DNA of 64,000 nucleotides, taken from positions 21,859 to 85,858 of the forward strand of contig JBBSXC010000003.1 in the NCBI GenBank assembly GCA_038045945.1. Direction: 5' to 3'. Origin of the DNA: Nanobdellota archaeon. Lineage in GTDB: Archaea > Nanobdellota > Nanobdellia > Pacearchaeales > GW2011-AR1. A model generated the notes under the pieces. The model was not told the origin of the DNA. It worked only from the letters and a program-made list of their open reading frames with translations, and ran no database searches. This document shows positions 1-64,000 of the stretch, one piece after another (the first letter of the stretch is position 1; each line of letters begins with the position of its first letter). The position numbers and the translations under genes were made by a program.

Positions 1-965
1 GCATAAGATAAAGAAAAACAAACAATTGAGAAAGAAAGAATTTTTCTAGAACTAAACTTTTTAGAAACCCACCTAAGAACAAAACCCTGACTAATAATCA
101 ACCAAAAACCAGCATAAGCAAAAAAAAGTCCAGACATCCTCTCAGAATAATGAAACTTCTCAATAAGAAATAACGGAAGAAAATGAACAAAGAAAGTAAA
201 ACCTAAAGTAATAAAGAAAACAACAATAAACATAGTACGAAGATTCTTCAAAGAAAAGGCACGAATAATGTTCTTACAACCAGTAAGAAGGCTAATAGGA
301 GAATCAATACGCTTCTTCAAAGTCTCAGGGAAAAACATAAGCATCATTATCATATTAATAAAAGTAAGAACGGCACCAAAAAGGAAAGGGGTAGCATGAG
401 TAAACCAAGGAAGAATGGTATTATCAGAAAGAACAAAACCTAAAATTGGGCCAACAACAAAACCTAAACCATAAGCAGCACCAACAAGACCAAAGTTTTT
501 AGTCTTAGTCTTAGGAGTACTAAGATCAGCCATAGATGAAAGAGCAACAGAGATAGCACCAGCAGTAAAACCCTCAATAACCCTACTAATAAACAACAAT
601 TCCAAACTACCAAAAATAAGTCCGTAACTAAAAAGAACAAAACCAATAAGGCATCCGCCTAAAGAAATAAATAAAACTCTCTTCCTACCATACCTATCAG
701 AAAGAGCACCGAGTAAGGGACTCCCAAAAAACTGAGCTATAGGGTAAGCACTAAGAAGCAAACCAAGAAGTATAGTACGAGTAGCATAAGGAACGGAAGA
801 AGCAAGAATAGTAGTAGACTTATCTAAAAAGATTGGAGCAAGGATGGGGGCAATTAGGGTAAGACCTAAAACATCTAAAAAAACTATAAATAAAATAGTA
901 ATTAAAGTAGATCTTGGAATCATACCACTAAGAGGTTTAGAGATTTTATTATTACCAAAAACCAT
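1..965 (-). CDS. MFS transporter, C-terminally truncated by window start. It is not in the ORF track because no stop codon lies inside the window.
   Basis: Reverse-complement translation from the ATG at 963-965 gives MVFGNNKISKPLSGMIPRSTLITILFIVFLDVLGLTLIAPI...GALSDRYGRKRVL...GFVVGPILGF, at least 10 predicted TM helices. The DRYGRK motif between TM2 and TM3 is typical of the major facilitator superfamily. Confidence 0.7.
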   Translation of the reverse strand, partial: MVFGNNKISKPLSGMIPRSTLITILFIVFLDVLGLTLIAPILAPIFLDKSTTILASSVPYATRTILLGLLLSAYPIAQFFGSPLLGALSDRYGRKRVLFISLGGCLIGFVLFSYGLIFGSLELLFISRVIEGFTAGAISVALSSMADLSTPKTKTKNFGLVGAAYGLGFVVGPILGFVLSDNTILPWFTHATPFLFGAVLTFINMIMMLMFFPETLKKRIDSPISLLTGCKNIIRAFSLKNLRTMFIVVFFITLGFTFFVHFLPLFLIEKFHYSERMSGLFFAYAGFWLIISQGFVLRWVSKKFSSRKILSFSIVCFSLSY

Positions 966-1070
966 CAAAAATAACACTCAAATCGGCTTTAAAAAGGCGA
1001 GGTTTTAAAGACAAAAGAGAAGAAAATACTGATTCATAAAACTTAAAAAGAATGAAAAAAGATAAATAAA

Positions 1071-1550
1071 ATGGTGAACAGTAACCTAAAGGTCACAAGT
1101 AAAAAATTGTTAGCAACAATCATAATACTACTAGTGGGAATATCAATAATCTTCATAACAATAAGCCTAAACAAAGAAGAAACAAGTAATAACGAACAAG
1201 AAATAGGAACAAACATAGCAGTTAACACAAACAACCAATTAATAAGCCAAAAAACAAATACTAGCACAAACAATTCGACTAACCAAACAGCAAAAAAAAT
1301 AACTGCAGAAGAATTAGCAAAACACGACAGTGAAGAAGACTGCTGGGTAGGATACGACGGAAAAGTTTACGACATAACAGAATTCTTACCAAACCACCCG
1401 GGAACAGCATCAAAAATAGCACCACATTGCGGAACAGAAAAAGAATTCACAAAACAATTCACAATACAACACGGAACATCACAAGTAAAAAGATTAATGA
1501 GAGTAGGACAACTAATGGGAGACTTTGAAATAAAAGGAACAATAGCCTAA
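1071..1550 (+). CDS. Membrane-anchored cytochrome b5-like heme-binding protein
   Basis: N-terminal TM helix. C-terminal ITAEELAKHDSEEDCWVGYDGKVYDITEFLPNHPG matches the cytochrome b5 heme-binding signature (HPGG-type). Confidence 0.55.
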   Translation: MVNSNLKVTSKKLLATIIILLVGISIIFITISLNKEETSNNEQEIGTNIAVNTNNQLISQKTNTSTNNSTNQTAKKITAEELAKHDSEEDCWVGYDGKVYDITEFLPNHPGTASKIAPHCGTEKEFTKQFTIQHGTSQVKRLMRVGQLMGDFEIKGTIA

Positions 1551-1564
1551 AGGCCACAAACATC

Positions 1565-1987
1565 ATGAAATTAAACAACGAAAAAACACAAGAAATAGGA
1601 AAATTATTATTAAGAATAGGAATATCACTACTATTCATATGGTTTGGAATATCACAACTAGCAAACCCTAACCATTGGTTAGGGTTCCTACCAGCATGGA
1701 CAAACAACCTACCAATAACGCAGGTCACATTCGTATACCTAAACGGGTCAGCAGAAATAATATTAGCATTATTCTTAATAGCAGGATTATACACAAGAAC
1801 AGCAGCAATAATACTAGCACTACACTTACTAGGAATAGCATTATCAATGAGTTATTCACCAACAATGATAAGAGACCTGGGACTAGCAATAGCAACAGGA
1901 GCAATATTCCTAAACGGACCAGACAAATACACACTAGACAAAAAGCTAAGCGGCAGCCAAGAATTGTACCAAAATACAAGTTTTTGA
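1565..1987 (+). CDS. DoxX-family membrane protein
   Basis: About 140 aa with 4 TM helices. LLRIGISLLFIWFGISQLANP is the typical DoxX N-terminal helix. Confidence 0.5.
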   Translation: MKLNNEKTQEIGKLLLRIGISLLFIWFGISQLANPNHWLGFLPAWTNNLPITQVTFVYLNGSAEIILALFLIAGLYTRTAAIILALHLLGIALSMSYSPTMIRDLGLAIATGAIFLNGPDKYTLDKKLSGSQELYQNTSF

Positions 1988-2088
1988 TGATAAATAACCA
2001 TTCAAGTACAAGAAGTTGTACTTCTAACAAATTTTACAGTTTTTTCTGGCAATAACTTTATATAGCATATTGACGATTATGAGTCATA

Positions 2089-2931
2089 ATGAACTTACAC
2101 GAAAACATTGGTGATGCAGAACTAGTAACAAAAATTAAACTCAAAGGAACACTAAAAGCATTACCAGATTTCTACGTTAACAAAGAAGTTGCAGAATTCA
2201 AGAAGAAACACCCGAAAGCAGGACCTATGGAAGTATTCAAGGCAGTAAGAAAAAAACTACACGAATCATACGGAGCATACCAAAACAGAAAAAAAAGAAG
2301 AAGAACACTATACTTAGAAGAACTAAAATTAGCAAGAGAAGAAAACTGGGGAAAAGAAAAAAACAGTCCTGAAATGAAAGAAGTAAGAAGAAGAATGATA
2401 AGAACAAGCGTATCAGCAACAGAAAGACTAGAAGCAGACTATAACTCAATTTATGAACCAATGCACAAAGAATTAGGAAAGTTCAAAACACTAATGGACT
2501 TAGGATGTGGAATAAACCCAGTATCATTCTGCCCATCTGATTACAAAGAAGTAAAAATATACGCCTATGACATTGACAGTGGAGACATAGAATTCTTAAA
2601 CAAATACTTCAAAATCATGGGGATGAACGGAGAAGCAAACGTACTAGACCTGCACGACCTAGAAGCAGTAGACAAACTACCAAAAGTAGATGTTTGCTTA
2701 TTATTCAAAATTATTGATCCACTAGAAAGAAGAGGACACGAATTCTCAGAACAACTAATAAAAAGACTCAAAGCAAAACAAATAGTTGTAAGTTTCGCAA
2801 CAAAAACCATTACAAGAAAAAGCATGAATCACCCTAACAGGGGATGGTTCGAACAAATGATAAAAAGGCTAGGAAAAACTTACAAAACAATTAAGACAAA
2901 CAACGAAATATACTACGTCGTAAAGAACTAA
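2089..2931 (+). CDS. Class I SAM methyltransferase resembling FmrO/ArmA/RmtB 16S rRNA (G1405-N7) methyltransferases
   Basis: Motif I is LMDLGCGINPVSF, followed by IYAYDIDSGDIEFL. Both match the DxGCGxNPL ... YxAxDID pattern I recall for the ArmA/Rmt family. Basic helical N-terminal domain. TATA-like 'ctttatatag' about 30 nt upstream of the ATG. Confidence 0.45.
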   Translation: MNLHENIGDAELVTKIKLKGTLKALPDFYVNKEVAEFKKKHPKAGPMEVFKAVRKKLHESYGAYQNRKKRRRTLYLEELKLAREENWGKEKNSPEMKEVRRRMIRTSVSATERLEADYNSIYEPMHKELGKFKTLMDLGCGINPVSFCPSDYKEVKIYAYDIDSGDIEFLNKYFKIMGMNGEANVLDLHDLEAVDKLPKVDVCLLFKIIDPLERRGHEFSEQLIKRLKAKQIVVSFATKTITRKSMNHPNRGWFEQMIKRLGKTYKTIKTNNEIYYVVKN

Positions 2932-2974
2932 GTTATGCAGAGGATTTTTAAACAAGATTAATCTTTAGACTACA

Positions 2975-3880
2975 ATGGCTTATTTTGATGGTGTTATCGA
3001 AGTGCTTAAAAAAGAGGGGCAAGTATTACAAGTACTAATAATAGCATTAGCAATAATAATTGTTACTAACATCGTTCTTAAAAGAATTAAGACAAAAATG
3101 CTCAAAAGAGCTAACTCAAAAATACAGATTTCTAACATAAAATTCTTCTTCAGAATAATACAAGTAGTAATAATATTCGTAATTGTAACGGTTGGAGTAT
3201 TCTACTATTTTGGTTCATGGACGGGTCTAGGAGTATTCGCCGGACTAATAACTGCTGGTTTAGGATTCGCACTACAAAAACCCATAACTGGGATAGCAGC
3301 ATGGCTAATAATAATCATAAAAAGACCATTCAACGTGGGCGACAGAATAAGAATAGGAACAATGAGAGGGGAAGTTTATGACATAACACTAACACACTTG
3401 TACCTAGACGAAATTGGTGGTGACGTGGACACAGAAGACTACTCAGGAAGAAACATAATAGTACCTAACCACTTACTCTTTGAAAATAACATCATAAACT
3501 ACACACTAGTAGATGATTTCGTCCTAGGAGAAGTACCGGTGAGCGTAACTTACGAAAGCGATATTATAGAAGCAAAAAAAATTATTGAGGAAGCAACAAA
3601 AAAGTATGCTGATGAGTTCTCACTAAAGGGTAAAAGAGAAATAAAACTAAGAGTATTCATGGAAGCCAGCAGCATAACAATAAGAGCAAGATTTTACGCT
3701 CACGTCAAAACAATATCTAAAGTTAAAAGCGACATAACAGAAGAAGTATACAACAAAATTAAAGAGAGTGGAAAAGTAGATATTGCTTACCCTCACACAC
3801 ACTTCATTATGAAAAATAGCCTAAAGGCCACAAGCGAAAAGGGGGATGAAAACCCTTTAGGAAATAATAAAAAACAATAA
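2975..3880 (+). CDS. MscS-family mechanosensitive channel
   Basis: Three N-terminal TM helices, then KRPFNVGDRIRIGTMRGEVYDITLTHLYL, the conserved MscS beta-domain motif. Confidence 0.7.
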   Translation: MAYFDGVIEVLKKEGQVLQVLIIALAIIIVTNIVLKRIKTKMLKRANSKIQISNIKFFFRIIQVVIIFVIVTVGVFYYFGSWTGLGVFAGLITAGLGFALQKPITGIAAWLIIIIKRPFNVGDRIRIGTMRGEVYDITLTHLYLDEIGGDVDTEDYSGRNIIVPNHLLFENNIINYTLVDDFVLGEVPVSVTYESDIIEAKKIIEEATKKYADEFSLKGKREIKLRVFMEASSITIRARFYAHVKTISKVKSDITEEVYNKIKESGKVDIAYPHTHFIMKNSLKATSEKGDENPLGNNKKQ

Positions 3881-4491
3881 TGGCAGAATACGAATTCATA
3901 ACAGAAAACTCTCACTGGCACAAAATAATAACTTTAACAACACTAATAGCACTATTCCTAATAATACTAATAATAAGCGTTTTTTTCGCAAACTTCTTCT
4001 ACTCTCTAATTATAGGGATACCATTCACTTCGCAAATAATCAGCTCAATAAAAGATAACATCACCGGAGCAACACTAAAAGGATTATTCTACGCACACTT
4101 CATTGGAGGAATATTCGTAATACCATCACCTGACGAAGTAATATTCTACTACGCACTAATAAAAGGAAACCCGTACTTATTATCACTATTAGCAGCTGTT
4201 GCTGGTTACATGTTAGCACAAGTAATAAACTACTTTTTAGGGAAAAAACTAAGCAACATAATACTACAATTAGTATCCAAAAAGAAGGTTTATAGCTCAA
4301 GAAGATTAGCAAACAGGTACGGGGCATGGGGAGTATTCATATTCAACCTATTACCGCTACCAGCACCCCTACTAACATTCGCCCTCGGAATAGCAAAATA
4401 CAACTTCACAAGACTATTCCTACTAACACTAGCGGGAAAAGTAACAAAGTATTTAGTACTAATAGGCATCCACGCACTAACACAAAGATAA
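3880..4491 (+). CDS. DedA/VTT-domain membrane protein
   Basis: Multi-TM protein. GNPYLLSLLAAVAGYMLAQVINYFLGKK ... RYGAWGVFIFNLLPLPAP resembles the DedA/TVP38 core. Its start shares the ATAATG junction with the mscS stop. Confidence 0.45.
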   Translation: MAEYEFITENSHWHKIITLTTLIALFLIILIISVFFANFFYSLIIGIPFTSQIISSIKDNITGATLKGLFYAHFIGGIFVIPSPDEVIFYYALIKGNPYLLSLLAAVAGYMLAQVINYFLGKKLSNIILQLVSKKKVYSSRRLANRYGAWGVFIFNLLPLPAPLLTFALGIAKYNFTRLFLLTLAGKVTKYLVLIGIHALTQR

Positions 4492-4531
4492 ACAAGAAGG
4501 ATTAATATACTGCAGAAACATAAAAAATACT

Positions 4532-5014
4532 ATGAATGAACTACAAGTAATAAGAAAAGAAGAATCTTTAGAAGACACAATAAACATTAGCAGAGTGCTA
4601 GGTAAACACGCTGTTTCTAAAGGAGGAACAATAATAGGAAGAGTAAATCAGATAAGAATAAATAAAGAAACTTCCGAAATTGAGGGAGTTGTCATAAGCA
4701 GGGGATTATTCAAAAAACCCGTATATGTTGGAAGATCATACTTTGACACAATATCACACGAAGCAATAATACTTAACGTAGAATTATCATTATTATTAAG
4801 GGGGAAAAAAGTAATAACTCTGGATGGGAAAGTTATTGGAAGCGTAACAAAAATAAACCGTAAAGGAAACACTAACGACTTTGACAGCATAATAGTAAGG
4901 TCGCTATGGAAAAAGTTCTTAATACCTAAGGGCGAAATAAAAGAAATGAGCAGTTCAGTAATCCTAGAGTACAAATATGATGAATCAAAAAAGTATCTCT
5001 GGAAAGGCGATTGA
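4532..5014 (+). CDS. PRC-barrel domain protein
   Basis: VLGKHAVSKGGTIIGRVNQIRINKETSEIEGVVIS and ITLDGKVIGSVTKI are two PRC-barrel-like repeats. Confidence 0.45.
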   Translation: MNELQVIRKEESLEDTINISRVLGKHAVSKGGTIIGRVNQIRINKETSEIEGVVISRGLFKKPVYVGRSYFDTISHEAIILNVELSLLLRGKKVITLDGKVIGSVTKINRKGNTNDFDSIIVRSLWKKFLIPKGEIKEMSSSVILEYKYDESKKYLWKGD

Positions 5015-5453
5015 GAAAACAATAACATCAGAAGAAATATTAGGTAAGGATGTCATAGACATTGACGGAAGCAATATCGGTGTTGTTGAAAAAGTACTAA
5101 TTGACCCTAAAAGTCTGGATTTTGTAGGCATATCAATAGATAAAGGGTTTCTTAAAAGAGGATTAACGCTTGGGGAAAACTACATTGACCAAGTAACAGA
5201 CCACGCAGTCCTACTAAAAATTCGTGTTGCTTACGAAGTAAAAGGAAAAAACGTTTTTGATAAAGATGGAAAAATAATAGGGATTGTTACATCAATTGAT
5301 CTTGAAGGAGAAAAAAACATTATCTCAAGCATTAACGTAAAATCAGGATTCTTAACAGTTGGAAAAGAATTAAGCATCCCTGCAGGATACATAAAAGCAA
5401 TAGGAGAAGGAGTAATGCTAACAATAAAAAAAGAAGAAATAAAGAAAGAATAA
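4977..5453 (+). CDS. PRC-barrel domain protein, tandem paralog
   Basis: ILGKDVIDIDGSNIGVVEKVLIDPKSLDFVGISI and VFDKDGKIIGIVTSIDLEG have the same repeat architecture as the preceding gene. The start overlaps the upstream gene. Confidence 0.45.
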   Translation: MMNQKSISGKAIEKTITSEEILGKDVIDIDGSNIGVVEKVLIDPKSLDFVGISIDKGFLKRGLTLGENYIDQVTDHAVLLKIRVAYEVKGKNVFDKDGKIIGIVTSIDLEGEKNIISSINVKSGFLTVGKELSIPAGYIKAIGEGVMLTIKKEEIKKE

Positions 5454-5455
5454 AA

Positions 5456-5704
5456 CTATTTGTAAGCGTTCTTTCTATGTTTAACACTTAAAATTAATAC
5501 CACTAATTTGTCATGATAAAGGTCAAGCATCAATCTATAATTTCCAATTCTTAATTTATATCCTGATTCGCCCACTAGTTTTTCTAAGAAATGTTCTGGT
5601 CTTATTTTTATTCTTTCTAAACCTGAACTAATTTGCTCTTGGGCAGTTTTATCTAATTTGAAAAATTGTCTTTCTGCATTCTGGGAGAATTCTATCTTAT
5701 ACAT
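5456..5704 (-). CDS. RelE/ParE-family type II toxin
   Basis: 82 aa. The C-terminus YKLRIGNYRLMLDLYHDKLVVLILSVKHRKNAYK matches the RelE/StbE signature (YRliY ... vl.i.HRk.aY). Confidence 0.6.
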   Translation of the reverse strand: MYKIEFSQNAERQFFKLDKTAQEQISSGLERIKIRPEHFLEKLVGESGYKLRIGNYRLMLDLYHDKLVVLILSVKHRKNAYK

Positions 5705-5921
5705 TCAGCTTTAATTCCTTCTTAATATCTTCAAAATTACGGAATTTACCCTCTTTATACTGTTTCCTTGACAGTTCCATCTCTCTTTTTACTTCATCCG
5801 ATAATTCCATTCTATCTTCTAACAAATCCCAAATTAGGTTTTCATAACTTTCTTTAGAATGTATTTTCATACTTTTGAGCTTAGCGAGCAGCTCATTACT
5901 TATCTGTATGGTTGTATCCAT
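5697..5921 (-). CDS. Putative antitoxin partner of the RelE-like toxin
   Basis: 74 aa acidic helical protein. Its stop overlaps the toxin start by 8 nt, the usual antitoxin-toxin layout. Confidence 0.4.
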   Translation of the reverse strand: MDTTIQISNELLAKLKSMKIHSKESYENLIWDLLEDRMELSDEVKREMELSRKQYKEGKFRNFEDIKKELKLNV

Positions 5922-6004
5922 ATTAAGTATATAACTAGCTATAGTATATAAACTTTTCTTAATATTAAAGTTTTTTCGTTAAGCTTTTAAACCGCCTTTT
6001 TCTC

Positions 6005-6394
6005 ATGATTTTCCTTATGAATAATCATTATGATGCAGTTAGAGCAGGTGCACAAGCATTAGCTAATGCTCTTGAAGGCATTACTGATTTTAGAGGGGTT
6101 TCTGACAGATTCTTCTTAAAACGCATCAATGACCGTGAAATTAATGCTACTACTCTTTATGGCGGTCCCTCTACTGACGCACACCTTTCTCATTCTAGCG
6201 GCAAATTATCATTAACTATTCCTCAATTTAGGGATCCTATTATTGATGTTCACTTACCTGCTGACCACTTTGAAGTACCTGAAGGTTACGAAGTTGTTGG
6301 AAGAAACGGAACATTACACCTAAGAACAACTGCTAAGTCTATAGAAGCACTACAAGAAGAAATAAGAAAAATAACAAGAATAAGAAGAGATTAA
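6005..6394 (+). CDS. Hypothetical protein
   Basis: 129 aa ORF. T-ending codons on the + strand contrast with neighbouring + genes. Convergent with the 12-gene operon and overlaps it by 4 nt. Confidence 0.35.
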   Translation: MIFLMNNHYDAVRAGAQALANALEGITDFRGVSDRFFLKRINDREINATTLYGGPSTDAHLSHSSGKLSLTIPQFRDPIIDVHLPADHFEVPEGYEVVGRNGTLHLRTTAKSIEALQEEIRKITRIRRD

Positions 6395-6972
6395 TCCCTC
6401 ACCCTATCTTCTGTATTAATCTCATAACTAGCATGTGGTAAGTGATACACTGGACTACTTGTTGAAAGTCTTAATGCTAACTCAATATCGTATCCGCTTT
6501 TCTTCAAGTCTTCACGATTTGGGGGCATTTGCTCGACCAATTCTCTAATACTCCTAACTGTTCTAACCTTAACGATGTTACATAAAGAACTACTACAGTC
6601 TCCCCTATAAGAAAATAATGCAACTTCTCCACCATACCGATAAACCTCTACGTATCGATCATCAATTCCCTGCTGAAAAACAAAGTTATCCTTATCAGTC
6701 TGATTATAAACAATTATTTCTTTTGAGTGAGGACCCCTAAAAAGGATTAGCTCATTGTTATCTAAAAAAATACTCATCTTAGGATTACTTTCCTTAACTG
6801 CCTCAAATCTAGTCGGGCCTGTAAAAAACATCATACCTTGGCCTTCCAAAGTCTTATTCATCCTTATAGCAAAAATATCCAAGGGCCTTACTGAAGAACA
6901 ATCCATCGCTTCACTAACATCATAACCTCGAGAACTAAGATCTTCTAGCGGTGAAGGGATTGAAGTAGTCAT
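6391..6972 (-). CDS. Hypothetical protein (operon gene 12 of 12)
   Basis: 193 aa, MTTS start. Its start overlaps the upstream gene's stop by 4 nt (ATGA). Confidence 0.4.
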   Translation of the reverse strand: MTTSIPSPLEDLSSRGYDVSEAMDCSSVRPLDIFAIRMNKTLEGQGMMFFTGPTRFEAVKESNPKMSIFLDNNELILFRGPHSKEIIVYNQTDKDNFVFQQGIDDRYVEVYRYGGEVALFSYRGDCSSSLCNIVKVRTVRSIRELVEQMPPNREDLKKSGYDIELALRLSTSSPVYHLPHASYEINTEDRVRD

Positions 6973-7469
6973 TCTATCCTCCTTGTCAACCTAACCAGTT
7001 GGGAATCAATTATCTCCATCGTTTTTATATTGCTCATTGGCATAGTCCTCATTCTAGAATGCTGAAAATCCAATGACGGAGCAAAAGCCCCCTTGCCTAG
7101 AACTTGGGAATCACTAATTACTAAACTTTCATCATTATGACTTCTATAGAACCCTGCTGCTCTAACATCATTATATATGTGTTCAGCATCCCAAGAGAGT
7201 GTTCCATAATATTGTACTAACAATAAGTCTCCCTCATTAACCTTTGATAAAACTAATCTGGGCTTATACTTTTCTGATTCTAATTCGTCCTGAACTTTCC
7301 AATCATTCAGGCCGTAAGCATGCATCTTCTCCCACAAATTCTTCCTTGATAAGCCTAGAACCGCTGCTGCTTCAGCTTTACGACCTTTAGTAAAAACTAA
7401 AGTATCCTTAATTGCTCTCTTTTCAACTTCGCGAACATAATCAGAAAGAGAACGAGGAAGAAAAGTCAT
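6969..7469 (-). CDS. Fis-type HTH protein (operon gene 11)
   Basis: The N-terminus REVEKRAIKDTLVFTKGRKAEAAAVLGLSRKNLWEKMHAYGL matches the Fis/NtrC C-terminal HTH pattern (G.K..AA..LG.sR..L..KlK..G). 4-nt overlaps on both sides. Confidence 0.5.
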   Translation of the reverse strand: MTFLPRSLSDYVREVEKRAIKDTLVFTKGRKAEAAAVLGLSRKNLWEKMHAYGLNDWKVQDELESEKYKPRLVLSKVNEGDLLLVQYYGTLSWDAEHIYNDVRAAGFYRSHNDESLVISDSQVLGKGAFAPSLDFQHSRMRTMPMSNIKTMEIIDSQLVRLTRRIE

Positions 7470-7876
7470 TTTGTCTCTCCAGATTTTGATCTATCAATAA
7501 TTTTTCTCAGAATATCCCTTACGTTATATGTCTCTCTTGAAATATGTGCATCATTCATTCTTTTCCCAATTCTACCAAAGAGAGAACTAATCTTCTTTCT
7601 GTCATCTTCACTTATATCTTTATGAAATTCCACTGAAGGGTCATACTTCAAATCCTCATTTAATGGGATGGCATAATTATCAAAACCTAAGCCGTAACCT
7701 AATGGTGACTCGTTGTAGTATCTAGTAACATAAAAATTTAAACCACTAACCCTTGAAAAAAGCCTATCTTTACCAAGGCTGAGAGTCTGTGGAGAAGTAT
7801 GAAACTTTAACCAAAAATCAGTAGGAATCTTATCAACAAATTCAATAACGTCATCAAGGGAAATATTAGAAGTCAT
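7466..7876 (-). CDS. Hypothetical protein (operon gene 10)
   Basis: 136 aa, MTSN start, ATGA overlaps. Confidence 0.4.
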   Translation of the reverse strand: MTSNISLDDVIEFVDKIPTDFWLKFHTSPQTLSLGKDRLFSRVSGLNFYVTRYYNESPLGYGLGFDNYAIPLNEDLKYDPSVEFHKDISEDDRKKISSLFGRIGKRMNDAHISRETYNVRDILRKIIDRSKSGETK

Positions 7877-8277
7877 TTTGAGTCCTCCACGAATCTTTCT
7901 AAATCGGACATTATAGCTTCACGATCAGACCATTCTTCTGTTGTGATGCTCTTATCAGTTTCTAATTTTTTATAAAGTCTGTTTAATCTATCATTTATTC
8001 CTTGAACCTGTCCATCAGGGCTTCCACAATCTGCAGAATCTGCTTCAATGGTTTGTAATACATCCAAAAAATCCGTATGAACTATTTCGATTGTTTTTTC
8101 TTTTGCTAACAGGTCTTTCCCTTCCATTTCAACATACCTATGATATATTTTAGCTCTAAATTTGTCATTAAGCTTAGCAACATAAACTCCCATCCCATAA
8201 TTTACTCTTCTCCATTCCTGAACTGGAATAGAATCAAGCTTATCTAACAACTTATACAAAAATTCGTAAGAAGTCAT
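7873..8277 (-). CDS. Hypothetical protein (operon gene 9)
   Basis: 134 aa, MTSY start, ATGA overlaps. Confidence 0.4.
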   Translation of the reverse strand: MTSYEFLYKLLDKLDSIPVQEWRRVNYGMGVYVAKLNDKFRAKIYHRYVEMEGKDLLAKEKTIEIVHTDFLDVLQTIEADSADCGSPDGQVQGINDRLNRLYKKLETDKSITTEEWSDREAIMSDLERFVEDSK

Positions 8278-8624
8278 TTTCCACTCCTAAGATATCTTCT
8301 ACCGCCTTCTTCACAAGCGTCACCTAACTCCTTCTCAATATCCTCTCTTCCTTTAATCTTTGTTATGTTAAGAACCCAATCAGTAAGAACTTGTTTAGAA
8401 TTGCTACTATCTCTAAGTCCTGGATAAGATGTCCTTTTAACAGGGCTTTCATGAATATAGAATGAACTATTCCCTTCCCTATAAGGCCTATAAAAACCAA
8501 CACTTATTTCAACACCAACTACTTTTCCTTCAATAATAGGAAAAGCATAAAGAGCCCTAACCTCGTCACCCTCAACCAAACCATCAAGAGTTTTCAAAAC
8601 CTCATCCTTAGACTGAAAAGTCAT
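8274..8624 (-). CDS. Hypothetical protein (operon gene 8)
   Basis: 116 aa, MTFQ start, ATGA overlaps. Confidence 0.4.
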   Translation of the reverse strand: MTFQSKDEVLKTLDGLVEGDEVRALYAFPIIEGKVVGVEISVGFYRPYREGNSSFYIHESPVKRTSYPGLRDSSNSKQVLTDWVLNITKIKGREDIEKELGDACEEGGRRYLRSGK

Positions 8625-9025
8625 TTTGAGTCCTCCAAGATATCAAGTTTAGATAAGGATCTTTCTTTTTTTCTTAATGCTTGGATTTCACGTGTCTTTT
8701 CTTTGATTTTATCTTTAGACTCTTTTTTCCTTTCTAATTCTCGATATTTATGATTAATCTTTCTATAAAGATTTAAAAATTTATTATTGCTAAAACCAAC
8801 AATATCCTCATTAATACTTTCATCGTCTAAAGTTGCTTCAAATTTGTCACAATATAACCCATAAGACAACATTCTTACTTTTAAATTATTTATTTTAATT
8901 TCATACTCATAAGAATAAGGTCCTGCGGTTTCCTTAACCTGATCAGTAAGCAATATCTTGCTTGCAGGTACTTCAAGCAACTTTCCCGCCAACTTATCAA
9001 AACTAACCTTTCTAAAAGAAGTCAT
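8621..9025 (-). CDS. Hypothetical protein with a Lys/Glu-rich helical C-terminus (operon gene 7)
   Basis: 134 aa, MTSF start. The C-terminus YRELERKKESKDKIKEKTREIQALRKKERSL looks coiled-coil. Confidence 0.4.
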   Translation of the reverse strand: MTSFRKVSFDKLAGKLLEVPASKILLTDQVKETAGPYSYEYEIKINNLKVRMLSYGLYCDKFEATLDDESINEDIVGFSNNKFLNLYRKINHKYRELERKKESKDKIKEKTREIQALRKKERSLSKLDILEDSK

Positions 9026-9435
9026 TTCTCTTCCTCCTTAACATATTTTCCTTTGGCAAAATCAACATACCTAAATTCTATTAATCCGCGATTAACTTTA
9101 GAATAAACCTCAACACCGGCAACTAATAATTCATCATTACATGTAAGTTTTTCATAAAAATCTTTTATAGAATCTAAACCTTCCAGTTTAGGAATCTGAA
9201 CACGAACATAAGAATGCACTGGGATGTATAAACCGGCATTATTGATAACAAATGTAGGTCTTGAATTTTCATTAAGGCAAGCTTCAAGTTTAAAAGTTGT
9301 CCTATTATCAACAACCCATTCTCTACCAAAAGCAAAGTGGGGAGAAGACTGAACTTCGCAAGAATAAACCCCACCTTCAACAACAAAATATTCTAAATCC
9401 TTTTTGTTAGGAACAAAATTACTAGGAAACATCAT
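9022..9435 (-). CDS. Hypothetical protein (operon gene 6)
   Basis: 137 aa, predicted beta-rich, ATGA overlaps. Confidence 0.4.
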   Translation of the reverse strand: MMFPSNFVPNKKDLEYFVVEGGVYSCEVQSSPHFAFGREWVVDNRTTFKLEACLNENSRPTFVINNAGLYIPVHSYVRVQIPKLEGLDSIKDFYEKLTCNDELLVAGVEVYSKVNRGLIEFRYVDFAKGKYVKEEEK

Positions 9436-9935
9436 TTTCTTTCAACCTCATATTTTCTTCTAGCTTGGGAACCTTTAAACATACCATAAAGTCCACCCAT
9501 AGCTGAACCCATCCCTAAAAGAACAGAACTTAATCTTATGGCTTCATAAGGTAATTTTTGTTCATCAAAAGCTTTCATTTCTCCTTGATAATTTTGGTAA
9601 GCATCAGTGCTTGATAATCTTTCAAGTTCGCTATCAGCATAAGATAATGATTCATCAATACCTCTAGAAACCCCCTCGTAAAAGACTGATTTTCTTTTAG
9701 TCCTAAAACCTCTAGTGTCTCTTTCTTCTAACTGATTCTTAATCTCTAATATTTCATTCTTAGCTTCATTAGTAACATCATAAAGAAAAACTTCAGTAGG
9801 CTCAATAGGCTTTTCATCATCTAAATAACTCAAAGCAGGACTAGAAACGCCCAGACCAATGGCGCTCAAAACTATTCCTGCTAAAGAATTACGAGTAATA
9901 GTTTTAGGATGAAGATCCATATTATCTAAAATCAC
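9432..9935 (-). CDS. Membrane protein with two TM segments (operon gene 5)
   Basis: 167 aa. N-terminal TM GIVLSAIGLGVSSPALS and C-terminal TM LLGMGSAMGGLYGMF. Confidence 0.4.
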   Translation of the reverse strand: MILDNMDLHPKTITRNSLAGIVLSAIGLGVSSPALSYLDDEKPIEPTEVFLYDVTNEAKNEILEIKNQLEERDTRGFRTKRKSVFYEGVSRGIDESLSYADSELERLSSTDAYQNYQGEMKAFDEQKLPYEAIRLSSVLLGMGSAMGGLYGMFKGSQARRKYEVERK

Positions 9936-10362
9936 CCCTTAAGAGCATCTCAAGCATTTGTATAGTTACTCTTTCATCATTCAAAGCACGACCGCCTAAA
10001 GAAACAACATGGTTCCTAGCTCCACTAACTCCTGAGTTTAGAACAAATTTATCTTTGGGAACTCTTGACATTATATAATAATAACCATCGTTTAGTCCAT
10101 CGCAAAAATAAATATCTGCCTGAAGAATTTCATGAGTTAAAATGTCTCTGTCATCTATAGCATGGATCCTCTTTGGGTCGTACTTGCTATCTCTAACATC
10201 TTCATCAAATTCTGCCTTAAAATCATCCCAAGATTCTAAGCCATCAAAAGAAGTCTTAACGATTATTGCTCTAGTCTCTGGAATAGTAATTAATTCGCCA
10301 TACCTAGAAGAGAAATCACTAAAAGAATCCTCATAAATAACAATTTTAGGAGAAGAAGTCAT
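9922..10362 (-). CDS. Receiver-like (CheY-fold-like) protein, paralog A (operon gene 4)
   Basis: MTSSPKIVIYED (a beta1 strand ending in an acidic pair). QADIYFCDGLNDG sits where a receiver phospho-Asp would be. KFVLNSGVSG is a hydroxyl-bearing beta4. The conserved Lys is missing. This is a motif-level call only. Confidence 0.35.
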   Translation of the reverse strand: MTSSPKIVIYEDSFSDFSSRYGELITIPETRAIIVKTSFDGLESWDDFKAEFDEDVRDSKYDPKRIHAIDDRDILTHEILQADIYFCDGLNDGYYYIMSRVPKDKFVLNSGVSGARNHVVSLGGRALNDERVTIQMLEMLLRGDFR

Positions 10363-10772
10363 ATTTTTTCTCCCCTAAGTAATTTTTCTAGAAATCCTTG
10401 TGTTATCTCGATTCCTGAGTATGCTCTAACATTCTTTTTTTCAGCTAAGTATCGTATATCGTTATCTCCGGTGTTAAGAACTAATTTTTTATTATCGATC
10501 CTATCCATTAATGTTAATGCTTTTCCAACAAGTCCATCAGAAAAATAAATATCCGCTTGTTGGATATCATGAGAGTTTACTTCCTCGCGGCTAAGGGGAT
10601 TAAAAGTTGTTAGTGGATAATTTGCTTCAACAAATCTTCTAACCTTTGCAGGATCATCTAAGAATTCAACAAAGAAAACATTTACAGGCATAACTTTAAG
10701 AATTTCACCATAACGATCTCTCAATGAAGGCCATTCGTCTTCATAAATAACAATTTTTGGAGAAGAAGTCAT
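10359..10772 (-). CDS. Receiver-like protein, paralog B (operon gene 3), tandem duplicate of the previous gene
   Basis: Shares MTSSPKIVIYED, QADIYFSDGL and KLVLNTGDND with paralog A. Confidence 0.35.
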   Translation of the reverse strand: MTSSPKIVIYEDEWPSLRDRYGEILKVMPVNVFFVEFLDDPAKVRRFVEANYPLTTFNPLSREEVNSHDIQQADIYFSDGLVGKALTLMDRIDNKKLVLNTGDNDIRYLAEKKNVRAYSGIEITQGFLEKLLRGEKI

Positions 10773-10774
10773 AA

Positions 10775-11275
10775 CTAATCTTTCCTCCTTTCGTAAGAAG
10801 ACTCAATACCTAATTTGTGTCTGACCTGAGAAACAACACGCCTACCAACATCATAGCCAAGTGAAGCAAGATAAGAAGCAATATCCCTATCACTAAAAGG
10901 AGCATTACTATCCTCGCTATCAATGTAAGATTTAACTTCATCAAAGACGTATTGGGGAATCTTGTTTCTTTCTCTCTCACTACTAGCTAATATTTCAGCA
11001 TTCTTAACAACATCCTCAATACTACAAGAAATAGGAGGAGAAAGACGAAGATTTTGAAGAAAACCTGTATAGGGTTTACCACCACTACCGCCCAATAAAT
11101 CAAGTTGCAACTTAGAGCGATCATAAACATTAGATCTATCATAAACTTTAGGAAGATCAGCACCACGAGAATAATTAGACTTAGCACTAGGAGGCGGAGA
11201 TGGGCTCTTATAACCGGGTCTGCCAGGAATATTCAACCTTTTCTTACGACCGCGAAACTTACCAGGCTTAGCCAT
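10775..11275 (-). CDS. Gly/Pro/Ser-rich protein with a C-terminal HTH resembling sigma-70 region 4 (operon gene 2)
   Basis: The N-terminus is low complexity (PGRPGYKSPSPPPSAK). The C-terminus SDRDIASYLASLGYDVGRRVVSQVRHKLGI matches the helix-turn-helix pattern of sigma region 4.2 and LuxR-type proteins. Confidence 0.35.
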   Translation of the reverse strand: MAKPGKFRGRKKRLNIPGRPGYKSPSPPPSAKSNYSRGADLPKVYDRSNVYDRSKLQLDLLGGSGGKPYTGFLQNLRLSPPISCSIEDVVKNAEILASSERERNKIPQYVFDEVKSYIDSEDSNAPFSDRDIASYLASLGYDVGRRVVSQVRHKLGIESSYERRKD

Positions 11276-11277
11276 GA

Positions 11278-12576
11278 CTAACTATACCCCCTAGAACTTT
11301 TCTCAAAAGATTTCTTAGCCCTCTGGTATAATACTGAATTGCCAAATTCTCCATCAAGAAATCTTTCCTCACGAGGATCATGCAAAGGAGTACCCTTACT
11401 CAACTCAACAAACGCAAGTCTTTGATAAGGAGTATCACAAGATTCACGCATCTCAGAAAGATGTTTGTGTTTCCCAGAAAGCTTGAACATAGCTGAGTGA
11501 TAATGAAAATCACTCCAATAAAATTCGCCATCAGAAACATCCGATTTACTAAAAGAAGAAAGAATCTTAAAAATTTTTCTTCTACCAAATACTTTAGCAA
11601 GAGGCTGAGCATGATCAATATAGAAAGCCGCAAGCTTCATAGCAGAAGAATCAGAAAACATGTGAGAAGCACTAACAAAGAGACATTCAGCTTTCAAAGG
11701 ATCACTCTTAACAAGTAATTCGGCCTGATCAGCAACAGCTCTGGCTAGAGCGGGATAATGATAAAGAGCATCACCCAGATGAGACTGGACACCGGTTAAA
11801 TGAAACATGGTGTGATGGAAAGAAGAATCGCCGCCACCAATCCTCTTGAAAGCCTCAATACTTTTAATATAAGAATCATCATCAAAAGAAGCTTCAGCAA
11901 TAAAAGAACTAAGAAGGTGAAGAGACCTGTTATCAGGCCAAAGAGTAAGACCCTTATCAGTCAATTCTCTAGCCTTGCCAAGATGGCCATCATGAGTAGC
12001 ATCAGAAGCAATACTCTGAATAACGCAACTAAGACCTTGAGAGTAAGAAATCCTAACTTCTCTTTCACATTTAGAAGGCTCCCAATCAGCAGCAGTACAC
12101 TCGATTGGAAAACGATCAACATCAAGAATCATGTGTTCAAGAGAAGCATACTTACCTAGAGGAGACTTCTTTTGACTAGTAGCAAGCTCAAAATGACCCA
12201 TTTCGCCTTCAACTTCAACATCAGAACAAGCATCCTTAACGCCAGTTTGACACCTAAAACCAGCGCTGTAACCCTTGAGATACATGATACTCGCAATTAA
12301 GAAAGGAAGACCAACACAGTTCCCACCCTTGCGAGAAAGAACATCTTGAGGCCTGAAAGTTTCAGGAACGTATACAAAACCACTTCTTCTAAGGTCTCTC
12401 TTAATATCAAGAGCAGCGACTTTAGGATCAGAATCAACACTAATAGAATCAGCAAGAAATTTCATTTCTCTAAGAGTCCTATCATCCGCACCACAAACCT
12501 CTAAGTAAGAAGAAACTTCAGCACTAGTCCTATCTCCTTGAAGTGCAGTTAGTGGTAAATCTAAAACATCAGTCAT
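11278..12576 (-). CDS. Transglutaminase-like (papain-fold) protein (operon gene 1)
   Basis: 432 aa. SRKGGNCVGLPFLIASIMYLKGYSAGFR matches the transglutaminase-core catalytic Cys motif (G.C..fA.l..al.R..GiPaR). Candidate His follows in GEMGHFELATS. TATA-like element lies in the 12577-12697 divergent region. Confidence 0.45.
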   Translation of the reverse strand: MTDVLDLPLTALQGDRTSAEVSSYLEVCGADDRTLREMKFLADSISVDSDPKVAALDIKRDLRRSGFVYVPETFRPQDVLSRKGGNCVGLPFLIASIMYLKGYSAGFRCQTGVKDACSDVEVEGEMGHFELATSQKKSPLGKYASLEHMILDVDRFPIECTAADWEPSKCEREVRISYSQGLSCVIQSIASDATHDGHLGKARELTDKGLTLWPDNRSLHLLSSFIAEASFDDDSYIKSIEAFKRIGGGDSSFHHTMFHLTGVQSHLGDALYHYPALARAVADQAELLVKSDPLKAECLFVSASHMFSDSSAMKLAAFYIDHAQPLAKVFGRRKIFKILSSFSKSDVSDGEFYWSDFHYHSAMFKLSGKHKHLSEMRESCDTPYQRLAFVELSKGTPLHDPREERFLDGEFGNSVLYQRAKKSFEKSSRGYS

Positions 12577-12629
12577 ATTTCATACTCCATTATTAACTTA
12601 GGAGTAGTGAATACGCTTGTAATATCTAA

Positions 12630-12657
12630 CTGATATTAATGATATGACTGATATTAA
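12630..12657. promoter_or_regulatory. Direct repeat 'ctgatattaa' x2 at 12630-12639 and 12648-12657, a candidate operator in the divergent promoter region
   Basis: Two exact 10-nt copies 8 nt apart sit between the operon start at 12576 and the AbrB-PhoU-like gene start at 12698. 'gttaaaaatagc' lies about 24 nt upstream of the 12698 ATG. Confidence 0.3.
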
Positions 12658-12697
12658 AAAGCGAAAGAGTTAAAAATAGCAAAATCTAGTAGTTTTT

Positions 12698-13615
12698 ATG
12701 GAAGAAAGGAAATTAATTAAGCAAGGTGGAGGTGGATTGACTATTTACCTGCCTAAGAAGTGGGTTGACAGAAGGGGGCTGAAGAACGGGGACAATGTTA
12801 GAGTCCTAGAAACAGACACCTCCCTAATAATTGAGGGTGACATTAATACCAAGAATGAAATAAAAATTGATATTAACGAATCAAACATTCACGACTTAAG
12901 ACACCTGCTTACTCATGCTTACCGTAGGGGTTTTAGCAAAATAATCATTAGTTATAACAAGCCGCAAGAAATAATTAAAGAAACAAAAAAAGTAACTAGT
13001 AACGTGCTTTTAGGATTCGAAGTAACAAGCATTGAACAAAAAAGCATCATTATAGAAAACATTTCTGAACCTAGTGAAGAAAAATTTGATGTAATGCTCC
13101 AAAAAGTATTCTTAGTAATATCAGAAACTAATGAAGTATTATTAAAAGATTTTACTAACGGGAAGTTTTCCAGCATTGACGAAATTAAAGAATTAAGAGA
13201 CCAAGGTGACAAATTCATAATATTCTGCAAAAGACTCATCACTAAGAACAGAAATGATAAAAACAGCCTCCTTGAATGGGAATTCATGACATTCCTTATG
13301 GACATCCACCACAATTACTATTATTTGTACCACTACGCTCATGATAACAAAATTAAGACTAACAAGAACTTCTCTCAATTAATAAAAGACTTAGGACTAT
13401 ACTTTAGTGATTTAAGAAGCGCTTACCTGAAGAGGGATGTATCAATAGTTCACAGAATTAATGAACAAAAAAAGAAATATCACTTTGGTGAAATAATTAA
13501 GCTATTAGAAAAATCGCGAGGGGAAGAAAACATTATCTATTCATACATTAGAGAAATATTTCGTTCAATCCAATTATCAACTAGTCCTATAATGTCAATG
13601 AGTTTGGGATACTAA
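12698..13615 (+). CDS. AbrB/SpoVT N-terminal domain fused to a helical PhoU-like domain (archaeal-type regulator), copy 1
   Basis: MEERKLIKQGGGGLTIYLPKKWVDRRGLKNGDNVRVLETD is a swapped-hairpin AbrB-type motif. The helical C-terminal domain is about 220 aa. Paralogous to 18265..19140. Confidence 0.5.
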   Translation: MEERKLIKQGGGGLTIYLPKKWVDRRGLKNGDNVRVLETDTSLIIEGDINTKNEIKIDINESNIHDLRHLLTHAYRRGFSKIIISYNKPQEIIKETKKVTSNVLLGFEVTSIEQKSIIIENISEPSEEKFDVMLQKVFLVISETNEVLLKDFTNGKFSSIDEIKELRDQGDKFIIFCKRLITKNRNDKNSLLEWEFMTFLMDIHHNYYYLYHYAHDNKIKTNKNFSQLIKDLGLYFSDLRSAYLKRDVSIVHRINEQKKKYHFGEIIKLLEKSRGEENIIYSYIREIFRSIQLSTSPIMSMSLGY

Positions 13616-13627
13616 ATTATTTGTTTC

Positions 13628-15187
13628 TTAATCTTTCTCTCTTCTTTCTTTTATCACTCTATCAGCAGTTCCTTCTCCCTGTTCCTTGTCAAGACTTTGT
13701 TTAGCGTCATAAAGATTTTTTGCTAATTCCCATCTGTCATGAACTCTATCGCCGGAAGTATGAAATTGTGGTCTCATCCAGTTATCAACATAGTTATATG
13801 TTATTTGAAGAACTTTACTCTCGATATCATCTGGGTCCTTTCCTTCTGCTGACATTTCAAGTAGTTTGGTTTTTACGCTTTCATAATCTGTTCTTCCTCC
13901 AGCTCTAACTACTGCTTCATAAGTTACGTCTGGGTTTAGATAAGCTGCAATTGCCGTTTTTTCATCACCTAATTTTTCAACCCACGCTCTAAAATCATAA
14001 GCTTCAGTTATTTCTCCTGCACCTAAATTCAATGCTTCAGCATCTAAGACTTTTTTGCCTTGAAGTGCAACACGAATGATTTTTTCTTTACGCTCATAAC
14101 TCAAATCTTTTTTATTTGAGTCTACTTTTTGAGCAAGACTATCCTTCTCTTGATTCAATGAAGTTACCTCGTTACGAATAGCAGCAAATCCTAAAGCTAC
14201 AGCAGTCAAAGCACCATTTATCAAGAACCATCTCTTAGCCCGTGCACGAGGCTTTGATGATTCATACCTCTTCATTGCTTTACTAAATTCTTCTTCAAGT
14301 GATTCTCCATCCTTGTATCTATCTGATGGGTCATAAGCTAAACACTTCCTCAAAAACGGTCTTAGAGGTTTAGGAATGTTTGATAATGAATCTTCAATCA
14401 TACCTTTATATTCCTGAAGACCAATATTTCTCATTGATTCAATTGGATCTTTAGAATTTTCTAACCTTTTTTCTGTAGGGTACTTACCACTAAGCAGCTT
14501 GACTGCTAGAGAACCAACTGACCAAACATCTGACTGAGTTGTTGGGTGAGAATTATCAGCAAATACTTCTGGAGCTCTGATAGCTACATGACCAATATTG
14601 TCTCTTGGGCTCTCACTCCAATCTTCTGGACTAACTGTTGTAGCAGTACCTGTATCGGCAATAACTAATCTTGTTCGACTACTGCCAGCCGGATCATAAG
14701 ACATTATGTTATCAGAATTTAAGTCTCCATGAACTCTAGAGAAATCTGTGTGTAACTCCTTTACTCCATGAACTATGTCCTCTAGCCCTAAAAGGATGGT
14801 TTCTGTTCTCTTGCTTCCTTTAAGGTAATGGTTCCAGTATTCTTCCCAATTCCTTAGAGTACTATGACATTGAGGCATCCAAATAAATGGTTTACCATCA
14901 AGGTCTTTGAATGGAACTGATGGAAGAACGTTACGTGCTGGAGCAAATCTTGATTCTCTAATTAAGACATCAGTCTCATTAATGTTTCTATGAACTCTTT
15001 GCTTTTTAGCAATTTCTGATGGAGAAAAAACCTTTATTGCCCCGTGCTGACCACTAATAACATCAAAAGCAGCATAGACTGCTCCATTACTTCCTCTCCC
15101 CAACTCTTGATAATTAACAAATCTGTCAGAACGAATAACATCCTCATGACCATCACTCCTCTTAGGGATACTACTACTAGAACTCAT
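13628..15187 (-). CDS. Membrane-spanning Hanks-type Ser/Thr protein kinase, copy 1
   Basis: Glycine loop and VAIK-equivalent GRGSNGAVYAAFD...AIKVF. Catalytic loop VHGDLNSDNIM. DFG-like IADTGTA. RAPEVF...DVWSVG matches the APE and DxWSxG subdomains. One TM helix WFLINGALTAVALGFAAI, then a C-terminal domain of about 180 aa. Confidence 0.7.
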   Translation of the reverse strand: MSSSSSIPKRSDGHEDVIRSDRFVNYQELGRGSNGAVYAAFDVISGQHGAIKVFSPSEIAKKQRVHRNINETDVLIRESRFAPARNVLPSVPFKDLDGKPFIWMPQCHSTLRNWEEYWNHYLKGSKRTETILLGLEDIVHGVKELHTDFSRVHGDLNSDNIMSYDPAGSSRTRLVIADTGTATTVSPEDWSESPRDNIGHVAIRAPEVFADNSHPTTQSDVWSVGSLAVKLLSGKYPTEKRLENSKDPIESMRNIGLQEYKGMIEDSLSNIPKPLRPFLRKCLAYDPSDRYKDGESLEEEFSKAMKRYESSKPRARAKRWFLINGALTAVALGFAAIRNEVTSLNQEKDSLAQKVDSNKKDLSYERKEKIIRVALQGKKVLDAEALNLGAGEITEAYDFRAWVEKLGDEKTAIAAYLNPDVTYEAVVRAGGRTDYESVKTKLLEMSAEGKDPDDIESKVLQITYNYVDNWMRPQFHTSGDRVHDRWELAKNLYDAKQSLDKEQGEGTADRVIKERREKD

Positions 15188-15342
15188 TCTAAAACCTCCA
15201 CTATTGGTTCATCAATAATATCAATAGAAAGCCTAACTATGGTGCCTGGTTTAAGTTTTCCCTCAATTGATCGAGGAATAACAATTATAGATTGAGAACC
15301 ATGCTTAGCAATACGCTTAGTAAGAGAAAATTTCTTAGTCAT
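15184..15342 (-). CDS. AbrB/MazE-like swapped-hairpin protein, 52 aa, translationally coupled to kinase 1
   Basis: MTKKFSLTKRIAKHGSQSIIVIPRSIEGKLKPGTIVRLSIDII. Its stop overlaps the kinase ATG (ATGA). 'ctttatatag' lies about 30 nt upstream of its ATG on the - strand. The 73 aa start in the track would run through that TATA element. Confidence 0.45.
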   Translation of the reverse strand: MTKKFSLTKRIAKHGSQSIIVIPRSIEGKLKPGTIVRLSIDIIDEPIVEVLE

Positions 15343-15459
15343 TTTATGTATAAAATACATAAAGAAAAAGACTATATAAAGCTTACGAAGTAGTGTAACT
15401 AACAAGTGGTAATAATGTCTAGAAAAAGCCTTAAATATAAGTAATCCCTAAAGATTACT

Positions 15460-15696
15460 ATGAAGACTATTACTATAAAGCTTCCTGAGAGAGAAGCTGA
15501 AGAGCTTGAATTATTTGTTAAGTCTAGCGGTTATCCTTCGAAATCGGAATTTATTAGACACTTAATAGTTGGTAAGATGGGTTTAGAAAGAAAAGAAAAG
15601 CTCGGATGGATGATGCTTGGCCAAAAAGCTTTAGCTAAAAGATGGAATAATCCTAAAGATGATAAGGTATGGAGCAGTTATATAAAAAATGATTAA
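15460..15696 (+). CDS. Ribbon-helix-helix (CopG-like) antitoxin
   Basis: ITIKLPEREAEELELFVKSSGYPSKSEFIRHLI is a typical RHH beta-alpha-alpha fold. Overlaps the downstream toxin gene by 8 nt. Confidence 0.55.
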   Translation: MKTITIKLPEREAEELELFVKSSGYPSKSEFIRHLIVGKMGLERKEKLGWMMLGQKALAKRWNNPKDDKVWSSYIKND

Positions 15697-16030
15697 TCAA
15701 GGAGACTTATTATTGGCGCCTTTTCCCTTTTCAGATCAGTCTGGAAGAAAAGTAAGGCCTGTAATTGTTATTAGTAATGACAAATATAACTCTCATCATG
15801 ATGATATAGTTGCAGTTGGTGTAACGTCTAACGTTTTCAAAAATCCATACTACATTGATTTCACCAATGCTGACTTAGACTTTGGTAATCTAGTAACTGT
15901 TTGCTCAATAATGGCTGATAGTCTAACACTGCTTGATAAAGAATTGATTACTAAAAGAATCGGTAAAGTTAACAAGAACAAAATGAAAACAGTTTTTGAT
16001 AAAGTTGTTGAAATAATAAAAACTAAATAA
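15689..16030 (+). CDS. MazF/PemK-family toxin (endoribonuclease-type)
   Basis: GDLLLAPFPFSDQSGRKVRPVIVIS matches the MazF/PemK N-terminal signature (GdivlvdfPfsd.sg.K.RPalVls). Confidence 0.55.
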   Translation: MINQGDLLLAPFPFSDQSGRKVRPVIVISNDKYNSHHDDIVAVGVTSNVFKNPYYIDFTNADLDFGNLVTVCSIMADSLTLLDKELITKRIGKVNKNKMKTVFDKVVEIIKTK

Positions 16031-16043
16031 ATTTAGTCATCTT

Positions 16044-16574
16044 TTAATGATCCCACTCGCCTTTTGATTCCTGAGTGGGTTTTTCTTTTATTATTTCTCT
16101 GAATCTTATTGCTCCTTCATCATAAATTGCTGATTCTCTTCTTTCAGCAATCTTATAGCTTGCATAACCTAGTAAAGTTAAAGCACCAAATGTTCCCATT
16201 AACGCTTGATGTAGGGGATTATTATCATGTTCTCTTCTATCATTTTTATAAGTAATTACTGATTCTTCTTTAGAAGAAAGATTTATCTCTTGGTCTAATT
16301 TCTTTATGGTTTCATCAAATTTGGCTGCTAATGGTTCTTGATAAATCTTTAATTCTTCTCTAACATTATTCGTTCCTAAAGACCAAAGCTGACTTTGAAG
16401 ACCATTTCTATAATTAACCAACAATCGATAATGATCATAACCCATGGTTTTAGGCCTGTCAGGGCCTCCAAATACCCAAAAACCAAGACTAGAAGCTAAA
16501 CCTAATGATGAAAGAGCAAAAGTAAGACTAGAACAACGCTTAATTCTCTTAACAGAATCTAACCGAGAAGTCAT
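16044..16574 (-). CDS. Membrane protein, unknown function
   Basis: 176 aa. TM helices LTFALSSLGLASSLGFWVF and LMGTFGALTLLGYASY. 4-nt overlap with the upstream gene. Confidence 0.4.
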   Translation of the reverse strand: MTSRLDSVKRIKRCSSLTFALSSLGLASSLGFWVFGGPDRPKTMGYDHYRLLVNYRNGLQSQLWSLGTNNVREELKIYQEPLAAKFDETIKKLDQEINLSSKEESVITYKNDRREHDNNPLHQALMGTFGALTLLGYASYKIAERRESAIYDEGAIRFREIIKEKPTQESKGEWDH

Positions 16575-16888
16575 TTCTTTTTCCTCTCACTCAAAAAAGA
16601 GTTAATTGCCTTAGACAAGTCTGGTTTGTGTGAATCTCTGCTTCTTAATGACTCATAATAATTATCATAAGAAGAAGTGTTACTTCTATAACTTCCACCC
16701 CACTCAAATAATCGCCAATTATCATTATCAACAACAACCAAGTCGGATCTGCCATCGCCATTAAAATCTAAAGAATAAACTTCGCGAGGATCATAATCAG
16801 AAGAATTATTGCCCAGAACGAAACCAGCAGATAAAACGCCTAAAGCACAAGCAGCAAATCCCATCTTTCTTAAATTTTCATCAGACAT
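16571..16888 (-). CDS. Small secreted protein with an FG-GAP-like repeat
   Basis: Signal-like N-terminus MGFAACALGVLSAGFVLG. DFNGDGRSDLVVVDNDNWRLFEW matches the FG-GAP/VCBS calcium-binding repeat. Confidence 0.45.
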   Translation of the reverse strand: MSDENLRKMGFAACALGVLSAGFVLGNNSSDYDPREVYSLDFNGDGRSDLVVVDNDNWRLFEWGGSYRSNTSSYDNYYESLRSRDSHKPDLSKAINSFLSERKKK

Positions 16889-16902
16889 TTTTCTTTTCTC
16901 CT

Positions 16903-18144
16903 TTACTTAAAATTATAAGTTAAGCCAAGCATACCTGAATAAGAATTTTTACCTTCTACAGGCATAGCAGCACGAAGGGCGAAGTCTAAACTAAGACTCT
17001 TATCAGCATTAGTGTAAATTTTAGCTCTTAAATCAGCATTATTAACACTCAAACTCTTATCATTAAGATCAGAATGCCTACCAACTTGTAAAACAACATC
17101 CTTAATCCATGAATCACTAACGCTACCTAAACCAACAGCAACATCGGAGTTAAAGTATCTGCTTGAAGGTTCATCATGATACTTAACGTCAAAACTAATG
17201 CTGCCTAAATTACCACTATTGCTAGCTGAAGCACCAAAGAAATCAATTCTAGAGTCGCCATCACCGATGCCGAAAGGGAAAGTAGCATCACCATCTCCAC
17301 CAAGGAATGGAGTAATGGAGTTGAAAAGAGTGTCCTGAGTACCAACAAGGAAAGCACCACCTGGAGCCTTCTTACCAAAACGAACCCTAGCCTCAAAACC
17401 CTTATTTTGGCCTTGAACAGTATCAAAAACTTTAGCTTGAGTGAGAACTTTGTAACCGTCTATAGCACTATTAGCATCAGACCACTTGTAAGAGAAAGCA
17501 GTGTTAAAAGTATCAGAATCATTAACTCTATGACCGCCAATACCAAAATCAATCTTATTATCATTAAATACTAAAGCATAACCAAAATTACCATCGCTAT
17601 CAGCAGTAACCTGAGGTTTAAACTTATCAACATTAAAACCGATAGCACTAGCAAGTCGGTTCTCAAAAGGTTTAGCATTATCCTGGAATTCAAAATTAAG
17701 GAAGTCAAGAGTACTATCTTTGAATGATTTCTCAAGCATAAGGCGACCATTATCCAAAGATGAATCTAAGAAAGACTGATAACCCGCATTAAAGCGAACA
17801 CCAGTATTAGACTCAGACTTACCAAAAGTTAAGTCAGCACCATAAATATTAGATCCGTTCTCGCCACGATAAGCAACCTTACCTAAATCACTAGAAAGAA
17901 TCTGGTGAGTTTGCAAACCACCATGACCATCAGCATAAGCTCTAGAAGTCAAAACTACAGAATCAACAGCCCTTTCTAAGTCAGACTTAGCTGGAGCATT
18001 ATCTCCGGCTAGAGCACTAGCTCCAAGAGCATAAGGCATCAAGGCAGCAGTTAAAGCTGCAACATTAGCCATTTTCCTTATACTTTTTCTTATTGTTTGT
18101 TTCATTGTATTTTTATCCATCATCTTATGGTCTGTCGTAACCAC
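16903..18144 (-). CDS. Secreted beta-strand-rich protein, possibly surface or porin-like
   Basis: Signal peptide MANVAALTAALMPYALGASALA. Alternating hydrophobic pattern throughout. C-terminus MLGLTYNFK. Confidence 0.45.
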   Translation of the reverse strand: MVTTDHKMMDKNTMKQTIRKSIRKMANVAALTAALMPYALGASALAGDNAPAKSDLERAVDSVVLTSRAYADGHGGLQTHQILSSDLGKVAYRGENGSNIYGADLTFGKSESNTGVRFNAGYQSFLDSSLDNGRLMLEKSFKDSTLDFLNFEFQDNAKPFENRLASAIGFNVDKFKPQVTADSDGNFGYALVFNDNKIDFGIGGHRVNDSDTFNTAFSYKWSDANSAIDGYKVLTQAKVFDTVQGQNKGFEARVRFGKKAPGGAFLVGTQDTLFNSITPFLGGDGDATFPFGIGDGDSRIDFFGASASNSGNLGSISFDVKYHDEPSSRYFNSDVAVGLGSVSDSWIKDVVLQVGRHSDLNDKSLSVNNADLRAKIYTNADKSLSLDFALRAAMPVEGKNSYSGMLGLTYNFK

Positions 18145-18264
18145 TTAATGATAACATAATAGCAGAAATCTTGGGATATAAACATTTTTATTAAACTATA
18201 TAAACTAGTATAAATCTATATATATTTAGGAAAAGCTTAAATATCGGTCTATATTAACAATCAA

Positions 18265-19140
18265 ATGAAACGTAAATTAGTACAACAAGGGGCTAGCACA
18301 ATGATGATTAGTCTACCTAGCAAGTGGGTTAAGGCAAATAACCTGATAAAGGGGAGCGAAGTGGACATGGATGAAAAGGGTAAAGAAATAGTTATTTCAA
18401 CTTCAATCAAGAAAGATAATGAAAAAAAGGCCGTAGTGGACCTATCAGGATATGATTTGCTAATAAACAGAGTTATAGTTTCTCTATACCTTAAGGGATA
18501 TGAGGAAGTAGAACTAATATTCAAAAACCGTGAAGAAATGAAGAAAGTGAAGAAGCATGTCCTTGAAGAATTGCTTGGTTTTGAAGTAATAAAACAGGAA
18601 CAAAATAAGATGATCATAAGAGACCTTACAGGTTTTGAAAAACAAAATATTGATGATGTGATAAAGAGGATATTCTTCGTTCTAGATGGGATGCTTGAAG
18701 ACTTAATTAATGCTGTAAACAAAAAAGAAAGCCTTGATGGAATAGTCGACCTTGATTCAAGCATTAATAAGCTGACACACTTTTCACTTAGAATACTTAA
18801 CTCTAAAGGATATTCTCAAGCAGATAAGACCGAAGAATTCTATGGTATGATCTCGATACTTGAACAAATTGGCGACTTAATAAAACAATTAGTGATGGAC
18901 TTAACAAAAGACAAACTTTCAACAAACCAACTAGAAGTAATCAGAAAAATTAGATTACTGTTAGATATTTTTTGCAAAATATTGTTTAAGTTTAATAAAG
19001 AAGAAGCTGTTAAATTCGCAAAACTATACCAAGAAATAAAAGATTCAATAAAGAATAAGAATAAGGTTGACTTAACGCTTAACCAGATTAACGAGGCGAT
19101 AATAAGAATGAATAACCACTTGCTGGTAACCGTGTTATAA
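18265..19140 (+). CDS. AbrB/SpoVT N-terminal domain fused to a PhoU-like helical domain, copy 2
   Basis: MKRKLVQQGASTMMISLPSKWVKANNLIKGSEVDMDEKGKEIVIS. Same architecture and gene context as 12698..13615. Confidence 0.5.
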   Translation: MKRKLVQQGASTMMISLPSKWVKANNLIKGSEVDMDEKGKEIVISTSIKKDNEKKAVVDLSGYDLLINRVIVSLYLKGYEEVELIFKNREEMKKVKKHVLEELLGFEVIKQEQNKMIIRDLTGFEKQNIDDVIKRIFFVLDGMLEDLINAVNKKESLDGIVDLDSSINKLTHFSLRILNSKGYSQADKTEEFYGMISILEQIGDLIKQLVMDLTKDKLSTNQLEVIRKIRLLLDIFCKILFKFNKEEAVKFAKLYQEIKDSIKNKNKVDLTLNQINEAIIRMNNHLLVTVL

Positions 19141-20730
19141 TTATATGTCTTGATGGTAGTAAGCAAGCCAAGCATCAACAAACTTTCTCCCATCTTTATC
19201 TAAAAACTTTCTGTAAGACTTGTAATCATTACTATTAGATTTAGACTTTACTTCTCTTAATTTACCAATTCCGGATCTTGAGACTACCATCGTATCTTCA
19301 ACGTCTACATTACCCTTACTATCTCGGCATTCTTCAATTGCCACTTCTAGTGATGCAGCAATTGTTGGGAAAAAGGGGCCAAATGCTGGATCATTCTTAT
19401 CAAAATCTTTATTGTTCAACTTGGCAAATAATCTTGATTGATACTCTGTTAATCTTTCGCCTCTAACATCTGAATTTGCTTGTGCGAAACTCTTAGCAAA
19501 ATAAGCAACAATTTTATCCTTTGATGCTAACTTAGCGTACCTGTCAAAACCTTGTTGAATCATGCCATCAGCAGTTTCATAGTCTAAATATTCCTGGCTA
19601 CTTTCTGAAACGAAAGATGTTTGTTTGCCTTCAAAAATCTCATCTTTTGGTTGATAAAGCATTCCCCTAACTTCTTGATCTGATAATTGTCTTCTTTCTG
19701 GAATTAATGAAGAAGCATAAATGCCAAAACCTATTAGTCCGCCAAGCCCTAATGCTCCTAAACCAAACCTTCTAGTATACTTTTTGAATTCATTCATTAC
19801 GTGAGACTTATCAAGTGTTCTTTCTAAGTTTTCTTTAAGGTCTGTACCGTTGCTAAACCTTTTATTTTCATCAATATTAAGTCCTTTTGAAAAGAACTTT
19901 CTTATCCTTCTGTCACTAATTTTCTCTTTAATTCTTCTATCTATGAATTCTTGTATAGCCTCTTTACTTGAACTCTTTATCTCATCATAACTTAAACCCT
20001 CTAGGGGGTATTCCCCAGTTTTTAACTTAAACATTAATGCTGTAGCACTATAGGTGTCTGTTCTCTTTGTAGGGTGACTCCCTTCATTAAAAAGTTCTGG
20101 GGCTCTAGTTAAAAACCATCCGATATTATCTCTTGGGGACTGAGTCATTCCCATACCTTCAACCGTTGATGCACCAAAATCATTAAGTAACAATCGTCCC
20201 TCTAAATTAATGGCAAAATTTCCCGGATGACCATCACCATGGACTCTGTTTAGTCCTGCCTTTGAGTGAACTTCGCTATATGCCGTTGCAATATCCCTCA
20301 CATAATGATCAAAATGGGGTTCTACCTTCTCCTCCCATGATGAAGGATTATAAGGATTATCTTTTGCTATAACCTCTAACATTTTATCTAAAAACATGTC
20401 GTAAGGGGGCATTACAATGAATCTTCTACCATTCTTATCGACTTCAAATCTTGTTGGAACAACTCTTGAACAAGCAGAAAGCTGAACAGCCTCATTATCC
20501 ATTGCTTTATTCTCATCAAGATTTCTCTTAGGCATCTTACCTAAAGCTTCATCCGTTGGAGCAAAAACTTTTATTGCAACATCCTGGCCCGTTATTCTGT
20601 CTTTACCCTTATAAACAATACCCCAAGAGCCCATACCGTAAATCTCTGCAGGATCAAAAGAATACCTATAAGAATCAATGATCCCAGGGTTCCCCCTTCT
20701 AGAGACAAAAGAATTATCCGTTTCAGTCAT
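19141..20730 (-). CDS. Membrane-spanning Hanks-type Ser/Thr protein kinase, copy 2
   Basis: GMGSWGIVYKGKD...VAIKVF. Catalytic loop VHGDGHPGNFAINL. DFG in LLLNDFGAS. TRAPELF...SHPT. TM helix FGLGALGLGGLIGFGIYASSLI. C-terminal domain of about 190 aa. Confidence 0.7.
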   Translation of the reverse strand: MTETDNSFVSRRGNPGIIDSYRYSFDPAEIYGMGSWGIVYKGKDRITGQDVAIKVFAPTDEALGKMPKRNLDENKAMDNEAVQLSACSRVVPTRFEVDKNGRRFIVMPPYDMFLDKMLEVIAKDNPYNPSSWEEKVEPHFDHYVRDIATAYSEVHSKAGLNRVHGDGHPGNFAINLEGRLLLNDFGASTVEGMGMTQSPRDNIGWFLTRAPELFNEGSHPTKRTDTYSATALMFKLKTGEYPLEGLSYDEIKSSSKEAIQEFIDRRIKEKISDRRIRKFFSKGLNIDENKRFSNGTDLKENLERTLDKSHVMNEFKKYTRRFGLGALGLGGLIGFGIYASSLIPERRQLSDQEVRGMLYQPKDEIFEGKQTSFVSESSQEYLDYETADGMIQQGFDRYAKLASKDKIVAYFAKSFAQANSDVRGERLTEYQSRLFAKLNNKDFDKNDPAFGPFFPTIAASLEVAIEECRDSKGNVDVEDTMVVSRSGIGKLREVKSKSNSNDYKSYRKFLDKDGRKFVDAWLAYYHQDI

Positions 20731-20903
20731 TTCTTTACCTCCTTTTCTTCAACCTTTATTTTGTCTTCTAAAACATCAATAGACAACTTAACAATCATAC
20801 CAGGCTTAAGGTGCTGCTCAAGAATTCTCGGAACAACAATGATTGCCTGGCTACCATGCTTAGCAATACGCTTAGTGATAATAAAGTTTTGTTTAGAAGT
20901 CAT
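20727..20903 (-). CDS. AbrB/MazE-like swapped-hairpin protein, 58 aa, translationally coupled to kinase 2. It is under the 60 aa track cutoff.
   Basis: Translated by hand as MTSKQNFIITKRIAKHGSQAIIVVPRILEQHLKPGMIVKLSIDVLEDKIKVEEKEVKK. Its stop overlaps the kinase ATG (ATGA). It is paralogous to 15184..15342. Confidence 0.45.
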   Translation of the reverse strand: MTSKQNFIITKRIAKHGSQAIIVVPRILEQHLKPGMIVKLSIDVLEDKIKVEEKEVKK

Positions 20904-21214
20904 TACTCATGCCACCCTTCCATTGATGAATCAAGAGATTTAGGAGAATACCTAAGAGAAAGAAGTCTAACAAGCGGCTCTAAAACTCTTTTTTCTTCAG
21001 GTTTAAAACCCTTAATAGAATGACTACCAGAAAAATGATCTGGGCGTACTAATGAATCCTCAAGGACACTTCTTAACAAATCGTTAAAAGAGGTATAATT
21101 TCTAACTTTCATATCGAAAACAGTTTCACCGCTCTGATTACCAAAAAGACTAATAAAAGTATAACTACAAATACCCTCTTCATCAGTTCTTTTAAGTGAA
21201 ACTTGGTAAGCCAT
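20903..21214 (-). CDS. Hypothetical protein, first gene of the kinase-2 operon
   Basis: Start chosen at MAYQVSLKRTDEEG..., about 104 aa. Its stop shares one nucleotide with the small AbrB-like start (TAATG). The longer 130 aa start in the track would run through an AT-rich promoter-like stretch. Confidence 0.3.
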   Translation of the reverse strand: MAYQVSLKRTDEEGICSYTFISLFGNQSGETVFDMKVRNYTSFNDLLRSVLEDSLVRPDHFSGSHSIKGFKPEEKRVLEPLVRLLSLRYSPKSLDSSMEGWHE

Positions 21215-21318
21215 ATTTTTATTATAAATTATACATCCTTTATGTATAGAAAATGGAAGCAAAAAGGGTATAAAAACCTTACTAAATGTAATCACTAAAG
21301 AGTTACACTAAAATGAGT

Positions 21319-21699
21319 TTAATTGTTTTCGTTAGGTGTTTCTTCGGCTAAGTATCCTTTTATCTCATCAATTATCGTCTTTAGTTCTTCTGTTTGTGGA
21401 ATTTTTCCTTCTTCAACTAAAACATTTCTCGCTTTCCTGATAATTTTACTATAAGGGGTTTTTGATAGTGAAGATTGTTCTGCTCCCATGCATAAAGTTG
21501 ACTTAAATAATAAATCTGGCGAATAAATACCTTTTTCTAGATTAAGTAATTGTCCTCTAGGGGAAACTGTTTCTTCTTTCATAACTTTGTAAACTGGGTC
21601 TAAAGCTTTACAAAAACCGCTATGAACATTATCAACCATTAATTCTGATACTTCTTCCCTAGCATTATGAGACTCGACACTTCCTTGATTTTCAACCAT
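21319..21699 (-). CDS. Hypothetical protein
   Basis: 126 aa. Its stop lies 8 nt inside the upstream FAD oxidase gene. Confidence 0.35.
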   Translation of the reverse strand: MVENQGSVESHNAREEVSELMVDNVHSGFCKALDPVYKVMKEETVSPRGQLLNLEKGIYSPDLLFKSTLCMGAEQSSLSKTPYSKIIRKARNVLVEEGKIPQTEELKTIIDEIKGYLAEETPNENN

Positions 21700-22969
21700 T
21701 TTTTATTTCCTCTCCACTTATAACTTTGTTAATAATTTCCTCTTCCTTCTTTTCCTCTTCTTCATCAATCTTCTTAATTATTTCAGCGATTGATTCCTTA
21801 GTTGGCAGTCCTAACTTTTCATCAAGGTCGACAATAACCCCTCTATTAAGTTTGTTGTTAGGATCGTAACGTTTCTTTATTCTTTGAGCTAATTTTTTGT
21901 CATTAATATCCATAAAATTCTTTTTTGTTTTACCAAAGCCGAAAGTTCCAGCAATGTTCCCTCTAATTTTTTTGACAAATAATCGCAAATCATTAATAGC
22001 TGAAAAGTCATTAGCTGAGAAAAGAGGGTTAACCAAACCGATGCCTAAATTAGCATGATAAGGAATTTTTTGTGAATCTAAATAATTAGCAACTTCTATT
22101 AGTCTGTCTAAGAAAACTCTAGGGTCTTCAACACGAACATAGCCAGAAAGAGAAGCATTCTTGTAAAGATCATCAATAATCCTTATCTTATTATTATAAA
22201 TATCTCCCTTAATGTCACCTCTATCCGACTCAAACTCTATAAACAAATGGTTAATTCTGCTTAAACCTAGTATTTCTGAAAGCATAGGTGAAATAAGATG
22301 AATCATGCTTACTTGGTTATCCATCTTAAGAGTTCTTGATAAATCAATGATTTTTAGTAAATCGGCAGAACGATAAACTGTTAATGACCTTTTAGGCTTA
22401 TCAATAACTTTTAACTTAGCAGAGTATATTATGCCTGTTATTCCTTCCATTCCTACAACGTTTGATGCGTCTATACGTCCAAGTTTTACAACTTTGCTAT
22501 GACCATCAATTATTTCTATTTCTAAAACATGATCAGCTACTCGCTTATACTTTGCACTTCTTGGGCCTGTCGCATTTGTTGCTATCATTCCGCCAATAGT
22601 ACAAATTGATCCTGACTGAGGATTAATAGGGAACTCCAAATTATACTTTGATAATTCTTGGTTTAAGTCATTAAGAATTATTCCAGCTTGAACATAAACA
22701 ACCTTTTTGTTAATATCAACATCTAAAATCTTGTCCATTTTTGACAAATCAACAACGACTGATCCCTCAGAAGGAACACATCCTCCAACAACTCCGCTCC
22801 CACCACCTCTAATGGTTATGTTATGATTCTCATGAACTATCTTGCGTAATTCTTCATCCGTTGTTGGAGTAAAAACGCTTATTGGATTATTACTTATTCC
22901 ACTTGCATCAGTTGAGTAAGCATTAATCGCGAGTTCCCTATCAATAACCTCTGACTTCTTATCTGTCAT
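21692..22969 (-). CDS. FAD-linked oxidase (PCMH-type FAD-binding domain), GlcD/D-lactate dehydrogenase-like
   Basis: NHNITIRGGGSGVVGGCVPSEGSVVVDLSKMDKILDVDINKKVVYVQAGIILNDL ... GSICTIGGMIATNATG is the FAD_binding_4 signature. Confidence 0.7.
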   Translation of the reverse strand: MTDKKSEVIDRELAINAYSTDASGISNNPISVFTPTTDEELRKIVHENHNITIRGGGSGVVGGCVPSEGSVVVDLSKMDKILDVDINKKVVYVQAGIILNDLNQELSKYNLEFPINPQSGSICTIGGMIATNATGPRSAKYKRVADHVLEIEIIDGHSKVVKLGRIDASNVVGMEGITGIIYSAKLKVIDKPKRSLTVYRSADLLKIIDLSRTLKMDNQVSMIHLISPMLSEILGLSRINHLFIEFESDRGDIKGDIYNNKIRIIDDLYKNASLSGYVRVEDPRVFLDRLIEVANYLDSQKIPYHANLGIGLVNPLFSANDFSAINDLRLFVKKIRGNIAGTFGFGKTKKNFMDINDKKLAQRIKKRYDPNNKLNRGVIVDLDEKLGLPTKESIAEIIKKIDEEEEKKEEEIINKVISGEEIKNG

Positions 22970-23748
22970 ATCTTAACCTCAATTTTACTAATGCCCAAAG
23001 CATGAGTTAACAACTGCGACATCTCTAAAACTTCTAAGCCAGAATTATTCTTATCATTATTCCTCTTCAAATGCTCATAATCCATAATGCCAATAGTTAC
23101 TAAACTATTAAAACCAGAATTTTTCACTTGGTTAAGACGTAAAATTGATGCCTCATCAGCTATTTGAGGATTAGTATAAGGCAAACCACCCGAACTTCCA
23201 GAATCAATAGTATTAACCTTAGAATTATGCAACTCCTTAACAGTATGGCCTAAAATACTCAAAAGTTTCCTTGGCTGCTCAATAATACTACTATACCTGC
23301 TCAAGTATGGAGAATCATGAAGTACTAAATCAAAACCAACATCCCGAAAAACCCTTCTTCCAAGCATTTTTTGAGTTATTGGAATGATTGCGTTAACAAC
23401 TTCCAAATCCCAATCCATCAAGAAATCCTTATAATCAATAAGTAAAGCCTTGTAACAAGAGGGACATGTAGTTATAATCTTGGTAACGCCTAAAGCTCGT
23501 AAGAGCTTTAAGTTTTTACGAGCTATCTTAATGAATTCTTTCTCAAAACCTAGTTCTATTGCTAATGAACCACAAATAAACGGTTTAGAAAGGCCCAAAT
23601 CCTTATCAGTAAGGAATGGTATCCCCAACTTCTTCATTATTAACTCATAATTATTCCTTATAGCCAAATTTTCATACTTTCCTAAAAGACAACCTGTATG
23701 AAGAAGAGTCTTACCTTTACCAATACCAAAAAACTCTTTTATACCCAT
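22966..23748 (-). CDS. Cysteine-rich CCG-domain Fe-S protein (GlcF/LutA-like partner of the FAD oxidase)
   Basis: CPSC motif in IITTCPSCYKAL with a second Cys cluster upstream. 4-nt overlap with the oxidase gene. Confidence 0.5.
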   Translation of the reverse strand: MGIKEFFGIGKGKTLLHTGCLLGKYENLAIRNNYELIMKKLGIPFLTDKDLGLSKPFICGSLAIELGFEKEFIKIARKNLKLLRALGVTKIITTCPSCYKALLIDYKDFLMDWDLEVVNAIIPITQKMLGRRVFRDVGFDLVLHDSPYLSRYSSIIEQPRKLLSILGHTVKELHNSKVNTIDSGSSGGLPYTNPQIADEASILRLNQVKNSGFNSLVTIGIMDYEHLKRNNDKNNSGLEVLEMSQLLTHALGISKIEVKI

Positions 23749-23871
23749 AAAAAGAGAAGAAAAGCAACCATTTTAAGCTTTAAGATTGTTCAATATATGT
23801 TTTATAATCTTAATGGCCAAAAGTGTAAACATTTTCTTGCTTTAAAGCGCTCTAACACCCTTTTAGAATAA

Positions 23872-24399
23872 TTAATCACTAGAAGTCAAATTCTGAACAT
23901 ACAAACCAATTTCTGAACCTATAACGCTAGTAAAACCCGAAAAGTATTTTTCCCTAATAAAAGTCATAGGCAAAACAACCTCTCCATTAGCGCCATAATC
24001 CTTAGAGAAAACTTTCAATAATTCTCTATTGTCATCATCATAAGACATCTCATAAAGATTAAGCTTAACCAAACGATTATTATCCTTCAATCCCTGAACG
24101 AAAGACTTACCTTCTAAACAAGAAGTACAATTAACAGCCTCATAAAAATAGTTTATTTCAACAAGCTTACTAATATTCTTAGAAAGAGAAGCTGTATCAT
24201 CAAGAGACTTAACAACATTAGAATTAATAGTCTGAGAAGAAGGAAGAGTGAAAAAGTAAACAAGGACAAGAATGACCGAAATGGCAAAAATTGCATTAGG
24301 CAAAGTCACAAACTTCTTCCAATAAGGCATAGAAGCCTCTTTTTTGTAAGGCTCAAATGAACCAGCCTTGCCCAAGTCAACAATAGCATCATCAACCAT
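23872..24399 (-). CDS. Membrane-anchored thioredoxin-like protein with a CxxC motif
   Basis: TM helix FVTLPNAIFAISVILVLVYFF, then NCTSCLEGKSF in a region predicted thioredoxin-fold. Confidence 0.35.
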   Translation of the reverse strand: MVDDAIVDLGKAGSFEPYKKEASMPYWKKFVTLPNAIFAISVILVLVYFFTLPSSQTINSNVVKSLDDTASLSKNISKLVEINYFYEAVNCTSCLEGKSFVQGLKDNNRLVKLNLYEMSYDDDNRELLKVFSKDYGANGEVVLPMTFIREKYFSGFTSVIGSEIGLYVQNLTSSD

Positions 24400-24460
24400 G
24401 AAGAAAATTATGATGAATGTTATTTATAAGGGTTATGATGTAGCAAAAAAGAATAAAAAA

Positions 24461-25045
24461 TCACAAAAAATAAACGATCATAGTAGTAATTATTGAACCC
24501 AAAGCCGCAACTGCCATATCCTTCTGAGCATCCCAAACGTCTCCTTGCGCACCCAAAAAAGATATTCCAGCCTTATTATCAGCTGTTTTAGCAACAAACC
24601 ACTCAATAATCTCAAAAAGACCAGAAGTAGCAACGATAAACTCCAAAGGAAAATAATAAGCCCAAAAACCATTAACTAACCCAAAATTAACCATTAATTC
24701 CATTATTGGATAAGTTAATAACAAACCATAAGAAAAATGAACAAGACGATCATACATATTCCTCTTAGTGCCAAATAACCCCCCAACTATTCTGCCTATT
24801 GGTGTCTTAGCATAAGTATAGTGTGAACCAACAACATGAAGAATCAAAAAAAGAGTGATTAAAGAATAAGAAACTAAAGACAAAGGAAAAAACTTAACAG
24901 AAAGGAACAATAAAGGCAAAAGAACAACAACCAATATGTTCTCTAAAAACCAAGCATCACGATGAAGAGGCTTAACACCAGACCAAAACCAAAAAAGGAA
25001 GAAAACGCATAATAGAGATAAAAGGTAAAAGTCAAGCATGAACAA
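24461..25045 (-). CDS. Polytopic membrane protein, unknown family
   Basis: 194 aa, about 5 TM helices. Confidence 0.4.
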   Translation of the reverse strand: MFMLDFYLLSLLCVFFLFWFWSGVKPLHRDAWFLENILVVVLLPLLFLSVKFFPLSLVSYSLITLFLILHVVGSHYTYAKTPIGRIVGGLFGTKRNMYDRLVHFSYGLLLTYPIMELMVNFGLVNGFWAYYFPLEFIVATSGLFEIIEWFVAKTADNKAGISFLGAQGDVWDAQKDMAVAALGSIITTMIVYFL

Positions 25046-25221
25046 TAAAATACTCAGACTTATTTATAAATATTCACTAAAAACACTTAAAAAACTTTTA
25101 GTTTTTTAGGCCTCGAGATTTAAAAATCTCAAAGCTGAGAAGTTTTTCAAACTTCAATACTTAAGATTCTGCGTATCAAAGAATCTTAAAGCTTAAAAAC
25201 ATGTGTGTATAATAATTTTTT

Positions 25222-25983
25222 ATGAAGATTGTATCATGGAACATTAACGGAATAAACTCATCAATAAGAGACGGAATTCTTGACTTTATCAAAAAAGACG
25301 ATGCTGACATATACTGCTTTCAAGAAGTTAAAAGCGACCCTAAAGCAGCAATAGAATCAGAAGTGGTGAAAGGAAAATACCATGCTTTTTGGCACGCAGC
25401 AAAAAAGAAAGGTTACAGCGGACTATTAGTATTAACTAAACAAAAACCTTTAGCAATAATAGAAGGAATAGGAAACTGGGAATTTGATGATGAAGGAAGA
25501 TTCCAAGCATTAGAATACGATGACTTCGTACTAGTAAACACTTACTTCCCAAACTCAAGAGAAGGACTAAGCAGACTAGAATTCAAAATGAAGTTTAACG
25601 AAGAATACTTAGAATTCATGAAAAAGTTAGAAAAAGAAACAAAAAAGCCATTAATAATGACTGGTGACTTCAACGTAGCACACAAAGAAATAGATTTAGC
25701 AAACCCTAAAGCAAACGAGAAAAATGCTGGTTTCTCAATACAAGAAAGAGAATGGTTCACAAAACTATTAGAATCAGGATTCGTTGACACATTCAGAGAA
25801 TTTGACAAAAGCGCAGGAAAATACACTTGGTGGACTTATCGTTTCGGTGCTCGCGCTAGAAACATTGGTTGGCGTATAGACTACTTTGTGGTAAGCAAAA
25901 AATTTATGAGCAAAATAAAGAAAAGTTATATTATGCCAGAAATAAAAGGAAGCGACCACGCAGTAATAGTTCTAGAAATATAA
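25222..25983 (+). CDS. xth: Exodeoxyribonuclease III / AP endonuclease (Xth/APE1 family)
   Basis: MKIVSWNINGI...DADIYCFQEVK ... NTYFPNS ... GDFNVAH ... WTYRF ... SDHAVIVLEI are the canonical EEP-fold motifs. 'tgtataat' lies 8-15 nt upstream of the ATG. Confidence 0.8.
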   Translation: MKIVSWNINGINSSIRDGILDFIKKDDADIYCFQEVKSDPKAAIESEVVKGKYHAFWHAAKKKGYSGLLVLTKQKPLAIIEGIGNWEFDDEGRFQALEYDDFVLVNTYFPNSREGLSRLEFKMKFNEEYLEFMKKLEKETKKPLIMTGDFNVAHKEIDLANPKANEKNAGFSIQEREWFTKLLESGFVDTFREFDKSAGKYTWWTYRFGARARNIGWRIDYFVVSKKFMSKIKKSYIMPEIKGSDHAVIVLEI

Positions 25984-26018
25984 TAATACTTAAATAATAA
26001 GAAATAATAATCATTATC

Positions 26019-26357
26019 ATGTCTGATTCTGAAGATATTGCTGCAATAATAATCAACCCAGTTTTTGAAAGGTACGGAGAAATGGGAAGAGTAAACTTCA
26101 AAACAAATAGGAATGGGTACTTTGATGTTATCTTTAGTGACGGAGAAATTGTTAGCTTACCAACAGGTTATGATGGCATAGAATTATACTACCTTAATGG
26201 AGATGACAGAGAAACAGGTTTTGACGCGCTTGAAAGAAAATACTCTGATATAAACGAAAGAAAGGGAAGGTCGGAGGGACTTGACATAACAGAGATTTTT
26301 GATTTAGAATTCTGCGAATTATTTGACAAAGAAAAACTAAGAAGAATCTTAGAATAA
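26019..26357 (+). CDS. Hypothetical protein, member 1 of a three-gene tandem paralog family
   Basis: 112 aa. Contains VIFSDGEIVSLPTGYDGIELYY and LDITEIF, both shared with the next two genes. Confidence 0.45.
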   Translation: MSDSEDIAAIIINPVFERYGEMGRVNFKTNRNGYFDVIFSDGEIVSLPTGYDGIELYYLNGDDRETGFDALERKYSDINERKGRSEGLDITEIFDLEFCELFDKEKLRRILE

Positions 26358-26383
26358 CATTAATAAATAATAAATAACCTTTT

Positions 26384-26731
26384 TTGTCCATGCCCCACAC
26401 ACCTTTACCATATGATGTATTCACTGATGATATGGTAATACTAGTTTTAGACAGAACTCATCCTAGATTTGGTCAATTAGCAAAAGTTGAAGCAAAAAGA
26501 GCACAAAACTACCTTGTAGGATTTGCTGATGGAGAATTAGAATCAATACCTAGATTATCATCAGTAATGGAAGACTATTATAGGCAAAAAGACATGAGGA
26601 GCCAAAGACTTGACATAACTCATAATGCTGGTATTGAAAGCCTCAAAAAAAGGTTTTGGGAAGTAGCTAGAAAAGATGTAGGGAGACTAGAAGAAGAATA
26701 CCATGAATTATTCAGAGAACACTTAGAATAA
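26384..26731 (+). CDS. Hypothetical protein, member 2 of the tandem paralog family
   Basis: 115 aa. VGFADGELESIPRLSSVMEDYY ... RLDITHNAGIE. Confidence 0.45.
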   Translation: MSMPHTPLPYDVFTDDMVILVLDRTHPRFGQLAKVEAKRAQNYLVGFADGELESIPRLSSVMEDYYRQKDMRSQRLDITHNAGIESLKKRFWEVARKDVGRLEEEYHELFREHLE

Positions 26732-26782
26732 AAAATAATGATTATATTAAAGAGTAATAATGTTTAAATTATCATTATTTTA

Positions 26783-27130
26783 TTGTTTACTAAGAAAAAA
26801 ATGGTTGGTGCTGTAAGTCTTAATGAACTTGTAGCTTTGATTACTACTAATTTTAACCAAAGCACTGGTAGAGCAGAATTTGTTGCCATGGCTAAAGTTA
26901 CTGGTAAATGCGATGAAGGAATAGAACTCTTATTAGCTGATGGAACACCAGCAATTGCTGATTATGATGATCCAGAAGTAAAATTGTTCTATAGAAGTGT
27001 ATCCACTGAAAAAAACGGTTATAACGGTGTTTTTCAACTTTTACAAAAATATCGTGACGCAGCAAGAGTGCCAACAGAATACATTTGCAGAGAATACGAA
27101 ATTCTTTTCGGTGAAGAATTCCCAATATAA
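26783..27130 (+). CDS. Hypothetical protein, member 3 of the tandem paralog family
   Basis: 115 aa. LLLADGTPAIADYDDPEVKLFY. The same F/L-(S/A)-DG-(E/T)...(S/A)-(L/I)-P...Y-Y motif is present but more diverged. Confidence 0.4.
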   Translation: MFTKKKMVGAVSLNELVALITTNFNQSTGRAEFVAMAKVTGKCDEGIELLLADGTPAIADYDDPEVKLFYRSVSTEKNGYNGVFQLLQKYRDAARVPTEYICREYEILFGEEFPI

Positions 27131-27198
27131 AAAAAGGATTTGTTAACACTATTATTTTTACACAAACCTTTAAATACGTTTTTTTCTTCACAAAAACA

Positions 27199-28440
27199 AT
27201 GAATAAGAGGGATAATACTTTAACAATTTTAGGACTATCAATAATAATGATAATGCTAATAAGTCTTACCCTAGTTAGTGCTAAATCAGAAAACTCTGGA
27301 GGAGAATCAGGAAATTCTCCTAACTCTGGAAGTTCATCAAACTCCGCAAATTCTGGAAGTTCAGCAAATTCAGGTAAATCGGAATCAAGTAACTCAAACA
27401 ACAATAAAGGAAAATCATTATCTATTAGTTCGAATGAAGAAGTATCAATTAACAAAGATAAAGATGATGATAGTGATGACGTTGATGACGATAACGATAG
27501 TGATGATGCTGGCGACGATAACGATAGTGATGATGATGGCGATGATAGTGATGTTAAGAAAGAATCAAAAAAGTCGTTTGAGTTCGAATCAGAATTAGAA
27601 ATTGAGGAAGAATCGGGTAAATTCAAAATCAAACTATCCAGCGGTAAACAAAAAGATTTGGATGTCGAACCAGAATTAGCAAAATCAATAGCTTTTGACA
27701 AATTCAAAGGTGACAGATTTAACATCACAATAAACGAATCAAACGGATCAGTAACTTATGAAGCTGTAGCTTTCAAAAACGGAAAATTTTTGTGGTTATT
27801 CAACAAAGAGGTCGTAATTAAAGCATCTATTGATTCTGTAAGCGGAAACGTAACAATCAAGAAACCCTGGTGGGCATTATTTGTATCAGGGGAAGACGAT
27901 GACCAATCAAACTCCTCAAAAATAGTTATTTGCCACGTTCCTGGAGGAAACCCTAACAACGGACAAACAATAACTATTGGTAGCCCAGCACTTAAAGCCC
28001 ACTTAAAACACGGAGACGTGTTAGGAGAATGCAACAATAACGCCACAAACCAAACCAACCAAACAAACAGCACACAACCAGTTAACCAAACCAATAACAC
28101 GCAACCTGGTAACATTACTAACCAGACTAACCAATCTAACCAATCATCACTAGCTATAGCCCTTATCTCTCCTCAAAACTTAAGCGTTCACAACTCATCA
28201 ATAATACCTCTTGAATTCTCAATAACTAACACAAGCCTTGCTGAATGCTTCTTCAACTTAGACCTTAACAACCAAACAACAATCATTAATTGCGAGAACA
28301 CTTCAATAAACTCCGCTATTGGTAACCACTCTATTTACCTAACTATAAAAGAGGGAAACAACTCAGCTATTTCCAACACTCACCAATTCTCAATAATAAC
28401 AAACACTAGCAGCGAGAATAATTCTTCACAACAAAATTAG
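27199..28440 (+). CDS. Secreted low-complexity surface protein with poly-Asp repeats and clustered N-glycosylation sequons
   Basis: Signal/TM LTILGLSIIMIMLISLTLVSA. SGSS(S/A)NSANSG repeats. DDDSDDVDDDNDSDDAGDDNDSDDDGDDSD. Runs of N-x-T/S sequons (NQTNQTNSTQPVNQTNNTQPGNITNQTNQSNQSS). Confidence 0.55.
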   Translation: MNKRDNTLTILGLSIIMIMLISLTLVSAKSENSGGESGNSPNSGSSSNSANSGSSANSGKSESSNSNNNKGKSLSISSNEEVSINKDKDDDSDDVDDDNDSDDAGDDNDSDDDGDDSDVKKESKKSFEFESELEIEEESGKFKIKLSSGKQKDLDVEPELAKSIAFDKFKGDRFNITINESNGSVTYEAVAFKNGKFLWLFNKEVVIKASIDSVSGNVTIKKPWWALFVSGEDDDQSNSSKIVICHVPGGNPNNGQTITIGSPALKAHLKHGDVLGECNNNATNQTNQTNSTQPVNQTNNTQPGNITNQTNQSNQSSLAIALISPQNLSVHNSSIIPLEFSITNTSLAECFFNLDLNNQTTIINCENTSINSAIGNHSIYLTIKEGNNSAISNTHQFSIITNTSSENNSSQQN

Positions 28441-28484
28441 TATCAGAAAGCTTTTTAATACCTTAAAATTAACTAGTAACATCT

Positions 28485-28556
28485 GCCTCAATAGTATATC
28501 GGTTAGTACACTTGCCTGTCGCGCAGGAGAGCCGGGTTCGATTCCCGGTTGGGGCG
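28485..28556 (+). tRNA. tRNA-Asp, anticodon GTC
   Basis: Folded by hand. Acceptor GCCTCAA/TTGGGGC. D-arm GTAT...GTAC. Anticodon stem CTTGC/GCAGG with loop CTGTCGC (anticodon GTC). T-arm CCGGG-TTCGATT-CCCGG. Discriminator G. CCA is not encoded. Confidence 0.8.
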
Positions 28557-28557
28557 T
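28545..28557 (+). repeat. Direct repeat copy 1 (ccggttggggcgt), the 3' end of tRNA-Asp; putative attL
   Basis: Exact 12-13 nt GC-rich match to copies at 28880-28892 and 33302-33313. Confidence 0.6.
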
Positions 28558-28879
28558 GATATATTTTTGTGCTTTTACGGAGCCTCCTAAAAAAAGGTTA
28601 AGTAAATGCACAAAATAATTCTTGTTATTTTTTAGGGGTCGTATACAAAAAGTAGCAGTCGCTTAAATTAAGCGAATGTTTTAATAAAATATGAAAATCA
28701 ACATTTACAAAGATCAAGAGAGCTAAGAGAGATAAACATACCTAAGCTTTTTATTTTTTAGACCTATACACTCTAGTCCGACAAGATTTATAAATCAATA
28801 GAAGCACAGACTGTCAACGATAAAAAACGCTTTCATAAAAAAAAGCGTGACCCTAAAAAATAACAAGAACGTATCATCG

Positions 28880-28892
28880 CCGGTTGGGGCGT
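28880..28892 (+). repeat. Direct repeat copy 2 (ccggttggggcgt-aata), putative internal att
   Basis: Matches the tRNA 3' end including the following (g/a)ata. Preceding bases loosely resemble a degraded T-arm. Confidence 0.55.
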
Positions 28893-29009
28893 AATACCTT
28901 CTAGGCATATTTGGTGGGCATTGTACCTGTTTTAACATTGTCTCGAGCAGAGCGTTGATGATTTAAATAGACCTCTATAAAAAAGAATAGAGGTTAGTCA
29001 TTGTAAATT

Positions 29010-29984
29010 TTATTCTTTGAAAGGATACTGATTATACTTAACATAATGGTCGAATAATACAATACTTTCAACATCTAAAATAATGTCAGAAAATGATGTT
29101 CTCATTTCAGTTATCATGCTTTGCAATTCTTTTTGGTTTTTCACCTCGTATATAATCTCGAAGTTCCAACTACCTACACTCTCTATATAGAATATAACAT
29201 TTTTATGATTAATACAATAATCAAATAAAGCTTGTTTTCTTTCTTGTGTTAAATTTTGGGTTTTTAGAAAAAGTTGGTAGCTCTGGTAACCAAACTCTTG
29301 ACAATGTATTTGGGCACTGTACCCTTGTATTATCTCACGTTTTTCTAATTGCTTAAGCCTCAAACGTACAGTGGATACAGGCTCATTAATTGCTTCAGAT
29401 ATTTTAAGAGAAGATATTCTTGAATCTTTTGTAAGTAAACGAATAATGTCTTTATCCAATTCATCAATCTTAGCATCATCAAAATGTTTGCCAAATCTTG
29501 GGGCTATAGTCTTTAAACTTTTTGTATTAAGTAGATACTCTCTTGGAAACTGGACAAGCTCTACTCTTATGGCTACATTTAAATCTTTTAGATATTTATT
29601 ATATTTTGTTGATATTTTGGTTAATACTTCGTTAAACTCTACTATATTTTTAGACATTATTGCAAAAGCTAAGTCGAATCTACCACCAAAGCTAGCAATC
29701 CAATAAATGTGATTATCCTTTTTTAGACCTTCAATAATTATCTTTTTTCTTTTATCATTAACATTTTGAAATCTAGCATAAACTGCATAGCCCGTATAAC
29801 CCATTTTACTAAAATCTAATAATGCGTTAAAACCTGTTATAATTTTTCTTTCTTCAAGACGTTTTAACCTATAATGAGTTCTTTCTTGACTTACACCTAT
29901 TCTTTTTCCTAATTCTGAAGTTCCTAACCTAGCATTAAGGTCTATTTCATATAAAAGCTTTTTATCTTTGGCATCAAGTTCCAT
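29010..29984 (-). CDS. Tandem double-domain Lrp/AsnC-family transcriptional regulator
   Basis: Two HTH repeats (KDKKLLYEIDLNARLGTSELGKRIGVSQERTHYRLKRLEERKII and DKDIIRLLTKDSRISSLKISEAINEPVSTVRLRLKQLEKREII), each followed by a RAM-like domain. Confidence 0.6.
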   Translation of the reverse strand: MELDAKDKKLLYEIDLNARLGTSELGKRIGVSQERTHYRLKRLEERKIITGFNALLDFSKMGYTGYAVYARFQNVNDKRKKIIIEGLKKDNHIYWIASFGGRFDLAFAIMSKNIVEFNEVLTKISTKYNKYLKDLNVAIRVELVQFPREYLLNTKSLKTIAPRFGKHFDDAKIDELDKDIIRLLTKDSRISSLKISEAINEPVSTVRLRLKQLEKREIIQGYSAQIHCQEFGYQSYQLFLKTQNLTQERKQALFDYCINHKNVIFYIESVGSWNFEIIYEVKNQKELQSMITEMRTSFSDIILDVESIVLFDHYVKYNQYPFKE

Positions 29985-30101
29985 ATTTTATATATTGTTA
30001 TATTACTATTTAAATATTGGGTTTTTATAAAAATATTGCTAAGATATTTTATATATTATTAATTCGTTATCACTGCATAGTAAATAACATGGATAATAAA
30101 A

Positions 30102-30491
30102 ATGGAAACCAAAGAAAGAACTCTTAGACTTGGAAACAGATTAAACGACAAACTTAATGGTAATTGGGTTAGACCAAAAAAAGTGTATTATGGTAATGCC
30201 TTGACTCAATTAGGAAAATTTTTAATTAGTGAATCTGATGCTTTTAAATTCCCTGATTCTAGACCCTATTTGGAGAGGTTAGGAATTAAAGTTCTTGGAG
30301 AAATAAGAAACGAGCCAGAATATGAATGCGAAATACCTTCAAATCTTAGGTTAGACCAACAAAATAATGAAAGTTGTTCTGACATGACTACTTTTAATAT
30401 TTATGATGCTTCTGGCAGGAAAGTAGTAAGCTATTGGGTTAAAATTGGGAGAGAATACGATCTTTCTGTAGATCTTAGAGGATTACAATGA
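30102..30491 (+). CDS. Hypothetical protein
   Basis: 129 aa. 4-nt overlap with the next gene. Confidence 0.35.
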   Translation: METKERTLRLGNRLNDKLNGNWVRPKKVYYGNALTQLGKFLISESDAFKFPDSRPYLERLGIKVLGEIRNEPEYECEIPSNLRLDQQNNESCSDMTTFNIYDASGRKVVSYWVKIGREYDLSVDLRGLQ

Positions 30492-31600
30492 AACCCAAAA
30501 GAGAAATAGTTGAGGAAAATCTCTTAGAGCAGTTTAGAGAAATAAGACCTCATATACCCTCTAGAGACCATCAGGCTATTAGCCACTATAAAGATGGTAC
30601 TTTTGGGTTGAGTAGTTTAGGCTTCGCATTATATTCCAATGGTCACAGTTTGAGGGGTCAAAGTAAAACTCGCCCTTATGGGCTAATTTTTGAAAGCGAA
30701 GACACTATGTTCTCTATAGGTTATTATAGAAAGGAACAAGACTCAGCGGAATCAGATGGGCATGTGTTTATTGTAGCCCCAAGAGGTGATAAAGTAATAG
30801 AAGAAGTCAAAAGGTTGACAAAAAGCGTTTTAAATTCTAGTCTTCCTTGTAGGGGAGTTTATGCTAGGTTCTTAACAGTAGATCAGTATAAACAATTATT
30901 ATCTGACGGGTTTTTACCTGCAAAAGAAGCTCCTTGGCATGAAGATTCCCCCGAGGAAGACGAAACTTTAACAAGTTCTCTTGTTAGATTAGAAGATATA
31001 GTTGACTCGCAGAGTCAAATTAGAGTATTACCTTATGGAAGTAGAAACTCTAGAAAAAAGTCTAGGATGACTTATCAGAGGTTTAGAAATTTCCTAGATA
31101 AAAACTGTTTAGAATATGACCTCAGAGACTTTTCTGCAGAAAATTCAGAAGTGGCAAAAAGAATAATTCAAGATCATTTTGACACTTTAAGAGAAGAAGG
31201 AAACCAAATAGGATCAATTCCAGAAGATCATTTTAACTCATGCGACTCAGAAATAATCAAACTGCCATCAGTCATAACACAAATAGGTTATTTAGGAAAC
31301 TTACCTGTGTCTTATTTTTCAGGAGAGATTGTATCAGATTCTAGGTTAGCACTTTATACTCCTTTCACATTACGTTCACCCGAATTAGTTTTACCTAAAA
31401 TCGGGAAAGATGTAAAAGCTAAAGAGGGTTTTAGCGCAATATCTATGTTTGCTTACTTAGAACTTTTAAGAAAATTGAAAGATAAGGGAATAAAGGAAGT
31501 ATTATTTGGAGGCTCGGAACATAGGGATTTGAACAGAATAAAAAGGCAATTTGGGTGCAGAAATGATCCTTCTTACTGGGCAGTTAAGTTGAAGACTTAA
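30488..31600 (+). CDS. Hypothetical protein, 370 aa
   Basis: Non-repetitive ORF. I did not recognise any recombinase motifs. Confidence 0.4.
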   Translation: MKPKREIVEENLLEQFREIRPHIPSRDHQAISHYKDGTFGLSSLGFALYSNGHSLRGQSKTRPYGLIFESEDTMFSIGYYRKEQDSAESDGHVFIVAPRGDKVIEEVKRLTKSVLNSSLPCRGVYARFLTVDQYKQLLSDGFLPAKEAPWHEDSPEEDETLTSSLVRLEDIVDSQSQIRVLPYGSRNSRKKSRMTYQRFRNFLDKNCLEYDLRDFSAENSEVAKRIIQDHFDTLREEGNQIGSIPEDHFNSCDSEIIKLPSVITQIGYLGNLPVSYFSGEIVSDSRLALYTPFTLRSPELVLPKIGKDVKAKEGFSAISMFAYLELLRKLKDKGIKEVLFGGSEHRDLNRIKRQFGCRNDPSYWAVKLKT

Positions 31601-31649
31601 ATATTTTGGTCCTAAAAGTCTCGGTATCGACCGAAGTAAAAAATAGTTT

Positions 31650-31976
31650 TTAGTATCCAAATCTTCTTTCGTAGTTTTTGTGGTCCATCCATTCTAGGAG
31701 TACTGATAATACGCTGACTTTATTGTTTTTTACTGTGTAGATGAGCCTCCATGCGTCTGGAAGGTTATACTTCCATAGGTTTGTTATGTTTCCGTACCTT
31801 TTTGTGTATTCTTTAGGAATAAGATTTTTGGGTATTTGTATTCCACAAAAAGCGTCATCTTGAAGATTCTTAAAAGCCTTAGTTAGTTGTTCTTGAAGAT
31901 TATTCTCTTTAATTCCTTCCAGTTTATCAAATTGTTCCTTAAGTTTCTCATCACCAAAGATTACTTCTGATTTCAT
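31650..31976 (-). CDS. RelE/ParE-like toxin
   Basis: NITNLWKYNLPDAWRLIYTVKNNKVSVLSVLLEWMDHKNYERRFGY matches the RelE/ParE C-terminal signature. Confidence 0.45.
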   Translation of the reverse strand: MKSEVIFGDEKLKEQFDKLEGIKENNLQEQLTKAFKNLQDDAFCGIQIPKNLIPKEYTKRYGNITNLWKYNLPDAWRLIYTVKNNKVSVLSVLLEWMDHKNYERRFGY

Positions 31977-31980
31977 TGTT

Positions 31981-32253
31981 TTATCCTTTCCAAATTAAGT
32001 GTTTCTTCTTTAAGTAAGTCTTAACAGATTCAGGATCCCAAATCCAAGCTATTTTTCCTTCCTTATCAACAGCGATTCTACCAGCATAAAGTAAGTAGTC
32101 AATGATTACAGAAAATGTTTGATACATCATCTTCTTAGGTAACTTCTCCCATAATTGTTTCTTAGTATAAGTTCCACTAGTATCATAAATAATCTTTTCC
32201 ACCATTAATACACTATCTAGTCTTGGATAATGGATTATTTCCTTAATTTCCAT
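31981..32253 (-). CDS. Putative antitoxin / hypothetical protein upstream of the RelE-like toxin
   Basis: 90 aa. Ends 5 nt before the toxin start. Confidence 0.3.
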   Translation of the reverse strand: MEIKEIIHYPRLDSVLMVEKIIYDTSGTYTKKQLWEKLPKKMMYQTFSVIIDYLLYAGRIAVDKEGKIAWIWDPESVKTYLKKKHLIWKG

Positions 32254-32296
32254 AGTTGTATAGACTTATATAACTATATAAATCTTACGATTTGGC

Positions 32297-33241
32297 TTAT
32301 AATGTCCCTTTTAAAATGCTACAAATATGACCTGCTTGCTTACCACTCTTCTGCCATCTTTTGAAAGCTTCACTCGCGCTGATTCTAAATTGTTTTAATG
32401 CTTCTTTTAATTCTGGAGTTGCAAGTCTTTTACCTCTAAGATTTTTTTGCCAATAAAGCCATGCTTTCTCATGATCATAAAAATCAAACTCTACGCCTGC
32501 TTCTTTCTCATGTTTAGCATAACCCTCTAATGTGTCTTCAGGCTCACTTTGAATCTTATAAATGCTTACTAGTTCCTCAACATTATAACCATTATCAGTA
32601 AAGAGTTCTAACACGTGATTGTAAGGGACACGAATACCTATAGCGTCAACAACGACACCCTTTTCAGTTACAACATTTTTAGCTTGTTTTAGAAACAAGT
32701 ATTGATGAGTCAAATACCATCTTTGAAAAACTGTAGGTACATCAAGATATTCTCGAGCAAGAAATTGTGAAGCACTAACCTTCTTATCTAAGGGTTTTTG
32801 AGATGTTGGGATATTAGGAATGTTAGCATATACCAAATCAACCTTTATTTTCTTCTTTATTAGAGGTTCACATAAATCGCCAAGAAATGTTTCAACTATT
32901 GCCTTAGAACCAACCCATTGCTGGGCATTTTCCTGAGCAATTTTAGGCACATTAGGATGAATATCTATTTGGTAAATTCTCTTAGGATGAAATATTTCAA
33001 AAACTCCAATAGAATCAACACCTGCACCTGTACCAATAGTAGCAAAGCTCTCTGGTTTAAAATTAGATTTTTTTAATTCATTAAAACCTAGAAAAGCTGG
33101 GTACAACCAACTATCCTCTGGGTTTTTTGGATCAAAATCATAAGCGTTTTCATTCATAACAACTAATCCTTTCTTCTCAATTCCCACAGAATCAAAAAGC
33201 GGTTTTATATCCAAAGTCCACGTTTTCATAATAAAGGTCAA
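32297..33241 (-). CDS. SAM-dependent methyltransferase, HemK/N6-amino type with a degenerate NPPY (NIPN)
   Basis: Motif I FATIGTGAGVDSIGV. Motif IV position VDLVYANIPNIP. Confidence 0.45.
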   Translation of the reverse strand: MTFIMKTWTLDIKPLFDSVGIEKKGLVVMNENAYDFDPKNPEDSWLYPAFLGFNELKKSNFKPESFATIGTGAGVDSIGVFEIFHPKRIYQIDIHPNVPKIAQENAQQWVGSKAIVETFLGDLCEPLIKKKIKVDLVYANIPNIPTSQKPLDKKVSASQFLAREYLDVPTVFQRWYLTHQYLFLKQAKNVVTEKGVVVDAIGIRVPYNHVLELFTDNGYNVEELVSIYKIQSEPEDTLEGYAKHEKEAGVEFDFYDHEKAWLYWQKNLRGKRLATPELKEALKQFRISASEAFKRWQKSGKQAGHICSILKGTL

Positions 33242-33301
33242 TTAATTAAGTTTAAATTTCTTTTCCTGTGCCCCTAAAATATGCCATAAAGGTCTTGATG
33301 T

Positions 33302-33313
33302 CGGTTGGGGCGT
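33302..33313 (+). repeat. Direct repeat copy 3 (cggttggggcgt), putative attR
   Basis: Lies in the 73-bp gap between the - strand genes ending at 33241 and 33315. The preceding 'ggtcttgatgtcgg' resembles a degenerate T-arm. Confidence 0.55.
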
Positions 33314-33314
33314 T

Positions 33315-34466
33315 TTATTTGTAGTATCTTCTAGAGCTGGCAGGCATAGTGGCCGGGCAAGAGCCATTAGCACTGTAATAAACATCAATAGTCATGTTAT
33401 CAATGACTTTGAAAAATATGAAACCATTAGCACTGTTAGAATTAAAATTATCAAGAATTTGGAAACAATGCTGAACAGTAACTTCATCAGGAAGTTTATA
33501 AGAAGGATTATTAGAAGAAAAATAATTAACAGGGCTCTTAGAACCAAGATTACCAATAGCAACACGTTCTTCATCACCAACAATAGAAATAGGGCTACCA
33601 TAATCACCATCAGAATAATAATCATAAATAGAGCCCTTAACTTCTTTATCCAAGAACCACATGCCAGAAATAGAGCCGGGCACGTCCCTAGAAGCAAAAC
33701 CACAACTCTTAACCTTGAACAAAGTACCGCCACCGCCACCAAACAATTCATAATAAGCAACCTTTTTTTCACCAGAATAAAAATCGTAAGGGCAAACACC
33801 AGAACGAAGATTATAAGAAAAGCCAGCATCATACCTAGCCTGGTTTAAAAACTTGTTAGAAATCTTCCTATCTCTAACAATGAAATCAAAACCAGCAACA
33901 CCACCATCCTGCGGGATATAATAAGCGATAAGGTCACCAGCCTTAAATTTAACAGGCCTAATATTAATCTCCCTACTATCATCCCTCAATTCGTATATCT
34001 GCTCAGAAATTTGCGGAACAACATCCTTAAGGTGGCCGAAAACCAGTTCAACATCACAACCAAGCTCAAACTTAAGAACATAATCAGGAATGTAACCCTC
34101 AGAAGCACCAGGCATTTTGTAACGAGAACCACTAACAAGAATCATATCAGTAGGGGCGTAAATAGGAATCTTCTGGTTTTTGAATTCTTCCTTAATACTA
34201 ACATAAGAACGCTCAACAATAGATTTACCAAAACCATGAACAACACCAATCTGACCAACCTTTTGAACATAAACAGGATCAATAAAGTATTCTGAAAACA
34301 TAATATCACAATCATCAGCCAGGGATTGACCAAAAAAACTATCATTTACTGACCTGTTACCATAACCTTCAGGATTAGTATCTGAAGGAGGATTATGATT
34401 AAGAATAAAAATGATTACTACAAAAACAAAAATAATTATTGGAACAAAAATCAAACCCTTTTTCAC
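33315..34466 (-). CDS. Secreted protein, unknown function
   Basis: Signal/TM LIFVPIIIFVFVVIIFIL. 383 aa, non-repetitive, Gly/Tyr-rich. Confidence 0.45.
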   Translation of the reverse strand: MKKGLIFVPIIIFVFVVIIFILNHNPPSDTNPEGYGNRSVNDSFFGQSLADDCDIMFSEYFIDPVYVQKVGQIGVVHGFGKSIVERSYVSIKEEFKNQKIPIYAPTDMILVSGSRYKMPGASEGYIPDYVLKFELGCDVELVFGHLKDVVPQISEQIYELRDDSREINIRPVKFKAGDLIAYYIPQDGGVAGFDFIVRDRKISNKFLNQARYDAGFSYNLRSGVCPYDFYSGEKKVAYYELFGGGGGTLFKVKSCGFASRDVPGSISGMWFLDKEVKGSIYDYYSDGDYGSPISIVGDEERVAIGNLGSKSPVNYFSSNNPSYKLPDEVTVQHCFQILDNFNSNSANGFIFFKVIDNMTIDVYYSANGSCPATMPASSRRYYK

Positions 34467-34570
34467 AAAATAATCAATGATTCAATAATATAAAAAGTCT
34501 TCTGGTAGGTGTTTTAATCATGAAAAGAATGCTCTGTTCATAATAAAAGACACTGAAGGTTGTGGCGTTC

Positions 34571-34981
34571 TTACTCTTCATCATATATCAGTTCTTCTTT
34601 GAACACTTTGCTTTCAGGATCATCAGCTTCTAATAAGAACTCATCATCTTCAGGATTATCGTTATTAGCGCTTGATTCATCAAAATCATAATTTTCCTCT
34701 TTAGGAATAATCCACCTCATACTCAAATCCTCATTCTTACCAGTAATTCTATCAACAAAAGAATTATCATAAGAATAAAATGATTCGCCACTGTCAGACT
34801 TATCTTCAAAAAGAACACTATCAGAAACAAGCTTAGACAAAAAAGAAGAAAAATCATCACCAAAAAAATCAAAAACGTTATTAGTTTCAAAAAACCTCTT
34901 AATATCACCAAAAGAAAAAGATTCTTTATCAGAATTAGAAAAATAAAAAGCTAAAGCGTCACAAAAATCATCATAATCCAT
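34571..34981 (-). CDS. Highly acidic hypothetical protein
   Basis: 136 aa, D/E/F/S-rich. Confidence 0.35.
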   Translation of the reverse strand: MDYDDFCDALAFYFSNSDKESFSFGDIKRFFETNNVFDFFGDDFSSFLSKLVSDSVLFEDKSDSGESFYSYDNSFVDRITGKNEDLSMRWIIPKEENYDFDESSANNDNPEDDEFLLEADDPESKVFKEELIYDEE

Positions 34982-35086
34982 AAAAATAACAAAAAAACAG
35001 TAAATAAAAACTTAACTGTTAACAAAATAATGAAGAAAAATATGGTCCCTAAATAATTTTAAACTAACAATAACGAATCAAGAATC

Positions 35087-36664
35087 ATGACAGAAACAAA
35101 AAAAGAGGGAGGAGAAGAGAAAGTAGCGGGTAAAGACTTAGAATTATTAAAAAGGCATTTTGGGTACGACAATTTCAGACCAATGCAAAAAGAAGTAATT
35201 GATGAAATAATAAAAGGAAATGATACACTAGTAATAATGCCCACAGGAGGAGGAAAATCAATATGTTACCAGTTGCCATCACTAACTTTCGAAGGAATAA
35301 CACTAGTAATATCACCACTAATATCACTCATGAAAGACCAAGTAGACAGCCTAAACGCGAACGGAATAAGCGCAGAATACATAAACTCATCACAAACACA
35401 AGGAGAAATAGAAGAAATAAAGGCAAGAATACAAATGGGAGAAATAAAACTATTATACATAGCACCAGAAAGACTATCACAAGAAGAATTTAAAGAATTC
35501 TTAAAAACACAAAAAATAAGCTTAATAGCAATTGATGAAGCACACTGCATATCAGAATGGGGACACGACTTCAGACCAGAATACAGAAACCTAAAAAAAT
35601 TAAGAGAAGAATACCCAAAAATACCAATAAGCGCATTAACAGCAACAGCAACAGAAAAAGTAAGATTGGACATAATAAAACAACTATCACTAAAAGAAGA
35701 GAAAGTATTCATATCAAGTTTTAACAGAAAAAACCTCATACTAAAAGTAGTAGAAAAAAACAGGGATGTAGACAGAATAATAGAACTATTACCAAAATAC
35801 AAAGATGAATCAGTAATAATATATTGTTTTTCAAGAAAAGACACAGAAAGCATAGCAAAAAACTTGACAAATTACGGATTTAGCGCACTACCATACCACG
35901 CAGGACTAAGCCCAGAAACAAGGAGGAATAACCAAGAATTATTCATAAAAGACAAAATAAACATAATAGTAGCAACAATAGCCTTCGGAATGGGAATAGA
36001 CAAACCAGACGTAAGACTAGTAATACACCACACATTCCCAAAAACACTAGAAGGATACTACCAAGAAATAGGAAGAGCAGGAAGAGACGGCCTAGAAAGC
36101 GACTGCATAATGTTCTACTCAAACTCAGACAAAAGAAAACACGAATACTTCATAGACATGATGACAGATAGAGAAAAAGCAGCACACGCAACAACAAAAA
36201 TGGAAGAAGTAATGAGTTATTGCGAAGAAGAAGGATGCAGAAGAAAACACATACTAAAATACTTCGGAGAAAACTACAAAGAAGAAAACTGCCAAGCATG
36301 CGACAAGTGCATAGAATCAGAAAAACCACAAAAATCGATCAAAGAAACAAAAAAAGAGAAAGTGTACAAAGGAAGATTCTCACCATTTGAAGAAATAACA
36401 ATAAAGAAAGAAACAAACATCTTCGAAGAAAAATTCGACAAAGAATTATTCGAAAAATTAAGACTTTTAAGAAAACAATTAGCAAACCAAAGAAACGTAC
36501 CACCATTCGTAATCTTTAGCGACGTAACACTAAGAGAAATGTCAACGAGTATGCCAAAAAATGAAGAAGAATTATTAGAAATAAACGGAGTAGGACAACA
36601 AAAACTAAAAGACTTCGGAGACTTCTTCATAGAAGAAATAAGAAGACATAGAGAAAAAAGTTAA
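35087..36664 (+). CDS. recQ: RecQ-family ATP-dependent DNA helicase
   Basis: DTLVIMPTGGGKSICYQLP (motif I), IAIDEAHCISEWGHDFRPEY (DEAH box), the RecQ Zn-binding Cys cluster (CRRKHILKYFGE...CQACDKC), and a C-terminal HRDC-like segment (TLREMSTSMPKNEEELLEINGVGQQKLKDFG). Confidence 0.8.
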   Translation: MTETKKEGGEEKVAGKDLELLKRHFGYDNFRPMQKEVIDEIIKGNDTLVIMPTGGGKSICYQLPSLTFEGITLVISPLISLMKDQVDSLNANGISAEYINSSQTQGEIEEIKARIQMGEIKLLYIAPERLSQEEFKEFLKTQKISLIAIDEAHCISEWGHDFRPEYRNLKKLREEYPKIPISALTATATEKVRLDIIKQLSLKEEKVFISSFNRKNLILKVVEKNRDVDRIIELLPKYKDESVIIYCFSRKDTESIAKNLTNYGFSALPYHAGLSPETRRNNQELFIKDKINIIVATIAFGMGIDKPDVRLVIHHTFPKTLEGYYQEIGRAGRDGLESDCIMFYSNSDKRKHEYFIDMMTDREKAAHATTKMEEVMSYCEEEGCRRKHILKYFGENYKEENCQACDKCIESEKPQKSIKETKKEKVYKGRFSPFEEITIKKETNIFEEKFDKELFEKLRLLRKQLANQRNVPPFVIFSDVTLREMSTSMPKNEEELLEINGVGQQKLKDFGDFFIEEIRRHREKS

Positions 36665-36790
36665 TCAGGCAACTATAAAAAAGTTTATCTGCGATAAACA
36701 CAATTAGACAAAAAATTATATGAATAAAATTAAGATTTTTGACGATTTCATCTTCATAATGTTAATAAACGATTTATAGTTCATGTTTTT

Positions 36791-37114
36791 ATGTCAAAAT
36801 CAGAAATAGCAAAATACGCAATAATAAACGCATTATCAACAGCACTATACGTTATTATCCTGGTATCACTTATATTCTACTTTGGAAAAACCCTACAAGG
36901 CAGTGAAGAAACAATACTAATACCAATAGGGATGATAATGCTATTCTTATTCTCAGCAAGCCTAACAGGAACACTAGTGCTAGGAAGACCAATAATGTGG
37001 TATTTAGACAACAAAAAGAAAGAAGCATTACAACTACTGCTCTCTACACTTATAATAATACTAATGATAACACTAATAGTATTCATAATGATGATAACAG
37101 TAGCATTATACTAA
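36791..37114 (+). CDS. Small membrane protein
   Basis: 107 aa, three TM helices. Confidence 0.4.
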   Translation: MSKSEIAKYAIINALSTALYVIILVSLIFYFGKTLQGSEETILIPIGMIMLFLFSASLTGTLVLGRPIMWYLDNKKKEALQLLLSTLIIILMITLIVFIMMITVALY

Positions 37115-37116
37115 TT

Positions 37117-37380
37117 ATGGACTACAAATTATCAGAAATAGCAGAGATGATGAAGATTTACGTAAGAGCAGAAGCAGAAACAAAAGATTACTTGTTCTTG
37201 TCAGCATCATCTATGAAAAATAAAGAACCAAAAATAAAAAGTGCTCAAAGAACAATAAAAGCAATAGAGGAGTACAAAAAGTTGCCATTAGAGTTAAGAA
37301 AAGAAATAGAAAAAGACACTAATATGAGCAGGATAGAAATGATAGAAAAATTATGTCAAGAGACGATAAAAACAATCTAA
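37117..37380 (+). CDS. Hypothetical small protein. Start moved to MDYKLSEIAEM from the track's overlapping 36997 start.
   Basis: A start at 36997 would overlap the preceding gene in another frame. 37117 begins right after its stop. Confidence 0.3.
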   Translation: MDYKLSEIAEMMKIYVRAEAETKDYLFLSASSMKNKEPKIKSAQRTIKAIEEYKKLPLELRKEIEKDTNMSRIEMIEKLCQETIKTI

Positions 37381-37384
37381 TCAT

Positions 37385-37918
37385 TCACATTAATTCTTTT
37401 CTAATAAGTTTGTGAGCAGCATTAATCTTTTGGAATAATTCATGATTACCCTCAGGCATGTCGGGGTGGTGAATCCTAGCTAAATCCTTATACTTCTTAG
37501 TAATAAGATCATAATCATTTTCATTATCACTAACACCTAAAGTTTTACGAGCCTCTATAAGCTGCTCTGAGTGATCATCATCCTCAGAAAACTCTCGAGA
37601 AAACTCATCAGCAGAGATTTCTTTAGATAAAAGACGCTTAACCTCAATCTTAAGAACCTGATCAATAATATAAAGATTCTCAACATATCTAGGCATTAAA
37701 GAATAAGAATACTTCAAGTTCCTACCATTAAAATACCAAGAAGCAGTAGCAGGAGATTTCTTACGAGCATTACTCTCAAGAGTGATGTGAACGTTATGAC
37801 TATCAGTACCAAGACCTTTAAGAGTGAAAATAATATTATTCTTAAACTGTATTGCTTTACGATCGCAAGAGCTAATAATACTAGGAGTCTCTATCTCATT
37901 ACCTTTAATCTTAACCAT
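37385..37918 (-). CDS. J-domain protein with the J-domain at the C-terminus
   Basis: YDLITKKYKDLARIHHPDMPEGNHELFQKINAAHKLI contains the HPD tripeptide. Transcribed divergently from grpE. Confidence 0.6.
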   Translation of the reverse strand: MVKIKGNEIETPSIISSCDRKAIQFKNNIIFTLKGLGTDSHNVHITLESNARKKSPATASWYFNGRNLKYSYSLMPRYVENLYIIDQVLKIEVKRLLSKEISADEFSREFSEDDDHSEQLIEARKTLGVSDNENDYDLITKKYKDLARIHHPDMPEGNHELFQKINAAHKLIRKELM

Positions 37919-37940
37919 TAAAACATAAGAGAAAAAAGCG

Positions 37941-38000
37941 TTTATAAAGGTGACCTAAAAAGAAAAAAAGCAAAAAAGTACTAACAGAATCCTTTATAAG
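37941..38000. promoter_or_regulatory. Divergent promoter region with TATA-like boxes (tttataaa 37941-37948; tttataag 37993-38000)
   Basis: The second box is centred about 25 nt upstream of the grpE ATG at 38022. No Shine-Dalgarno is visible. Confidence 0.35.
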
Positions 38001-38021
38001 CAAAGAAAAAAAGTAATAATC

Positions 38022-38561
38022 ATGGAAGAAAAAGAAAAAACAGAAGAAAAAAGTGCTTCAGAAACATTAGAAGAATCAGAAGGGAACGCAATGCTAGAAA
38101 AAATAATAAGTGTACTAAACGGAGAAAAATCGCAGATAGCAGAAGAAAAAATTAGCAAGGAATCAGAATACCTAGAAAAACTACAAAGATTACAAGCAGA
38201 ATTCGAAAACTTCCGAAAAAGAGTAGAAAAAGAAAAACAAGAACAACAAAGTAACGCAAACACAAACCTAATAGGAGAACTATTAAACGTAATGGACAAT
38301 TTTGAACTATCACTAAAACACAACAAAGACAAAGGAGTAGAAATGATATATCAAGAACTGAAAAAAACATTAGAAAAACAAGGACTAAAAGTCATAGAAA
38401 CAAAAGGAAAATTCGACCCAAAAATACACGAAGCAGTAATAAAAATCGCAGGAAAAGAAGATGACGCTATATTAGAAGAGATACAAAAGGGTTATGTGCT
38501 AAACAATAAGCTTTTAAGGGCAGCAAAAGTAAAAATTAGTAAACTGGAAGAAAAAAAATGA
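38022..38561 (+). CDS. grpE: GrpE nucleotide exchange factor
   Basis: Coiled-coil [17 protein letters not shown], then a GrpE C-terminal beta domain. Overlaps dnaK by 4 nt. Confidence 0.75.
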
Positions 38562-40402
38562 ACAAAATAAACAAAACAATAGGAATAGACCTAGGAACAA
38601 CATTCTCAGCGGTAAGCGTAATGGAAGGAGGAAGGCCAAAAATAATACCAAACACAGAAGGAAATAACACAACACCAAGCGTAGTATCAATAAACGGAAA
38701 CGAAGTACTAGTAGGAGACGCAGCAAAAAGAGGAGCAGTAGCAAACCCAAAAAGCACAATAAGAAGCATAAAGAGACTTATGGGAACGAAAAAACTATCA
38801 ATAATAGGAGACAAAGAATACACACCAGAACAAGTATCAGCAATGATCCTACAAAAACTAAAAAGAGACGCAGAGGCATACCTAGGAGGAGAAGTAACAG
38901 ACGCAGTAATAACAGTACCAGCATACTTTGGAGACGCACAAAGAAACGCAACAAAAGACGCAGGAATAATAGCAGGACTAAACGTTAAAAGAATAATAAA
39001 CGAACCAACAGCAGCAGCATTAGCATATGGCCTAGAAAAATCACACGAACACACAATACTAGTATTCGATTTCGGAGGAGGAACATTCGACGTATCAATA
39101 CTAGAACTAGGAGGAGGAATATTCGAAGTAAAATCAACAAGCGGAGACAACTTCTTAGGAGGAGACGACATAGACAACCTAATAATAGAATTCTTAATAG
39201 CAGAATTCAAAAAAGAAAGTGGAATAGACCTAAAAAACGATCTTGTAGCATTACAAAGACTAAGAGACGCAAGCGAAAAAGCAAAAATAGAATTATCATC
39301 AGCACAACAAACAAAAATAACAATACCATACATAGCAGCAGGAGCAGACGGACCAAAACACTTAGACGTTAACTTGAGCAGAGCACACTTCGAAAAAATA
39401 TGTGAACCAATATTTGAAAGACTAAAAAATCCGACAAAACAAGCAATAAAAGACGCTAAGATGCCAAAAATTGACAAAGTAATACTAGTTGGAGGAAGCA
39501 CAAGAATACCAAAAGTACAAAAAATAGTAGAAGAACTAACGGGCCTAGTACCTGACAAATCAGTTAACCCAGACGAAGCAGTATCACTAGGAGCAGCAAT
39601 ACAAGGAGGAATAATAAGCGGAGACGTAAAAGACATACTACTATTAGACGTAACACCACTAACACTAGGAATAGAAACGATGGGAGGACTAAAAATGTCC
39701 CTAATAGAAAGAAACACAACAATACCAACAAAAAAAAGCGAAGTATTCACAACAGCAGCAGACAACCAATACGCAGTAACAATAAACGTGCTACAAGGAG
39801 AAAGAGAAATGGCAGAAGACAATAAGTCCTTAGGAAAATTCGACCTAGTAGGAATACCACCAGCACCAAGAGGAATACCACAAATAGAAGTAACATTTGA
39901 CATTGACACAAACGGAATAGTAAAAGTATCAGCAAAAGACTTAGGAACAGGAAGAGAACAAAAAATAACAGTTACTGGAGGAGCACTAACAGAAAAAGAG
40001 ATAGAAAGCATGATAAAAGACTCAGAAAAATTCAAAGAAGAAGACAAGAAAAAAAGAGAAAGAATAGTAACAAAGAACGAAGCAGAATCACTAGTATACT
40101 CAACAGAAAAAATGTTAGAAGAATACAAAGACAAGGTAGACAAAGAAACAATAAACAAAATACAAAAAGAAGTAACAACACTAAAAGAAGTATTAGCTAC
40201 TGATAACCACGAAGAAATAAAAACAAGACTAGAAGAACTAAAAAAAGTATCACAAGAATTAGGAGTAAAAATTTATGAACAATCAGCAAAAGAAGCACAA
40301 GCAGGAAATGCGGCTAACAAAGAGGGAAAAGTAGTAGACGCAGAAGTAGTAGACGAACACAAAGGCCACGATCACGAAGGCGAACACAACCATTCTCACT
40401 AA
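38558..40402 (+). CDS. dnaK: Hsp70 chaperone DnaK
   Basis: [40 protein letters not shown] and a His-rich C-terminal tail. 614 aa. Confidence 0.9.
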
Positions 40403-40496
40403 AAAATAATTTACTAATAACAACATCCTAATTAGTGAATCCAAAATAATCATTATCTTTCATTTAATTTAAAAAGTTAAATACTACATCATAATC

Positions 40497-41576
40497 ATGG
40501 CAAAAAAAGACTATTACGAAATATTAGGAGTAAAAAGTACAGATTCTAATGAAACAATAAAGAAAAATTATAAGTTATTAGCACTAAAATACCACCCTGA
40601 TAAAGCAGCGCCAGAAAAAAAGAAAGAGTACGAAGAAAAATTCAAAGAAATAAACGAAGCATACAGCACAATAGGAGACGAAGGAAAAAGAAGAAAATAC
40701 GACTCTGGAGAAACAGCACAAAACTTTGGTGGAGGAGGATTTAGTCAATCACAAGGTTTTGGAGGAGAAGACTTATCGGACATACTATCAAACCTTTTCG
40801 GGGGAGGATCATTTAGAAACGCTTCAAAAAACCAGGGCGGCAGAAGAAGGGGAGAGGACTTAAGTTATGAAATAACAATAGAATTTACAGAGGCAGCATA
40901 CGGGTGCGAAAAAGAAATAATAATAAAAAAAGATTATGTTTGTGAAAATTGTGAAGGATCAGGATCAGAAGACAAAGAATATGATAAGTGTGAAACATGT
41001 AACGGTCACGGAAGACTAAGAATAAGCCAAAAAACACCATTTGGAATAATGAACCAAACAATAATCTGCGAAAAATGCGAAGGAGCAGGAAAAATACCAA
41101 AAAACAAATGCACAAACTGTGAAGGTGAAGGAATAATAAACAAAAAAGAAAAAATAAAAATCAAGATACCAGCAGGAATAGACAATGGACAAACACTAAG
41201 AGTAGTAGGCGGAGGCCAAGCAATAAAAAACGGGGAAGAAGGAGACTTATTCTTAACAGTCAATGTTAAAGAGCACAAAGTATTCAATAGAACCGAATTC
41301 GACATTCATATGGACTTAGAAATAAGCTTCTCAAAAGCAGCCCTAGGAGGAGAAGTAGCAGTTACAACACTAAAAGGAGAATTATTAAGAATAAAAATAT
41401 CAAAAGGAACACAAACAGGAAGCGTGTTAAGACTGGCTGGAAGAGGAATACCCATACTAAACAATAATAGTAAGTTTGGAGACCAATTCATAAAAATAAT
41501 AGTAAAAACACCAAAAAAGTTAACAAAAAAACAAACAAAAATATTTGAAGAATTAGCAAAACTAGAAGAAGAATAA
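40497..41576 (+). CDS. dnaJ: Type I Hsp40 co-chaperone DnaJ
   Basis: J-domain DYYEILGV...YHPDK. G/F region. Four CxxCxGxG zinc-finger repeats. Confidence 0.85.
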   Translation: MAKKDYYEILGVKSTDSNETIKKNYKLLALKYHPDKAAPEKKKEYEEKFKEINEAYSTIGDEGKRRKYDSGETAQNFGGGGFSQSQGFGGEDLSDILSNLFGGGSFRNASKNQGGRRRGEDLSYEITIEFTEAAYGCEKEIIIKKDYVCENCEGSGSEDKEYDKCETCNGHGRLRISQKTPFGIMNQTIICEKCEGAGKIPKNKCTNCEGEGIINKKEKIKIKIPAGIDNGQTLRVVGGGQAIKNGEEGDLFLTVNVKEHKVFNRTEFDIHMDLEISFSKAALGGEVAVTTLKGELLRIKISKGTQTGSVLRLAGRGIPILNNNSKFGDQFIKIIVKTPKKLTKKQTKIFEELAKLEEE

Positions 41577-41621
41577 AAATATACTATAAACAAATATAAA
41601 GGGAAAAAATAGTAATAAACA

Positions 41622-41813
41622 ATGGAAAAATACAAAATAAAAGCAATAATCACAGAAGAGTTACCAGAAAGAGAAATAGAAGCAGAAAGCAAAGAAGAAG
41701 CAGAAGAAAAATACATGCAAATGTTTGAGAACGGAGAGATAAACGGAGAAGAATACGAAGTAGACTTCGGAGACGGAGATGAGGATGAAGAAGACGATTC
41801 TAAAGTTGAATAA
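41622..41813 (+). CDS. Small acidic protein
   Basis: 63 aa, E/D-rich. Confidence 0.3.
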   Translation: MEKYKIKAIITEELPEREIEAESKEEAEEKYMQMFENGEINGEEYEVDFGDGDEDEEDDSKVE

Positions 41814-42160
41814 TCAACAAATCACTATTTCTTCATTATGACTCTTTTAATAGCACCATAAGCGCCAAGAATAAAAACTAATGATGGTAGCAAGATGGAA
41901 AAAGATAAGAAAATCAAAAGGATTTAAATAGGAAGAGAAATATAAAGAACAATGGCATCATACCCCCCAGGAGCAAAGAAACAAAAATTAGATTATACAG
42001 TAGACAAGGCAGTATATGACTCGTTCATGAAAAAAAGTAGCAATATGGGATTCGCACCACAAGTAATAATAGAAAAATTTATGAAAAAATTCTCAGAAAC
42101 AGGACAAATATAAAAAAATATTACTAAAAAGTCTAACTTACAATAAAAAGAGATGAGAAA

Positions 42161-42895
42161 ATGATAAATCCTGACATAATAAGGTACTTTAAAGAAGGAA
42201 TATGGAAAGGTTACACTCAAGAATTCTTAAAACAAAACTTACTAAAAAACGGATATGACATAAACGAAGTAGAAGAAACAGAAAGAGAACTAATAAGACA
42301 AGTATCACTAGAACCAAAAATAGGAAAATTTGAAGGCTATATTAAAAAAAATTGGAAGAAGATAATGCTAGCAGGAATAATCCTATTAGCAATAATAATC
42401 GCTGCAACAACAATAAACTGGAAAGGCAACAATGAGGAAGACCTTATAATAAATGAGAATATAACAATGATTACTTGTGATGGAACAAAAAACCAGTTAT
42501 TAGTAGAACCAGGACAAGAAATATCATACTTACAAATAACAAACGCACAAGAACAACAACTAAGAGACTTAAACCAGAACAGACTAATAGAAACATCATA
42601 CACAATAAACATCCCTTTAGAAAAAGCAACAATAATAAAACAAGAATACTACCTAATAACTGATCCTAGCGAAGCTAACGGAACAAGCACAAACCAAGTA
42701 TCAAAAAACAAAACACAATTCTTAACATTATCAAACATTAGCGGAATAGAAGAAGGAAACGACAAACTGGGAAAAATGATAAAGACATGGCAGAACAGAA
42801 GTATAAGCACATATGAAGAATTCGAAGTAAACACCATATACATAAATTTAGGAAACCAGAGCAGAATAATAAGTTACACTTGTAACACTGAATAA
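42161..42895 (+). CDS. Membrane-anchored hypothetical protein
   Basis: Cytoplasmic N-terminus. One TM IMLAGIILLAIIIAATTI. Extracytoplasmic Asn/Thr-rich domain. Confidence 0.4.
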   Translation: MINPDIIRYFKEGIWKGYTQEFLKQNLLKNGYDINEVEETERELIRQVSLEPKIGKFEGYIKKNWKKIMLAGIILLAIIIAATTINWKGNNEEDLIINENITMITCDGTKNQLLVEPGQEISYLQITNAQEQQLRDLNQNRLIETSYTINIPLEKATIIKQEYYLITDPSEANGTSTNQVSKNKTQFLTLSNISGIEEGNDKLGKMIKTWQNRSISTYEEFEVNTIYINLGNQSRIISYTCNTE

Positions 42896-42913
42896 AAAAC
42901 TAGAAGTAACGGC

Positions 42914-43435
42914 TTAACCAAATCTTGATAATATTCCTGATCCTACAATCACTAAAAGTAATCCTACAATTTTCATAGGTGTTACTGATTCTCCTAAAAA
43001 AAATCCTATGGCCGAGGCTATAGCAATACTGCCACCGATTACTATGGGTCCGACAATTGATACTGCAGTTCCAGAATTATAAGCTTTTAAAATAAAATAA
43101 TCAATAGCTAAAGCACAAGCTCCAGCCAAAACTGCAAAAAGGATTCCCTTTGGATTAGAGTAAAGAGTTACAGATTTATATTGCGGGGCTAAAAATAATA
43201 TGCCTAAGACTACCGCAGTTAATGAAACTACAATTGCTCCAAAAAGGTAATTAATATGAGATGAAGCCTGTTGATGAAAAACGGTCCAGATACCAAACGC
43301 AATTGCAGCTATTATTGCAAAAACTATTCCAGGAAGCATCTGTATACGTGTTTTATGATATTTATAAATCTCTTTACAATCTAACTTTTCGAAAGATATA
43401 ACTAATAGAATGCCTTCGGAGTAATAGAAATACAA
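42914..43435 (-). CDS. EamA/DMT-like small membrane transporter (half-size)
   Basis: 4-5 TM helices of EamA type (GIVFAIIAAIAFGIW ... GLLLVIVGSGILSRFG). The true start may be the downstream MLPGIVF. Confidence 0.4.
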   Translation of the reverse strand: MYFYYSEGILLVISFEKLDCKEIYKYHKTRIQMLPGIVFAIIAAIAFGIWTVFHQQASSHINYLFGAIVVSLTAVVLGILFLAPQYKSVTLYSNPKGILFAVLAGACALAIDYFILKAYNSGTAVSIVGPIVIGGSIAIASAIGFFLGESVTPMKIVGLLLVIVGSGILSRFG

Positions 43436-43620
43436 TAATTACTCAACAAAACCTTAATAATTATCTGTAATTCAACGAGTCTACCATTAAACTACTAGCT
43501 AATGATAAAATGGCTGTTCATCATAACCTCTCAATTCAGGTTTAAGCTAATTGTTCTCTTAAAAAGTTATTTTTCTTACCTAACCAAAACCTATATAATA
43601 CCAAAAAAATTCTTATAATC

Positions 43621-44532
43621 ATGGAAAAAGAGGAAAGAAAAAAAATATCAATTAATCTTTCGCCATCAAGCATAAACGTATACTACCAAAGCCCACTATT
43701 ATTCTACCTAAAATACATAGAAAAAGCACCAGACGACACGCAAGTACCAGTATGTTACGGTCTGTCAGGAAGCTTAGTACATGAATGCTTAGAAAAATAC
43801 GCAAAGAAAGAAATAGACAGAGACCAAGCATACGCACACCTATTAACACAGTGGGAAAAACAAAACTTACACGTACACCAAGACATAAACGGGAAAACAC
43901 TAAACCCTATGGATTACATAAACGCAATGATAAAAGGAATAGAAGTAGTAGAAAAACACGAAGAACACTTATGCGAAGAAACAATAACATTCCCACTAAA
44001 AGAAAACGAGAAAATAAAGATAGGGATAAAAGGAATAATAGACTTACAAGCAACAGAAAAAGGAACAAAAAAAACAGTATTATTAGACTACAAAACAAGC
44101 AATAGCGTAAGCGAAGACAAATCATTCGAAAGACAAGCATTATTCTACAACTTACTAATACACAAACAAAAAAACAGAATACCAGAAAAAACAAGTCTGT
44201 ATTACCTAAAATTAGGAATAACAAAAAATTATGAGTTCAAAATAAAAGAAATAGAAGAATTCGAAAAAGAACTACACAAAATAGCTGACAGCATACTAGA
44301 AGCAGGCACAAGAATAGAAAACTATCCAGTAGGGCAAATAGACGACTTATTCAACAGCAAAAAACAAGCATGCATAAAAGAAGTAGAAAGAAGAAAAATA
44401 CAAAGCCAACAAAAATTATTATTTGAAAGAAAAGAAAAAATTTACCAATTTAGCCAACCTGAGACATCTTTCAAGCCTGAACTATCAGGTCCGCTAATGG
44501 CCATGCAAAGCGGAGAAAACATCAAACCTTAA
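43621..44532 (+). CDS. PD-(D/E)xK nuclease-superfamily protein, RecB/Cas4-like core without the Cys cluster
   Basis: IKGIIDLQATEKGTKKTVLLDYKTS fits the D...(D/E)xK core. N-terminal SPSSINVYYQSPLLFYLKYI resembles the Cas4/RecB N-terminal helix. Confidence 0.45.
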   Translation: MEKEERKKISINLSPSSINVYYQSPLLFYLKYIEKAPDDTQVPVCYGLSGSLVHECLEKYAKKEIDRDQAYAHLLTQWEKQNLHVHQDINGKTLNPMDYINAMIKGIEVVEKHEEHLCEETITFPLKENEKIKIGIKGIIDLQATEKGTKKTVLLDYKTSNSVSEDKSFERQALFYNLLIHKQKNRIPEKTSLYYLKLGITKNYEFKIKEIEEFEKELHKIADSILEAGTRIENYPVGQIDDLFNSKKQACIKEVERRKIQSQQKLLFERKEKIYQFSQPETSFKPELSGPLMAMQSGENIKP

Positions 44533-44800
44533 CAATTCATCTCACAAAAACTTCTTTAAAGTATACGATAAAATAATTGGTAAATGTTCTCTTCAGAAGG
44601 AACAACAGACAGAAATATCTGGGAAGAAAATATTTTTAACGTCGATCATAATATGCTTATTATTTATAATAGGGACAATAGGAAGAATATATCTTAATAA
44701 GATGGAAATGAAAAAAATAACTCTAAAGTAGTAGGGGAGTCAGAGGTTGTCTAGCAAAAAACCGCATTTCTTTTTATATAAAAAATCACGATGCTATTGA

Positions 44801-45139
44801 ATGGTAAAAGAGTTATGCCTAATATGTTACAGAACAATATCGGACCCCATGTGTGCTGACTGCCATATAAAACACGTACTAATATGGCTAAAAAGTACAA
44901 ACATAAAAAAGTCAGTTAAAACAGAAATGCTTAAAGAATTTAAGAAAAAAGTGCATTATGATGCGTTAAACGAAGGAGAATGCGTAGTGTGCTATAAAGG
45001 AGAAGTAAACATATGCTACTATTGTTTCTGCAAAAAATTTAGTAACCAATTACAAAAAACAAAAGAAGGAAAACCATACCTAGAAGAATTCAATAACATA
45101 TTTAACTATAGCATAATGAGTGATACAAACGAAAAATAA
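44801..45139 (+). CDS. Cys-rich zinc-finger protein
   Basis: CLICY...CADCH ... CVVCY...CYYCFC are multiple CxxC pairs. Confidence 0.4.
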   Translation: MVKELCLICYRTISDPMCADCHIKHVLIWLKSTNIKKSVKTEMLKEFKKKVHYDALNEGECVVCYKGEVNICYYCFCKKFSNQLQKTKEGKPYLEEFNNIFNYSIMSDTNEK

Positions 45140-45244
45140 GCCTATTTGTCTTAAAATATACAACATTTTAGGAAAAGGCTTAAATAGTAAATTTGTCTGT
45201 CTATAATAAGACAAAATAAAAAAGAACAATGGAGAAAAAATAAA

Positions 45245-46000
45245 ATGGTAGCTATTGATGAGGGGAGATTTGATTCAATATTTGAGTCAATAGGTTTTAG
45301 TAAGAACGAAATAAAAGTTTATCTTGATTTAGTAAAACAAGAAAGCTCAACAGCACTAGAAATATCTAAAAGAACTGGAATACACAGATCAAATACTTAT
45401 GACATAATAAGGAGCCTAATATCTAAAGGATTTATAAGGGAAATGAGCATTGAAAGCAAAAGAGTATTTAGAGCACTGCACCCAGATAGACTAAAAGGGT
45501 ACTTGGACCAAAAAAGACAAGAAGTAGAAAATGTCTTGCCCGAATTAACAAAGTATGCTCGTCAACACGGAACAACGGCTAGTGCCTCATGGATTAGCGA
45601 AGGAATATTCGTTGCTAGAGAAATACTAATGGATTTACTAAAACTTAAAAGCTCTATAATAATGTTCGGAGCGTCACTTTCACATGTTGATTACTTGGGA
45701 AGATCTTTCTTAGAGGATTTCCATAAAGAAAGAATAAAAAACCAGATACTTATGAAAAGAATATTTAGTAAAGAAGGAGTTGACAGATTCTCCGCCTTAA
45801 ACAAAATGAAGTATACTGAGGCAAGATACTTACCAGAAAAGTATGATAGTAATACATCAACAATTGTTTGCAAAGACACAGTACTAATACTAATATTTGG
45901 AAAACCAGTGCTAGTAATAACAATTAAGAGTCAAGACATTGCAGACTCATACGAAAAATATTTCAGAATACTTTGGAGGTCGGCTAGAAAAACAGCCTAG
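45245..46000 (+). CDS. TrmB-family transcriptional regulator
   Basis: FSKNEIKVYLDLVKQESSTALEISKRTGIHRSNTYDIIRSLISKGFIRE is the TrmB N-terminal winged HTH. Confidence 0.6.
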   Translation: MVAIDEGRFDSIFESIGFSKNEIKVYLDLVKQESSTALEISKRTGIHRSNTYDIIRSLISKGFIREMSIESKRVFRALHPDRLKGYLDQKRQEVENVLPELTKYARQHGTTASASWISEGIFVAREILMDLLKLKSSIIMFGASLSHVDYLGRSFLEDFHKERIKNQILMKRIFSKEGVDRFSALNKMKYTEARYLPEKYDSNTSTIVCKDTVLILIFGKPVLVITIKSQDIADSYEKYFRILWRSARKTA

Positions 46001-46053
46001 TTGTTTATTTGTATAAATAAAAACAACTAGATTTTAAATAAACACAATAACAA

Positions 46054-46872
46054 ATGAATATAATGATTAAAGGGAAAAAAGCAATGGCATCAGGATCATG
46101 GATTCTAGTAATAGTACTCGTAGCACTAATAGGAGCAGCAATATATTATACAAGCACAAACTCAATGAAAAGTCAAGATGGTGAAGGAAGAGTACTAATA
46201 GCAATGACTGATGCAGCAGCAAACATGGGAACAATAAGCGAGGTAAGAATAACAGTGGACAAAGTAGAAGCACACAGCGAAGGTCAAGGATGGGTGACAC
46301 TATCATCAAATTCTCAAACATACGACTTACTAGAACTAAAAGCTAAAGGGGAAGTAGTAGCAATAGCAGATGAAGAAATAAAAGCAGACAATTATAACCA
46401 AATAAGAATGGAAGTATCAAAAGTAGTGGTAGTTGACGCAAACGGAAGCCACGAAGCAAAACTACCATCAAACAGGCTAACAGTAAACACACAAATGACT
46501 GTAGATGAAGAATCAACACAAACAGCAACATTTGACTTCATAGCAGACGAATCATTACACGTTACAGGAAACGGCAGGTACATAATGGCACCAGTAATAA
46601 GCATAGAAACAAGAGATGACGCAGAAATAAAAGAAGAAAGCGGAGGAAGAGTAGTAATAAGTGGAGGAAGAGTAATGTCAACAAGCAAAGTAGGAATGGA
46701 TATAAACGGAAATGTAGGAGTGGGTCTAGGAGTATCATCAGACATAAACATTGACGTAAACGAAAATTTAGTGATTGGTGGAGTAATAGGTGCAGGGTCA
46801 TCCTCTGGAAAAAATAATAGCTCGAGTGGTGGAGTAGGGTTAGGACTTGGATCATCAGCAAGCACATACTAA
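46054..46872 (+). CDS. Membrane-anchored secreted protein with a Gly-rich C-terminus
   Basis: TM helix ASGSWILVIVLVALIGAAIYY. C-terminus GGVIGAGSSSGKNNSSSGGVGLGLGSS. Confidence 0.4.
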   Translation: MNIMIKGKKAMASGSWILVIVLVALIGAAIYYTSTNSMKSQDGEGRVLIAMTDAAANMGTISEVRITVDKVEAHSEGQGWVTLSSNSQTYDLLELKAKGEVVAIADEEIKADNYNQIRMEVSKVVVVDANGSHEAKLPSNRLTVNTQMTVDEESTQTATFDFIADESLHVTGNGRYIMAPVISIETRDDAEIKEESGGRVVISGGRVMSTSKVGMDINGNVGVGLGVSSDINIDVNENLVIGGVIGAGSSSGKNNSSSGGVGLGLGSSASTY

Positions 46873-46963
46873 ATTCGTATTAATAATAAAGAATAAAAAA
46901 ATAATTCCTTCGCCGAAAGGCTTTTAAGCAAGAGAACGTGTTACTATTTATAAGGAGTATATA

Positions 46964-48451
46964 ATGGTAAAATCTAATGACAACCTAGAAAAATTAGTTA
47001 GGAGTGCTGGTAAAAATGAAGTTATTAGAGCAGTAAACGCCTTACCATTCTTTCCATCAGGAATAGACATACGCAAAACCAAACATCTGCCTGCATTACC
47101 ATACCTATACTACGTTTCTAGAGTTCTTCAAGATGTAAAAAGAGTTTATCAGTCACAAACACATAAAACGCTTAGTGACATTAAAGAAATGTCTCCAACA
47201 ACAAAAATACCATCAGACTACTTTGATAACTCAAGATACATACACTCACTAATAGGAACCCTAGCACATGGTTTTTCTAACGGTTTCCAATACAATCAAA
47301 AACCTTCAAACGAATTCGACCCTAACCTTTCAGAGCAGGATTACAAAATAAACCCTACGTTTGTCCCTTATGGGCTAGTATTAGCATTAGCAGGCATAGA
47401 AACAGTTATTTCAATGTCAGAAACACTTGATGACGTATTTGACAATAGCGAAGAAAGAAGAGGAAAAGAAACATACCACTACACTCACGGATGGAAAGCA
47501 GCAACACTATCATCAGACTTACAACTTATTGACTCATTAGAAATAGTTGACGGAATATCAAGCTATTACATAAGAAAAGTTATAAGAGAAGCAGCCAAAA
47601 CAACAGCTAAAGGTCAAGGTTTAGAAATAGACATTCAAAGAAGACTGGCAGCAAAAGGAATAGAGCTAAGAACAGACAGCAGAGGAATGAGCGATGAGGA
47701 CTCAGAAAAGTTTATAGCAGAATTAATGAGGAAACTAAAAGGCGATAGAGAAAAATCATCAAGAATGAAGACTAGCGCACTTATAGAATGCGCTGCTGAT
47801 TGTGGAACATTCTATGGGGGACTAAAACCCCAAGACCTTCTTAAAAAAGCAATTATGAGGTATTCAAGAGAGTTTGGAATAATGCACCAAATAAGAAACG
47901 ACCTGGACGATGTACAAAGCGGAAGAGCCGAGGACATGAGAGATGGAGTTCTAAACCTAGTAGTATTTGGAGCACTTTCTAATCCAGATATGGCCTTTGA
48001 TGACAAATTAACACTAGCAAGCACATTAACAAGACAGTATGATAGAATAAAGGCCAGAGCAATACTACCAGGAGACGTTATTCATAGGGCAAACCCAAGA
48101 CCTACAAGAAGATTATCAAAACTTGAAGAGGAAGAAGAAAGAGAACAAGCAGCTCATGAAACAATGTTTGACGATGACTTAGCCGAAGCAATAAGGTACG
48201 ACGAAGAGGAAGATCCAGAAACTTCAGAATTAAACTTTGATGATGGATTATCAGGAGACAGTCATATTCAAGCTGAAGAAGCAATAAAGTTATCTAACCA
48301 GTTAGCACATGAATACGGCTCGGAAGGAGCATGGGAAAGAATTAACAGAGAAAAAGAAAAACTTACAAGAAAAGTAATAACAAAAATATCACCAGACCCT
48401 GTAGGCCAAAGAGTTTTAGAATCAGTAGTTGACATGATAATAAAAGAATAA
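46964..48451 (+). CDS. Polyprenyl (trans-isoprenyl) diphosphate synthase-family protein with long insertions and an acidic C-terminal tail
   Basis: First Asp-rich motif with RRG (SETLDDVFDNSEERRGKETYH). Second motif FGIMHQIRNDLDDV, of the G.aFQi.DDxxD type. Confidence 0.5.
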   Translation: MVKSNDNLEKLVRSAGKNEVIRAVNALPFFPSGIDIRKTKHLPALPYLYYVSRVLQDVKRVYQSQTHKTLSDIKEMSPTTKIPSDYFDNSRYIHSLIGTLAHGFSNGFQYNQKPSNEFDPNLSEQDYKINPTFVPYGLVLALAGIETVISMSETLDDVFDNSEERRGKETYHYTHGWKAATLSSDLQLIDSLEIVDGISSYYIRKVIREAAKTTAKGQGLEIDIQRRLAAKGIELRTDSRGMSDEDSEKFIAELMRKLKGDREKSSRMKTSALIECAADCGTFYGGLKPQDLLKKAIMRYSREFGIMHQIRNDLDDVQSGRAEDMRDGVLNLVVFGALSNPDMAFDDKLTLASTLTRQYDRIKARAILPGDVIHRANPRPTRRLSKLEEEEEREQAAHETMFDDDLAEAIRYDEEEDPETSELNFDDGLSGDSHIQAEEAIKLSNQLAHEYGSEGAWERINREKEKLTRKVITKISPDPVGQRVLESVVDMIIKE

Positions 48452-48547
48452 GAAAATTCTATCGTATGTTGTCTATGAAAAAACTACTCCTGATTAAATA
48501 CTAATTTTCTCTACCATTTTTAAGAGGCGACAAACACTAAAAAAATA

Positions 48548-49105
48548 ATGTCTTTTAGAAAAATAATAAGGTACAAGGATGCACCTTATGATCAAAGGAG
48601 CCCCCTAGAAGAAATGATAACGGTGCTAGAGAGAGAATCATTAAAATCATTTTTTGACAGAGTGGGTAACGCAATACCTGAACTCGTTGAATTAACGCAA
48701 AGAGTTGAAGCAAACCCTCGTGATTCAGACGCGCACTACTTACTGGCAAGAACTTACCTTAATAGAGAAGACCAAGGAGACTTAAAAATGGCTGATCATC
48801 ACTTATCATTAGCTATGCAGTACTGCTATGGTAAAACAAAATTCGGAGATTACGACATATTACTAGCTTACGGAATAGTAAAAATAGAGTTAGGCGAATA
48901 CGCCAGAGGAACAGATTTAGTAACTAGAGCAATACAAGTAGGTAAAAGAACAAAGGTTTATTCTAGCAAAGAAACAGAGGATTACGACCACTTATTAGTT
49001 GTTAGCGCGCTAATGATGGAAGGAAAAGAGGGGGAGGCAAAAAATTATTCTGATAGTAATATGCAATCCAAAGAATTAGTTGAAGGATACTTCTCAGAAA
49101 GATGA
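48548..49105 (+). CDS. TPR-like helical repeat protein
   Basis: AHYLLARTYLNREDQGD ... LLAYGIVKIELGEYARGTDLVTRAIQVG are TPR-like repeats. Confidence 0.35.
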   Translation: MSFRKIIRYKDAPYDQRSPLEEMITVLERESLKSFFDRVGNAIPELVELTQRVEANPRDSDAHYLLARTYLNREDQGDLKMADHHLSLAMQYCYGKTKFGDYDILLAYGIVKIELGEYARGTDLVTRAIQVGKRTKVYSSKETEDYDHLLVVSALMMEGKEGEAKNYSDSNMQSKELVEGYFSER

Positions 49106-49181
49106 TTTAGGCATTTTAGAAGTATTATTTTATACAACACAAATCCAAATGATATAAAAACTTTAAAAGTTTGCGTTTGTA

Positions 49182-49817
49182 ATGGAAAAGGAAAAAAAGT
49201 ACCTGTTTTTAGGATTATTCTTCGTCTTTATTCAAATAGTAGCAATAATAAGAAATGTAAGCTCAGGTTATAACAACTTTTTTTGGTTTTGTGACTTTGC
49301 ATCACTACCAATAGCCATAGGATTCTTCCTAAAAAAGGACGATTTTGTTAAATCAATAGTAAACATTGGATTATTCCCGCAAATAATCTATATTTTAGCA
49401 TTCGTCTACAAAATATTTTCTGGAGTATCAATACTAGAAACAATTCCGGACACATCAACAATATTTTATTTTACTAGCTCAATAATAATACACTTATCAA
49501 CAATTTTTGCTTTATGCTTTACTTACAAAACTAAACCTAGAATCAGCACACTATTCCACTCAATAATGTTCATTTTCGGAATGTATGTCATAGCATTATT
49601 CTTCACAAACCCCCAAGACAGAATAAACTACGTACTTTCATCAAGAACACTCCTACCAATAACAATACCCTACTACACGGAACTGTGGTCATTACTAACA
49701 TTCCTAATAGTGGTACTACCAACACAAGGAATACAATACCTAATATACAGATATTATGAAAAGAATGAAGGCAAGAAAAAAGTTCTCAATACTAAGTCTA
49801 AGAAAGAAGCCTTATAA
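49182..49817 (+). CDS. Polytopic membrane protein
   Basis: 211 aa, about 6 TM helices. Confidence 0.4.
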   Translation: MEKEKKYLFLGLFFVFIQIVAIIRNVSSGYNNFFWFCDFASLPIAIGFFLKKDDFVKSIVNIGLFPQIIYILAFVYKIFSGVSILETIPDTSTIFYFTSSIIIHLSTIFALCFTYKTKPRISTLFHSIMFIFGMYVIALFFTNPQDRINYVLSSRTLLPITIPYYTELWSLLTFLIVVLPTQGIQYLIYRYYEKNEGKKKVLNTKSKKEAL

Positions 49818-49863
49818 ATCACATTTATAAACACTTATTTTGATTACTATCAAGTGACATAAA

Positions 49864-51219
49864 ATGGTTAGATCTAAACAAATGGTTGAGGAAAGGGTTC
49901 TGAGAGAATCAGAATCTCTAAAAAGGCCACAACTTGCAAAAAAATACGGAAGAACAGAACCAGAAATCAGAGAATTCTTTGATTCTAGAGATAGAAGAAA
50001 ACCTAGAGTTAAGTCGGAAATATCAAGACTCAGAAGAGAATTACCAGAAAAAAAGCTCTTAGGCTTACTATTAGAAAAAAGTACTGAAGAGTTATGTGAA
50101 GATTATAAAGCTAAAAGAACTAGTATGTCTCAAAGGATTAAAGAAGTCACAAACGGCCACAGAAAACCACTGGTAAGAAATCATGTTGACATAACAAAAG
50201 AAGAACTAATAGAAGCATCAAAACTTTTTTCTGAGGAAGAAATAGCAACACTATATGACTGCAGCAGAGCAACAATAGCGCGTAAATATCGAGAAGCCAT
50301 AATAAAAAAACATTGTGTTAACCCTAACACTAGAAGAATAAACAGCATCGATAGTGCAGAATTATTAGAAGTCTCATCAATATTCTCAAGAGATGAGTTA
50401 GCATTCCTCTACGATGTTGGTAGAGCCACAATTGTTCGTAAGCTTAGAGAAGCTAGAGACAAAAAAGATGATCAGAAACATGTTGAAAGAGCCTTGAGGA
50501 GAACTTTACCTGCGATTAACTCAGCTATTGATGAAACCCTCAAAACATTCAGTTACGTAAATTCAGCTATTGATTACTTAATATCTCAAAGACCACAAGC
50601 GGAAAGAATGGCAGCAAAGTATATCTTAGAAGTCCAAAATTATCGGGGGAATAGTGAACAGTTTAACAAAAAACTGTTAAAACTATGCAAATCCTACATT
50701 CAAGCTAAGAAAGAAGGAGAAAAAGTATCAATAACAAAACTTTCTAAGAAAAGCGGATTTCACACAGCTCAAATATACAGAATAGGAAAAGCACTTGATT
50801 GGGACTTAAGAGTAAGAAAATACCAAAGAGGAGTGATTACCCCAATACAAAACTGGAGAATTATTGAAACAAACATTAATTCTGAATTAACAAACCATGA
50901 CATTGCAAAATTTTTAGGTTTATCACCTACACCAATAATTGACGCGCAAGAAAGAACGGGTATTGAAAGATTAAGAAAAACGCCAATTTATACTAGGAAT
51001 AGGGCAAAAGTAGGTTATTATGCTGCAAGCATGGTTTACGAATCATTAGATGAAGGATATAGCGTGCAGGACTCAGCTGAAATAGCTGGAGTAAGCATTG
51101 ATGACGTTTTAGCTTTATCAGAAAGAAGAGAAGAACTAGAAAAGAAAATAATTTCTGGGCTAAGAAGACTTACTGGAAAAAAGGTAGAAAAACCATACTT
51201 ACCAATAAAAAATAAGTAA
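49864..51219 (+). CDS. Multi-HTH protein (5 or more helix-turn-helix-like repeats), unknown function
   Basis: Repeats such as ELIEASKLFSEEEIATLYDCSRATIARKYREAI, ELLEVSSIFSRDELAFLYDVGRATIVRKLREAR, NHDIAKFLGLSPTPIIDAQERTG and YSVQDSAEIAGVSIDDVLAL. Confidence 0.4.
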   Translation: MVRSKQMVEERVLRESESLKRPQLAKKYGRTEPEIREFFDSRDRRKPRVKSEISRLRRELPEKKLLGLLLEKSTEELCEDYKAKRTSMSQRIKEVTNGHRKPLVRNHVDITKEELIEASKLFSEEEIATLYDCSRATIARKYREAIIKKHCVNPNTRRINSIDSAELLEVSSIFSRDELAFLYDVGRATIVRKLREARDKKDDQKHVERALRRTLPAINSAIDETLKTFSYVNSAIDYLISQRPQAERMAAKYILEVQNYRGNSEQFNKKLLKLCKSYIQAKKEGEKVSITKLSKKSGFHTAQIYRIGKALDWDLRVRKYQRGVITPIQNWRIIETNINSELTNHDIAKFLGLSPTPIIDAQERTGIERLRKTPIYTRNRAKVGYYAASMVYESLDEGYSVQDSAEIAGVSIDDVLALSERREELEKKIISGLRRLTGKKVEKPYLPIKNK

Positions 51220-51251
51220 ATCTTTAATAGCTTATAAAAACATTATCATTT

Positions 51252-51746
51252 ATGAATAAAACAAAAATAGCTTATTTTGGCGCAGGATGCTTCTGGGGAG
51301 TAGAATACCTCTTTAAAAAAGTCCCAGGAATAACAAAAACGGAAGTAGGTTACATGGGAGGGAAAAAACCAAACCCGACTTATAGAGAAGTATGTAACGA
51401 TGGTACAGGACACGCAGAAATAATAAAGATTATTTATGATCCAGCACTCGTCACTTACAAAAAACTCTTAGAATTATTCTTCAAATGTCACAACCCAACA
51501 ACAATAGACCGACAAGGGCCAGACGTAGGAGAACAATACAGATCAGCAATATTCTACACTGATAAAGAACAAAAGAAAGAAGCAGAAGATTACCTAAAGG
51601 TTTATGAGAAAGAAATAGGAAAGAAAATAGTTACGGAAATATCACAAGCTAGCGAATTTTGGAAAGCTGAAGAATACCACCAAGACTATTACGGAAAGAA
51701 AGGCGGACAACCATACTGCCACATAATGCCAAAAGTAAATTTTTAA
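51252..51746 (+). CDS. msrA: Peptide methionine sulfoxide reductase MsrA
   Basis: AYFGAGCFWGVE is the active-site motif. 164 aa. Confidence 0.8.
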   Translation: MNKTKIAYFGAGCFWGVEYLFKKVPGITKTEVGYMGGKKPNPTYREVCNDGTGHAEIIKIIYDPALVTYKKLLELFFKCHNPTTIDRQGPDVGEQYRSAIFYTDKEQKKEAEDYLKVYEKEIGKKIVTEISQASEFWKAEEYHQDYYGKKGGQPYCHIMPKVNF

Positions 51747-51769
51747 AAACAAAAAATCATAATAACCTC

Positions 51770-52168
51770 ATGAAAAATATTATACCTAGAACCGATAATG
51801 AGTGGGAGAAAAAATTATCCCCAGAACAATATAGGGTTATGAGAGAAGGGGATACAGAAATGCCGTTCACTGGAAAATTTTTAGATAATAAAGAAAAAGG
51901 AGAATATTCTTGTGCTGCATGCAAAAACTCCTTATTCTCCTCTGACACAAAGTTTAATTCCGGAACTGGATGGCCAAGCTTCACAGACGCAAATAAGAAA
52001 AATATAATGCTAAAAGAAGATTATTCTCATGGAATGCACAGAATAATGGTCATTTGTAAAAAGTGTAAATCCAAACTAGGGCACGTATTTGATGATATAC
52101 CAAAAGAATTAGGAGAAAGGTACTGTATTAATTCATGCGCACTAAAATTCAAAAATCTTAAAAAATAG
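51770..52168 (+). CDS. msrB: Peptide methionine-R-sulfoxide reductase MsrB
   Basis: CAACKNSLF...GTGWPSF ... CKKCKSKLGHVFDD are the SelR/MsrB Zn site and catalytic motifs. Confidence 0.8.
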   Translation: MKNIIPRTDNEWEKKLSPEQYRVMREGDTEMPFTGKFLDNKEKGEYSCAACKNSLFSSDTKFNSGTGWPSFTDANKKNIMLKEDYSHGMHRIMVICKKCKSKLGHVFDDIPKELGERYCINSCALKFKNLKK

Positions 52169-52333
52169 ACTTTTGAGCCACAAAAATTAAAGTTTTTGAT
52201 GTTCAATAAAAAATAATTTTTTATTAATGCTTACAAATAATTATAATGGTATTTCTTGACATAATAATTCTTATAAAGACAAAAAACGGTAGTAATAACT
52301 TAAAAAGGTTAAATGAAAAAATGGTGAACTAAA

Positions 52334-53929
52334 ATGACGACTACAGATGCTCCTGTAGATATGGATGTAAAGAATAAAGTATTCTATGAAGAAGTAAGAG
52401 CTAGTTTAGGAGGAAAATTACCATTAAGTTTAGGAAGTAGCAGATTAGAACAAGGAGAGGGAGGAAGACTAGTAGTAGTATTCCCTAATGAAGTATACAA
52501 AGCAAGAGCTAATGATTACGGTCAAGAACTAAGAAGAGGACTAAGAAAAGTAGGGGGAGGAGAGGACTTATACTTAGGAGTTGACAAAAATATGCTTGAT
52601 TCAGGAAGAAGACTAGCATCATCATACCTGTCAGGATTAGAAGAAGCAACAAACACAGAACCTGCAGAAAAAACAGTAAGAATTGTTGTTAGACCAAAAG
52701 ACGAACTATTAGTGGTTAGGTCGCAAACAACAAAACAAAAATCATTAGAAACAACAGCAACAAAATACCAGTTATTACCAAAACCAGAAACAATAATGAA
52801 GTATGAAGGAAACAATTACGCAGTAGACGTAACAAGAAGGATAGCAGAATTAGCATCATCGCCAAAAGAAGTAAGAACAAACATAAAAAAAACATTAATT
52901 CACGGACCAAACGGGGCAGGAAAAACGGCGCTAGCAACAACATTATGCTACAGTTTAGCAGAAGCAGGAATGACACCAGTATATTTGGACGTGCCGGGCC
53001 TGTCAGAGTTCTTAAGACATAACGCAAGAATGGCAGCAGCAATAGCCGGAATGATGGGAGAACAAAAACCAATAATGAGAGAGTACGGACAATTAGAAAA
53101 CTTAAGAGAAGCAGACTTATTAGTTTTAGACGGAATAGAAGCAACACTAAGGGGAGAAAAAGAAAACCGTCCGGGAGTAGAGGCAATCCTAAGAGCAGCA
53201 ATAGACGCATCAGTAGCAAGAAACATACCTGTATTAGCACTATACAGGGGGACGGGGGAAACACTCAAAGCGTACATATCAAGAATGAAGTTTGGGGAAG
53301 GAGGAAACAAAGACTTAGCAGACAGACTAGAAGAATTCGTAAGGGTGCCAATGCATTTACCATCAGGAAGAGAAAGAGGAGGACTAATGAAAGACTTACT
53401 AATAACAGAACACGGATTTAGCGAGCAAGCAAGCCAAGAAATATCAAGAGCGCTAGGAGAAAACTTTGGAAGCGAATCAACCTTGAGAGAAATAAGAGGA
53501 TCAGTAGCATCAGCAGTAAACTACATAAATTTTGTTGGAGGAGAAAAACCAGACTATTACACACTAGCAAGTAAAGCACTAAAAGGAACGGCAGGACTGC
53601 AAGGATTACTATTCGGAAAAAAAGTAGATACAGCAGAATTATTCAAAGAAATAGAAAGAAGAACAGGAATAGCCAAAGCAAGCATGACAGGAAGAAAAGG
53701 AACAAGCGACGTGATAAACGCAAGACACGCATACGCAGCAATAGCAAGAAAAGATGAAAGTTTAGGAGTAAGCGCAATAGCAAAACTATTAGGAAAAGAT
53801 CATGGAACACTAAACAGCGCGTATGAAAGAATAGACCGGGTGTTAGGTTCAACAGAACAAGAAAAATTAAGTCTTAGAGACAAAGAATTATTAAGACTAA
53901 TAAAAACACTAGAAGAAGCAAAAGCTTGA
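52334..53929 (+). CDS. DnaA-family AAA+ ATPase with a DnaA domain IV-like C-terminal DNA-binding domain
   Basis: Walker A LIHGPNGAGKTALATTL. Walker B DLLVLDGIE. The C-terminus DVINARHAYAAIARKDESLGVSAIAKLLGKDHGTLNSAYERIDRVL aligns position by position with bacterial DnaA domain IV (RPRQ.AMALAkELT.lSlpeIG..[19 protein letters not shown]). 'GGTGA' lies 7 nt upstream of the ATG. Confidence 0.6.
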   Translation: MTTTDAPVDMDVKNKVFYEEVRASLGGKLPLSLGSSRLEQGEGGRLVVVFPNEVYKARANDYGQELRRGLRKVGGGEDLYLGVDKNMLDSGRRLASSYLSGLEEATNTEPAEKTVRIVVRPKDELLVVRSQTTKQKSLETTATKYQLLPKPETIMKYEGNNYAVDVTRRIAELASSPKEVRTNIKKTLIHGPNGAGKTALATTLCYSLAEAGMTPVYLDVPGLSEFLRHNARMAAAIAGMMGEQKPIMREYGQLENLREADLLVLDGIEATLRGEKENRPGVEAILRAAIDASVARNIPVLALYRGTGETLKAYISRMKFGEGGNKDLADRLEEFVRVPMHLPSGRERGGLMKDLLITEHGFSEQASQEISRALGENFGSESTLREIRGSVASAVNYINFVGGEKPDYYTLASKALKGTAGLQGLLFGKKVDTAELFKEIERRTGIAKASMTGRKGTSDVINARHAYAAIARKDESLGVSAIAKLLGKDHGTLNSAYERIDRVLGSTEQEKLSLRDKELLRLIKTLEEAKA

Positions 53930-53992
53930 TTGTTACTACTGTTTAGTTACTTTAATCGTTAGGTTTATATAGTCTTTTTACTTGGGTTTCTT

Positions 53993-55333
53993 ATGGGAAA
54001 AAAGATTTTATACGGTGCCGGACTTGTAGCTGCTGGAATAACTGGTTACTTAATAGGCAGTTCTAAAAGTGTTGATCCAGACGCAGAAGTTGAGCTTAAA
54101 CATGGAAAACAAGACAATAACATGCTGCGTGAAAGCACACAAAGAGTTTCTCTTAGAGGACTTTCTAACGATAAAAAACTTTTAGAATCTCAACTTGATG
54201 ATGCTAAAACTCTTATTGCTCAAAAAGACGCTGAACTTGCTAAATACAAACCTTTCCAGGACTCATTAAACATTGCATCATACATTAAGAAAGCTGGCAG
54301 TGATGTCCCTATTAGCGCACTTAAAGGTCTTGACGCTAACGGTGGTATAGCATACCTAGACAAAAACAGCGGTTCTTTATACGTTAATACTAATGATAAA
54401 ATAGTTAGAAACACTGTTGGTTCTTCACCCTTAGCTATGGCTATCACTGGGGGAAAAATGCCTGCTAAAAGTTGGGGTATGTGGGACAGCAGAGGCGGTA
54501 AATGGAAGGATGGTGAACAATTATCCTCAACTGATCATTCTTACAGAGCTTTCGCTTTCGGAGACCCGCAAGGACACTCAATAATTTCAGTTATTGATGA
54601 AAAAAGCGGAGAAAACGTTGGTAACACAGCAGTATCAGGATCTATTGAAGATTACGGTTTAACAACTGGCAAAAACTCTGAAGGTAAAGAAGTTCCAATA
54701 ATATGGACTTTAACACTTGTTAATCCTTTAGCAGGACTTAAAGGAGAAGTACAAAGAGAAATACTAGGACCTCAATTTTCAAACTTTAGAACCGCTCTAG
54801 AATTATACGGTGAAGGTAAAGGAAGAAAAGACGGTAATGGACAACTTATCCCTTACGAACAATACGCTGAATCAATAACTCTTACTCAAGCACTTGGTGA
54901 TGGTAGAACTGGCGGACTAATTGATATATTACAAAAAATTAATGTTGATGGAGAATTAAGAAGAGGTGAGGAAGCTTCATACTTTGACGCAAAATTCAAA
55001 GATAGCACTAGTGTAACAACTGGTACTTTACAAAGTGTTCCTTTAAGAGCTAAACCGGGAATTACTAAATGGATTTCACCAATTAACAGACCAGGAAAAG
55101 TTAGAAGTATTATAGCTGAAGATGATCGTGTTGTTTACGAAGTAGAATTCGGGGATTACCCTGCCCAATACTCAGAATTCGTAAGAGAAAGCAACATTAA
55201 CTCATGCAACACTACAAGCGCAGGAGAATTCTACGGACTAAAAACAATTATTAATTCAGAACCACTACCAACACTTGAAAAAGAAATAGAAAGAGTAGAC
55301 CAAGAATACAACGAAAAACTTAAGGGAAAGTAA
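53993..55333 (+). CDS. Secreted/membrane-anchored protein with an N-terminal coiled coil
   Basis: TM/signal ILYGAGLVAAGITGYLIGS. 446 aa. T-ending codon usage unlike neighbouring + genes. Confidence 0.45.
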   Translation: MGKKILYGAGLVAAGITGYLIGSSKSVDPDAEVELKHGKQDNNMLRESTQRVSLRGLSNDKKLLESQLDDAKTLIAQKDAELAKYKPFQDSLNIASYIKKAGSDVPISALKGLDANGGIAYLDKNSGSLYVNTNDKIVRNTVGSSPLAMAITGGKMPAKSWGMWDSRGGKWKDGEQLSSTDHSYRAFAFGDPQGHSIISVIDEKSGENVGNTAVSGSIEDYGLTTGKNSEGKEVPIIWTLTLVNPLAGLKGEVQREILGPQFSNFRTALELYGEGKGRKDGNGQLIPYEQYAESITLTQALGDGRTGGLIDILQKINVDGELRRGEEASYFDAKFKDSTSVTTGTLQSVPLRAKPGITKWISPINRPGKVRSIIAEDDRVVYEVEFGDYPAQYSEFVRESNINSCNTTSAGEFYGLKTIINSEPLPTLEKEIERVDQEYNEKLKGK

Positions 55334-55339
55334 AAAAAA

Positions 55340-55720
55340 ATGTTGAGACAAACACCTATAGAGGAAATAATTGATACTGAATCAATAATGATTGATAACA
55401 GAACTGATTCTAACGGATCATTAACTGCTAGACTACTAGTAGATAATAATGACGACTTAGAGATTGATGAAAAAACAGAAGATTTTGCTAAAGACTTTGT
55501 TAACTACCTAAAAAGTCAGGGTTTTTCAGCATTAATAGACGGTAAAAAAGGAAATTATGAAGTAACAGCTAATAAGTCCGGAAGGAATGATTCTTACGTT
55601 GTTAGTAAAGGTTTCCCCCATGATTCTCAAAGCGTTATCGTAACAATGATCCCAGTTCATGATTCTAACCCTTCAATAATGGGAGAATATCTCAGACACA
55701 TACAAGGCGTTGTTTGGTAA
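55340..55720 (+). CDS. Hypothetical acidic protein
   Basis: 126 aa ORF. Confidence 0.35.
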   Translation: MLRQTPIEEIIDTESIMIDNRTDSNGSLTARLLVDNNDDLEIDEKTEDFAKDFVNYLKSQGFSALIDGKKGNYEVTANKSGRNDSYVVSKGFPHDSQSVIVTMIPVHDSNPSIMGEYLRHIQGVVW

Positions 55721-55764
55721 AGTTATACAACAAGATTAAATAATGCCTTTACTAACCATTATTC

Positions 55765-56013
55765 ATGCCTAAAAAGAGTGTTATGAAGATTCCTAAATCT
55801 TACACTCTTAATTGTCCTTTATGCCACAAAAACACTAGAGCTAGCACAAGTATAGATTTCTCACCACAAAAATACACCTGCCCAAAATGCCTCAAAGAAA
55901 TATTAACACCAGTTAACTCATGCTGCATAATATGCGCAAACGACATAAAAACGAGAAGATGTCCAAGAAACCTGTACATGGAAGCAGTAGTAAAAGGACT
56001 AATAATAAAATAA
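55765..56013 (+). CDS. Zinc-ribbon protein
   Basis: CPLCH ... CPKC ... CCIIC ... C are four Cys pairs. Confidence 0.4.
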   Translation: MPKKSVMKIPKSYTLNCPLCHKNTRASTSIDFSPQKYTCPKCLKEILTPVNSCCIICANDIKTRRCPRNLYMEAVVKGLIIK

Positions 56014-56016
56014 AAA

Positions 56017-56520
56017 ATGGATTATAATAACCTGTTAATACAGTCATTAGCAATAATAGCACTAGGACTATTCGCTATTTCTTACCATGCTAAAGCTAGA
56101 TGGAAAATATTGTTATTTCAAGCAATAGCACTATTATTTTGGATTACGCACTTTTTACTGCTATCAGCATGGACTGGAGCATCAATGAACATAATCAACA
56201 TCTTTGTTATAACATTACTGATATTTAAAACAAAGAAAAAATGGATTAGAAGCAACATTACCCTTTACTCAATAATCTTAGTATTTATCATTGCAACAAT
56301 TATAACTTGGCAAGGCTACTACAGCATTTTCGCTCTTTTAGGAATAATCTTTATGACTATTGCAAGATGGCAGGACAAAACTATAAACATTCGTTATTTA
56401 GCACTACTTGGAGGACTATTATGGATAATTTATGATTTATTTGCAGGAGCTTACGGTAGCGTAATAGCAGAATTAGTAATAGGCACATCAATAATAATAT
56501 CAATATACAGGAATAAGTAA
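56017..56520 (+). CDS. Polytopic membrane protein
   Basis: 167 aa, 5 TM helices. Confidence 0.4.
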   Translation: MDYNNLLIQSLAIIALGLFAISYHAKARWKILLFQAIALLFWITHFLLLSAWTGASMNIINIFVITLLIFKTKKKWIRSNITLYSIILVFIIATIITWQGYYSIFALLGIIFMTIARWQDKTINIRYLALLGGLLWIIYDLFAGAYGSVIAELVIGTSIIISIYRNK

Positions 56521-56706
56521 TAAAAATGAAAGGCAAAATTAACAAACTAGTCGTTTTTAATTCAATAATCGCCTTAGGATGCTTAGCATTAACTTTTTTT
56601 GTTCATTGGTTATTCATAATTCCAGCAGTTTACTTAATGATAAGAAACCAAAAAGAACTGGTTAAGAACTAAAATTATCTGGAAAAGATTTAAATATGTC
56701 AAATGA

Positions 56707-57753
56707 TTGTTTATAATCGTGGCTTTTGATAACAAAAAATTGTTAGTATTCTCAATATTATTAGTATCATTGATAATTTTTAGCTCTGGAGTTATGGCTG
56801 CTTCTTGCCCTATAAAGGTAGAAGCTAAAACAACTAAGGCATTACTTGCCGAGATACCATCAATTAATACTCAACTAACAGATTGTAAGACAGAAACACC
56901 ATCACAACTAAAAAAACTCATAACTAATGGAGTATTCTTAGTTGAAATAACAGATAATGATGACATATACATCTCAATAACTGATGGAATAATCACAGGA
57001 GTAAGTGTGGCTAATGAAGGAAAATACTCTTATAGAGCAACTATGAGCTCTTGCAACCTTGACGTAATGCTAAAAAAACCTAACACTATGGCTGCTTTCG
57101 CGAGCTACTACCTTAGCGGTAAAGCAGACCTAGGAGCTAGCGGAATAGTTAACAAAGTAAAATTATTCTTCGGAAAAATGTTCGCTAAAGGAACACTAAA
57201 AGACATAGCATCAGTTGTAGAGGATTGCGCGCCAGCAACTGATGAAATAAGCGGGTACACAGGATACCAAGTTTGCGAATTTTACCAAGCACCAAAAGTA
57301 ACTAAGAAACTAGTAACATGCACTGCTTACAAAGCAGGAGACTCATTCTGCGTCACATCAATGGGTAAGGATGCTAGAGCACTAAAATGTGATGATACCG
57401 GGGTTGTTGTTTGTGGAATTAAGTGTGGTCAGAAAGCACCAAGCATGTGCGCAAGCGACATTAACAGAAAGAGAGGTAATAATGCAGCACCATTATCATT
57501 CTGTGAAGAGGAAATAAAAATGACAGATACAAAAACAAGCACTAAAGGTAAAAAACCATCAAATTGTTATGAAACTTACATGCAAGGGCACGAACAATAC
57601 CAATTCGCAAAAATGCAATGGGACGCTTGGCTAGCTGAAACAGGAAACATATGCCAAACACAAACAGCAGAAAAACCAAAATCTGACGGAGAATGCAAAT
57701 ACTTATACGAACAGATAAAGAACGGCGACAAAAAATGGTTATGCTGGTACTAA
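56707..57753 (+). CDS. Secreted Cys-rich protein
   Basis: Signal peptide LLVFSILLVSLIIFSSGVMAAS. More than 20 Cys residues in the mature part. Confidence 0.45.
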   Translation: MFIIVAFDNKKLLVFSILLVSLIIFSSGVMAASCPIKVEAKTTKALLAEIPSINTQLTDCKTETPSQLKKLITNGVFLVEITDNDDIYISITDGIITGVSVANEGKYSYRATMSSCNLDVMLKKPNTMAAFASYYLSGKADLGASGIVNKVKLFFGKMFAKGTLKDIASVVEDCAPATDEISGYTGYQVCEFYQAPKVTKKLVTCTAYKAGDSFCVTSMGKDARALKCDDTGVVVCGIKCGQKAPSMCASDINRKRGNNAAPLSFCEEEIKMTDTKTSTKGKKPSNCYETYMQGHEQYQFAKMQWDAWLAETGNICQTQTAEKPKSDGECKYLYEQIKNGDKKWLCWY

Positions 57754-57815
57754 AAGAAAAGCTTAATAACAAGAAAAAATAATTAGTTCTTAAGAGAAAA
57801 AAATATGGCGATAAA

Positions 57816-58592
57816 ATGTTAGAGTTTAGTGCATTATCTTCAGGTAGTTCGGGTAATTGTTTCTGGGTTAATAACACTGATACAAACAGCGCTGTCCTTA
57901 TTGATTGCGGTATCAGCATGAAAAAAGCTAGTGAAAGATTAACATCAATTAACAGAAGCATAACAGACGTTAAGGCAATATTCATAACTCACGAACACAC
58001 AGACCACATAGCAGGAGCAGACGTGTTAAGCAGACACCTAAAAATACCAGTATTCGCAACAAAAAAAACTTTTGAAGCATTAAGATTTTGCGAGGAAGAA
58101 TACCAAAACGTAATAAAAAAAGGAGAAAAAACAAATATTGGCGGAATGACTGTAGAATCATTCAAAAAGAATCATGGAGCAGCGGACCCAGTATCATACA
58201 ACGTTACAAAAGAATCAAAAAAAGTATCAATAATTACAGATGTTGGAAGCACATGTGAAAACATTGATGACAACATTAAAGAATCAGACATTCTATGCTT
58301 AGAATCAAATCATGATTTACAATTACTTAAAGGAGGAAGATACCCACAATTTTTGAAAGACTGGATAGCAAGCGACACAGGACACTTATCAAACAAACAA
58401 AGCGCACTAGCAGTCCTAGAACACGCAAGAAAAAAACTAAAAAAAGTAGTATTATCACACCTAAGCACCAATAACAACACACCAAGAGACGCACTAGAAA
58501 CATTCCATGATTTAATAAAGCACAGACAAGACATAAAACCACAAATAAGCGTATCAACAAGATACGCAGCAACAGAAATAATAAAAATATAA
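57816..58592 (+). CDS. Metallo-beta-lactamase-fold hydrolase
   Basis: IFITHEHTDHIAGADVL is the HxHxDH motif. Downstream His/Asp ligands (KKNHGAADP, SDTGHLS). Confidence 0.6.
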   Translation: MLEFSALSSGSSGNCFWVNNTDTNSAVLIDCGISMKKASERLTSINRSITDVKAIFITHEHTDHIAGADVLSRHLKIPVFATKKTFEALRFCEEEYQNVIKKGEKTNIGGMTVESFKKNHGAADPVSYNVTKESKKVSIITDVGSTCENIDDNIKESDILCLESNHDLQLLKGGRYPQFLKDWIASDTGHLSNKQSALAVLEHARKKLKKVVLSHLSTNNNTPRDALETFHDLIKHRQDIKPQISVSTRYAATEIIKI

Positions 58593-58643
58593 AAAAAACT
58601 TACTACAATAATACTTAAAAATTGTAATTTTCTCAACATTTTT

Positions 58644-59333
58644 ATGTATTACAATTTTGGCACTAAAGACTCACTAAACTTAGGAGAAATAACTGTTTTA
58701 GGAATGCAAGTTTTAGAAGAAAGAGCACAAAGCTTAGGAGCAGAAATATTAAGTTTAGGAGAACTTGAAGAAACCCCAGAAAAGGGTTATACCGCTAAAA
58801 CAGAATTAGACATAGGAATAAAGGGAGGGAAAGGAAGAATAGGAACATCAAAACTACAATTAGTACTATTCAGACCTCGTGATGGAACAGGAACAAGAGA
58901 AAGTTACGCTCTAGAAAGATTACCGCCAAAACTAACACCAAGAAGAAAAGACGGAGTAGCAGAATTATTCATGACTGTTGGAACAGGATACAGAAACATG
59001 TGGTGGCCTGGAATAAACAACTTAAGAGAATTAACAGTTAATGCAGAATCAGGATTAAGAGAACTATACCCATTAGGGTTAGAAGAAGGAGAATGGGCGG
59101 AAATAGTATCAGGAAGAAAAGGGCTAGTAGCACCAAAAAAAACAGCTTTTGCTTACACCCACGACTCAAGAACAGGATACGGTAACCCACACGCAATAAT
59201 ATTCTCTAATCCTCAAACAAAAAACTTACCAAGAATTGATGATATTGAACCATTATTCCAATTAGCAGCATTCTTAAAATTTGAAGATGATAAAGGATTA
59301 GAAATAGTGGATAAACTTGTAATAAAAAGATAA
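58644..59333 (+). CDS. Hypothetical protein
   Basis: 229 aa, non-repetitive. Confidence 0.4.
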   Translation: MYYNFGTKDSLNLGEITVLGMQVLEERAQSLGAEILSLGELEETPEKGYTAKTELDIGIKGGKGRIGTSKLQLVLFRPRDGTGTRESYALERLPPKLTPRRKDGVAELFMTVGTGYRNMWWPGINNLRELTVNAESGLRELYPLGLEEGEWAEIVSGRKGLVAPKKTAFAYTHDSRTGYGNPHAIIFSNPQTKNLPRIDDIEPLFQLAAFLKFEDDKGLEIVDKLVIKR

Positions 59334-59346
59334 AAAAAGTATTCTT

Positions 59347-61152
59347 TTATATTTGGTGTTTTAAAGTCTTTTTTTGGTCTCGATAATTATCACTAAAAGA
59401 CCAAGCGCCATCATTTAACTCTGGAAAAATCAGTAATCTGCCCCTAGGTAAACCAGTAATTTTTTTCTTAAAGTATTCTTCCTGGCCTTTAGGATCGCTC
59501 GTAAAATAATGATCCTTAAACTTAACAAAATCATCAATTTTACCTTCAGCTTTAAAATTACCAATGAGTGCAAGCATTTTAGAAACAACTAAAGGCATTT
59601 TTACAGGATCAACAACGAATCTTTCCCTACCATCCTCATTAACCGATAATAATCCTCCGTGTTCTACAAAAAAATTAAACATCATCTTACGAGAACCAGC
59701 ATGATGAAGAGGATTAACACGCAAATTAACGCCTATTGCTTGGAGCATTGAGTAATAACCCGCAACAACGTCCTCATTATCAATAATGCCATGCTTAGCC
59801 ATTATTGGTAAAGCAAACATAGAAATTAGTTCAGCCCTAGCTTCTTCCATAACAGAATAATCCTTACCGAAAACAATTCTGGGATCTTTAGAAATAACGA
59901 CACCACCGGTGGTGTGTCCTTGTTCATGAGCAATAGTCATCTTCATAGTCAAATCATAATTCATTCTTGAACTATACTTTTGCAGTTCTGACTTAGTCAT
60001 CATTTCTTTAGCAACAATATCATAAATGCCAGACTTCCTAATAGCTTCTTGAATATTACCGTAAATCATAAGTCTAGAACCATGCTTATCAATAACTTCT
60101 TTTTCGTTAGGTAAAGCCTGAGCCATAGTGTTGAAGGGCAAATCATCATAATCACCGGACCAAGAGATAACATTAACAACTCTTAAATCAGGAATAGCTG
60201 AATCAACAATAACCTTTTTGTTTTTCCAAGGAGCAGTTGATTCTATTTCTGGTAGGAGTGAACTGATTTTTTTACATAAACCCATATATTTCTTATCAAC
60301 TAACATAAGTGATGAAGCAGCCCCTCCCCTAACACCCTTAAATTCATCAATGTAAGTTTCTTCAGCCGTTCTAAACTTAAAATCAATTTCGTGATCGTTC
60401 TTAAGCCAAGCAATATCCGAAGCAAAACGATGGACTTTAGAACCAGATCTTAACTCATCAATAACAGCCTTAAGATAAACCAATAATTTTCCATCAACCA
60501 AAGGCAAAACTTCCTCTAATTCTTTAATGACCTTACTAATAACTAACAAAAACTTTTTTTCGTTATTAACAACTACTAAACCACCACTTTCATCCCTAAC
60601 AACACTAGAATTAATAAGTTCCTGATCAGAAAGTGATAATTTTGATAATTCCTCATGGGTTATATCCTTAGGATACAAACCTCTACTAGGCAAATGTTTT
60701 TTAGGAATATTATGCAAACTAGAAAACTCTTGCGAAAAATTCTTAACTAACATAAATTTTTCTTCAATTTTATCAGGAGTTATAGGAAAAACTATAGCTA
60801 AACCATCATGATCAAACAAAGAGTTAGAAGCAGATAACAAATCTAAATAATCATCAACTGATTTACGATCAGGAGAACCAATTGGTAAGCTTTGAGAATA
60901 CTCCTCTATAGCCTTGTAAACCTGCGTTACATCATGATCCCTCTGCTGAGCTATTATAGAATTAAACAAGTTTACAGCCTTAGACAACTTCTCTAAAACT
61001 AACAAAAACTTTTTATCAGCAGTTATGAGCTCCGCAGGTAAAGCAACCTTAATTAGAGCAGCGTTCTCCTTATCACCCTGAGAAGTTATGTAAGTTATAT
61101 CTCTAATCTTTCTTGAAACATTCAAATCTCGCATTAAATAACAAACAATCAT
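59347..61152 (-). CDS. Putative zinc metallopeptidase (HExxH)
   Basis: TIAHEQGHTTGG with EEARAE 20-25 residues downstream, a candidate third ligand. 601 aa. Confidence 0.4.
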   Translation of the reverse strand: MIVCYLMRDLNVSRKIRDITYITSQGDKENAALIKVALPAELITADKKFLLVLEKLSKAVNLFNSIIAQQRDHDVTQVYKAIEEYSQSLPIGSPDRKSVDDYLDLLSASNSLFDHDGLAIVFPITPDKIEEKFMLVKNFSQEFSSLHNIPKKHLPSRGLYPKDITHEELSKLSLSDQELINSSVVRDESGGLVVVNNEKKFLLVISKVIKELEEVLPLVDGKLLVYLKAVIDELRSGSKVHRFASDIAWLKNDHEIDFKFRTAEETYIDEFKGVRGGAASSLMLVDKKYMGLCKKISSLLPEIESTAPWKNKKVIVDSAIPDLRVVNVISWSGDYDDLPFNTMAQALPNEKEVIDKHGSRLMIYGNIQEAIRKSGIYDIVAKEMMTKSELQKYSSRMNYDLTMKMTIAHEQGHTTGGVVISKDPRIVFGKDYSVMEEARAELISMFALPIMAKHGIIDNEDVVAGYYSMLQAIGVNLRVNPLHHAGSRKMMFNFFVEHGGLLSVNEDGRERFVVDPVKMPLVVSKMLALIGNFKAEGKIDDFVKFKDHYFTSDPKGQEEYFKKKITGLPRGRLLIFPELNDGAWSFSDNYRDQKKTLKHQI

Positions 61153-61236
61153 TCATTATATAAATTATTAGTACAAGAAAAATTAAACAAACCATTTAAC
61201 AAAAGCTTAATAAACAAAAAAAAGTATTCTTTTCTA

Positions 61237-61731
61237 ATGGCAGAACAAGAAGTAGAAGTAATAAAAAAGATTTTTGAGGTGATGAAAATGCACCCAAGTT
61301 ACCAAGAGCACCAAGCCGTAATAACCAGTGAAGAAGCAGCTCAAACACGCGGAGTAGAACTAAAAAGCGGAATAAAAGCATTATTATTCACAAACGGAGA
61401 AGGAAAAGAAGTATCATGGGTAATAGTAAACGTACCAGCAGACAAAAAAGTAGACCAAAAAAAAGTATCAGAAGAAATGGAGTGGAGTAAAGGAAAAACA
61501 AGAATGGCAACGGAAGCAGAAGTAGAAGAAAGAACAGGATGCAAAATAGGAGCAGTACCACCATTCGGACACAGAAAAAGAACAAAAATACTAGTAGATA
61601 AAAAAGTGTACGAAAACCAAGAAAGTAACTTTAATATAGGCACAAGAACACAGTCAGTAAGGATACAAACAAAAGAAATGAGAATAGTATTTAACAAACT
61701 AGAAGCAAAAGAAGGAGAATACACAAAATAA
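61237..61731 (+). CDS. YbaK/ProX-like aminoacyl-tRNA deacylase
   Basis: GIKALLFTNGEGKEVSWVIVNVPADKKVDQKKVSEEM ... TGCKIGAVPPFGH matches the YbaK signature (G...GavsPfG). Confidence 0.55.
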   Translation: MAEQEVEVIKKIFEVMKMHPSYQEHQAVITSEEAAQTRGVELKSGIKALLFTNGEGKEVSWVIVNVPADKKVDQKKVSEEMEWSKGKTRMATEAEVEERTGCKIGAVPPFGHRKRTKILVDKKVYENQESNFNIGTRTQSVRIQTKEMRIVFNKLEAKEGEYTK

Positions 61732-62030
61732 TGGGGATGCTAGACTTTTTAGGAAAAACAATAGGAGAAGGAGCAGCAAAAGTAGTAGAATCAGTAAAAA
61801 ACGAAGCAGCAATAAGAATTAAGAAAGAAACACAAAAATTTGAGGAAAGAATAACAAAAAGAATAAGCGCAACAATGATAACATTCCTAGGAGTAATACT
61901 AGTAACAATAGGACTTGCATTCCTAATAATAGACTACCTAAAAATCAGCAGAACAATAACATTCATAACACTAGGAATAATAATATTACTGGTAGGAATA
62001 ATAAAAAACCTAACAACAAAAAACCAATAA
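61731..62030 (+). CDS. Small membrane protein
   Basis: 99 aa, two TM helices. The ATG overlaps the preceding stop (TAATG). Confidence 0.35.
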   Translation: MGMLDFLGKTIGEGAAKVVESVKNEAAIRIKKETQKFEERITKRISATMITFLGVILVTIGLAFLIIDYLKISRTITFITLGIIILLVGIIKNLTTKNQ

Positions 62031-62032
62031 GA

Positions 62033-62755
62033 TTATTTGTACTTAGACCTAACTTCTCGAGCAATAGTCATAATTTCCCTAACCTTTGCCGGATTAACTC
62101 TCAAAGTAGTATCTTTACCAGGCTTAAAGTAAGAACCAACAATTATACCATCACAGTTATCTAAAGTTTCATAACAATTATGCTTTTCAACACCAGAACC
62201 AGCAATAACAGGAAAAGACGGAGCTAAACGCTTAAAATCTTGTAATTTATCAATAGGAGTTTCCTCACCAGTGCCTTCACCAGTAGTTACGATAGCATCA
62301 CAACGATCCATAGCAACTTTAAGAGAGTCAGGAAGAGTCCTCATGCTCTCACGAGAATACTTAAAACGAACACCACCAAGAACAATAAGGCGAGGATTAG
62401 CTTTTCTAACATCAGACCAATAATCAAGATCAAAATCCCTAGGTTGAACACTATCAACCTGAACAAAACTACCACCATAATGAGAAGCTAAAGAAAAAGC
62501 GTCACCAATACGACCTAAAGCATTAACACCAACAACCAACTTATTATCCCTCTCAGCAATAGCCTCCATAGCATCCATAAGATTATTCATATCACCATGA
62601 AAATTCTCAACAATAGCGCCATCAACACCCTCAGACTCATAAATAGCTAATTCTTCCAAAGCACGAACAAGCTTTTGTTCATGAGTATCACCAGAAAGAT
62701 GAATCATACCAATAACAGGTTTAGGAGTGCGAAAAACTCTACGAAAGTTAAACAT
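62033..62755 (-). CDS. BtpA-family TIM-barrel protein
   Basis: KPVIGMIHLSGDTHEQ...EGVDGAIVENFHGD matches the BtpA/SgcQ N-terminal signature. Confidence 0.45.
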   Translation of the reverse strand: MFNFRRVFRTPKPVIGMIHLSGDTHEQKLVRALEELAIYESEGVDGAIVENFHGDMNNLMDAMEAIAERDNKLVVGVNALGRIGDAFSLASHYGGSFVQVDSVQPRDFDLDYWSDVRKANPRLIVLGGVRFKYSRESMRTLPDSLKVAMDRCDAIVTTGEGTGEETPIDKLQDFKRLAPSFPVIAGSGVEKHNCYETLDNCDGIIVGSYFKPGKDTTLRVNPAKVREIMTIAREVRSKYK

Positions 62756-63064
62756 GAAAAAACAATAATGATTATAGTTAATAAGTATTATTATTTTATA
62801 AGATAACGTTCCTTAAGGGCTTTGCGTATAAAGTTATTTTTTCTTTTCAAAAAAACTCCAAACTACATAAGCAAAAATACCAGGAGCAGACATTACTAAC
62901 AAATTAGAATCCTCATTTGCCAAAAAAAGAAAATGAGCTAAACGAGTAAGAAGAAGAACTACTAAAACAGCAATAACTTTCCATTTTGTTGGCTTAAAAT
63001 TCATAATAAAAATACAAGATTTATACAATTATAAACATTCCCCCTTAGGTACTCAACGACTTCC

Positions 63065-63421
63065 TTGACTAAACCTTTAAATAATCCAACCGTTATAAAC
63101 TTAAAGAAAAAAGAGATGGCAACAACAGTTAAAACATACAAAAAAGACGGTCAGTGGAAAACTTTGCACGTAATTGAAAAAACGCTAAAAGACCACGTAA
63201 TAGAATGGTTAGCAGCAATACTAAGCGTTATAGGAATACTACTAAACGCAAATCTTTTCAACATAACATCATTTAACACTTACAACTCATCATTCTACGT
63301 TTGGACAGCAGGAAACCTGTTATGGATAACATTCGCATACAAACACAAACACTGGGGAGTACTAATAACATTCCTACTATACTGCATAGTAAACATACTA
63401 GCAATAATAAAAAACTTATAA
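63065..63421 (+). CDS. Membrane protein
   Basis: 118 aa, three TM helices. Confidence 0.35.
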   Translation: MTKPLNNPTVINLKKKEMATTVKTYKKDGQWKTLHVIEKTLKDHVIEWLAAILSVIGILLNANLFNITSFNTYNSSFYVWTAGNLLWITFAYKHKHWGVLITFLLYCIVNILAIIKNL

Positions 63422-63837
63422 TGGCAAAAAAAGGAATAGCAATAACAATAGTAATCTTTCTAACAGTAATAACATTAATATTAGGGCCAAAATTGTGGCC
63501 ATCAATAGAAGGAGAAGTAGGACCAACAAGTGCACAAATACCATTCTTGATAACACTATCAATAATAGAATCACTACTATTCGGAATAGGAATAGCACTA
63601 ATATACATAGCAATACCACAACTGAAAAAAGTAAAAGAAGAGGAAAGAAGAAGAACATACTGGACTTTTGCATCAATAATATGGATACTAATATCATGGT
63701 GGCCACACGACAATTTACACAGACACGTGGGAATGAATTATTCAGCACTAATAGGGATAGAGTACGGATTCCACCTAACAATAATGTTAGCAGGAATAAT
63801 GATCGCGTACTACTTCATGAAAGAAATAAAAGAATAA
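63420..63837 (+). CDS. Membrane protein. Start moved to MAKKGIAIT so that it shares TAATG with the upstream stop.
   Basis: Four TM helices. The longer 63301 start would overlap the upstream gene out of frame. Confidence 0.4.
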
Positions 63838-63916
63838 TGATTAACATATAGAAACTCTATTATAGATGATTATTTCTAATAATACTTATAAGATGAAGAA
63901 GTAATAATAAGTTCAA

Positions 63917-64000
63917 ATGGAACAGGAGAAAAAGAAGAGTTTTCATCATGGACTGTCAATAAGCGACTTAGCACCAATATTACAAGCAGTATCAGGAATA
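63917..64000 (+). CDS. Partial ORF running off the window end (MEQEKKKSFHHGLSISDLAPILQAVSGI...)
   Basis: Open frame from the ATG at 63917 to the window edge. Function unknown. Confidence 0.2.
   Translation, partial: MEQEKKKSFHHGLSISDLAPILQAVSGI

Follow-up and report, generated by a model that had tools for sequence, protein, structure and literature searches.

Is a small, putatively AbrB-like gene that overlaps the start of a eukaryotic-type kinase gene part of a toxin-antitoxin or defence module, or does it belong to a signalling cassette? The window, the 64,000-nt stretch of DNA of a groundwater nanoarchaeon analysed here, contains two copies of such an arrangement, at 12698-15342 and 18265-20903, each comprising a small protein (S1, S2), a membrane kinase (K1, K2) and a convergently encoded AbrB-PhoU regulator (AP1, AP2). 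For the first copy, the original prediction had proposed a kinase-toxin logic resembling HipBA, or abortive infection. DPANN archaea are uncultivated and have reduced genomes; to our knowledge almost nothing has been established about their sensing and regulation, and we know of very few conventional signalling systems in this lineage. The two copies contain the following features:

12630-12639 and 12648-12657: direct repeat CTGATATTAA just upstream of the AP1 BRE/TATA-like element, read from the sequence by eye
12663..12676, plus strand: BRE/TATA-like element for AP1 transcription, 22 nt upstream of the ATG
12698..13615, plus strand: AP1, 305-aa AbrB / Alba-like / PhoU-like regulator (Pfam, AF2, Foldseek)
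13628..15187, minus strand: K1, 519-aa membrane-anchored Hanks-type Ser/Thr kinase (Pfam Pkinase)
15184..15342, minus strand: S1, 52-aa mini-AbrB-like (cradle-loop half-barrel) putative autorepressor (ORF, ATGA overlap, conserved family); ATG at 15342 and stop at 15184, with the protein sequence as quoted in the original prediction
15345..15363, minus strand: candidate operator (motif A) of copy 1, TTTATGTATTTTATACATA, two TATRYATA-like half-sites
15373..15386, minus strand: BRE/TATA-like promoter element GTAAGCTTTATATA of the S1-kinase operon
18265..19140, plus strand: AP2, 291-aa AbrB-PhoU regulator whose gene converges on K2 and directly abuts it (0 nt apart)
19141..20730, minus strand: K2, 529-aa membrane Hanks-type kinase
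20727..20903, minus strand: S2, 58-aa paralogue of S1
20903..21214, minus strand: 103-aa gene, first of the copy-2 operon, its stop overlapping the S2 start by 1 nt
21230..21248, minus strand: candidate operator (motif A) of the copy-2 operon, TATACATAAAGGATGTATA, 16 nt upstream of the ATG at 21214
about 21269-21278, minus strand: TATA-like element of the copy-2 operon, upstream of its operator

All three ORFs predicted at 12698-15342 are present with the expected sizes and strands, and the ATGA overlap between the TGA of the small ORF and the ATG of the kinase gene is real; it is repeated in copy 2, where S2 and K2 share 4 nt in an ATGA-type overlap. The distance between the AbrB-PhoU and kinase stops, given as 13 bp, was measured as 12 nt. 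AP1 converges on K1, with the 11278-12576 operon diverging from it on the other side, and genes divergent from AbrB-PhoU are not conserved across loci. The two copies are old paralogues, with 32% identity between the kinases (kinase domain only), 63% between the S proteins and 30% between the AbrB-PhoU proteins. The 103-aa protein of copy 2 had no Pfam or PADLOC match. A AGTAGTTACA-like motif upstream of the BRE/TATA element, which appeared conserved by eye, was discarded after an exact-pattern scan of the window returned 1 match versus 0.8 expected.

S1 is a real gene. Its homologues form 111 clusters at 90% identity, all of 43-85 aa, and 297 copies were confirmed by tblastn in GTDB species genomes; together with 9 core positions that are invariant in 87 sequences, this argues against S being a chance ORF or a leader peptide. 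The family is unannotated, confined to Nanoarchaeota (Woese-/Pacearchaeota), and comprises about 150 clusters at 50% identity. A public gene call places the S1 start 18 nt further upstream, resulting in a 58-aa protein, but the 52-aa version is favoured because of the positions of the TATA box and the operator. Residues H14, G15, Q17, I20, P23, E27, L30 and P32 are invariant, as are Thr8 in the first strand and K9 and K13, which together with H14 and an R or K at position 24 render the N-terminal half basic. Across contexts, S is ~71% identical, compared to ~28% for the kinases.

The AbrB/MazE fold originally assigned to the 52-aa protein is suggested by sub-threshold MazE_antitoxin matches in three relatives (E=0.0073 in 1 of 36 S members; E=0.053 and 0.085 in 2 of 8 divergent members), while for S1 and S2 themselves no significant match was obtained. 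Neither of the two had a Pfam or NCBIfam match at E<=0.1, PF04014 and TIGR01439 were not significantly matched by S, S1 and S2 included, and PDB profile searches with S returned nothing significant. Alignment of S to the AbrB-PhoU N-terminus by hhalign kept the register but scored poorly (E 0.013-0.02, probability 2-3%). The AF2 model of S1 (pLDDT 84) has a beta-alpha-beta arrangement, and the best fold matches of S were weak ones to designed half-barrel peptides (E=0.5). Divergent S members carry an AbrB-like KQG...IP...LKxGDxV pattern. An AbrB-like fold of S is plausible. Furthermore, P0232 is a natural tandem S-S fusion, which suggests a two-fold symmetric S dimer, and S is probably a homodimeric half-barrel related to AbrB/SpoVT.

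The proposed fusion of an AbrB domain to a PhoU-like helical domain in the convergent gene product was borne out by Pfam across the family and by structure modelling of AP1. PF04014 was matched by 27 of 27 family members (best E=7.8e-9) and PhoU PF01895 by 5 of 27 (best E=1.4e-5). The MazE_antitoxin/SpoVT-AbrB match of AP1 was sub-threshold (16.9 bits vs. a cut-off of 24.7); AP2 reached 25.3 bits for MazE_antitoxin, above the cut-off, and matched PhoU at E=0.016. The top ten Foldseek matches of the AP1 AF2 model (pLDDT 88) were PhoU or PhoU-like structures (probability 1.0, TM 0.51-0.70), led by PhoU crystal structures at TM 0.6-0.7, and its middle domain resembles Alba/Ssh10b. JGI labels homologues as 'phosphate uptake regulator'.

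K1 and K2 matched Pfam Pkinase PF00069 with 87.1 bits (E=1.7e-24) and 55.0 bits, respectively, at a cut-off of 31.7, and a hydropathy scan identified one TM segment after the kinase domain, starting at about residue 319 in K1, in agreement with the predicted Ser/Thr kinase with one TM helix. The Pfam matches of both proteins were Pkinase and PK_Tyr_Ser-Thr, with no HipA domains, and the best PDB relatives of K1 were eukaryotic PAK1 and CDPK1 (E about 1e-12). In an alignment of 20 kinases, inspected for the Gly loop, the VAIK Lys, the H-x-D Asp with its Asn, the DFG Asp and APE, G32, D155, N160, D178 and P206 were invariant and K52 and H153 nearly invariant; both K1 and K2 read HGD (non-RD), and K1 has DTG where K2 has DFG. 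The conservation of these seven residues argues against a catalytically dead kinase, and K1 and K2 are predicted to be catalytically competent Hanks-type kinases. K1 is composed of a kinase domain (about 25-300), the TM segment (about 319-340) and a ~180-aa C-terminal domain past it. This last domain is variable among the kinases, ranging from about 180 to 900 aa; that of K2 is unrelated to that of K1 and is common to kinases in six further loci (L014, L020, L029, L037, L068, L069). Probably, it faces outwards and acts as a sensor, with the N-terminal kinase domain in the cytoplasm.

The pairing of S and kinase is conserved elsewhere. In a sample of 83 S genes from 80 species genomes, a kinase-family ORF was located directly downstream of S in 28 cases (the overall figure given is about 45% of S genes), the convergent AbrB-PhoU gene was the next gene after the kinase in 23 of these 28, and the exact 4-nt S/kinase overlap was found in nine other loci. 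No other neighbour family of S comes close to kinase and AbrB-PhoU in frequency: members of the kinase cluster stood at position +1 on the same strand in 30 of 38 cases, and the next neighbour family was seen at 9 loci only. Of nine downstream proteins run against Pfam, eight matched Pkinase, and APH/EcKL kinase-like domains occupied the kinase slot at L033, L041 and L064. From the kinase side, S was found upstream of 3 of 7 kinases in a small sample recovered with a degenerate PRDNIG...RAPE DNA pattern (10 metagenome loci). Conversely, 40 of 76 evaluable S genes had no kinase or AbrB-PhoU gene nearby, and there S heads unrelated operons, including some whose first product reads, from sequence alone, like a radical-SAM enzyme, methyltransferase or GTPase; two S-headed operons encode AlaE-like proteins (Pfam). 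AbrB-PhoU was absent from S contexts without a kinase.

Moreover, the small protein can be exchanged. At L090 and L094, the S slot is taken by a 46-56 aa RHH protein (Pfam RHH_1, E=1e-4) whose gene runs into the kinase start, the locus continuing with a convergent gene for a ~300-aa AbrB-family protein. In four of four further RHH contexts the downstream protein had 533-708 aa, with Pkinase assigned by Pfam in three, and AbrB-PhoU was present in all four. That an RHH protein takes the same overlapping position suggests that a small DNA-binding partner is a specific requirement of the kinase.

S operons carry a paired motif (motif A), TATGTATA-N3/4-TATGTATA, which is located downstream of the TATA box and ahead of the start codon. 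The TATGTATA-like half-sites are 11-12 bp apart and overlap the predicted transcription start; in copy 1 they are positioned 3-21 nt upstream of the S1 ATG, and the BRE/TATA layout is the same as in S-gene promoters at other loci. Exact paired half-sites occurred 43 times in 1.08 Mb versus 0.7 expected, a count that refers to a motif derived from the same promoters that were scanned and whose block-shuffle control covers chance, not the identity of the binding protein. Of these pairs, 28 are directly 5' of S, and the other 15 lie upstream of S in its locus, at positions that fit a promoter of the gene(s) ahead of S; this was worked out in detail for copy 2, where the operator is situated at the promoter of the 103-aa gene. 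When up to one mismatch was allowed, about 79 of 87 sites mapped to S-operon promoters. Motif A was sought in AbrB-PhoU promoters and not found, and RHH-type promoters lack it and contain other repeats. The operator is specific to S operons and changes together with the small protein, S versus RHH. Most likely, S binds this operator as an autorepressor. Both paralogues in the window keep the same operator type, and the sharing of S and operator by paralogous operons predicts cross-regulation.

We lean, with modest confidence, towards a signalling cassette specific to Woese-/Pacearchaeota in which S represses its own operon through a conserved operator and precedes receptor kinases that probably signal through S and/or AbrB-PhoU. 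S would head the operon and repress it by binding the TATGTATA-pair operator over the transcription start; the kinase would be translationally coupled to S, and the convergent AbrB-PhoU regulator would be expressed from its own promoter. The outward C-terminal domain of the kinase would sense a signal, whereupon the kinase may modify or bind S and/or the PhoU-like regulator and thereby alter transcription of S-controlled operons and neighbouring genes. An action of the kinase on S or AbrB-PhoU is suggested by analogy with the partnership of bacterial PhoU and the PhoR kinase and with the phosphorylation of AbrB or EmbR by Hanks kinases. S is not kinase-specific, because about half of the evaluable S genes have neither a kinase nor AbrB-PhoU nearby, and the data can be accounted for without a direct kinase-S link.

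A stricter version of this link, which we regard as possible but doubtful, makes S the common phospho-acceptor and output of several receptor kinases that differ in their sensor domains: phosphorylation, for example of Thr8, would release S from the TATGTATA-pair operator and de-repress its regulon, and AbrB-PhoU would modulate the kinase in the manner of PhoU and PhoR. If true, a Hanks kinase and a DNA binder of 45 residues would together serve these archaea as a functional counterpart of two-component signalling.

Rather unlikely, in our estimation, is that S is a generic operon-leader autoregulator which is only co-transcribed with the kinase and sets the expression of any gene behind it, the real signalling pair being kinase and AbrB-PhoU. 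The identity of the S core in kinase and non-kinase contexts (0.71, 0.69 and 0.70) is indistinguishable, the operator accompanies S regardless of the downstream gene, and AbrB-PhoU tracks the kinase in S-linked and RHH contexts alike and is missing where there is no kinase, all of which agrees with such a role. Against a generic leader speak the standing of the kinase as the most frequent partner of S, well ahead of the next family, and the RHH protein that fills the same overlapping position when S is absent.

The toxin-antitoxin or defence reading, which casts the kinase as a growth-arresting toxin or a sensor of phage and S or RHH as an antitoxin that neutralises it and autorepresses the operon, appears improbable. 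As in type II operons, the larger effector gene begins within the end of a small AbrB-like or RHH gene, the ATGA overlaps placing the small gene immediately upstream in a predicted common transcript, and the operator overlaps the promoter; several copies occur per genome, and bona fide pairs adjoin (RHH+PemK at 15460-16030, and ParE). The kinase domains also match the PADLOC models mad6 (2e-27), PD-T4-6 (2e-19) and MkoA, but these matches concern the generic kinase domain only and are no better than Pfam Pkinase; S and AbrB-PhoU had no PADLOC match, and the system-specific protein set was not found. Where a soluble cytoplasmic HipA-family toxin would be expected, K1 and K2 are outside the HipA family and possess a TM helix with a variable C-terminal domain beyond it, which is a receptor architecture. 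S has no co-evolving neutralising region: the tail past the 45-aa core is short (median 5-7 aa), leaving almost nothing to neutralise a toxin, and identities of S and partner kinase were uncorrelated (Spearman 0.008, p=0.87, 400 pairs). Toxin-antitoxin pairs need insulation from paralogues, whereas the common operator type of the two paralogues predicts cross-talk. Moreover, the radical-SAM-, methyltransferase-, GTPase- and AlaE-like operons headed by S, and the conserved third gene AbrB-PhoU, fit no such logic. The HipBA-like or abortive-infection role first proposed for this locus is thus poorly supported, given receptor-type kinases, a short S tail and a lack of co-variation.

Very improbable is an S that does not bind DNA (an adaptor, a chaperone subunit or a translation-coupling leader peptide gene, with another factor binding the motif): the fold and DNA binding of S are putative and DNA binding is not universal among cradle-loop barrels such as VatN-N or PhS018, but a bona fide RHH fold fills the slot in variant loci where the operator changes too, the N-terminal half of S is basic (K9, K13, H14, R/K at 24), and the motif is exclusive to S operons.

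A literature search for the S-kinase-AbrB-PhoU module found no description of it. Newly defined here are a 45-residue protein family, unannotated and very highly conserved, the DNA operator it probably uses, with a stereotyped promoter layout, a recurrent three-gene cassette of receptor Ser/Thr kinases and two AbrB-type regulators, and a natural swap of mini-AbrB and RHH proteins in one slot. If the kinase-S link holds, the cassette would be among the simplest known circuits from transmembrane signalling to transcription, and S would be a natural minimal half-barrel DNA binder that bears on models of cradle-loop barrel evolution. If it does not, the annotation of these modules as neither toxin-antitoxin nor defence is still useful.

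Among known systems, S resembles the SpoVT/AbrB and cradle-loop barrels (AbrB-N, MazE, MraZ, PhS018 and the designed mk2h/DZBB peptides) in being a predicted ~45-aa beta-beta-alpha-beta unit, and shares with SpoVT/AbrB barrels the K-x-G...I-P...L-K-x-G-(D)-x-V pattern. Its best, weak PDB fold and sequence matches, none significant, are the half-barrel designs 8jvp/8jvn and PhS018 (2glw), the latter placed among the cradle-loop barrels (PMC11258233). Unlike AbrB/MazE, S lacks the fourth strand, and in most members the GD box is replaced by PG(T/M).

Like the archaeal AbrB-PhoU 'phosphate uptake regulator' proteins (COG0704-type), AP1 and AP2 begin with a SpoVT/AbrB domain and end with a PhoU-like domain of six helices, but they differ from these proteins and from bacterial PhoU by the Alba-like middle domain and the absence of pst genes nearby. 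Bacterial PhoU works with the membrane kinase PhoR, a histidine kinase, whereas here the fixed convergent pairing is with a Ser/Thr kinase.

With type II toxin-antitoxin systems (AbrB/MazE or RHH) and HipBA, the cassette has in common that a small gene overlaps a larger one and that operator and promoter overlap; in type II systems, as here, one slot can hold either an AbrB-like or an RHH fold. The effector, however, is a membrane receptor ePK instead of a soluble HipA-fold kinase, and S is devoid of a neutralising extension, kinase co-evolution and operator insulation and precedes operons that are not toxin-like.

In layout, the cassette resembles receptor ePKs with an N-terminal kinase, a TM segment and a C-terminal sensor that are found beside DNA-binding proteins, as in PknH-EmbR of M. 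tuberculosis and PrkC/PrkD/YabT acting on AbrB in B. subtilis (PMC6213207). In contrast to these Hanks-kinase precedents, the present cassette is archaeal (DPANN) and known from its sequence only, the partner has a 45-aa core without an FHA or phospho-recognition domain, a second, convergent AbrB-PhoU partner is present, and S and its operator are common to many operons.

The window lies on a 445-kb contig of a 0.1-µm-filtered Hainich groundwater metagenome, and its proteins carry the NCBI label 'Nanoarchaeota archaeon'. All three ORFs originally predicted to form a cassette at 12698-15342 were found in place: a 52-aa small protein (S1), a 519-aa membrane Hanks-type kinase (K1) and a 305-aa AbrB-PhoU regulator (AP1). 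The proposed translational coupling was confirmed, the TGA of the small ORF and the ATG of the kinase overlapping as ATGA, and AP1 and K1 are convergent as described, with a stop-to-stop spacing of 12 nt instead of 13 bp. A second copy of the same layout is located at 18265-20903 (S2, 58 aa; K2, 529 aa; AP2, 291 aa). Between the copies, the small proteins are 63% and the AbrB-PhoU proteins 30% identical, and for the kinases the figure is 32%, confined to the kinase domain; judged by their sequences, the copies are old paralogues. Elsewhere in the window, at 6391-10772 (-), some ten paralogous ORFs (116-193 aa) follow one another in a tandem array with overlapping stops and starts. Several of these ORFs start with MTSSPKIVIYED, and a 166-aa member at 6969-7469 (HTH_8) is the only one with a match in Pfam. 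The array is preceded by a gene for a 166-aa protein (10775-11275) with a C-terminal HTH of the Sigma54_DBD type (E=1.8e-10), a domain that seems unexpected for an archaeon.

ORFs were called in 80 GTDB loci containing the small protein family S, and HMMs were built for the three families. A kinase-family ORF lies immediately 3' of 28 of the 83 S genes, many with an exact 4-nt overlap, so that the predicted pairing of small protein and kinase is kept elsewhere, and in 23 of these 28 cases a convergent AbrB-PhoU gene comes next. Two additional S genes have a kinase within 4 kb, and six more have a convergent AbrB-PhoU gene 1.5-2.9 kb downstream; the large protein between S and AbrB-PhoU is APH/EcKL-type kinase-like in loci L033, L041 and L064. 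Pfam confirmed Pkinase in eight of nine large downstream proteins tested. In neighbour clustering, the kinase occupied position +1 on the same strand in 30 members and AbrB-PhoU position +2 on the opposite strand in 23, these being by far the dominant neighbour families of S (next family, only 9 loci). Seven of the 83 S genes are on contigs too short to judge, leaving 76 evaluable, and the neighbour counts imply that about 34-36 of these (~45%) are part of a cassette. The remaining 40 stand at the front of varied operons, again mostly with a 4-8-nt overlap; among the first products of these operons are acidic proteins rich in His/Gly and, as far as reading the sequence alone tells, radical-SAM enzyme-, receiver domain-, methyltransferase- and GTPase-like proteins.

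Some loci depart from this layout. An AlaE-like membrane protein gene (Pfam AlaE, L-alanine exporter) is situated between S and the large protein in L033 (8142-8639, E=3e-20) and L061 (8155-8667, E=3e-16); the large protein that follows (705-763 aa) is APH-type kinase-like in L033 and has no Pfam match in L061. This variant may point to a connection with the sensing or export of amino acids. The stretch 21319-23748 (-), which precedes the S2 operon on its upstream side, encodes a CCG-domain protein and a FAD_binding_4 oxidase, followed by a 126-aa ORF; CCG-domain/FAD_binding_4 genes and a 117-aa ORF are also syntenic with an S operon in a second genome (L002, 605-2978), where the kinase (814 aa) lies three genes downstream of S.

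K1 and K2 matched Pfam Pkinase (1.7e-24 and 1e-14), and the nearest solved structures are ordinary eukaryotic kinases. In an alignment of both with 18 relatives, G32, D155, N160, D178 and P206 do not vary, and K52 and H153 are nearly invariant. With the catalytic residues kept, activity is predicted for both kinases, and the catalytically dead domain that would have refuted the original proposal is not what the alignment shows. After the kinase domain comes one hydrophobic segment (around residue 320), and beyond it lies a C-terminal domain of about 180 aa, which is longer in relatives and varies between subfamilies. This predicted domain order is that of a receptor kinase.

S homologues, named 'hypothetical protein' in every database, form 111 clusters at 90% identity, all of 43-85 aa. 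GTDB species genomes contain 297 confirmed copies, with at least two in some genomes, and at 50% identity there are only 152 clusters among 1.84 billion proteins. The core, ITKRIAKHGSQAIIVVPRILEQHLKPGT.V.L.I, has nine invariant positions across 87 sequences; by this measure S is a real, strongly constrained gene. Its AF2 model (pLDDT 84) consists of a strand (3-10), a loop, a short helix (24-27) and a second strand (35-42), and the best Foldseek matches in the PDB were the designed homodimeric half-barrel peptides 8jvp/8jvn (E=0.5), which are the Ph1 and mk2h designs (PMC11258233). The AbrB/MazE-like fold originally predicted for the 52-aa protein is plausible: the S profile aligned in register, though weakly (E 0.013-0.021), with the N-terminal AbrB domain of AbrB-PhoU. 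It also touched PhS018 (2glw) at E=0.39, and S had no match in Pfam, NCBIfam or PADLOC. Divergent members read KQG..L.IP....LK.GDLV.V, closer to the AbrB pattern, with sub-threshold PF04014 matches, and the 101-aa database protein P0232 is a natural head-to-tail tandem S-S fusion. We infer that S is likely to be homodimeric and to represent a beta-beta-alpha-beta half of an AbrB-related cradle-loop barrel.

All 27 members of the AbrB-PhoU family matched SpoVT/AbrB (PF04014) and five of them PhoU; JGI names homologues 'phosphate uptake regulator'. The top ten Foldseek matches of the AP1 AF2 model (pLDDT 88) were all PhoU or PhoU-like structures (probability 1.0, TM 0.51-0.70). The middle domain of the model (residues 54-121), of predicted alpha/beta fold, resembles Alba/Ssh10b (Foldseek probability 0.84-1.0, target-normalised TM 0.46-0.68), so that AP1 may carry two nucleic-acid-binding modules. 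Immediately 5' of the AP1 BRE/TATA, a direct repeat of CTGATATTAA (12630-12639 and 12648-12657, +) may serve the AbrB-PhoU regulator as operator, and a CTATATA-rich stretch at 18195-18225 takes the equivalent place upstream of AP2. Divergent from AP2, 16903-18144 (-) encodes a 413-aa protein with a signal-peptide-like N-terminus and the ending ...GLTYNFK, which has no match in Pfam and resembles secreted or beta-rich surface proteins. In other loci, homologues of 349-413 aa are found repeatedly three to four genes downstream of S. Periplasmic-binding-protein genes are often divergent from AbrB-PhoU (L097, L100).

Sampling from the kinase side with a degenerate DNA pattern for PRDNIG...RAPE yielded ten metagenome loci, seven with upstream DNA, and S was found upstream of the kinase in three of the seven. 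In L090 and L094, a 52-53-aa ribbon-helix-helix (RHH) protein (Pfam RHH_1, E=1e-4) has a 4-nt overlap with the kinase start, and in L087 a similar RHH protein is encoded two genes upstream of the kinase. A database search with the cassette RHH protein returned 29 small clusters. In all four contexts looked up, RHH is followed by an overlapping protein of 533-708 aa, which Pfam assigns to Pkinase in three of the four, and then by an AbrB-family protein (about 300 aa) in convergent orientation. The pre-kinase slot can thus be taken by two small dimeric folds of DNA-binding type that are unrelated to each other.

Alignment of the 70-nt stretches that precede S start codons revealed a common promoter layout, in which BRE/TATA (GAAAGNTTTAWATA) is followed after about 15-20 nt by two half-sites and the ATG. 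The half-sites, TATGTATA or TATACATA, start 10-13 nt apart. The loci, 1.08 Mb in all, contain 43 exact 7-mer pairs versus 0.7 expected (block shuffles, maximum 3); 28 of the 43 are directly 5' of S, and the other 15 lie upstream of S in its locus at positions that fit the promoter of the preceding gene or genes of the same operon. Allowing up to one mismatch gave 87 sites, about 79 of them at S-operon promoters. The elements in the window are:

15345-15363, operator of copy 1, 3-21 nt upstream of the S1 ATG
21230-21248, operator of copy 2, upstream of ATG 21214, the start of a 103-aa gene that overlaps S2 with its stop; predicted transcription start about 21247
15373-15380, TATA box of the S1 promoter, predicted transcription start near 15350

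The positions of this TATA box and predicted start favour the 52-aa start of S1 over a 58-aa gene call. The S operator motif is absent from RHH-type cassette promoters, which carry TTATAC-N2-AGTAATACTACT or GGTAGCA-N6-TGCTAC at the equivalent position. The operator thus changes along with the small protein, which is the strongest argument at hand that this protein is probably an operator-binding autoregulator.

A putative second conserved element, approximately AGT(A/G)(A/G)TTACA, is found just 5' of BRE/TATA in S-type and RHH-type promoters and is sometimes repeated before the ATG (for example 21287-21296 and 15393-15403 in the window, and L011, L012, L090 and L098); an exact-pattern scan of the window showed no enrichment (1 versus 0.8 expected). 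Divergent from S1, 15460-16030 (+) encodes a toxin-antitoxin pair of a canonical RHH (78 aa, Pfam RHH_1) and PemK/MazF (113 aa, E=1e-14), with a 117-bp intergenic region in common with the S1 promoter and operator.

The cassette itself had been likened to HipBA, with the kinase as toxin, or to an abortive-infection module, a reading that we consider very unlikely on several grounds taken together. Core identity is 0.71 among kinase-linked S proteins, 0.69 among the others and 0.70 between the groups, making kinase-linked S indistinguishable; moreover, S proteins are no more alike where their partner kinases are more alike (Spearman 0.008, p=0.87), and identity is ~71% for S versus ~28% for the kinases. 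The S tail beyond the core is short (median 5-7 aa). PADLOC matches (mad6, PD-T4-6, MkoA) are confined to the kinase domain, with scores similar to those for generic Pkinase, and PADLOC matched neither S nor AbrB-PhoU. The receptor architecture of the kinases, the conserved third gene AbrB-PhoU and the operator common to the paralogous copies likewise argue against a toxin or defence role.

As the most likely mechanism we propose that S, probably assembled into a dimer of dimers, would occupy the paired operator across the transcription start and autoregulate its operons, nearly half of which encode a receptor Ser/Thr kinase. The variable C-terminal domain of the kinase would sense a signal, and the targets of the kinase would be S, the AbrB-PhoU regulator encoded convergently with it, or both. 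PknH-EmbR and PrkC/PrkD/YabT-AbrB set a precedent (PMC6213207). That S is nearly invariant and the kinases are diverse would fit, speculatively, a scheme in which one repressor and one operator serve many kinases. Bacterial PhoU-PhoR is an additional precedent. A literature search found no description of the cassette or of the S family; this small-protein family is new, and its candidate operator is well defined. The cassette itself belongs with known systems in which a Hanks kinase has a co-encoded transcription factor.

Follow-up and report, generated by a model that had tools for sequence, protein, structure and literature searches.

Gene organization of the locus

The window, meaning the whole 64-kb stretch of DNA analyzed here, carries two related gene modules, the second of which spans positions 18265-21214. 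Module 2 opens with R2 (18265-19140, forward strand), which encodes a 291-aa AbrB-PhoU-like protein; its DNA-binding AbrB domain of the SpoVT/MazE type is N-terminal, a middle domain comes next, and the C-terminal part is helical and PhoU-like. Convergent with R2 is K2 (19141-20730, reverse strand), encoding a 529-aa Hanks-type Ser/Thr kinase. Their stop codons are immediately adjacent (19140/19141), and all open reading frames (ORFs) lie where the earlier note on this DNA had placed them. The same holds for the small gene said to be coupled to the kinase: S2 (20727-20903, reverse strand, 58 aa) is translationally coupled to K2, whose start it overlaps in an ATGA, and a AAGGAGGT Shine-Dalgarno sequence lies inside S2. 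An extra ORF upstream on the same strand, U2 (20903-21214), shares one base with S2 (TAATG) as described, but its product has 103 residues and not 104, the latter being the number of codons including the stop.

Module 1 consists of R1 (12698-13615, forward strand), K1 (13628-15187, reverse strand) and S1 (15184-15342, reverse strand), and a genuine RHH-MazF pair sits between the two modules. Divergent from R2, a gene call on the reverse strand, Y2 (16903-18105), codes for a 400-aa protein with a signal-peptide-like N-terminus and is followed by two small membrane/secreted ORFs (16044-16888).

Properties of the encoded proteins

Judged by its sequence, S2 belongs to a new, very strongly conserved family of small proteins with a core of ~40-45 aa (ITKRIAKHGSQAIIVVPRILEQHLKPG). 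Homologues form 111 clusters at 90% identity and 158 representatives at 50% identity, and the entropy at the three codon positions (0.68, 0.34 and 1.56 bits in 85 copies) indicates purifying selection on the protein. The 58-aa ORF is therefore a genuine gene, as had been proposed. S matched no Pfam or NCBIfam family and had no significant sequence-level match to DNA-binding families. The unit has a beta-beta-alpha-beta arrangement with the pattern G-x-x-I-x-V-P...L-K-P-G, and Foldseek searches with a monomer model returned the designed homodimeric RIFT protein Ph1 and MazE as best matches. S is thus predicted to be a three-strand half-barrel that dimerizes into a six-stranded cradle-loop barrel of the RIFT type. 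The earlier note described the protein as AbrB-like, but a canonical AbrB it is not. On its invariant surface S carries many Lys, Arg and His residues (K11, K15, H16, R26 and K33), in register with the DNA-contact residues of AbrB; Thr T10 is invariant and Ser S18 commonly conserved, and both could accept phosphate.

K2 scores 55 bits against Pfam Pkinase (cut-off 31.7), and its N-terminal part carries the motifs GMGSWG (residue 32), VAIK (51), HGD..N (164-171), DFG (184), SPRDNIG (198) and APE (210). The Gly loop, VAIK Lys, HxD..N, DFG/DTG and APE elements are all present, with H164 conserved in 28, D166 in 31, N171 in 33 and D184 in 31 of 34 cassette kinases, and the domain is non-RD, has its full catalytic set and is cytoplasmic in the predicted topology. 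The earlier note called the enzyme a membrane kinase. Its assignment as a kinase stands, and the membrane segment amounts to one Gly-rich hydrophobic stretch in K1 and K2 (residues about 320-343; ~322-343 in K2) with a Kyte-Doolittle 19-residue maximum of 1.52-1.57, which makes the predicted single-pass topology borderline. The variable C-terminal domain that follows is probably extracytoplasmic; in K2 it comprises 185 aa, is common only to a subgroup of kinases of 515-580 aa and has no recognizable sensor fold.

The N-terminus of R2 passes the Pfam MazE_antitoxin cut-off (25.3 versus 24.7 bits) and PhoU stays below it (16 versus 23.5 bits). Among 33 relatives, PF04014 is found in every one and PhoU in nine, so the AbrB half of the name given to the protein is secure and the PhoU half weak. 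Some sources call these relatives 'phosphate uptake regulator'. The neighboring Y2 protein matched no Pfam family and is weakly linked to secreted proteins encoded after R at other loci.

U2 has gene-like codon usage (0.38 bit per codon in frame; -0.5 and -1.7 when the frame is shifted), and no relatives were detected in 79 related loci or in a metagenome scan. Gene callers prefer a GTG start at 21295, extending U2 to 130 aa; the use of this start is unlikely because it lies upstream of the TATA box. The promoter and operator precede U2, which thus sits between the conserved promoter and S2, a slot that is occupied at 15 other loci by mutually unrelated ORFs. U2 was accordingly rejected as a conserved module component and is probably a real, lineage-specific orphan gene.

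Promoters and candidate operators

S operons carry two TATACATA boxes spaced 11 bp apart over the expected transcription start. In module 2 the candidate operator (21229-21250, reverse strand; TCTATACATAAAGGATGTATAA, two boxes with centres 11 bp apart) is flanked by the TATA box and the U2 ATG, where transcription is expected to start. The BRE/TATA element of the U2-S2-K2 operon (21268-21282, reverse strand; GTAAGGTTTTTATAC) aligns with that of module 1 (GTAAGCTTTATATAG), where the TATA box of the S operon lies at 15372-15386 and the operator, a perfect 8-bp inverted repeat (TTATGTAT-TTT-ATACATAA; 15345-15365, reverse strand), directly precedes the S1 ATG. Paired ATACAT/ATGTAT cores occur only twice in the window, once per module. 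The 79 related loci (776 kb) contain 55 such pairs where 4.5 would be expected. Of these, 36 have S no more than 200 nt downstream, and in every one of the 36 the gap is 5 nt; another 15 are more distant from S, on its upstream side, and unrelated ORFs intervene. Half-sites follow the consensus TTATACATA. The two boxes occur in all four orientations, which points to recognition at the DNA level and argues against an RNA hairpin.

The pair accompanies S in 24 of 37 operons having a kinase and in 13 of 24 lacking one; as it goes with S whether or not a kinase is present, S is the one gene that all the boxed operons share. The loci were picked for containing S, and the restriction of the boxes to S operons was assessed over ~840 kb in total. 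S2 is a candidate binder of the boxes, but a factor encoded elsewhere could bind them. Another conserved but looser element, 5' of the TATA box, shows that one additional factor or more probably acts at the S promoter. This palindrome-like element (21287-21307, reverse strand; TGTAACTCTTTAGTGATTACA), 5' of the U2-S2-K2 BRE/TATA, recurs in many S promoters with weak conservation (~0.5 bit per column), and both arms were found by a simple rule in 19 of 52 promoters.

The BRE/TATA element of R2 as read from the sequence (18230-18245, forward strand; GAAAAGCTTAAATATC) lies ~25 nt 5' of the ATG, a spacing that implies a leaderless or near-leaderless mRNA, and a GAAAG-TTTAWATA element aligns at the same place upstream of R at other loci. 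Immediately 5' of the R2 TATA box is a candidate operator of repeated CTATATA/TAGTATA words (18190-18228, forward strand; ATTAAACTATATAAACTAGTATAAATCTATATATATT); the window has no other cluster of at least three such words. The candidate R1 operator (12620-12659, forward strand; TAATATCTAACTGATATTAATGATATGACTGATATTAAAA), with TGATAT/TAATATT repeats, is likewise the only cluster of its kind. These class-specific repeats upstream of the R TATA box covary with the sequence of the AbrB domain: CTATATA/TAGTATA words precede 17 of the 28 'QGxAT..SLP'-class R genes and none of 12 of the other class, and at least three TGATAT/TAATATT words precede 11 of 12 'QGxGG..YLPKK'-class genes and none of the 28. 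Both classes, each with its own words, are present in this one genome. The R2 operator falls in the divergent intergenic region common to R2 and Y2, and Y2 is a likely target of it.

Conservation of the cassette and relation between the modules

A search of GTDB species genomes found 295 S-encoding stretches, and the best 79 of these S loci are all from DPANN. Of the 64 S copies whose downstream sequence is long enough, 39 have a kinase-family gene within 1.3 kb; it directly adjoins S in 32 of the 39, commonly with an ATGA overlap, and in 36 a convergent R comes right after the kinase. Of 48 proteins encoded downstream, 32 passed Pfam Pkinase (E<0.001). In most loci R is followed by a gene whose product is extracytoplasmic, and the R promoter also serves a divergently oriented gene for a secreted protein or lipoprotein. 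By gene content and order, module 2 represents a cassette with a wide distribution among DPANN archaea of the Woesearchaeota, Pacearchaeota and Nanoarchaeia type. Mean identity across triplets is 68% for S, 30% for R and 20% for the kinase (K), and the identities of K and R co-vary (Mantel r 0.55, p 0.0002; 34 triplets), a correlation that may partly reflect shared species phylogeny. From this co-occurrence and covariation we infer the functional links between S, K and R. S also heads operons without a kinase, encoding a GTPase, solute-binding proteins or unknowns, and may for this reason be a general operon regulator, not a kinase partner.

Within the window, tblastn found exactly two copies of each component. 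Protein alignments of the paired products gave E-values of 2e-36 for K1 and K2 (28% identity), 4e-17 for R1 and R2 (30%) and 2e-20 for S1 and S2 (63%), placing the paralogy of all three core genes far beyond chance. The similarity of the paired components claimed in the earlier note, including that of the 58-aa protein to its 52-aa counterpart, is thereby borne out, and the RVHGD, SPRDNIG and RAPE motifs are indeed found in both kinases. At the DNA level, the copies remain alike only across the S coding sequence and the promoter/operator; the S1 and S2 promoter regions are homologous (74% over 47 nt).

A simple duplication of the whole module was rejected, as the kinases and regulators each have closer matches in other genomes (38% and 51%) than their paralogues (28% and about 21-30%). 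The nearest kinases of K2 and the nearest regulators of R2 sit at different sets of loci, which makes copy 2 a mosaic, and on these comparisons the two copies are ancient, distinct paralogous subtypes. The earlier conclusion of a functional unit holds, but its strongest support is not the duplication within the window: it comes from conservation elsewhere, the order of S, kinase and convergent R recurring at 36 of 64 testable loci in different DPANN species.

A model for the cassette and its alternatives

The model that we propose, and to which we give an even chance of being correct, is that of a receptor kinase acting on two dedicated DNA-binding regulators, with phosphorylation and DNA binding as its inferred steps. 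A BRE/TATA promoter with two TATACATA boxes would drive S and the coupled single-pass kinase, and an S dimer, folded as a six-stranded RIFT-type barrel, would bind each pseudo-palindromic box and autoregulate its own operon, most likely by repression. R would bind the class-specific repeats and control its own gene and neighboring surface-protein genes. The kinase would sense an external or envelope cue via its variable C-terminal domain and phosphorylate R, its co-evolving partner, and perhaps S, altering DNA binding. In copy 2, the orphan U2 is an insertion between promoter and S2. As old paralogous subtypes with different R specificities, the two modules would form two insulated channels.

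Alternatively, S could be an accessory of the kinase, be it substrate, activator or inhibitor subunit, or adaptor, while another conserved DPANN factor binds the boxes and has the S operons as its regulon. Such a role would fit the translational coupling of S and kinase in most loci, the possible phosphate acceptors T10 and S18, and the further promoter element, which points to other factors; the lack of a significant match to DNA-binding families and of a known function for the structural relative PhS018 are also in keeping with it. However, the presence of the boxes with S in 13 of the 24 kinase-less operons rules out a kinase-specific role, the invariant Lys/Arg/His surface lies in the AbrB DNA-contact register, and the extreme conservation of S parallels that of the boxes. 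We consider the accessory role unlikely.

A toxin-antitoxin-like or anti-virus defense module, with S as a small autoregulating antitoxin akin to those of the MazE/AbrB type and the kinase as toxic effector (compare HipBA and PD-T4-6), is suggested by the layout shared with type II systems such as MazEF and HipBA: a small first gene with a 4-nt overlap into a larger second one, paired operator boxes at the promoter and several copies per genome. In addition, the kinases have diverged strongly, modules 1 and 2 flank a genuine RHH-MazF pair, and the kinases match the PADLOC PD-T4-6, mad6 and MkoA models (E 1e-17 to 2e-27, in an output that gives no cut-offs for these matches) as well as NCBIfam MAD6 (E 1e-15). 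These scores are nevertheless at the level of any kinase domain (57 bits for MAD6 versus a cut-off of 460), and S, R and U2 had no PADLOC match. A Hanks-family kinase with a membrane anchor and a variable outer domain is unlike the known kinase toxins, an 'antitoxin' at 68% identity beside a 'toxin' at 20% reverses the usual pattern, S also heads harmless genes (solute-binding proteins, GTPase), and the co-evolving R and the surface-protein genes belong to the unit as additional conserved partners. All this leaves a toxin-antitoxin or defense function improbable. Adjacency without shared function, in which S is a common nucleoid or transcription protein, kinase and R are unrelated neighbors and the repeat is an ancient segmental duplication, could account for the many different operons headed by S, the strong divergence of K1/K2 and R1/R2 and the mosaic nature of copy 2. 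Yet order and orientation are kept at 36 of 64 loci in different species despite ~20% kinase identity, the stop-start overlaps are conserved, and K and R co-vary; this reading is already strongly disfavored, and we hold it to be very improbable.

Among known systems, the receptor-kinase model has several partial parallels. One is found in Sulfolobus, with the kinases ArnC and ArnD, their partners ArnA and ArnB, and phosphorylated regulators such as AbfR1: there too, Hanks-type kinases of an archaeon control transcription regulators of surface structures. The regulators, however, are of other families (FHA/vWA, Lrs14), the organism belongs to the Crenarchaeota, and a conserved cassette with a small barrel protein is not known from it. 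Bacterial PhoU modulates the sensor kinase PhoR, and the cassette similarly ties a PhoU-type helical protein to a membrane sensor kinase; PhoR is a histidine kinase, whereas the DPANN enzyme is of the Hanks Ser/Thr type, R has its own DNA-binding domain, and its interaction with the kinase is suggested by co-evolution. R has the length and architecture of the archaeal AbrB-PhoU 'phosphate uptake regulator' proteins (PF04014 + PF01895), but the PhoU score of R2 is under the Pfam cut-off, the gene is not linked here to pst/phosphate-transport genes and it is convergent with a Hanks kinase and divergent from surface-protein genes; no member of the R subfamily is known to have been studied.

In its predicted fold S resembles Pyrococcus horikoshii PhS018 (PDB 2glw) and the other cradle-loop barrels, which include the AbrB/MazE swapped-hairpin, RIFT and double-psi types; sequence similarity is not detectable. 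PhS018, treated as an AbrB relative and predicted DNA binder (PMC4333400), is a single chain of two halves without a known function or genomic partner, whereas S, with its ~40-45 residues, corresponds to one half and would have to dimerize, like the designed half-barrel Ph1 (8jvr/8jvq, PMC11258233). A bacterial precedent is AbrB of Bacillus subtilis, whose binding to DNA is inhibited on phosphorylation by PrkC, PrkD and YabT, all of them Hanks kinases (Kobir et al. 2014, as reported in PMC4837961). That account resembles the cassette model in pairing a membrane Hanks kinase with a small cradle-loop/AbrB-type DNA-binding regulator, but describes unlinked genes, whereas the DPANN kinase and regulators form a conserved cassette. 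The cassette further differs in having two regulators, S and R, each with its own candidate operator, in the predicted six-stranded RIFT-type barrel of S as opposed to the eight-stranded swapped-hairpin barrel of AbrB, and in that phosphorylation is here a predicted step.

The cassette looks like an undescribed signaling unit, and as such is a candidate for signaling in ultra-small archaea whose regulation is almost unknown.

Organization of the two modules

Every ORF that an earlier note had read from this DNA was found where the note had placed it, in a window with a G+C content of ~34%. The same sequence occurs within a 445-kb contig recovered from Hainich groundwater (ENA ERZ1292629), and its proteins carry the NCBI label 'Nanoarchaeota archaeon', which makes the source a DPANN archaeon. 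Module 2 comprises the AbrB-PhoU-like regulator R2 (18265-19140, plus strand, 291 aa), the Hanks-type kinase K2 (19141-20730, minus strand, 529 aa), the small protein S2 (20727-20903, minus strand, 58 aa) and the extra upstream ORF U2 (20903-21214, minus strand, 103 aa), and module 1 comprises R1 (12698-13615), K1 (13628-15187) and S1 (15184-15342). The S2/K2 junction reads ATGA and the U2/S2 junction TAATG, with Shine-Dalgarno-like stretches 5′ of K2 (AAGGAGGT) and of S2 (GGGTGG). S, K and R are each present in exactly two copies in the 64-kb window, and the paralogy proposed by the note was borne out by BLASTP for the kinases (28% identity, E = 2e-36), the regulators (30%, E = 4e-17) and the small proteins (63%, E = 2e-20). 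In DNA sequence the modules still resemble each other only where S is encoded (72% over 113 nt) and along a piece of the promoter (74% over 47 nt).

The extra ORF of module 2 is an orphan insertion, with no homologues of U2 among the best 79 S loci or in the metagenome collection. The promoter 5′ of U2 is homologous to that of S1, which places U2 within the transcription unit, after the ancestral promoter and ahead of S2. We dismissed the possibility that U2 is a spurious ORF on the basis of its gene-like codon usage and its position inside the transcription unit, and likewise a longer 130-aa version with a GTG start, as this start sits upstream of the TATA box, inside a conserved promoter element.

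The small protein S

S1 and S2 had no match in Pfam, NCBIfam or PADLOC. A search of 5.8 billion proteins gave 111 clusters of homologues, all from DPANN-type archaea and all 43-85 aa in length, and a profile search of 1.84 billion representatives returned 158 matches, nearly all of them small stand-alone proteins. Eight residues are invariant (K11, K15, H16, G17, Q19, P25, L32 and P34) and five nearly so (T10, A14, E29, K33 and G35). The codon-position entropy, 0.68, 0.34 and 1.56 bits for the three positions in 85 gene copies, has the pattern expected from selection on the protein, and, judged from its sequence conservation, S represents a genuine protein family that has been kept with very little change.

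Matches to PF04014 were weak and confined to 6 of the 111 relatives (best E = 0.0039), S itself giving no significant match, and alignment of S with R by hhalign found the right register but with an E of 0.04 and a probability of 1%. Profiles of S and of the S-family protein P0168 gave chance matches or none against PDB sequences. The monomer of S was modelled as an open hairpin-helix-strand unit (pLDDT 78.7), for which Foldseek returned three matches only, all weak, to the designed homodimeric RIFT protein Ph1 (8jvr, 8jvq) and to MazE. P0168 (101 aa) is a clean natural tandem duplication of the S unit, and its single-sequence model, a confident one (pLDDT 83.5, pTM 0.72), shows each half as three main strands plus a short helix. 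Domains functioning as homodimers usually end up duplicated in this way, and from this fusion we infer that S homodimerizes. The predicted structure could be superposed on a RIFT barrel, its pseudo-twofold symmetry included. In S, the conserved core stops after the third strand, and the models do not show the four strands per monomer of an eight-stranded swapped-hairpin barrel. Lacking the fourth strand of AbrB, S is best described, as far as the models indicate, as half of a six-stranded cradle-loop barrel, related to the AbrB swapped-hairpin family without being a member of it. In the literature, the protein PhS018 is taken for an evolutionary intermediate with kinship to AbrB, and DNA binding is predicted for it (PMC4333400). 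According to a 2024 study, all modern RIFT and double-psi barrels are single-chain (PMC11258233), so that a natural single-unit form, if S is one, would be a notable counter-example.

Fusions of the S unit are rare, and besides P0168 they consist of P0224 (169 aa), where the S unit is followed by a region ending in ...ALQYQF, and P0286 (136 aa), where a ferredoxin-like Cys-rich N-terminus precedes the second half of S; both of the latter may be frameshift or assembly artefacts.

The kinases and the regulator

Both kinases passed the gathering cut-off of PF00069 (Pkinase, 31.7 bits), K2 with 55 and K1 with 87.1 bits. In sequence, each carries the full catalytic signature of Gly-rich loop, β3 Lys, catalytic Asp and Asn, Mg-binding Asp and APE, located at GMGSWG 32, VAIK 51, HGDGHPGN 164, DFG 184 and APE 210 in K2 and at GRGSNG 30, GAIK 49, HGDLNSDN 153, DTG 178 and APE 205 in K1. 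With HGD instead of HRD, both count as non-RD kinases, and 31-33 of 34 relatives keep the catalytic D, N and D. A single hydrophobic segment (residues ~322-343 in K2 and ~319-340 in K1), preceded by a basic patch (KKYTRR and KPRARAKR, respectively), reaches a Kyte-Doolittle maximum of 1.52-1.57, just below the usual 1.6, a value exceeded at the same position in many relatives. The C-terminal part of ~180 residues that follows had no family match in either kinase and differs between K1 and K2, which belong to different subgroups in this respect, and the K2 domain is common to one subgroup of the cassette kinases only. No recognisable sensor domain was detected, as residues 346-529 of K2 matched no Pfam or NCBIfam family. 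The same 184 residues (19144-19695) had no match in a word-indexed protein search that missed even the parent protein, itself an entry of the collection, and negatives of this search for short divergent queries need to be read with care.

R2 passed the PF04014 (AbrB/MazE) cut-off at its N-terminus (25.3 against 24.7 bits), R1 reached 16.9 bits only, and the family was matched by all 33 R relatives (E < 0.05; best E = 7.8e-9). The PhoU family PF01895 was hit by R2 at 16 bits, below the cut-off of 23.5, not by R1, and by 9 of the 33 relatives (best E = 1.4e-7). Some annotation pipelines give relatives the name 'phosphate uptake regulator'. Searching the R profile against PDB sequences gave helical-bundle noise only. 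In bacteria, PhoU acts on the sensor kinase PhoR, and the PhoU-like part of R next to a kinase is reminiscent of this pair.

Distribution and subtypes of the cassette

Scanning one genome per species yielded 295 S-encoding stretches, and the best 79 of these all came from Woesearchaeota, Pacearchaeota or Nanoarchaeia-type genomes; the label 'uncultured Methanosarcinales archaeon' on L006, L017-L019, L021, L026, L035, L052, L060, L067 and L072 probably reflects mis-assigned bins. The sequence reaches 3.5 kb or more downstream of S for 64 copies, of which 39 have a kinase-family gene starting within 1.3 kb of S, directly adjacent in 32, often with an ATGA overlap, and a convergent R comes right after the kinase in 36 of the 39. 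Pkinase was matched at E < 0.001 by 32 of 48 downstream proteins, and the catalytic D, N and D hardly vary. Other S-headed operons have no membrane kinase and encode a GTPase, an NMT1-type binding protein, short soluble kinases or unknowns. At L074 (6147-9043) and L077 (863-3759), three tandem genes for kinase domains alone (~310-330 aa) lie between S and R in place of the predicted membrane kinase.

The gene beyond R is in most cases divergent and encodes an extracytoplasmic protein, a Peripla_BP_6 lipoprotein at some loci and a secreted protein at others, including the window. Pairs of LivJ-type Peripla_BP_6 lipoproteins follow R at L017 (5028-7255), L018 (9725-11934), L042 (3909-6175), L064 (3046-5415) and L069, a sign that solute uptake may be governed by some of the cassettes or be what they react to.

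Over 34 S-K-R triplets, identity averaged 68% in S, 20% in the kinase domain and 30% in R. Both K1 and K2 are nearer to kinases of other genomes (up to 38% identity) than to one another, and R2 shares 51% identity with its counterpart at locus L003 but only ~21-30% with R1. In module 1 the nearest K and the nearest R come from the same loci; in module 2 they do not, as K2 groups with short kinases (L028, L024, L063) and R2 with the partners of 600-780-aa kinases (L003, L033, L009, L015), so that copy 2 is a mosaic. Judged from these comparisons, the copies in the window are old subtypes. The earlier note had taken them for a duplicated three-gene unit with a small AbrB-like protein; the functional unit stands, simple duplication has to be given up, and S is not a true AbrB. 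K and R identities are correlated (Mantel r = 0.55, p = 0.0002, the kinship of the species being ignored), and those of S correlate with neither. With the same proviso about kinship, the correlation would fit specific K-R partnerships.

Promoter elements

Alignment of the sequences upstream of S revealed a BRE/TATA element (GAAAG-TTTATAAA) and, after it, a box that occurs twice and reads TATACATA or, as the complement, TATGTATA. The related loci (L002-L080, 776 kb) have 55 pairs of the 6-mer core at a distance of ≤20 nt, against 4.5 expected. Thirty-six of the pairs lie within 200 nt upstream of S, every one with a 5-nt gap corresponding to 11 bp centre to centre, a further 15 lie 0.2-2.7 kb upstream, and none was found downstream of S in these loci. 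At the 15 loci with a distant pair, the intervening ORFs are on the same strand and mutually unrelated. Each box is a near-palindrome with the consensus TTATACATA, which would fit a symmetric dimer on each box. All four combinations of box orientation were seen, direct and inverted arrangements being about equally common, and an RNA-hairpin reading of the pairs was ruled out on the latter ground.

The window contains only two such pairs, one per module, both on the minus strand and placed after the TATA box and before the first gene. The module 1 pair (15345-15365) immediately precedes S1, and the module 2 pair (21229-21250) lies upstream of U2. A third, looser element was noticed 5′ of the BRE/TATA element in many S promoters, including those of the window (21287-21307 and 15394-15412, minus strand). 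This element resembles a TGTAAC...TTACA palindrome with ACTTTAAAGT as its core and suggests that a further factor may act at S promoters.

The promoters of R have elements of another kind, as repeated words are found just 5′ of the TATA box and differ by R subclass (40 loci). Of the 12 R members in the 'QGxGG-xTxYLPKK' class, to which R1 belongs, 11 have at least three TGATAT/TAATATT words, and none has words of the other type. Of the 28 in the 'QGxAT..SLP[SA]K' class, to which R2 belongs, 17 have at least two CTATATA/TAGTATA words, and none has three of the TGATAT type. Repeats of GAATATATTC are present in a further, small subclass. Upstream of R1 there is a cluster of TGATAT-type words (12620-12659) and upstream of R2 one of CTATATA-type words (18190-18228), each the only one of its type in the window. 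No S-type pair was found upstream of R or of the adjacent secreted-protein genes in the window, and no R-type words in its S promoters. The words covary with the sequence of the AbrB domain of R, even within one genome, which is good indirect evidence that R may bind its own divergent promoter region.

Neighbouring genes

Between the modules and divergent from S1 lies a standard type II toxin-antitoxin pair (15460-16030, plus strand), a ribbon-helix-helix antitoxin of 78 aa and a PemK/MazF toxin of 113 aa with an 8-nt overlap. Directly upstream of module 2, a gene group on the minus strand (21319-23748) encodes a 126-aa protein with relatives at L010 and L055 and a glycolate-oxidase-like pair of FAD_binding_4 (425 aa) and CCG-domain (260 aa) proteins; it stops 100 nt before the module 2 promoter. 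The 432-aa gene divergent from R1 is followed downstream by a run of ~12 small genes (6391-11275, minus strand, 116-193 aa) with 4-nt overlaps and mostly MTS or MTF starts. The two nearest to the 432-aa gene (9922-10362 and 10359-10772) are the only clear paralogues of the run, a Fis-type HTH_8 domain is encoded by one gene, the sigma-54 DNA-binding domain is matched by the 166-aa gene (10775-11275), and the remainder had no family match.

The proteins encoded divergently from R had no Pfam family, and those of the window (432 and 400 aa) showed one weak link only to those of other loci. Signal-peptide-like N-termini were seen in the window (16903-18105, minus strand) and at L003 (9379-10554), L012 (6765-8000), L005 (9231-10292), L043 (9309-10385) and L028 (8676-9866). 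Many of these proteins end in an aromatic residue (...GLQGWF, ...FFELRF, ...LTYNFK), recalling the C-terminal signature of bacterial outer-membrane β-barrels, which is odd for archaea without an outer membrane.

Discussion

The gene order and couplings, the catalytic completeness of the kinases, the conservation of the cassette and the three groups of DNA elements, along with the genes they accompany, are observed, and on them we base a model of regulation. Dimers of S would bind the TATACATA boxes at the transcription start and thereby autoregulate the S-kinase operon, and R would bind its class-specific repeats and control itself and the adjacent surface-protein genes. The kinase would tie an outside cue to S and R by phosphorylation. 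AbrB of Bacillus subtilis is phosphorylated by PrkC, PrkD and YabT, which inhibits its DNA binding (PMC4837961), and this is the nearest precedent for the proposed link between kinase and regulator. We class the cassette with the control of cradle-loop/AbrB-type regulators by Hanks kinases. The literature search found no paper combining DPANN, AbrB and kinase, and nothing on the cassette in work on DPANN signalling; the cassette, the S family and its operators appear to be undescribed so far.

Other explanations of the same observations were considered. S could be an accessory protein of the kinase, with another factor binding the boxes. The box pair is present in 24 of 37 operons with a kinase and in 13 of 24 without, which leaves S as the only gene common to these operons. 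The S-kinase pair could also be a toxin-antitoxin or defence module, and PADLOC does match PD-T4-6, mad6 and MkoA here; the matches, however, are confined to the kinase domains and reflect generic similarity among kinases, and the NCBIfam MAD6 model scored 45-57 bits against a cut-off of 460. S, R, U2 and the divergent secreted-protein gene had no PADLOC match, and component models identified no known type II toxin-antitoxin or anti-phage system in the cassette. That S, K and R are neighbours by chance is strongly disfavoured by the conservation of the cassette.

In its fullest form, the model of S as a regulator makes the protein a natural homodimeric RIFT-type half-barrel, a surviving single-unit ancestor and a sequence-specific transcription factor in one, and makes S with the co-evolving K-R pair the chief transcriptional signalling system of DPANN archaea of the Woesearchaeota/Pacearchaeota type, perhaps one that senses the host or the environment. 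We put this forward tentatively, as a possibility that is rather unlikely to hold in all its parts. If it did, an 8-bp box, present in two copies one helical turn apart, would be conserved across a whole archaeal radiation, and S would represent the kind of unit from which the single-chain RIFT and double-psi barrels of today are thought to stem by duplication and fusion. Confirmation of S as a dimeric half RIFT barrel would thus bear on the evolution of the oldest β-barrel folds.

The genomes of DPANN archaea are tiny, most of these organisms are uncultured, and to our knowledge almost nothing is known about their gene regulation and host sensing. A multi-copy cassette conserved across hundreds of species, with a possibly receptor-like kinase, two dedicated putative DNA-binding proteins and predicted operators, offers concrete and testable regulatory circuits for this group. 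The covariation between R class and operator would amount to a natural specificity code for AbrB-type domains, and the predicted operators may allow regulons to be mapped directly in metagenome-assembled genomes.

Follow-up and report, generated by a model that had tools for sequence, protein, structure and literature searches.

In the genome of a tiny groundwater DPANN archaeon that is host to tandem insertions, two tandem integrase-less units of foreign DNA were probably inserted into tRNA-Asp, at the 3' end of the gene, by site-specific recombination, through a tyrosine integrase of DPANN integrative elements. The window (i.e. the whole stretch of DNA that was analysed) has a length of 64 kb. 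This reading was built on direct repeats of a single polarity, on end modules, on a cognate integrase family that occupies this site in other genomes and on a window devoid of any integrase.

The tRNA-Asp gene is the host attachment site and constitutes the attB side of attL. Its presence had been predicted, and both programs agreed on it: ARAGORN placed tRNA-Asp(GTC) at 28484–28557 as the sole tRNA in the window, whilst Rfam (RF00005) placed an intact gene with no encoded CCA at 28485–28556 of the + strand, scoring 58 bits as compared to a gathering score of 29. A 13-mer (i.e. CCGGTTGGGGCGT) was exact at 28545–28557 and 28880–28892. The third copy (33301–33313) had a sole mismatch, at its first base, and hence the common exact core is the 12-mer CGGTTGGGGCGT, which upholds the exact 12-nt triplicate first described. 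This core comprises the final 11 nt of tRNA-Asp, including the discriminator G, and one base past the tRNA. All three copies of the 12-mer are on the + strand, at 28546–28557 (copy 1; the tRNA 3' end plus 1 nt), 28881–28892 (copy 2; the junction between units 1 and 2) and 33302–33313 (copy 3; the distal junction, attR), with start-to-start spacings of 335 and 4421 bp. Chance expectation for copies of the 12-mer was 0.10 and three matches occurred in 0 of 100 shuffles of the window, in agreement with the original prediction that such a triplicate is very unlikely to arise by chance. The core is only 12 nt long.

No further tRNA or tRNA fragment was detected by ARAGORN or Rfam within 27500–34500. 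Copies 2 and 3 had also been described as preceded by a degraded T-arm. The preceding 17 nt matched the T-arm at 3 of 17 positions in each case, which is the chance level, and this detail was thus unsupported; the sequences in question are inverted copies of an element-end module and not of a T-arm. A host gene on the - strand (33315–34466) has its end 2 nt past copy 3. Local GC was ~0.26–0.39 and the islet was not distinguishable from its flanks by GC. Two independent assemblies agreed base for base over positions 20488–32284. No close relative was found: the best homologue for the gene that flanks the islet was just 60% identical with loss of synteny, and the exact tRNA half had no match in the metagenome collection. 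Neither an empty site nor an excised circle was found.

A comparison set of 59 non-redundant tRNA-Asp loci from DPANN archaea in other metagenomes was scanned (146 kb). Thirteen extra core copies (≤1 mismatch) were present in 11 of these loci, all downstream on the tRNA strand, and no copies were found upstream or on the opposite strand in any of the 59 loci. In almost every locus, the block of identity started with the first C of CGGTTGGGGCGT or no more than one base away from it. At least 12 loci carried a gene for a ~384-aa integrase on the tRNA strand, 50–220 nt past tRNA-Asp. This protein matched a PHROG integrase (1.8e-14), many of its relatives have PF00589 and are named tyrosine recombinase, and the motifs R...RH...W...Y were identified, with the first catalytic His apparently replaced (i.e. 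YDFRH). Autonomous, integrase-bearing relatives at tRNA-Asp with matching ends comprised L062, L064, L069, L092, L143, L145, L147, L150 and L152. On long contigs, genes for an N6_N4 methyltransferase, a TrbC/T4SS pilin, a TrbL-like protein and a VirB4/TraC-like ATPase were found downstream of the integrase; T4SS-like modules headed by the family integrase were present in L143, L145 and L147, and the integrase of the long contigs thus heads an ICE-like element. Only L062 and L152 showed the right end of an integrase-bearing element, and the right end of the ICE was not reached on the long contigs. The former has a 7.5-kb integrase-bearing unit between two cores. In the latter, an integrase-only element lies between CGGCTGGGGCGT and TGGCTGGGGCGT, indicating that the repeat matches the tRNA variant of its own locus. 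Integrase-less units between cores were common (i.e. L063, L101, L109, L037, L114 and L142), with a cargo of double-Lrp plus B12-rSAM in L063 and of Fic in L109, and mini-units of 82–185 nt were present in L145 and L147.

Both units of the window have the ~28-nt end module of the family, in direct orientation on the left and as an inverted copy on the right. These modules were assessed with a PWM of 15 left ends, all from other loci, for which 127,946 positions were scored in the window. The right end of unit 2 (33269–33296, - strand) ranked 2nd and the left end (28893–28920, + strand) 14th, whilst the left (28558–28585, + strand) and right (28848–28875, - strand) ends of unit 1 ranked 18th and 53rd, respectively. 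The left-end module of unit 2 (i.e. AATACCTTCTAGGCATATTTGGTGGGCA) is flush with core copy 2, and the right-end module (i.e. AAGACCTTTATGGCATATTTTAGGGGCA), an inverted copy of the left, is 5 nt from core copy 3; the resulting 28-nt inverted repeat has 75% identity with one mismatch in 17 specified bases. The left-end module matches those of integrase-bearing elements from other genomes (L064, L092, L142, L145 and L147). The unit ends of the window belong to the element family of the tRNA-Asp integrase. Site-specific integration into the 3' end of tRNA-Asp, as proposed in the original prediction, was supported by the cores of identical polarity, the integrase family at the site and the shared end modules, and the division into two tandem units (i.e. 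335 bp of non-coding DNA and 4.4 kb) by the end modules found at both units.

Unit 1 (28558–28880, no strand assigned) is a non-coding, highly structured mini-unit with a 335-bp period, as evidenced by its repeats, folding and end modules. A hairpin is located at 28565–28615 and a perfect 19-nt inverted repeat at 28619–28637 and 28851–28869; the 19-mer was found in these two places only within the window. Fold z-scores were -5.8 and -5.3.

The gene content of unit 2 was the same as that originally listed (i.e. a double AsnC/Lrp regulator, two unknowns, a RelE-like protein and a HemK-like protein), with weak matches for the toxin and methyltransferase. A tandem double Lrp/AsnC-type regulator of 324 aa is encoded at 29010–29984 on the - strand (Pfam HTH_AsnC-type, 3.5e-19, over two stretches; NCBIfam Lrp/AsnC), divergent from an operon at 30102–31600 on the + strand. 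The first gene of the operon (30102–30491), with a stop codon that overlaps the start of its downstream neighbour, encodes an orphan protein of 129 aa (p129) with no family match in Pfam, PHROG or NCBIfam and just two real homologues among 1.8 billion representatives; a single-sequence model had a pLDDT of 44 and was mostly beta strand at low confidence. The second (30488–31600) encodes a 370-aa protein (p370) with no Pfam or NCBIfam match at E ≤ 0.1 and 48 homologues, none of which (0/48) has a Pfam domain. The AF2 model of p370 (pLDDT 92.3, pTM 0.90) was matched by Foldseek to PDB entries with a probability of 1.0 (i.e. 2hqy, A-PGS 4v35, MprF, 5vrv, Sba18/Sbb17 and FemX), with TM scores of 0.47–0.58 to 2hqy, 4v35, 5vrv, 9wqy and 7z6a and an identity to the structural matches of 9–14%. 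The predicted fold is a tandem GNAT of the DUF2156, MprF C-terminal or FemX-like type, and p370 is predicted to be an aminoacyl-tRNA-transferase-like enzyme. Lrp/AsnC homologues adjoin p370 homologues in L007, L008, L011 and L019. In L007, this module is found among housekeeping genes with no cores, indicating that it is movable cargo and not a conserved tRNA-Asp neighbourhood.

The remaining genes of unit 2 are all on the - strand. A RelE/YoeB-like toxin of 108 aa (31650–31976) gave weak matches under the curated cut-offs (Pfam YoeB, 0.0033; PHROG RelE-like, 0.00097; TIGR02385, 0.00098), and its putative partner of 90 aa (31981–32253), an antitoxin or winged helix, had a weak match to the Mnd1 HTH (0.00036). 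This pair is likewise adjacent in L110, with 55% and 39% identity. A class I methyltransferase of 314 aa, distantly HemK/PrmC-like (32297–33241; TIGR03534, 8.8e-09; Pfam PrmA, 0.00042), scored far under the family cut-off for TIGR03534, and the ATG at 33229 is its more likely start.

The original description of an element without a recognisable integrase was confirmed for both the units and the 64-kb window. No integrase, relaxase or T4SS genes were detected in either unit using Pfam, PHROG, NCBIfam and the family profile. No integrase was matched in the window by Pfam, PHROG or NCBIfam, nor by tblastn; a profile of eight integrases searched against all six frames of the window gave a best E of 0.66, and neither the 28 kb on the upstream side of the units nor the 30 kb on the downstream side has an integrase. 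Two proteins of unit 2 had been put forward as candidate recombinases. As a novel recombinase, p370 was ruled out by its confident tandem-GNAT fold (AF2, Foldseek), and the candidacy of p129 was unsupported, this being an orphan without a family or a confident fold. The units may instead be decayed or mobilised in trans, the two other options of the original prediction.

The source enzyme would be the tyrosine integrase of DPANN integrative elements that are partly conjugative and ICE-like. The attP of this family is predicted to consist of an inverted ~28-nt end module, ~5 nt, CGGTTGGGGCGT and a direct ~28-nt end module. Recombination between attP and the same 12 nt in the tRNA-Asp 3' end would rebuild the tRNA and leave a second core at the far junction, and a repeat of the process at this tRNA would stack the units head to tail. 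The units would be mobile only if a different element in the cell provided a cognate integrase, and would be fixed without one. The chemistry of recombination, the point in the 12-mer at which strands are exchanged, the sequence of insertions and any activity left in the sites are inferred.

Other origins were weighed against site-specific integration by this family. An integron-like capture platform is improbable; in this scheme, cassettes would be actively inserted, excised and shuffled by the integrase linked to tRNA-Asp, the tRNA gene would serve for gene capture throughout DPANN archaea and the 335-bp unit would be a MITE-like non-autonomous element. Arrays of very small units that each end in a core or core variant (i.e. 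L114, L037, L038, L145 and L147) fit such a platform, as do the many units that consist of one gene or of a regulator plus enzyme module and the perfect 19-nt inverted repeat of unit 1, which suggests little decay. However, an integrase beside the primary site and opposite the cassettes was not found: the window has none, and in integrase-bearing loci the integrase is downstream of the tRNA, on the cassette side. Moreover, no integrase is near the arrays in L063, L101, L109 and L142, the units carry their own regulators and are not promoterless, an identical unit was never seen in two genomes, and the cores of the L147 array are centrally degenerate, resembling decay. It is very unlikely that the units are transposons of the TIR/TSD type, casposon-like or otherwise target-specific, in which the 12-mer would be duplicated target sequence and a transposase would bind the 28-nt inverted repeats at the ends. 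Terminal inverted repeats do adjoin direct repeats in unit 2, and tandem insertion into tRNA or ef-2 genes, at their 3' ends, is known for casposons (PMC6563490), but no Cas1, PolB or DDE transposase was found in the units or window and autonomous relatives at the tRNA-Asp site encode a tyrosine recombinase. Additionally, the right repeat is ~5 nt off the core whilst the left is flush, an asymmetry that points to core-type sites around a crossover region and not to a target-site duplication.

A self-mobile element with a novel recombinase among its unknown genes (i.e. p129 or another cargo protein) is compatible with p129 having no detectable family or confident fold, but its probability is slight. 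The protein is small, has two homologues worldwide and is missing both from further units that share these ends and from the remaining p370 loci, p370 is itself confidently a tandem GNAT, and the ends already have a cognate integrase family. Strongly disfavoured, and scarcely credible, is an absence of any mobility, with the 12-mer copies being chance or regulatory motifs (e.g. parts of terminators or promoters) in ancestral host DNA. The uniform regional GC and the failure to find an empty site are compatible with this explanation; against it stand the shuffled windows, the same strict polarity of cores in 11 other genomes, the family-specific end modules at all four unit ends and the L152 core that tracks the local tRNA variant.

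Among genomic islands, the islet is of a familiar type and does not represent a new mechanism. The closest known systems are the CIMEs (cis-mobilizable elements, as defined in PMC5704250) of Firmicutes and Streptomyces, together with the tandem accretion that occurs there at ICE and IME attachment sites. As neither unit encodes an integrase and none is nearby in the window, the units correspond to these bacterial elements: both att junctions are kept and the integration and transfer genes are absent, making the units CIME-like. Shared features are attL and attR sites related to an ICE family, a tandem arrangement at the 3' end of the target gene and an accessory cargo including a toxin-antitoxin pair. 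The units differ in their DPANN archaeal host, in the absence of a resident ICE from the array or window and in a cargo that has nothing in common with the backbone of the ICE; an origin from an ICE by deletion is therefore unsupported.

Similar tRNA-anchored islands of tandem tyrosine-recombinase elements and remnants are the tycheposons of Prochlorococcus (bioRxiv 10.1101/2020.12.28.424599) and the integrated and cryptic integrated elements of archaea (PMC6563490). In both, partial-tRNA direct repeats mark successive integrations beside a full-length tRNA, with degenerate integrase-less remnants between repeats and accessory cargo. In contrast, the repeat here is just 12 nt, the ends have the ~28-nt inverted module and the integrase belongs to another family, which is T4SS-linked on long contigs. 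The arrangement in the relatives, with a tRNA target and an integrase that is intact when integrated and beside attL, is akin to that of the non-suicidal pNOB8-type archaeal tyrosine integrases, but the window lacks an integrase and the relatives have the apparent YDFRH replacement. The N/C-split arrangement of suicidal SSV-type integrases was not seen, there being no integrase fragment in any frame of the window. Casposons share the TIRs with direct repeats, the tRNA 3' end target and the possibility of tandem insertion; they differ in having Cas1 and a family B DNA polymerase between the TIRs, neither of which was found with Pfam, PHROG or NCBIfam, and the enzyme of the relatives is a tyrosine recombinase.

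A further reading, which is unlikely, is that the units are not fossils but non-autonomous att-bounded cassettes, inserted, excised and reshuffled in trans by the very widespread integrase that ICE-like elements of DPANN archaea carry at tRNA-Asp. The cassettes would then range from structured mini-units of ~40 nt and 335 bp to regulator plus enzyme modules of several kb. If this were true, tRNA-Asp would be a lineage-wide platform for gene capture and exchange in genome-reduced archaea.

The window contains a single tRNA gene, tRNA-Asp(GTC), which was placed at 28484-28557 by ARAGORN and at 28485-28556 by Rfam (58 bits versus a gathering score of 29), confirming its original assignment. A 13-mer (CCGGTTGGGGCGT) is present exactly at 28545-28557 and 28880-28892, and a third copy at 33301-33313 carries a single mismatch in its first base, so that the exact common core is the 12-mer CGGTTGGGGCGT. 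This core comprises the last 11 nt of the tRNA-Asp, including the discriminator, and one base past the tRNA. All three core copies lie on the plus strand, with spacings of 335 and 4421 bp. Only 0.10 copies were expected by chance and 0/100 shuffles reached three copies; both the exact repetition of the tRNA 3' end and the improbability of its chance origin, as put forward in the original prediction, were therefore upheld, with the 12-mer in triplicate and the 13-mer in duplicate plus one mismatched copy. Whether the repeats belong to additional tRNA genes was examined with ARAGORN on the window and with Rfam, and no second tRNA or tRNA fragment was detected. A degraded T-arm had also been proposed ahead of copies 2 and 3 but the preceding 17 nt matched the T-arm at 3/17 positions in each case, which is the chance level.

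The contig derives from 0.1-µm-filtered Hainich groundwater and belongs to a DPANN archaeon, listed by NCBI as 'Nanoarchaeota archaeon' (locus tags AABW73_). Two independent assemblies of the same population were identical to the window over 20488-32284 and 20488-41600, making misassembly unlikely. Logan contig L002 (an independent assembly, ERR3858118) ends at 32284, between the genes for a small toxin partner and a methyltransferase and inside the second repeat-bounded unit; low coverage or a strain-level breakpoint could account for this stop. Contig L003, from another sample, spans 30216-32054 with 5 mismatches.

The repeats delimit two tandem units behind the tRNA gene. Unit 2 (28893-33313) has a 28-nt imperfect inverted repeat at its ends, the left arm (28893-28920) being flush with core copy 2 and the right arm (33269-33296) ending 5 nt ahead of core copy 3; the outer 20 nt of the arms exhibit 1 difference in 17 specified positions. 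The 46 nt ending at core copies 2 and 3 are 72% identical, indicating that the right ends of units 1 and 2 are related. Unit 1 (28558-28892) is non-coding, and contains a hairpin (28565-28615) and a perfect 19-nt inverted repeat (28619-28637/28851-28869) that was found nowhere else in the window. Folding of unit 1 was stronger than that of shuffled sequences on both strands (z of -5.8 and -5.3). As these scores come from the inverted repeats and hold on both strands, they are no argument for an RNA gene, and the folding is better accounted for by inverted repeats at the DNA level than by a strand-specific RNA. A known RNA was rejected for unit 1, with Rfam at E <= 1 detecting the tRNA alone. 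The host gene of the right flank (33315-34466, minus strand) ends 2 nt past core copy 3.

An empty site was sought through this downstream gene, whose homologues reach 60% identity at most and have unrelated neighbourhoods, and through DNA searches in which an exact 34-nt tRNA half was unmatched in the metagenome collection and a 23-nt version was unmatched in viral contigs. A looser pattern, the last 20 nt of the tRNA, was scanned against metagenome contigs and generated a comparative set of 119 loci, without a close relative; 59 of these are non-redundant tRNA-Asp loci with at least 55/72 positions identical to the window tRNA. Thirteen additional copies of the 12-mer (<= 1 mismatch) were observed in 11 of the 59 loci, all downstream of the tRNA and on its strand (146 kb scanned), and none was present upstream (162 kb) or on the opposite strand. 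In nearly all loci, the block of identity starts no more than one base away from the first C of CGGTTGGGGCGT. The cargo between cores at other loci is varied and mostly lacks an integrase, ranging from a double-Lrp regulator (31% identical to that of the window) with a B12-radical-SAM enzyme (L063), through an HTH_10 regulator, methyltransferase and radical-SAM enzyme (L101) or a Fic protein (L109), to single small ORFs (L034, L114) and a 39-nt scar (L038). SerRS is retained upstream of the tRNA in L143, L150 and L152 and the downstream side is variable. The search pattern was also hit in tandem repeats that have no relation to an intact tRNA-Asp, with four copies spaced by 40 nt in L119 (924-1054) and two copies in L133 (~7249-7290).

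In at least 12 loci, a protein of ~384 aa begins 50-220 nt past the tRNA-Asp on the same strand. This protein matched PHROG integrase families (1.8e-14 and 2.2e-13) and carries the integrase motifs in the expected order, i.e. R (DSGxR), RH (YDFRH), W and Y (FGWKKSDKIHYY). A family search produced 2437 matches, with identities to the query of at least 61% among the best 120, and many relatives contain PF00589 and bear the annotation of a Pacearchaeota or Nanoarchaeota tyrosine recombinase. No match to the integrase was obtained among PDB sequences. A viral origin was rejected, as IMG/VR contains no match to the integrase or to the unit 1 repeat. In the long contigs L143, L145 and L147, the tRNA-Asp is followed by the integrase, an N6_N4 methyltransferase, a TrbC/T4SS pilin, a TrbL-like protein and a VirB4/TraC-like ATPase, and these elements are ICE-like. 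They occupy 9843-21155, 9749-21155 and 9483-21155, respectively, with right ends past the 10 kb taken in; similar elements are seen in L144, L146, L148 and L149. The TrbL-like position may be PrgI-like, and the ATPase has DUF87 and P-loop_TraG matches. No published description of conjugative or T4SS-bearing elements in DPANN was found. Elsewhere the integrase heads a radical-SAM/restriction-modification island (L150) or lies inside a 7.5-kb defence island between two cores (L062). An integrase-only element of ~1.4 kb (L152, 9899-11289) is bounded by CGGCTGGGGCGT, within the tRNA, and TGGCTGGGGCGT; this repeat follows the local tRNA-Asp variant, as expected if it was made by recombination with the resident tRNA.

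The original prediction that the window islet has no recognisable integrase was borne out across the 64 kb. Searches of the cargo proteins with Pfam, PHROG, NCBIfam and PADLOC gave no integrase match, the L062 integrase had no tblastn match in the window, and the best E was 0.66 when all stop-free frames were searched with a profile HMM built from eight members of the family. Scanning of the proteins revealed no recombinase or transposase of any other type.

The window units are linked to the integrase family by their ends. Just past the core, integrase-bearing loci carry a module of ~28 nt, consisting of RATACCTTnnTGGCAY, 5-8 nt and a G-rich box (e.g. AATACCTTTGTGGCAT in L064; also L092, L069, L142, L143, L145 and L147), and the window sequence after core copy 2 is AATACCTTCTAGGCATATTTGGTGGGCA. 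An inverted module, offset by ~5 nt, precedes the distal cores of L142, L145, L147, L152 and both window units. A position weight matrix was built from 15 left ends, taken exclusively from other loci, and scanned over both strands of the window (127,946 positions). The four unit ends ranked 2nd (33269-33296, minus strand), 14th (28893-28920, plus), 18th (28558-28585, plus) and 53rd (28848-28875, minus), suggesting from sequence likeness that they belong to elements of this integrase family. A second left module within unit 1, at 28613, scored 2.4 (rank 355) and is not claimed. The host flank right after core copy 3 (33312-33339, plus strand; GTTTTATTTGTAGTATCTTCTAGAGCTG) ranked 8th of the 127,946 positions, and could be a B'-type integrase-binding site overlapping the 3' end of 33315-34466 or a T-rich coincidence. 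In L087, the same end module (ATAACCTTTTTGACCAT...) comes after a tRNA-Asp at ~2510-2580 (tRNA-oriented) that seems to be interrupted past its anticodon region by an insertion or intron (ccctgtcaacaaatgcgacagtacggatg). Mini-units of 82-185 nt are located between the tRNA and integrase, with five in L147 (9545-9917) and one in L145 (9811-9916). Every mini-unit combines a left module, an A-rich/GATTCTC spacer, an inverted right module and a core with a degenerate centre (CGGNNNGGGCGT); such mini-units may be scars, be MITE-like or act as integrase-binding arm sites. The 335-bp unit 1 is of the same kind.

The cargo of unit 2 starts with a tandem double AsnC/Lrp regulator (29010-29984, minus strand), followed by two plus-strand genes encoding p129 (30102-30491; 129 aa, no family) and p370 (30488-31600; 370 aa, a 48-member family without a Pfam domain). 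An exhaustive HMMER search of 1.8 billion representatives identified two real homologues of p129; no confident structure was obtained, the single-sequence model being too poor for fold searching, and p129 is unlike the small ORFs that precede other p370 genes. An AlphaFold model of p370, from an alignment of 29 members, had a pLDDT of 92.3 and pTM of 0.90. Foldseek matches, all with a probability of 1.0 and TM of 0.47-0.58, were to the DUF2156 protein 2hqy, alanyl-/lysyl-phosphatidylglycerol synthase/MprF C-terminal domains, the aminoacyl-tRNA-dependent peptide synthases Sba18 and Sbb17, and FemX. Thus p370 is predicted to be a tandem-GNAT, aminoacyl-tRNA-transferase-like protein. Across its family (L004-L020), a C-terminal GGSE...K...G...YW is invariant, and hosts are DPANN archaea and also Streptomyces, a Rickettsiales MAG and a gammaproteobacterial MAG at 28-34% identity. 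Upstream of p370 homologues there is usually a divergent regulator, of the double-Lrp type in L007, L008 and L011 and TrmB-like in L006 and L009. The L004 homologue is directly preceded by a 365-aa ORF that, by eye alone, resembles a class II aminoacyl-tRNA-synthetase paralogue. The Lrp and p370 pair is also found in other DPANN genomes (L007, L008, L011 and L019); the L007 pair (64% and 47% identity) is surrounded by PCNA, AlaX and other housekeeping genes, and no core repeats were detected around p370 homologues in other genomes, L007 included. This pair is a movable module and not a fixed neighbour of tRNA-Asp.

The remaining cargo genes, all on the minus strand, encode a weakly matching RelE/YoeB-like toxin (31650-31976), its small partner p90 (31981-32253) and a class I methyltransferase distantly like HemK/PrmC (32297-33241). 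Homologues of p90 (55% identity) and the RelE-like protein (39%) are adjacent in L110, supporting the two as one module; that pair (52-632, tRNA-oriented) is upstream of the tRNA-Asp, which ends at 1684, and an integrase fragment is located downstream. Outside the islet, twelve minus-strand genes with overlapping stops and starts form a run at 6391-12576, eleven encoding 116-193 aa and one 432 aa. No family was assigned to most of them; matches to Sigma54_DBD (1.8e-10) and to the Fis-type HTH_8 (4.5e-11), each in one gene, are unexpected in an archaeon. Two eukaryote-type Ser/Thr protein kinase genes (13628-15187 and 19141-20730, both minus strand; Pkinase 1.7e-24 and 1e-14) are ~4 kb apart.

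Core polarity, a site-linked integrase family and shared end modules support site-specific integration at tRNA-Asp of two tandem units without an integrase, as had been proposed. The attP would consist of an inverted module, ~5 nt, CGGTTGGGGCGT and a direct module. A tyrosine integrase of the family would recombine this attP with the identical 12 nt at the tRNA-Asp end, rebuilding the tRNA and duplicating the core at the distal junction, and repeated use of the site would stack units. Chance is excluded as an explanation by the number of core copies, the matrix ranks of the four ends and the strict polarity in 11 loci. The idea of a novel recombinase hidden in the cargo was rejected for p370, where structure prediction and fold searching returned the tandem-GNAT fold, and is unsupported for p129, which has neither a family match nor a confident fold. 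An integron-like capture platform is less likely, with the integrase position and the self-regulated cargo arguing against it. Inverted unit ends might suggest a casposon-like TIR/TSD transposon; no Cas1, PolB or DDE enzyme was found, and a tyrosine recombinase serves the relatives that are autonomous. Site-specific integration at the tRNA also has precedents. Tycheposons exhibit tandem arrays, partial-tRNA repeats and degenerate remnants (bioRxiv 10.1101/2020.12.28.424599), as do archaeal integrated elements (PMC6563490), and both share tandem partial-tRNA-repeat arrays with the window islet. Integrase-less, att-flanked islets at a tRNA gene are a known kind and unsurprising to a specialist.

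These findings account for the 4.8-kb stretch as accessory DNA that was acquired and is potentially mobilisable, and remove the hidden-recombinase idea for the islet, whilst drawing attention to the pairing of a double-Lrp regulator with the uncharacterised p370 family. The tRNA-Asp 3' end appears to be a recurrent integration hot spot in DPANN of the Pacearchaeota/Woesearchaeota type, served by a large, conserved tyrosine-integrase family. This wider context is of more interest than the islet, i.e. a very widespread, conserved tRNA-Asp integrase heading T4SS-bearing DPANN elements. If these elements are truly conjugative, they would open up gene flow to organisms considered to be host-dependent and to have minimal genomes.
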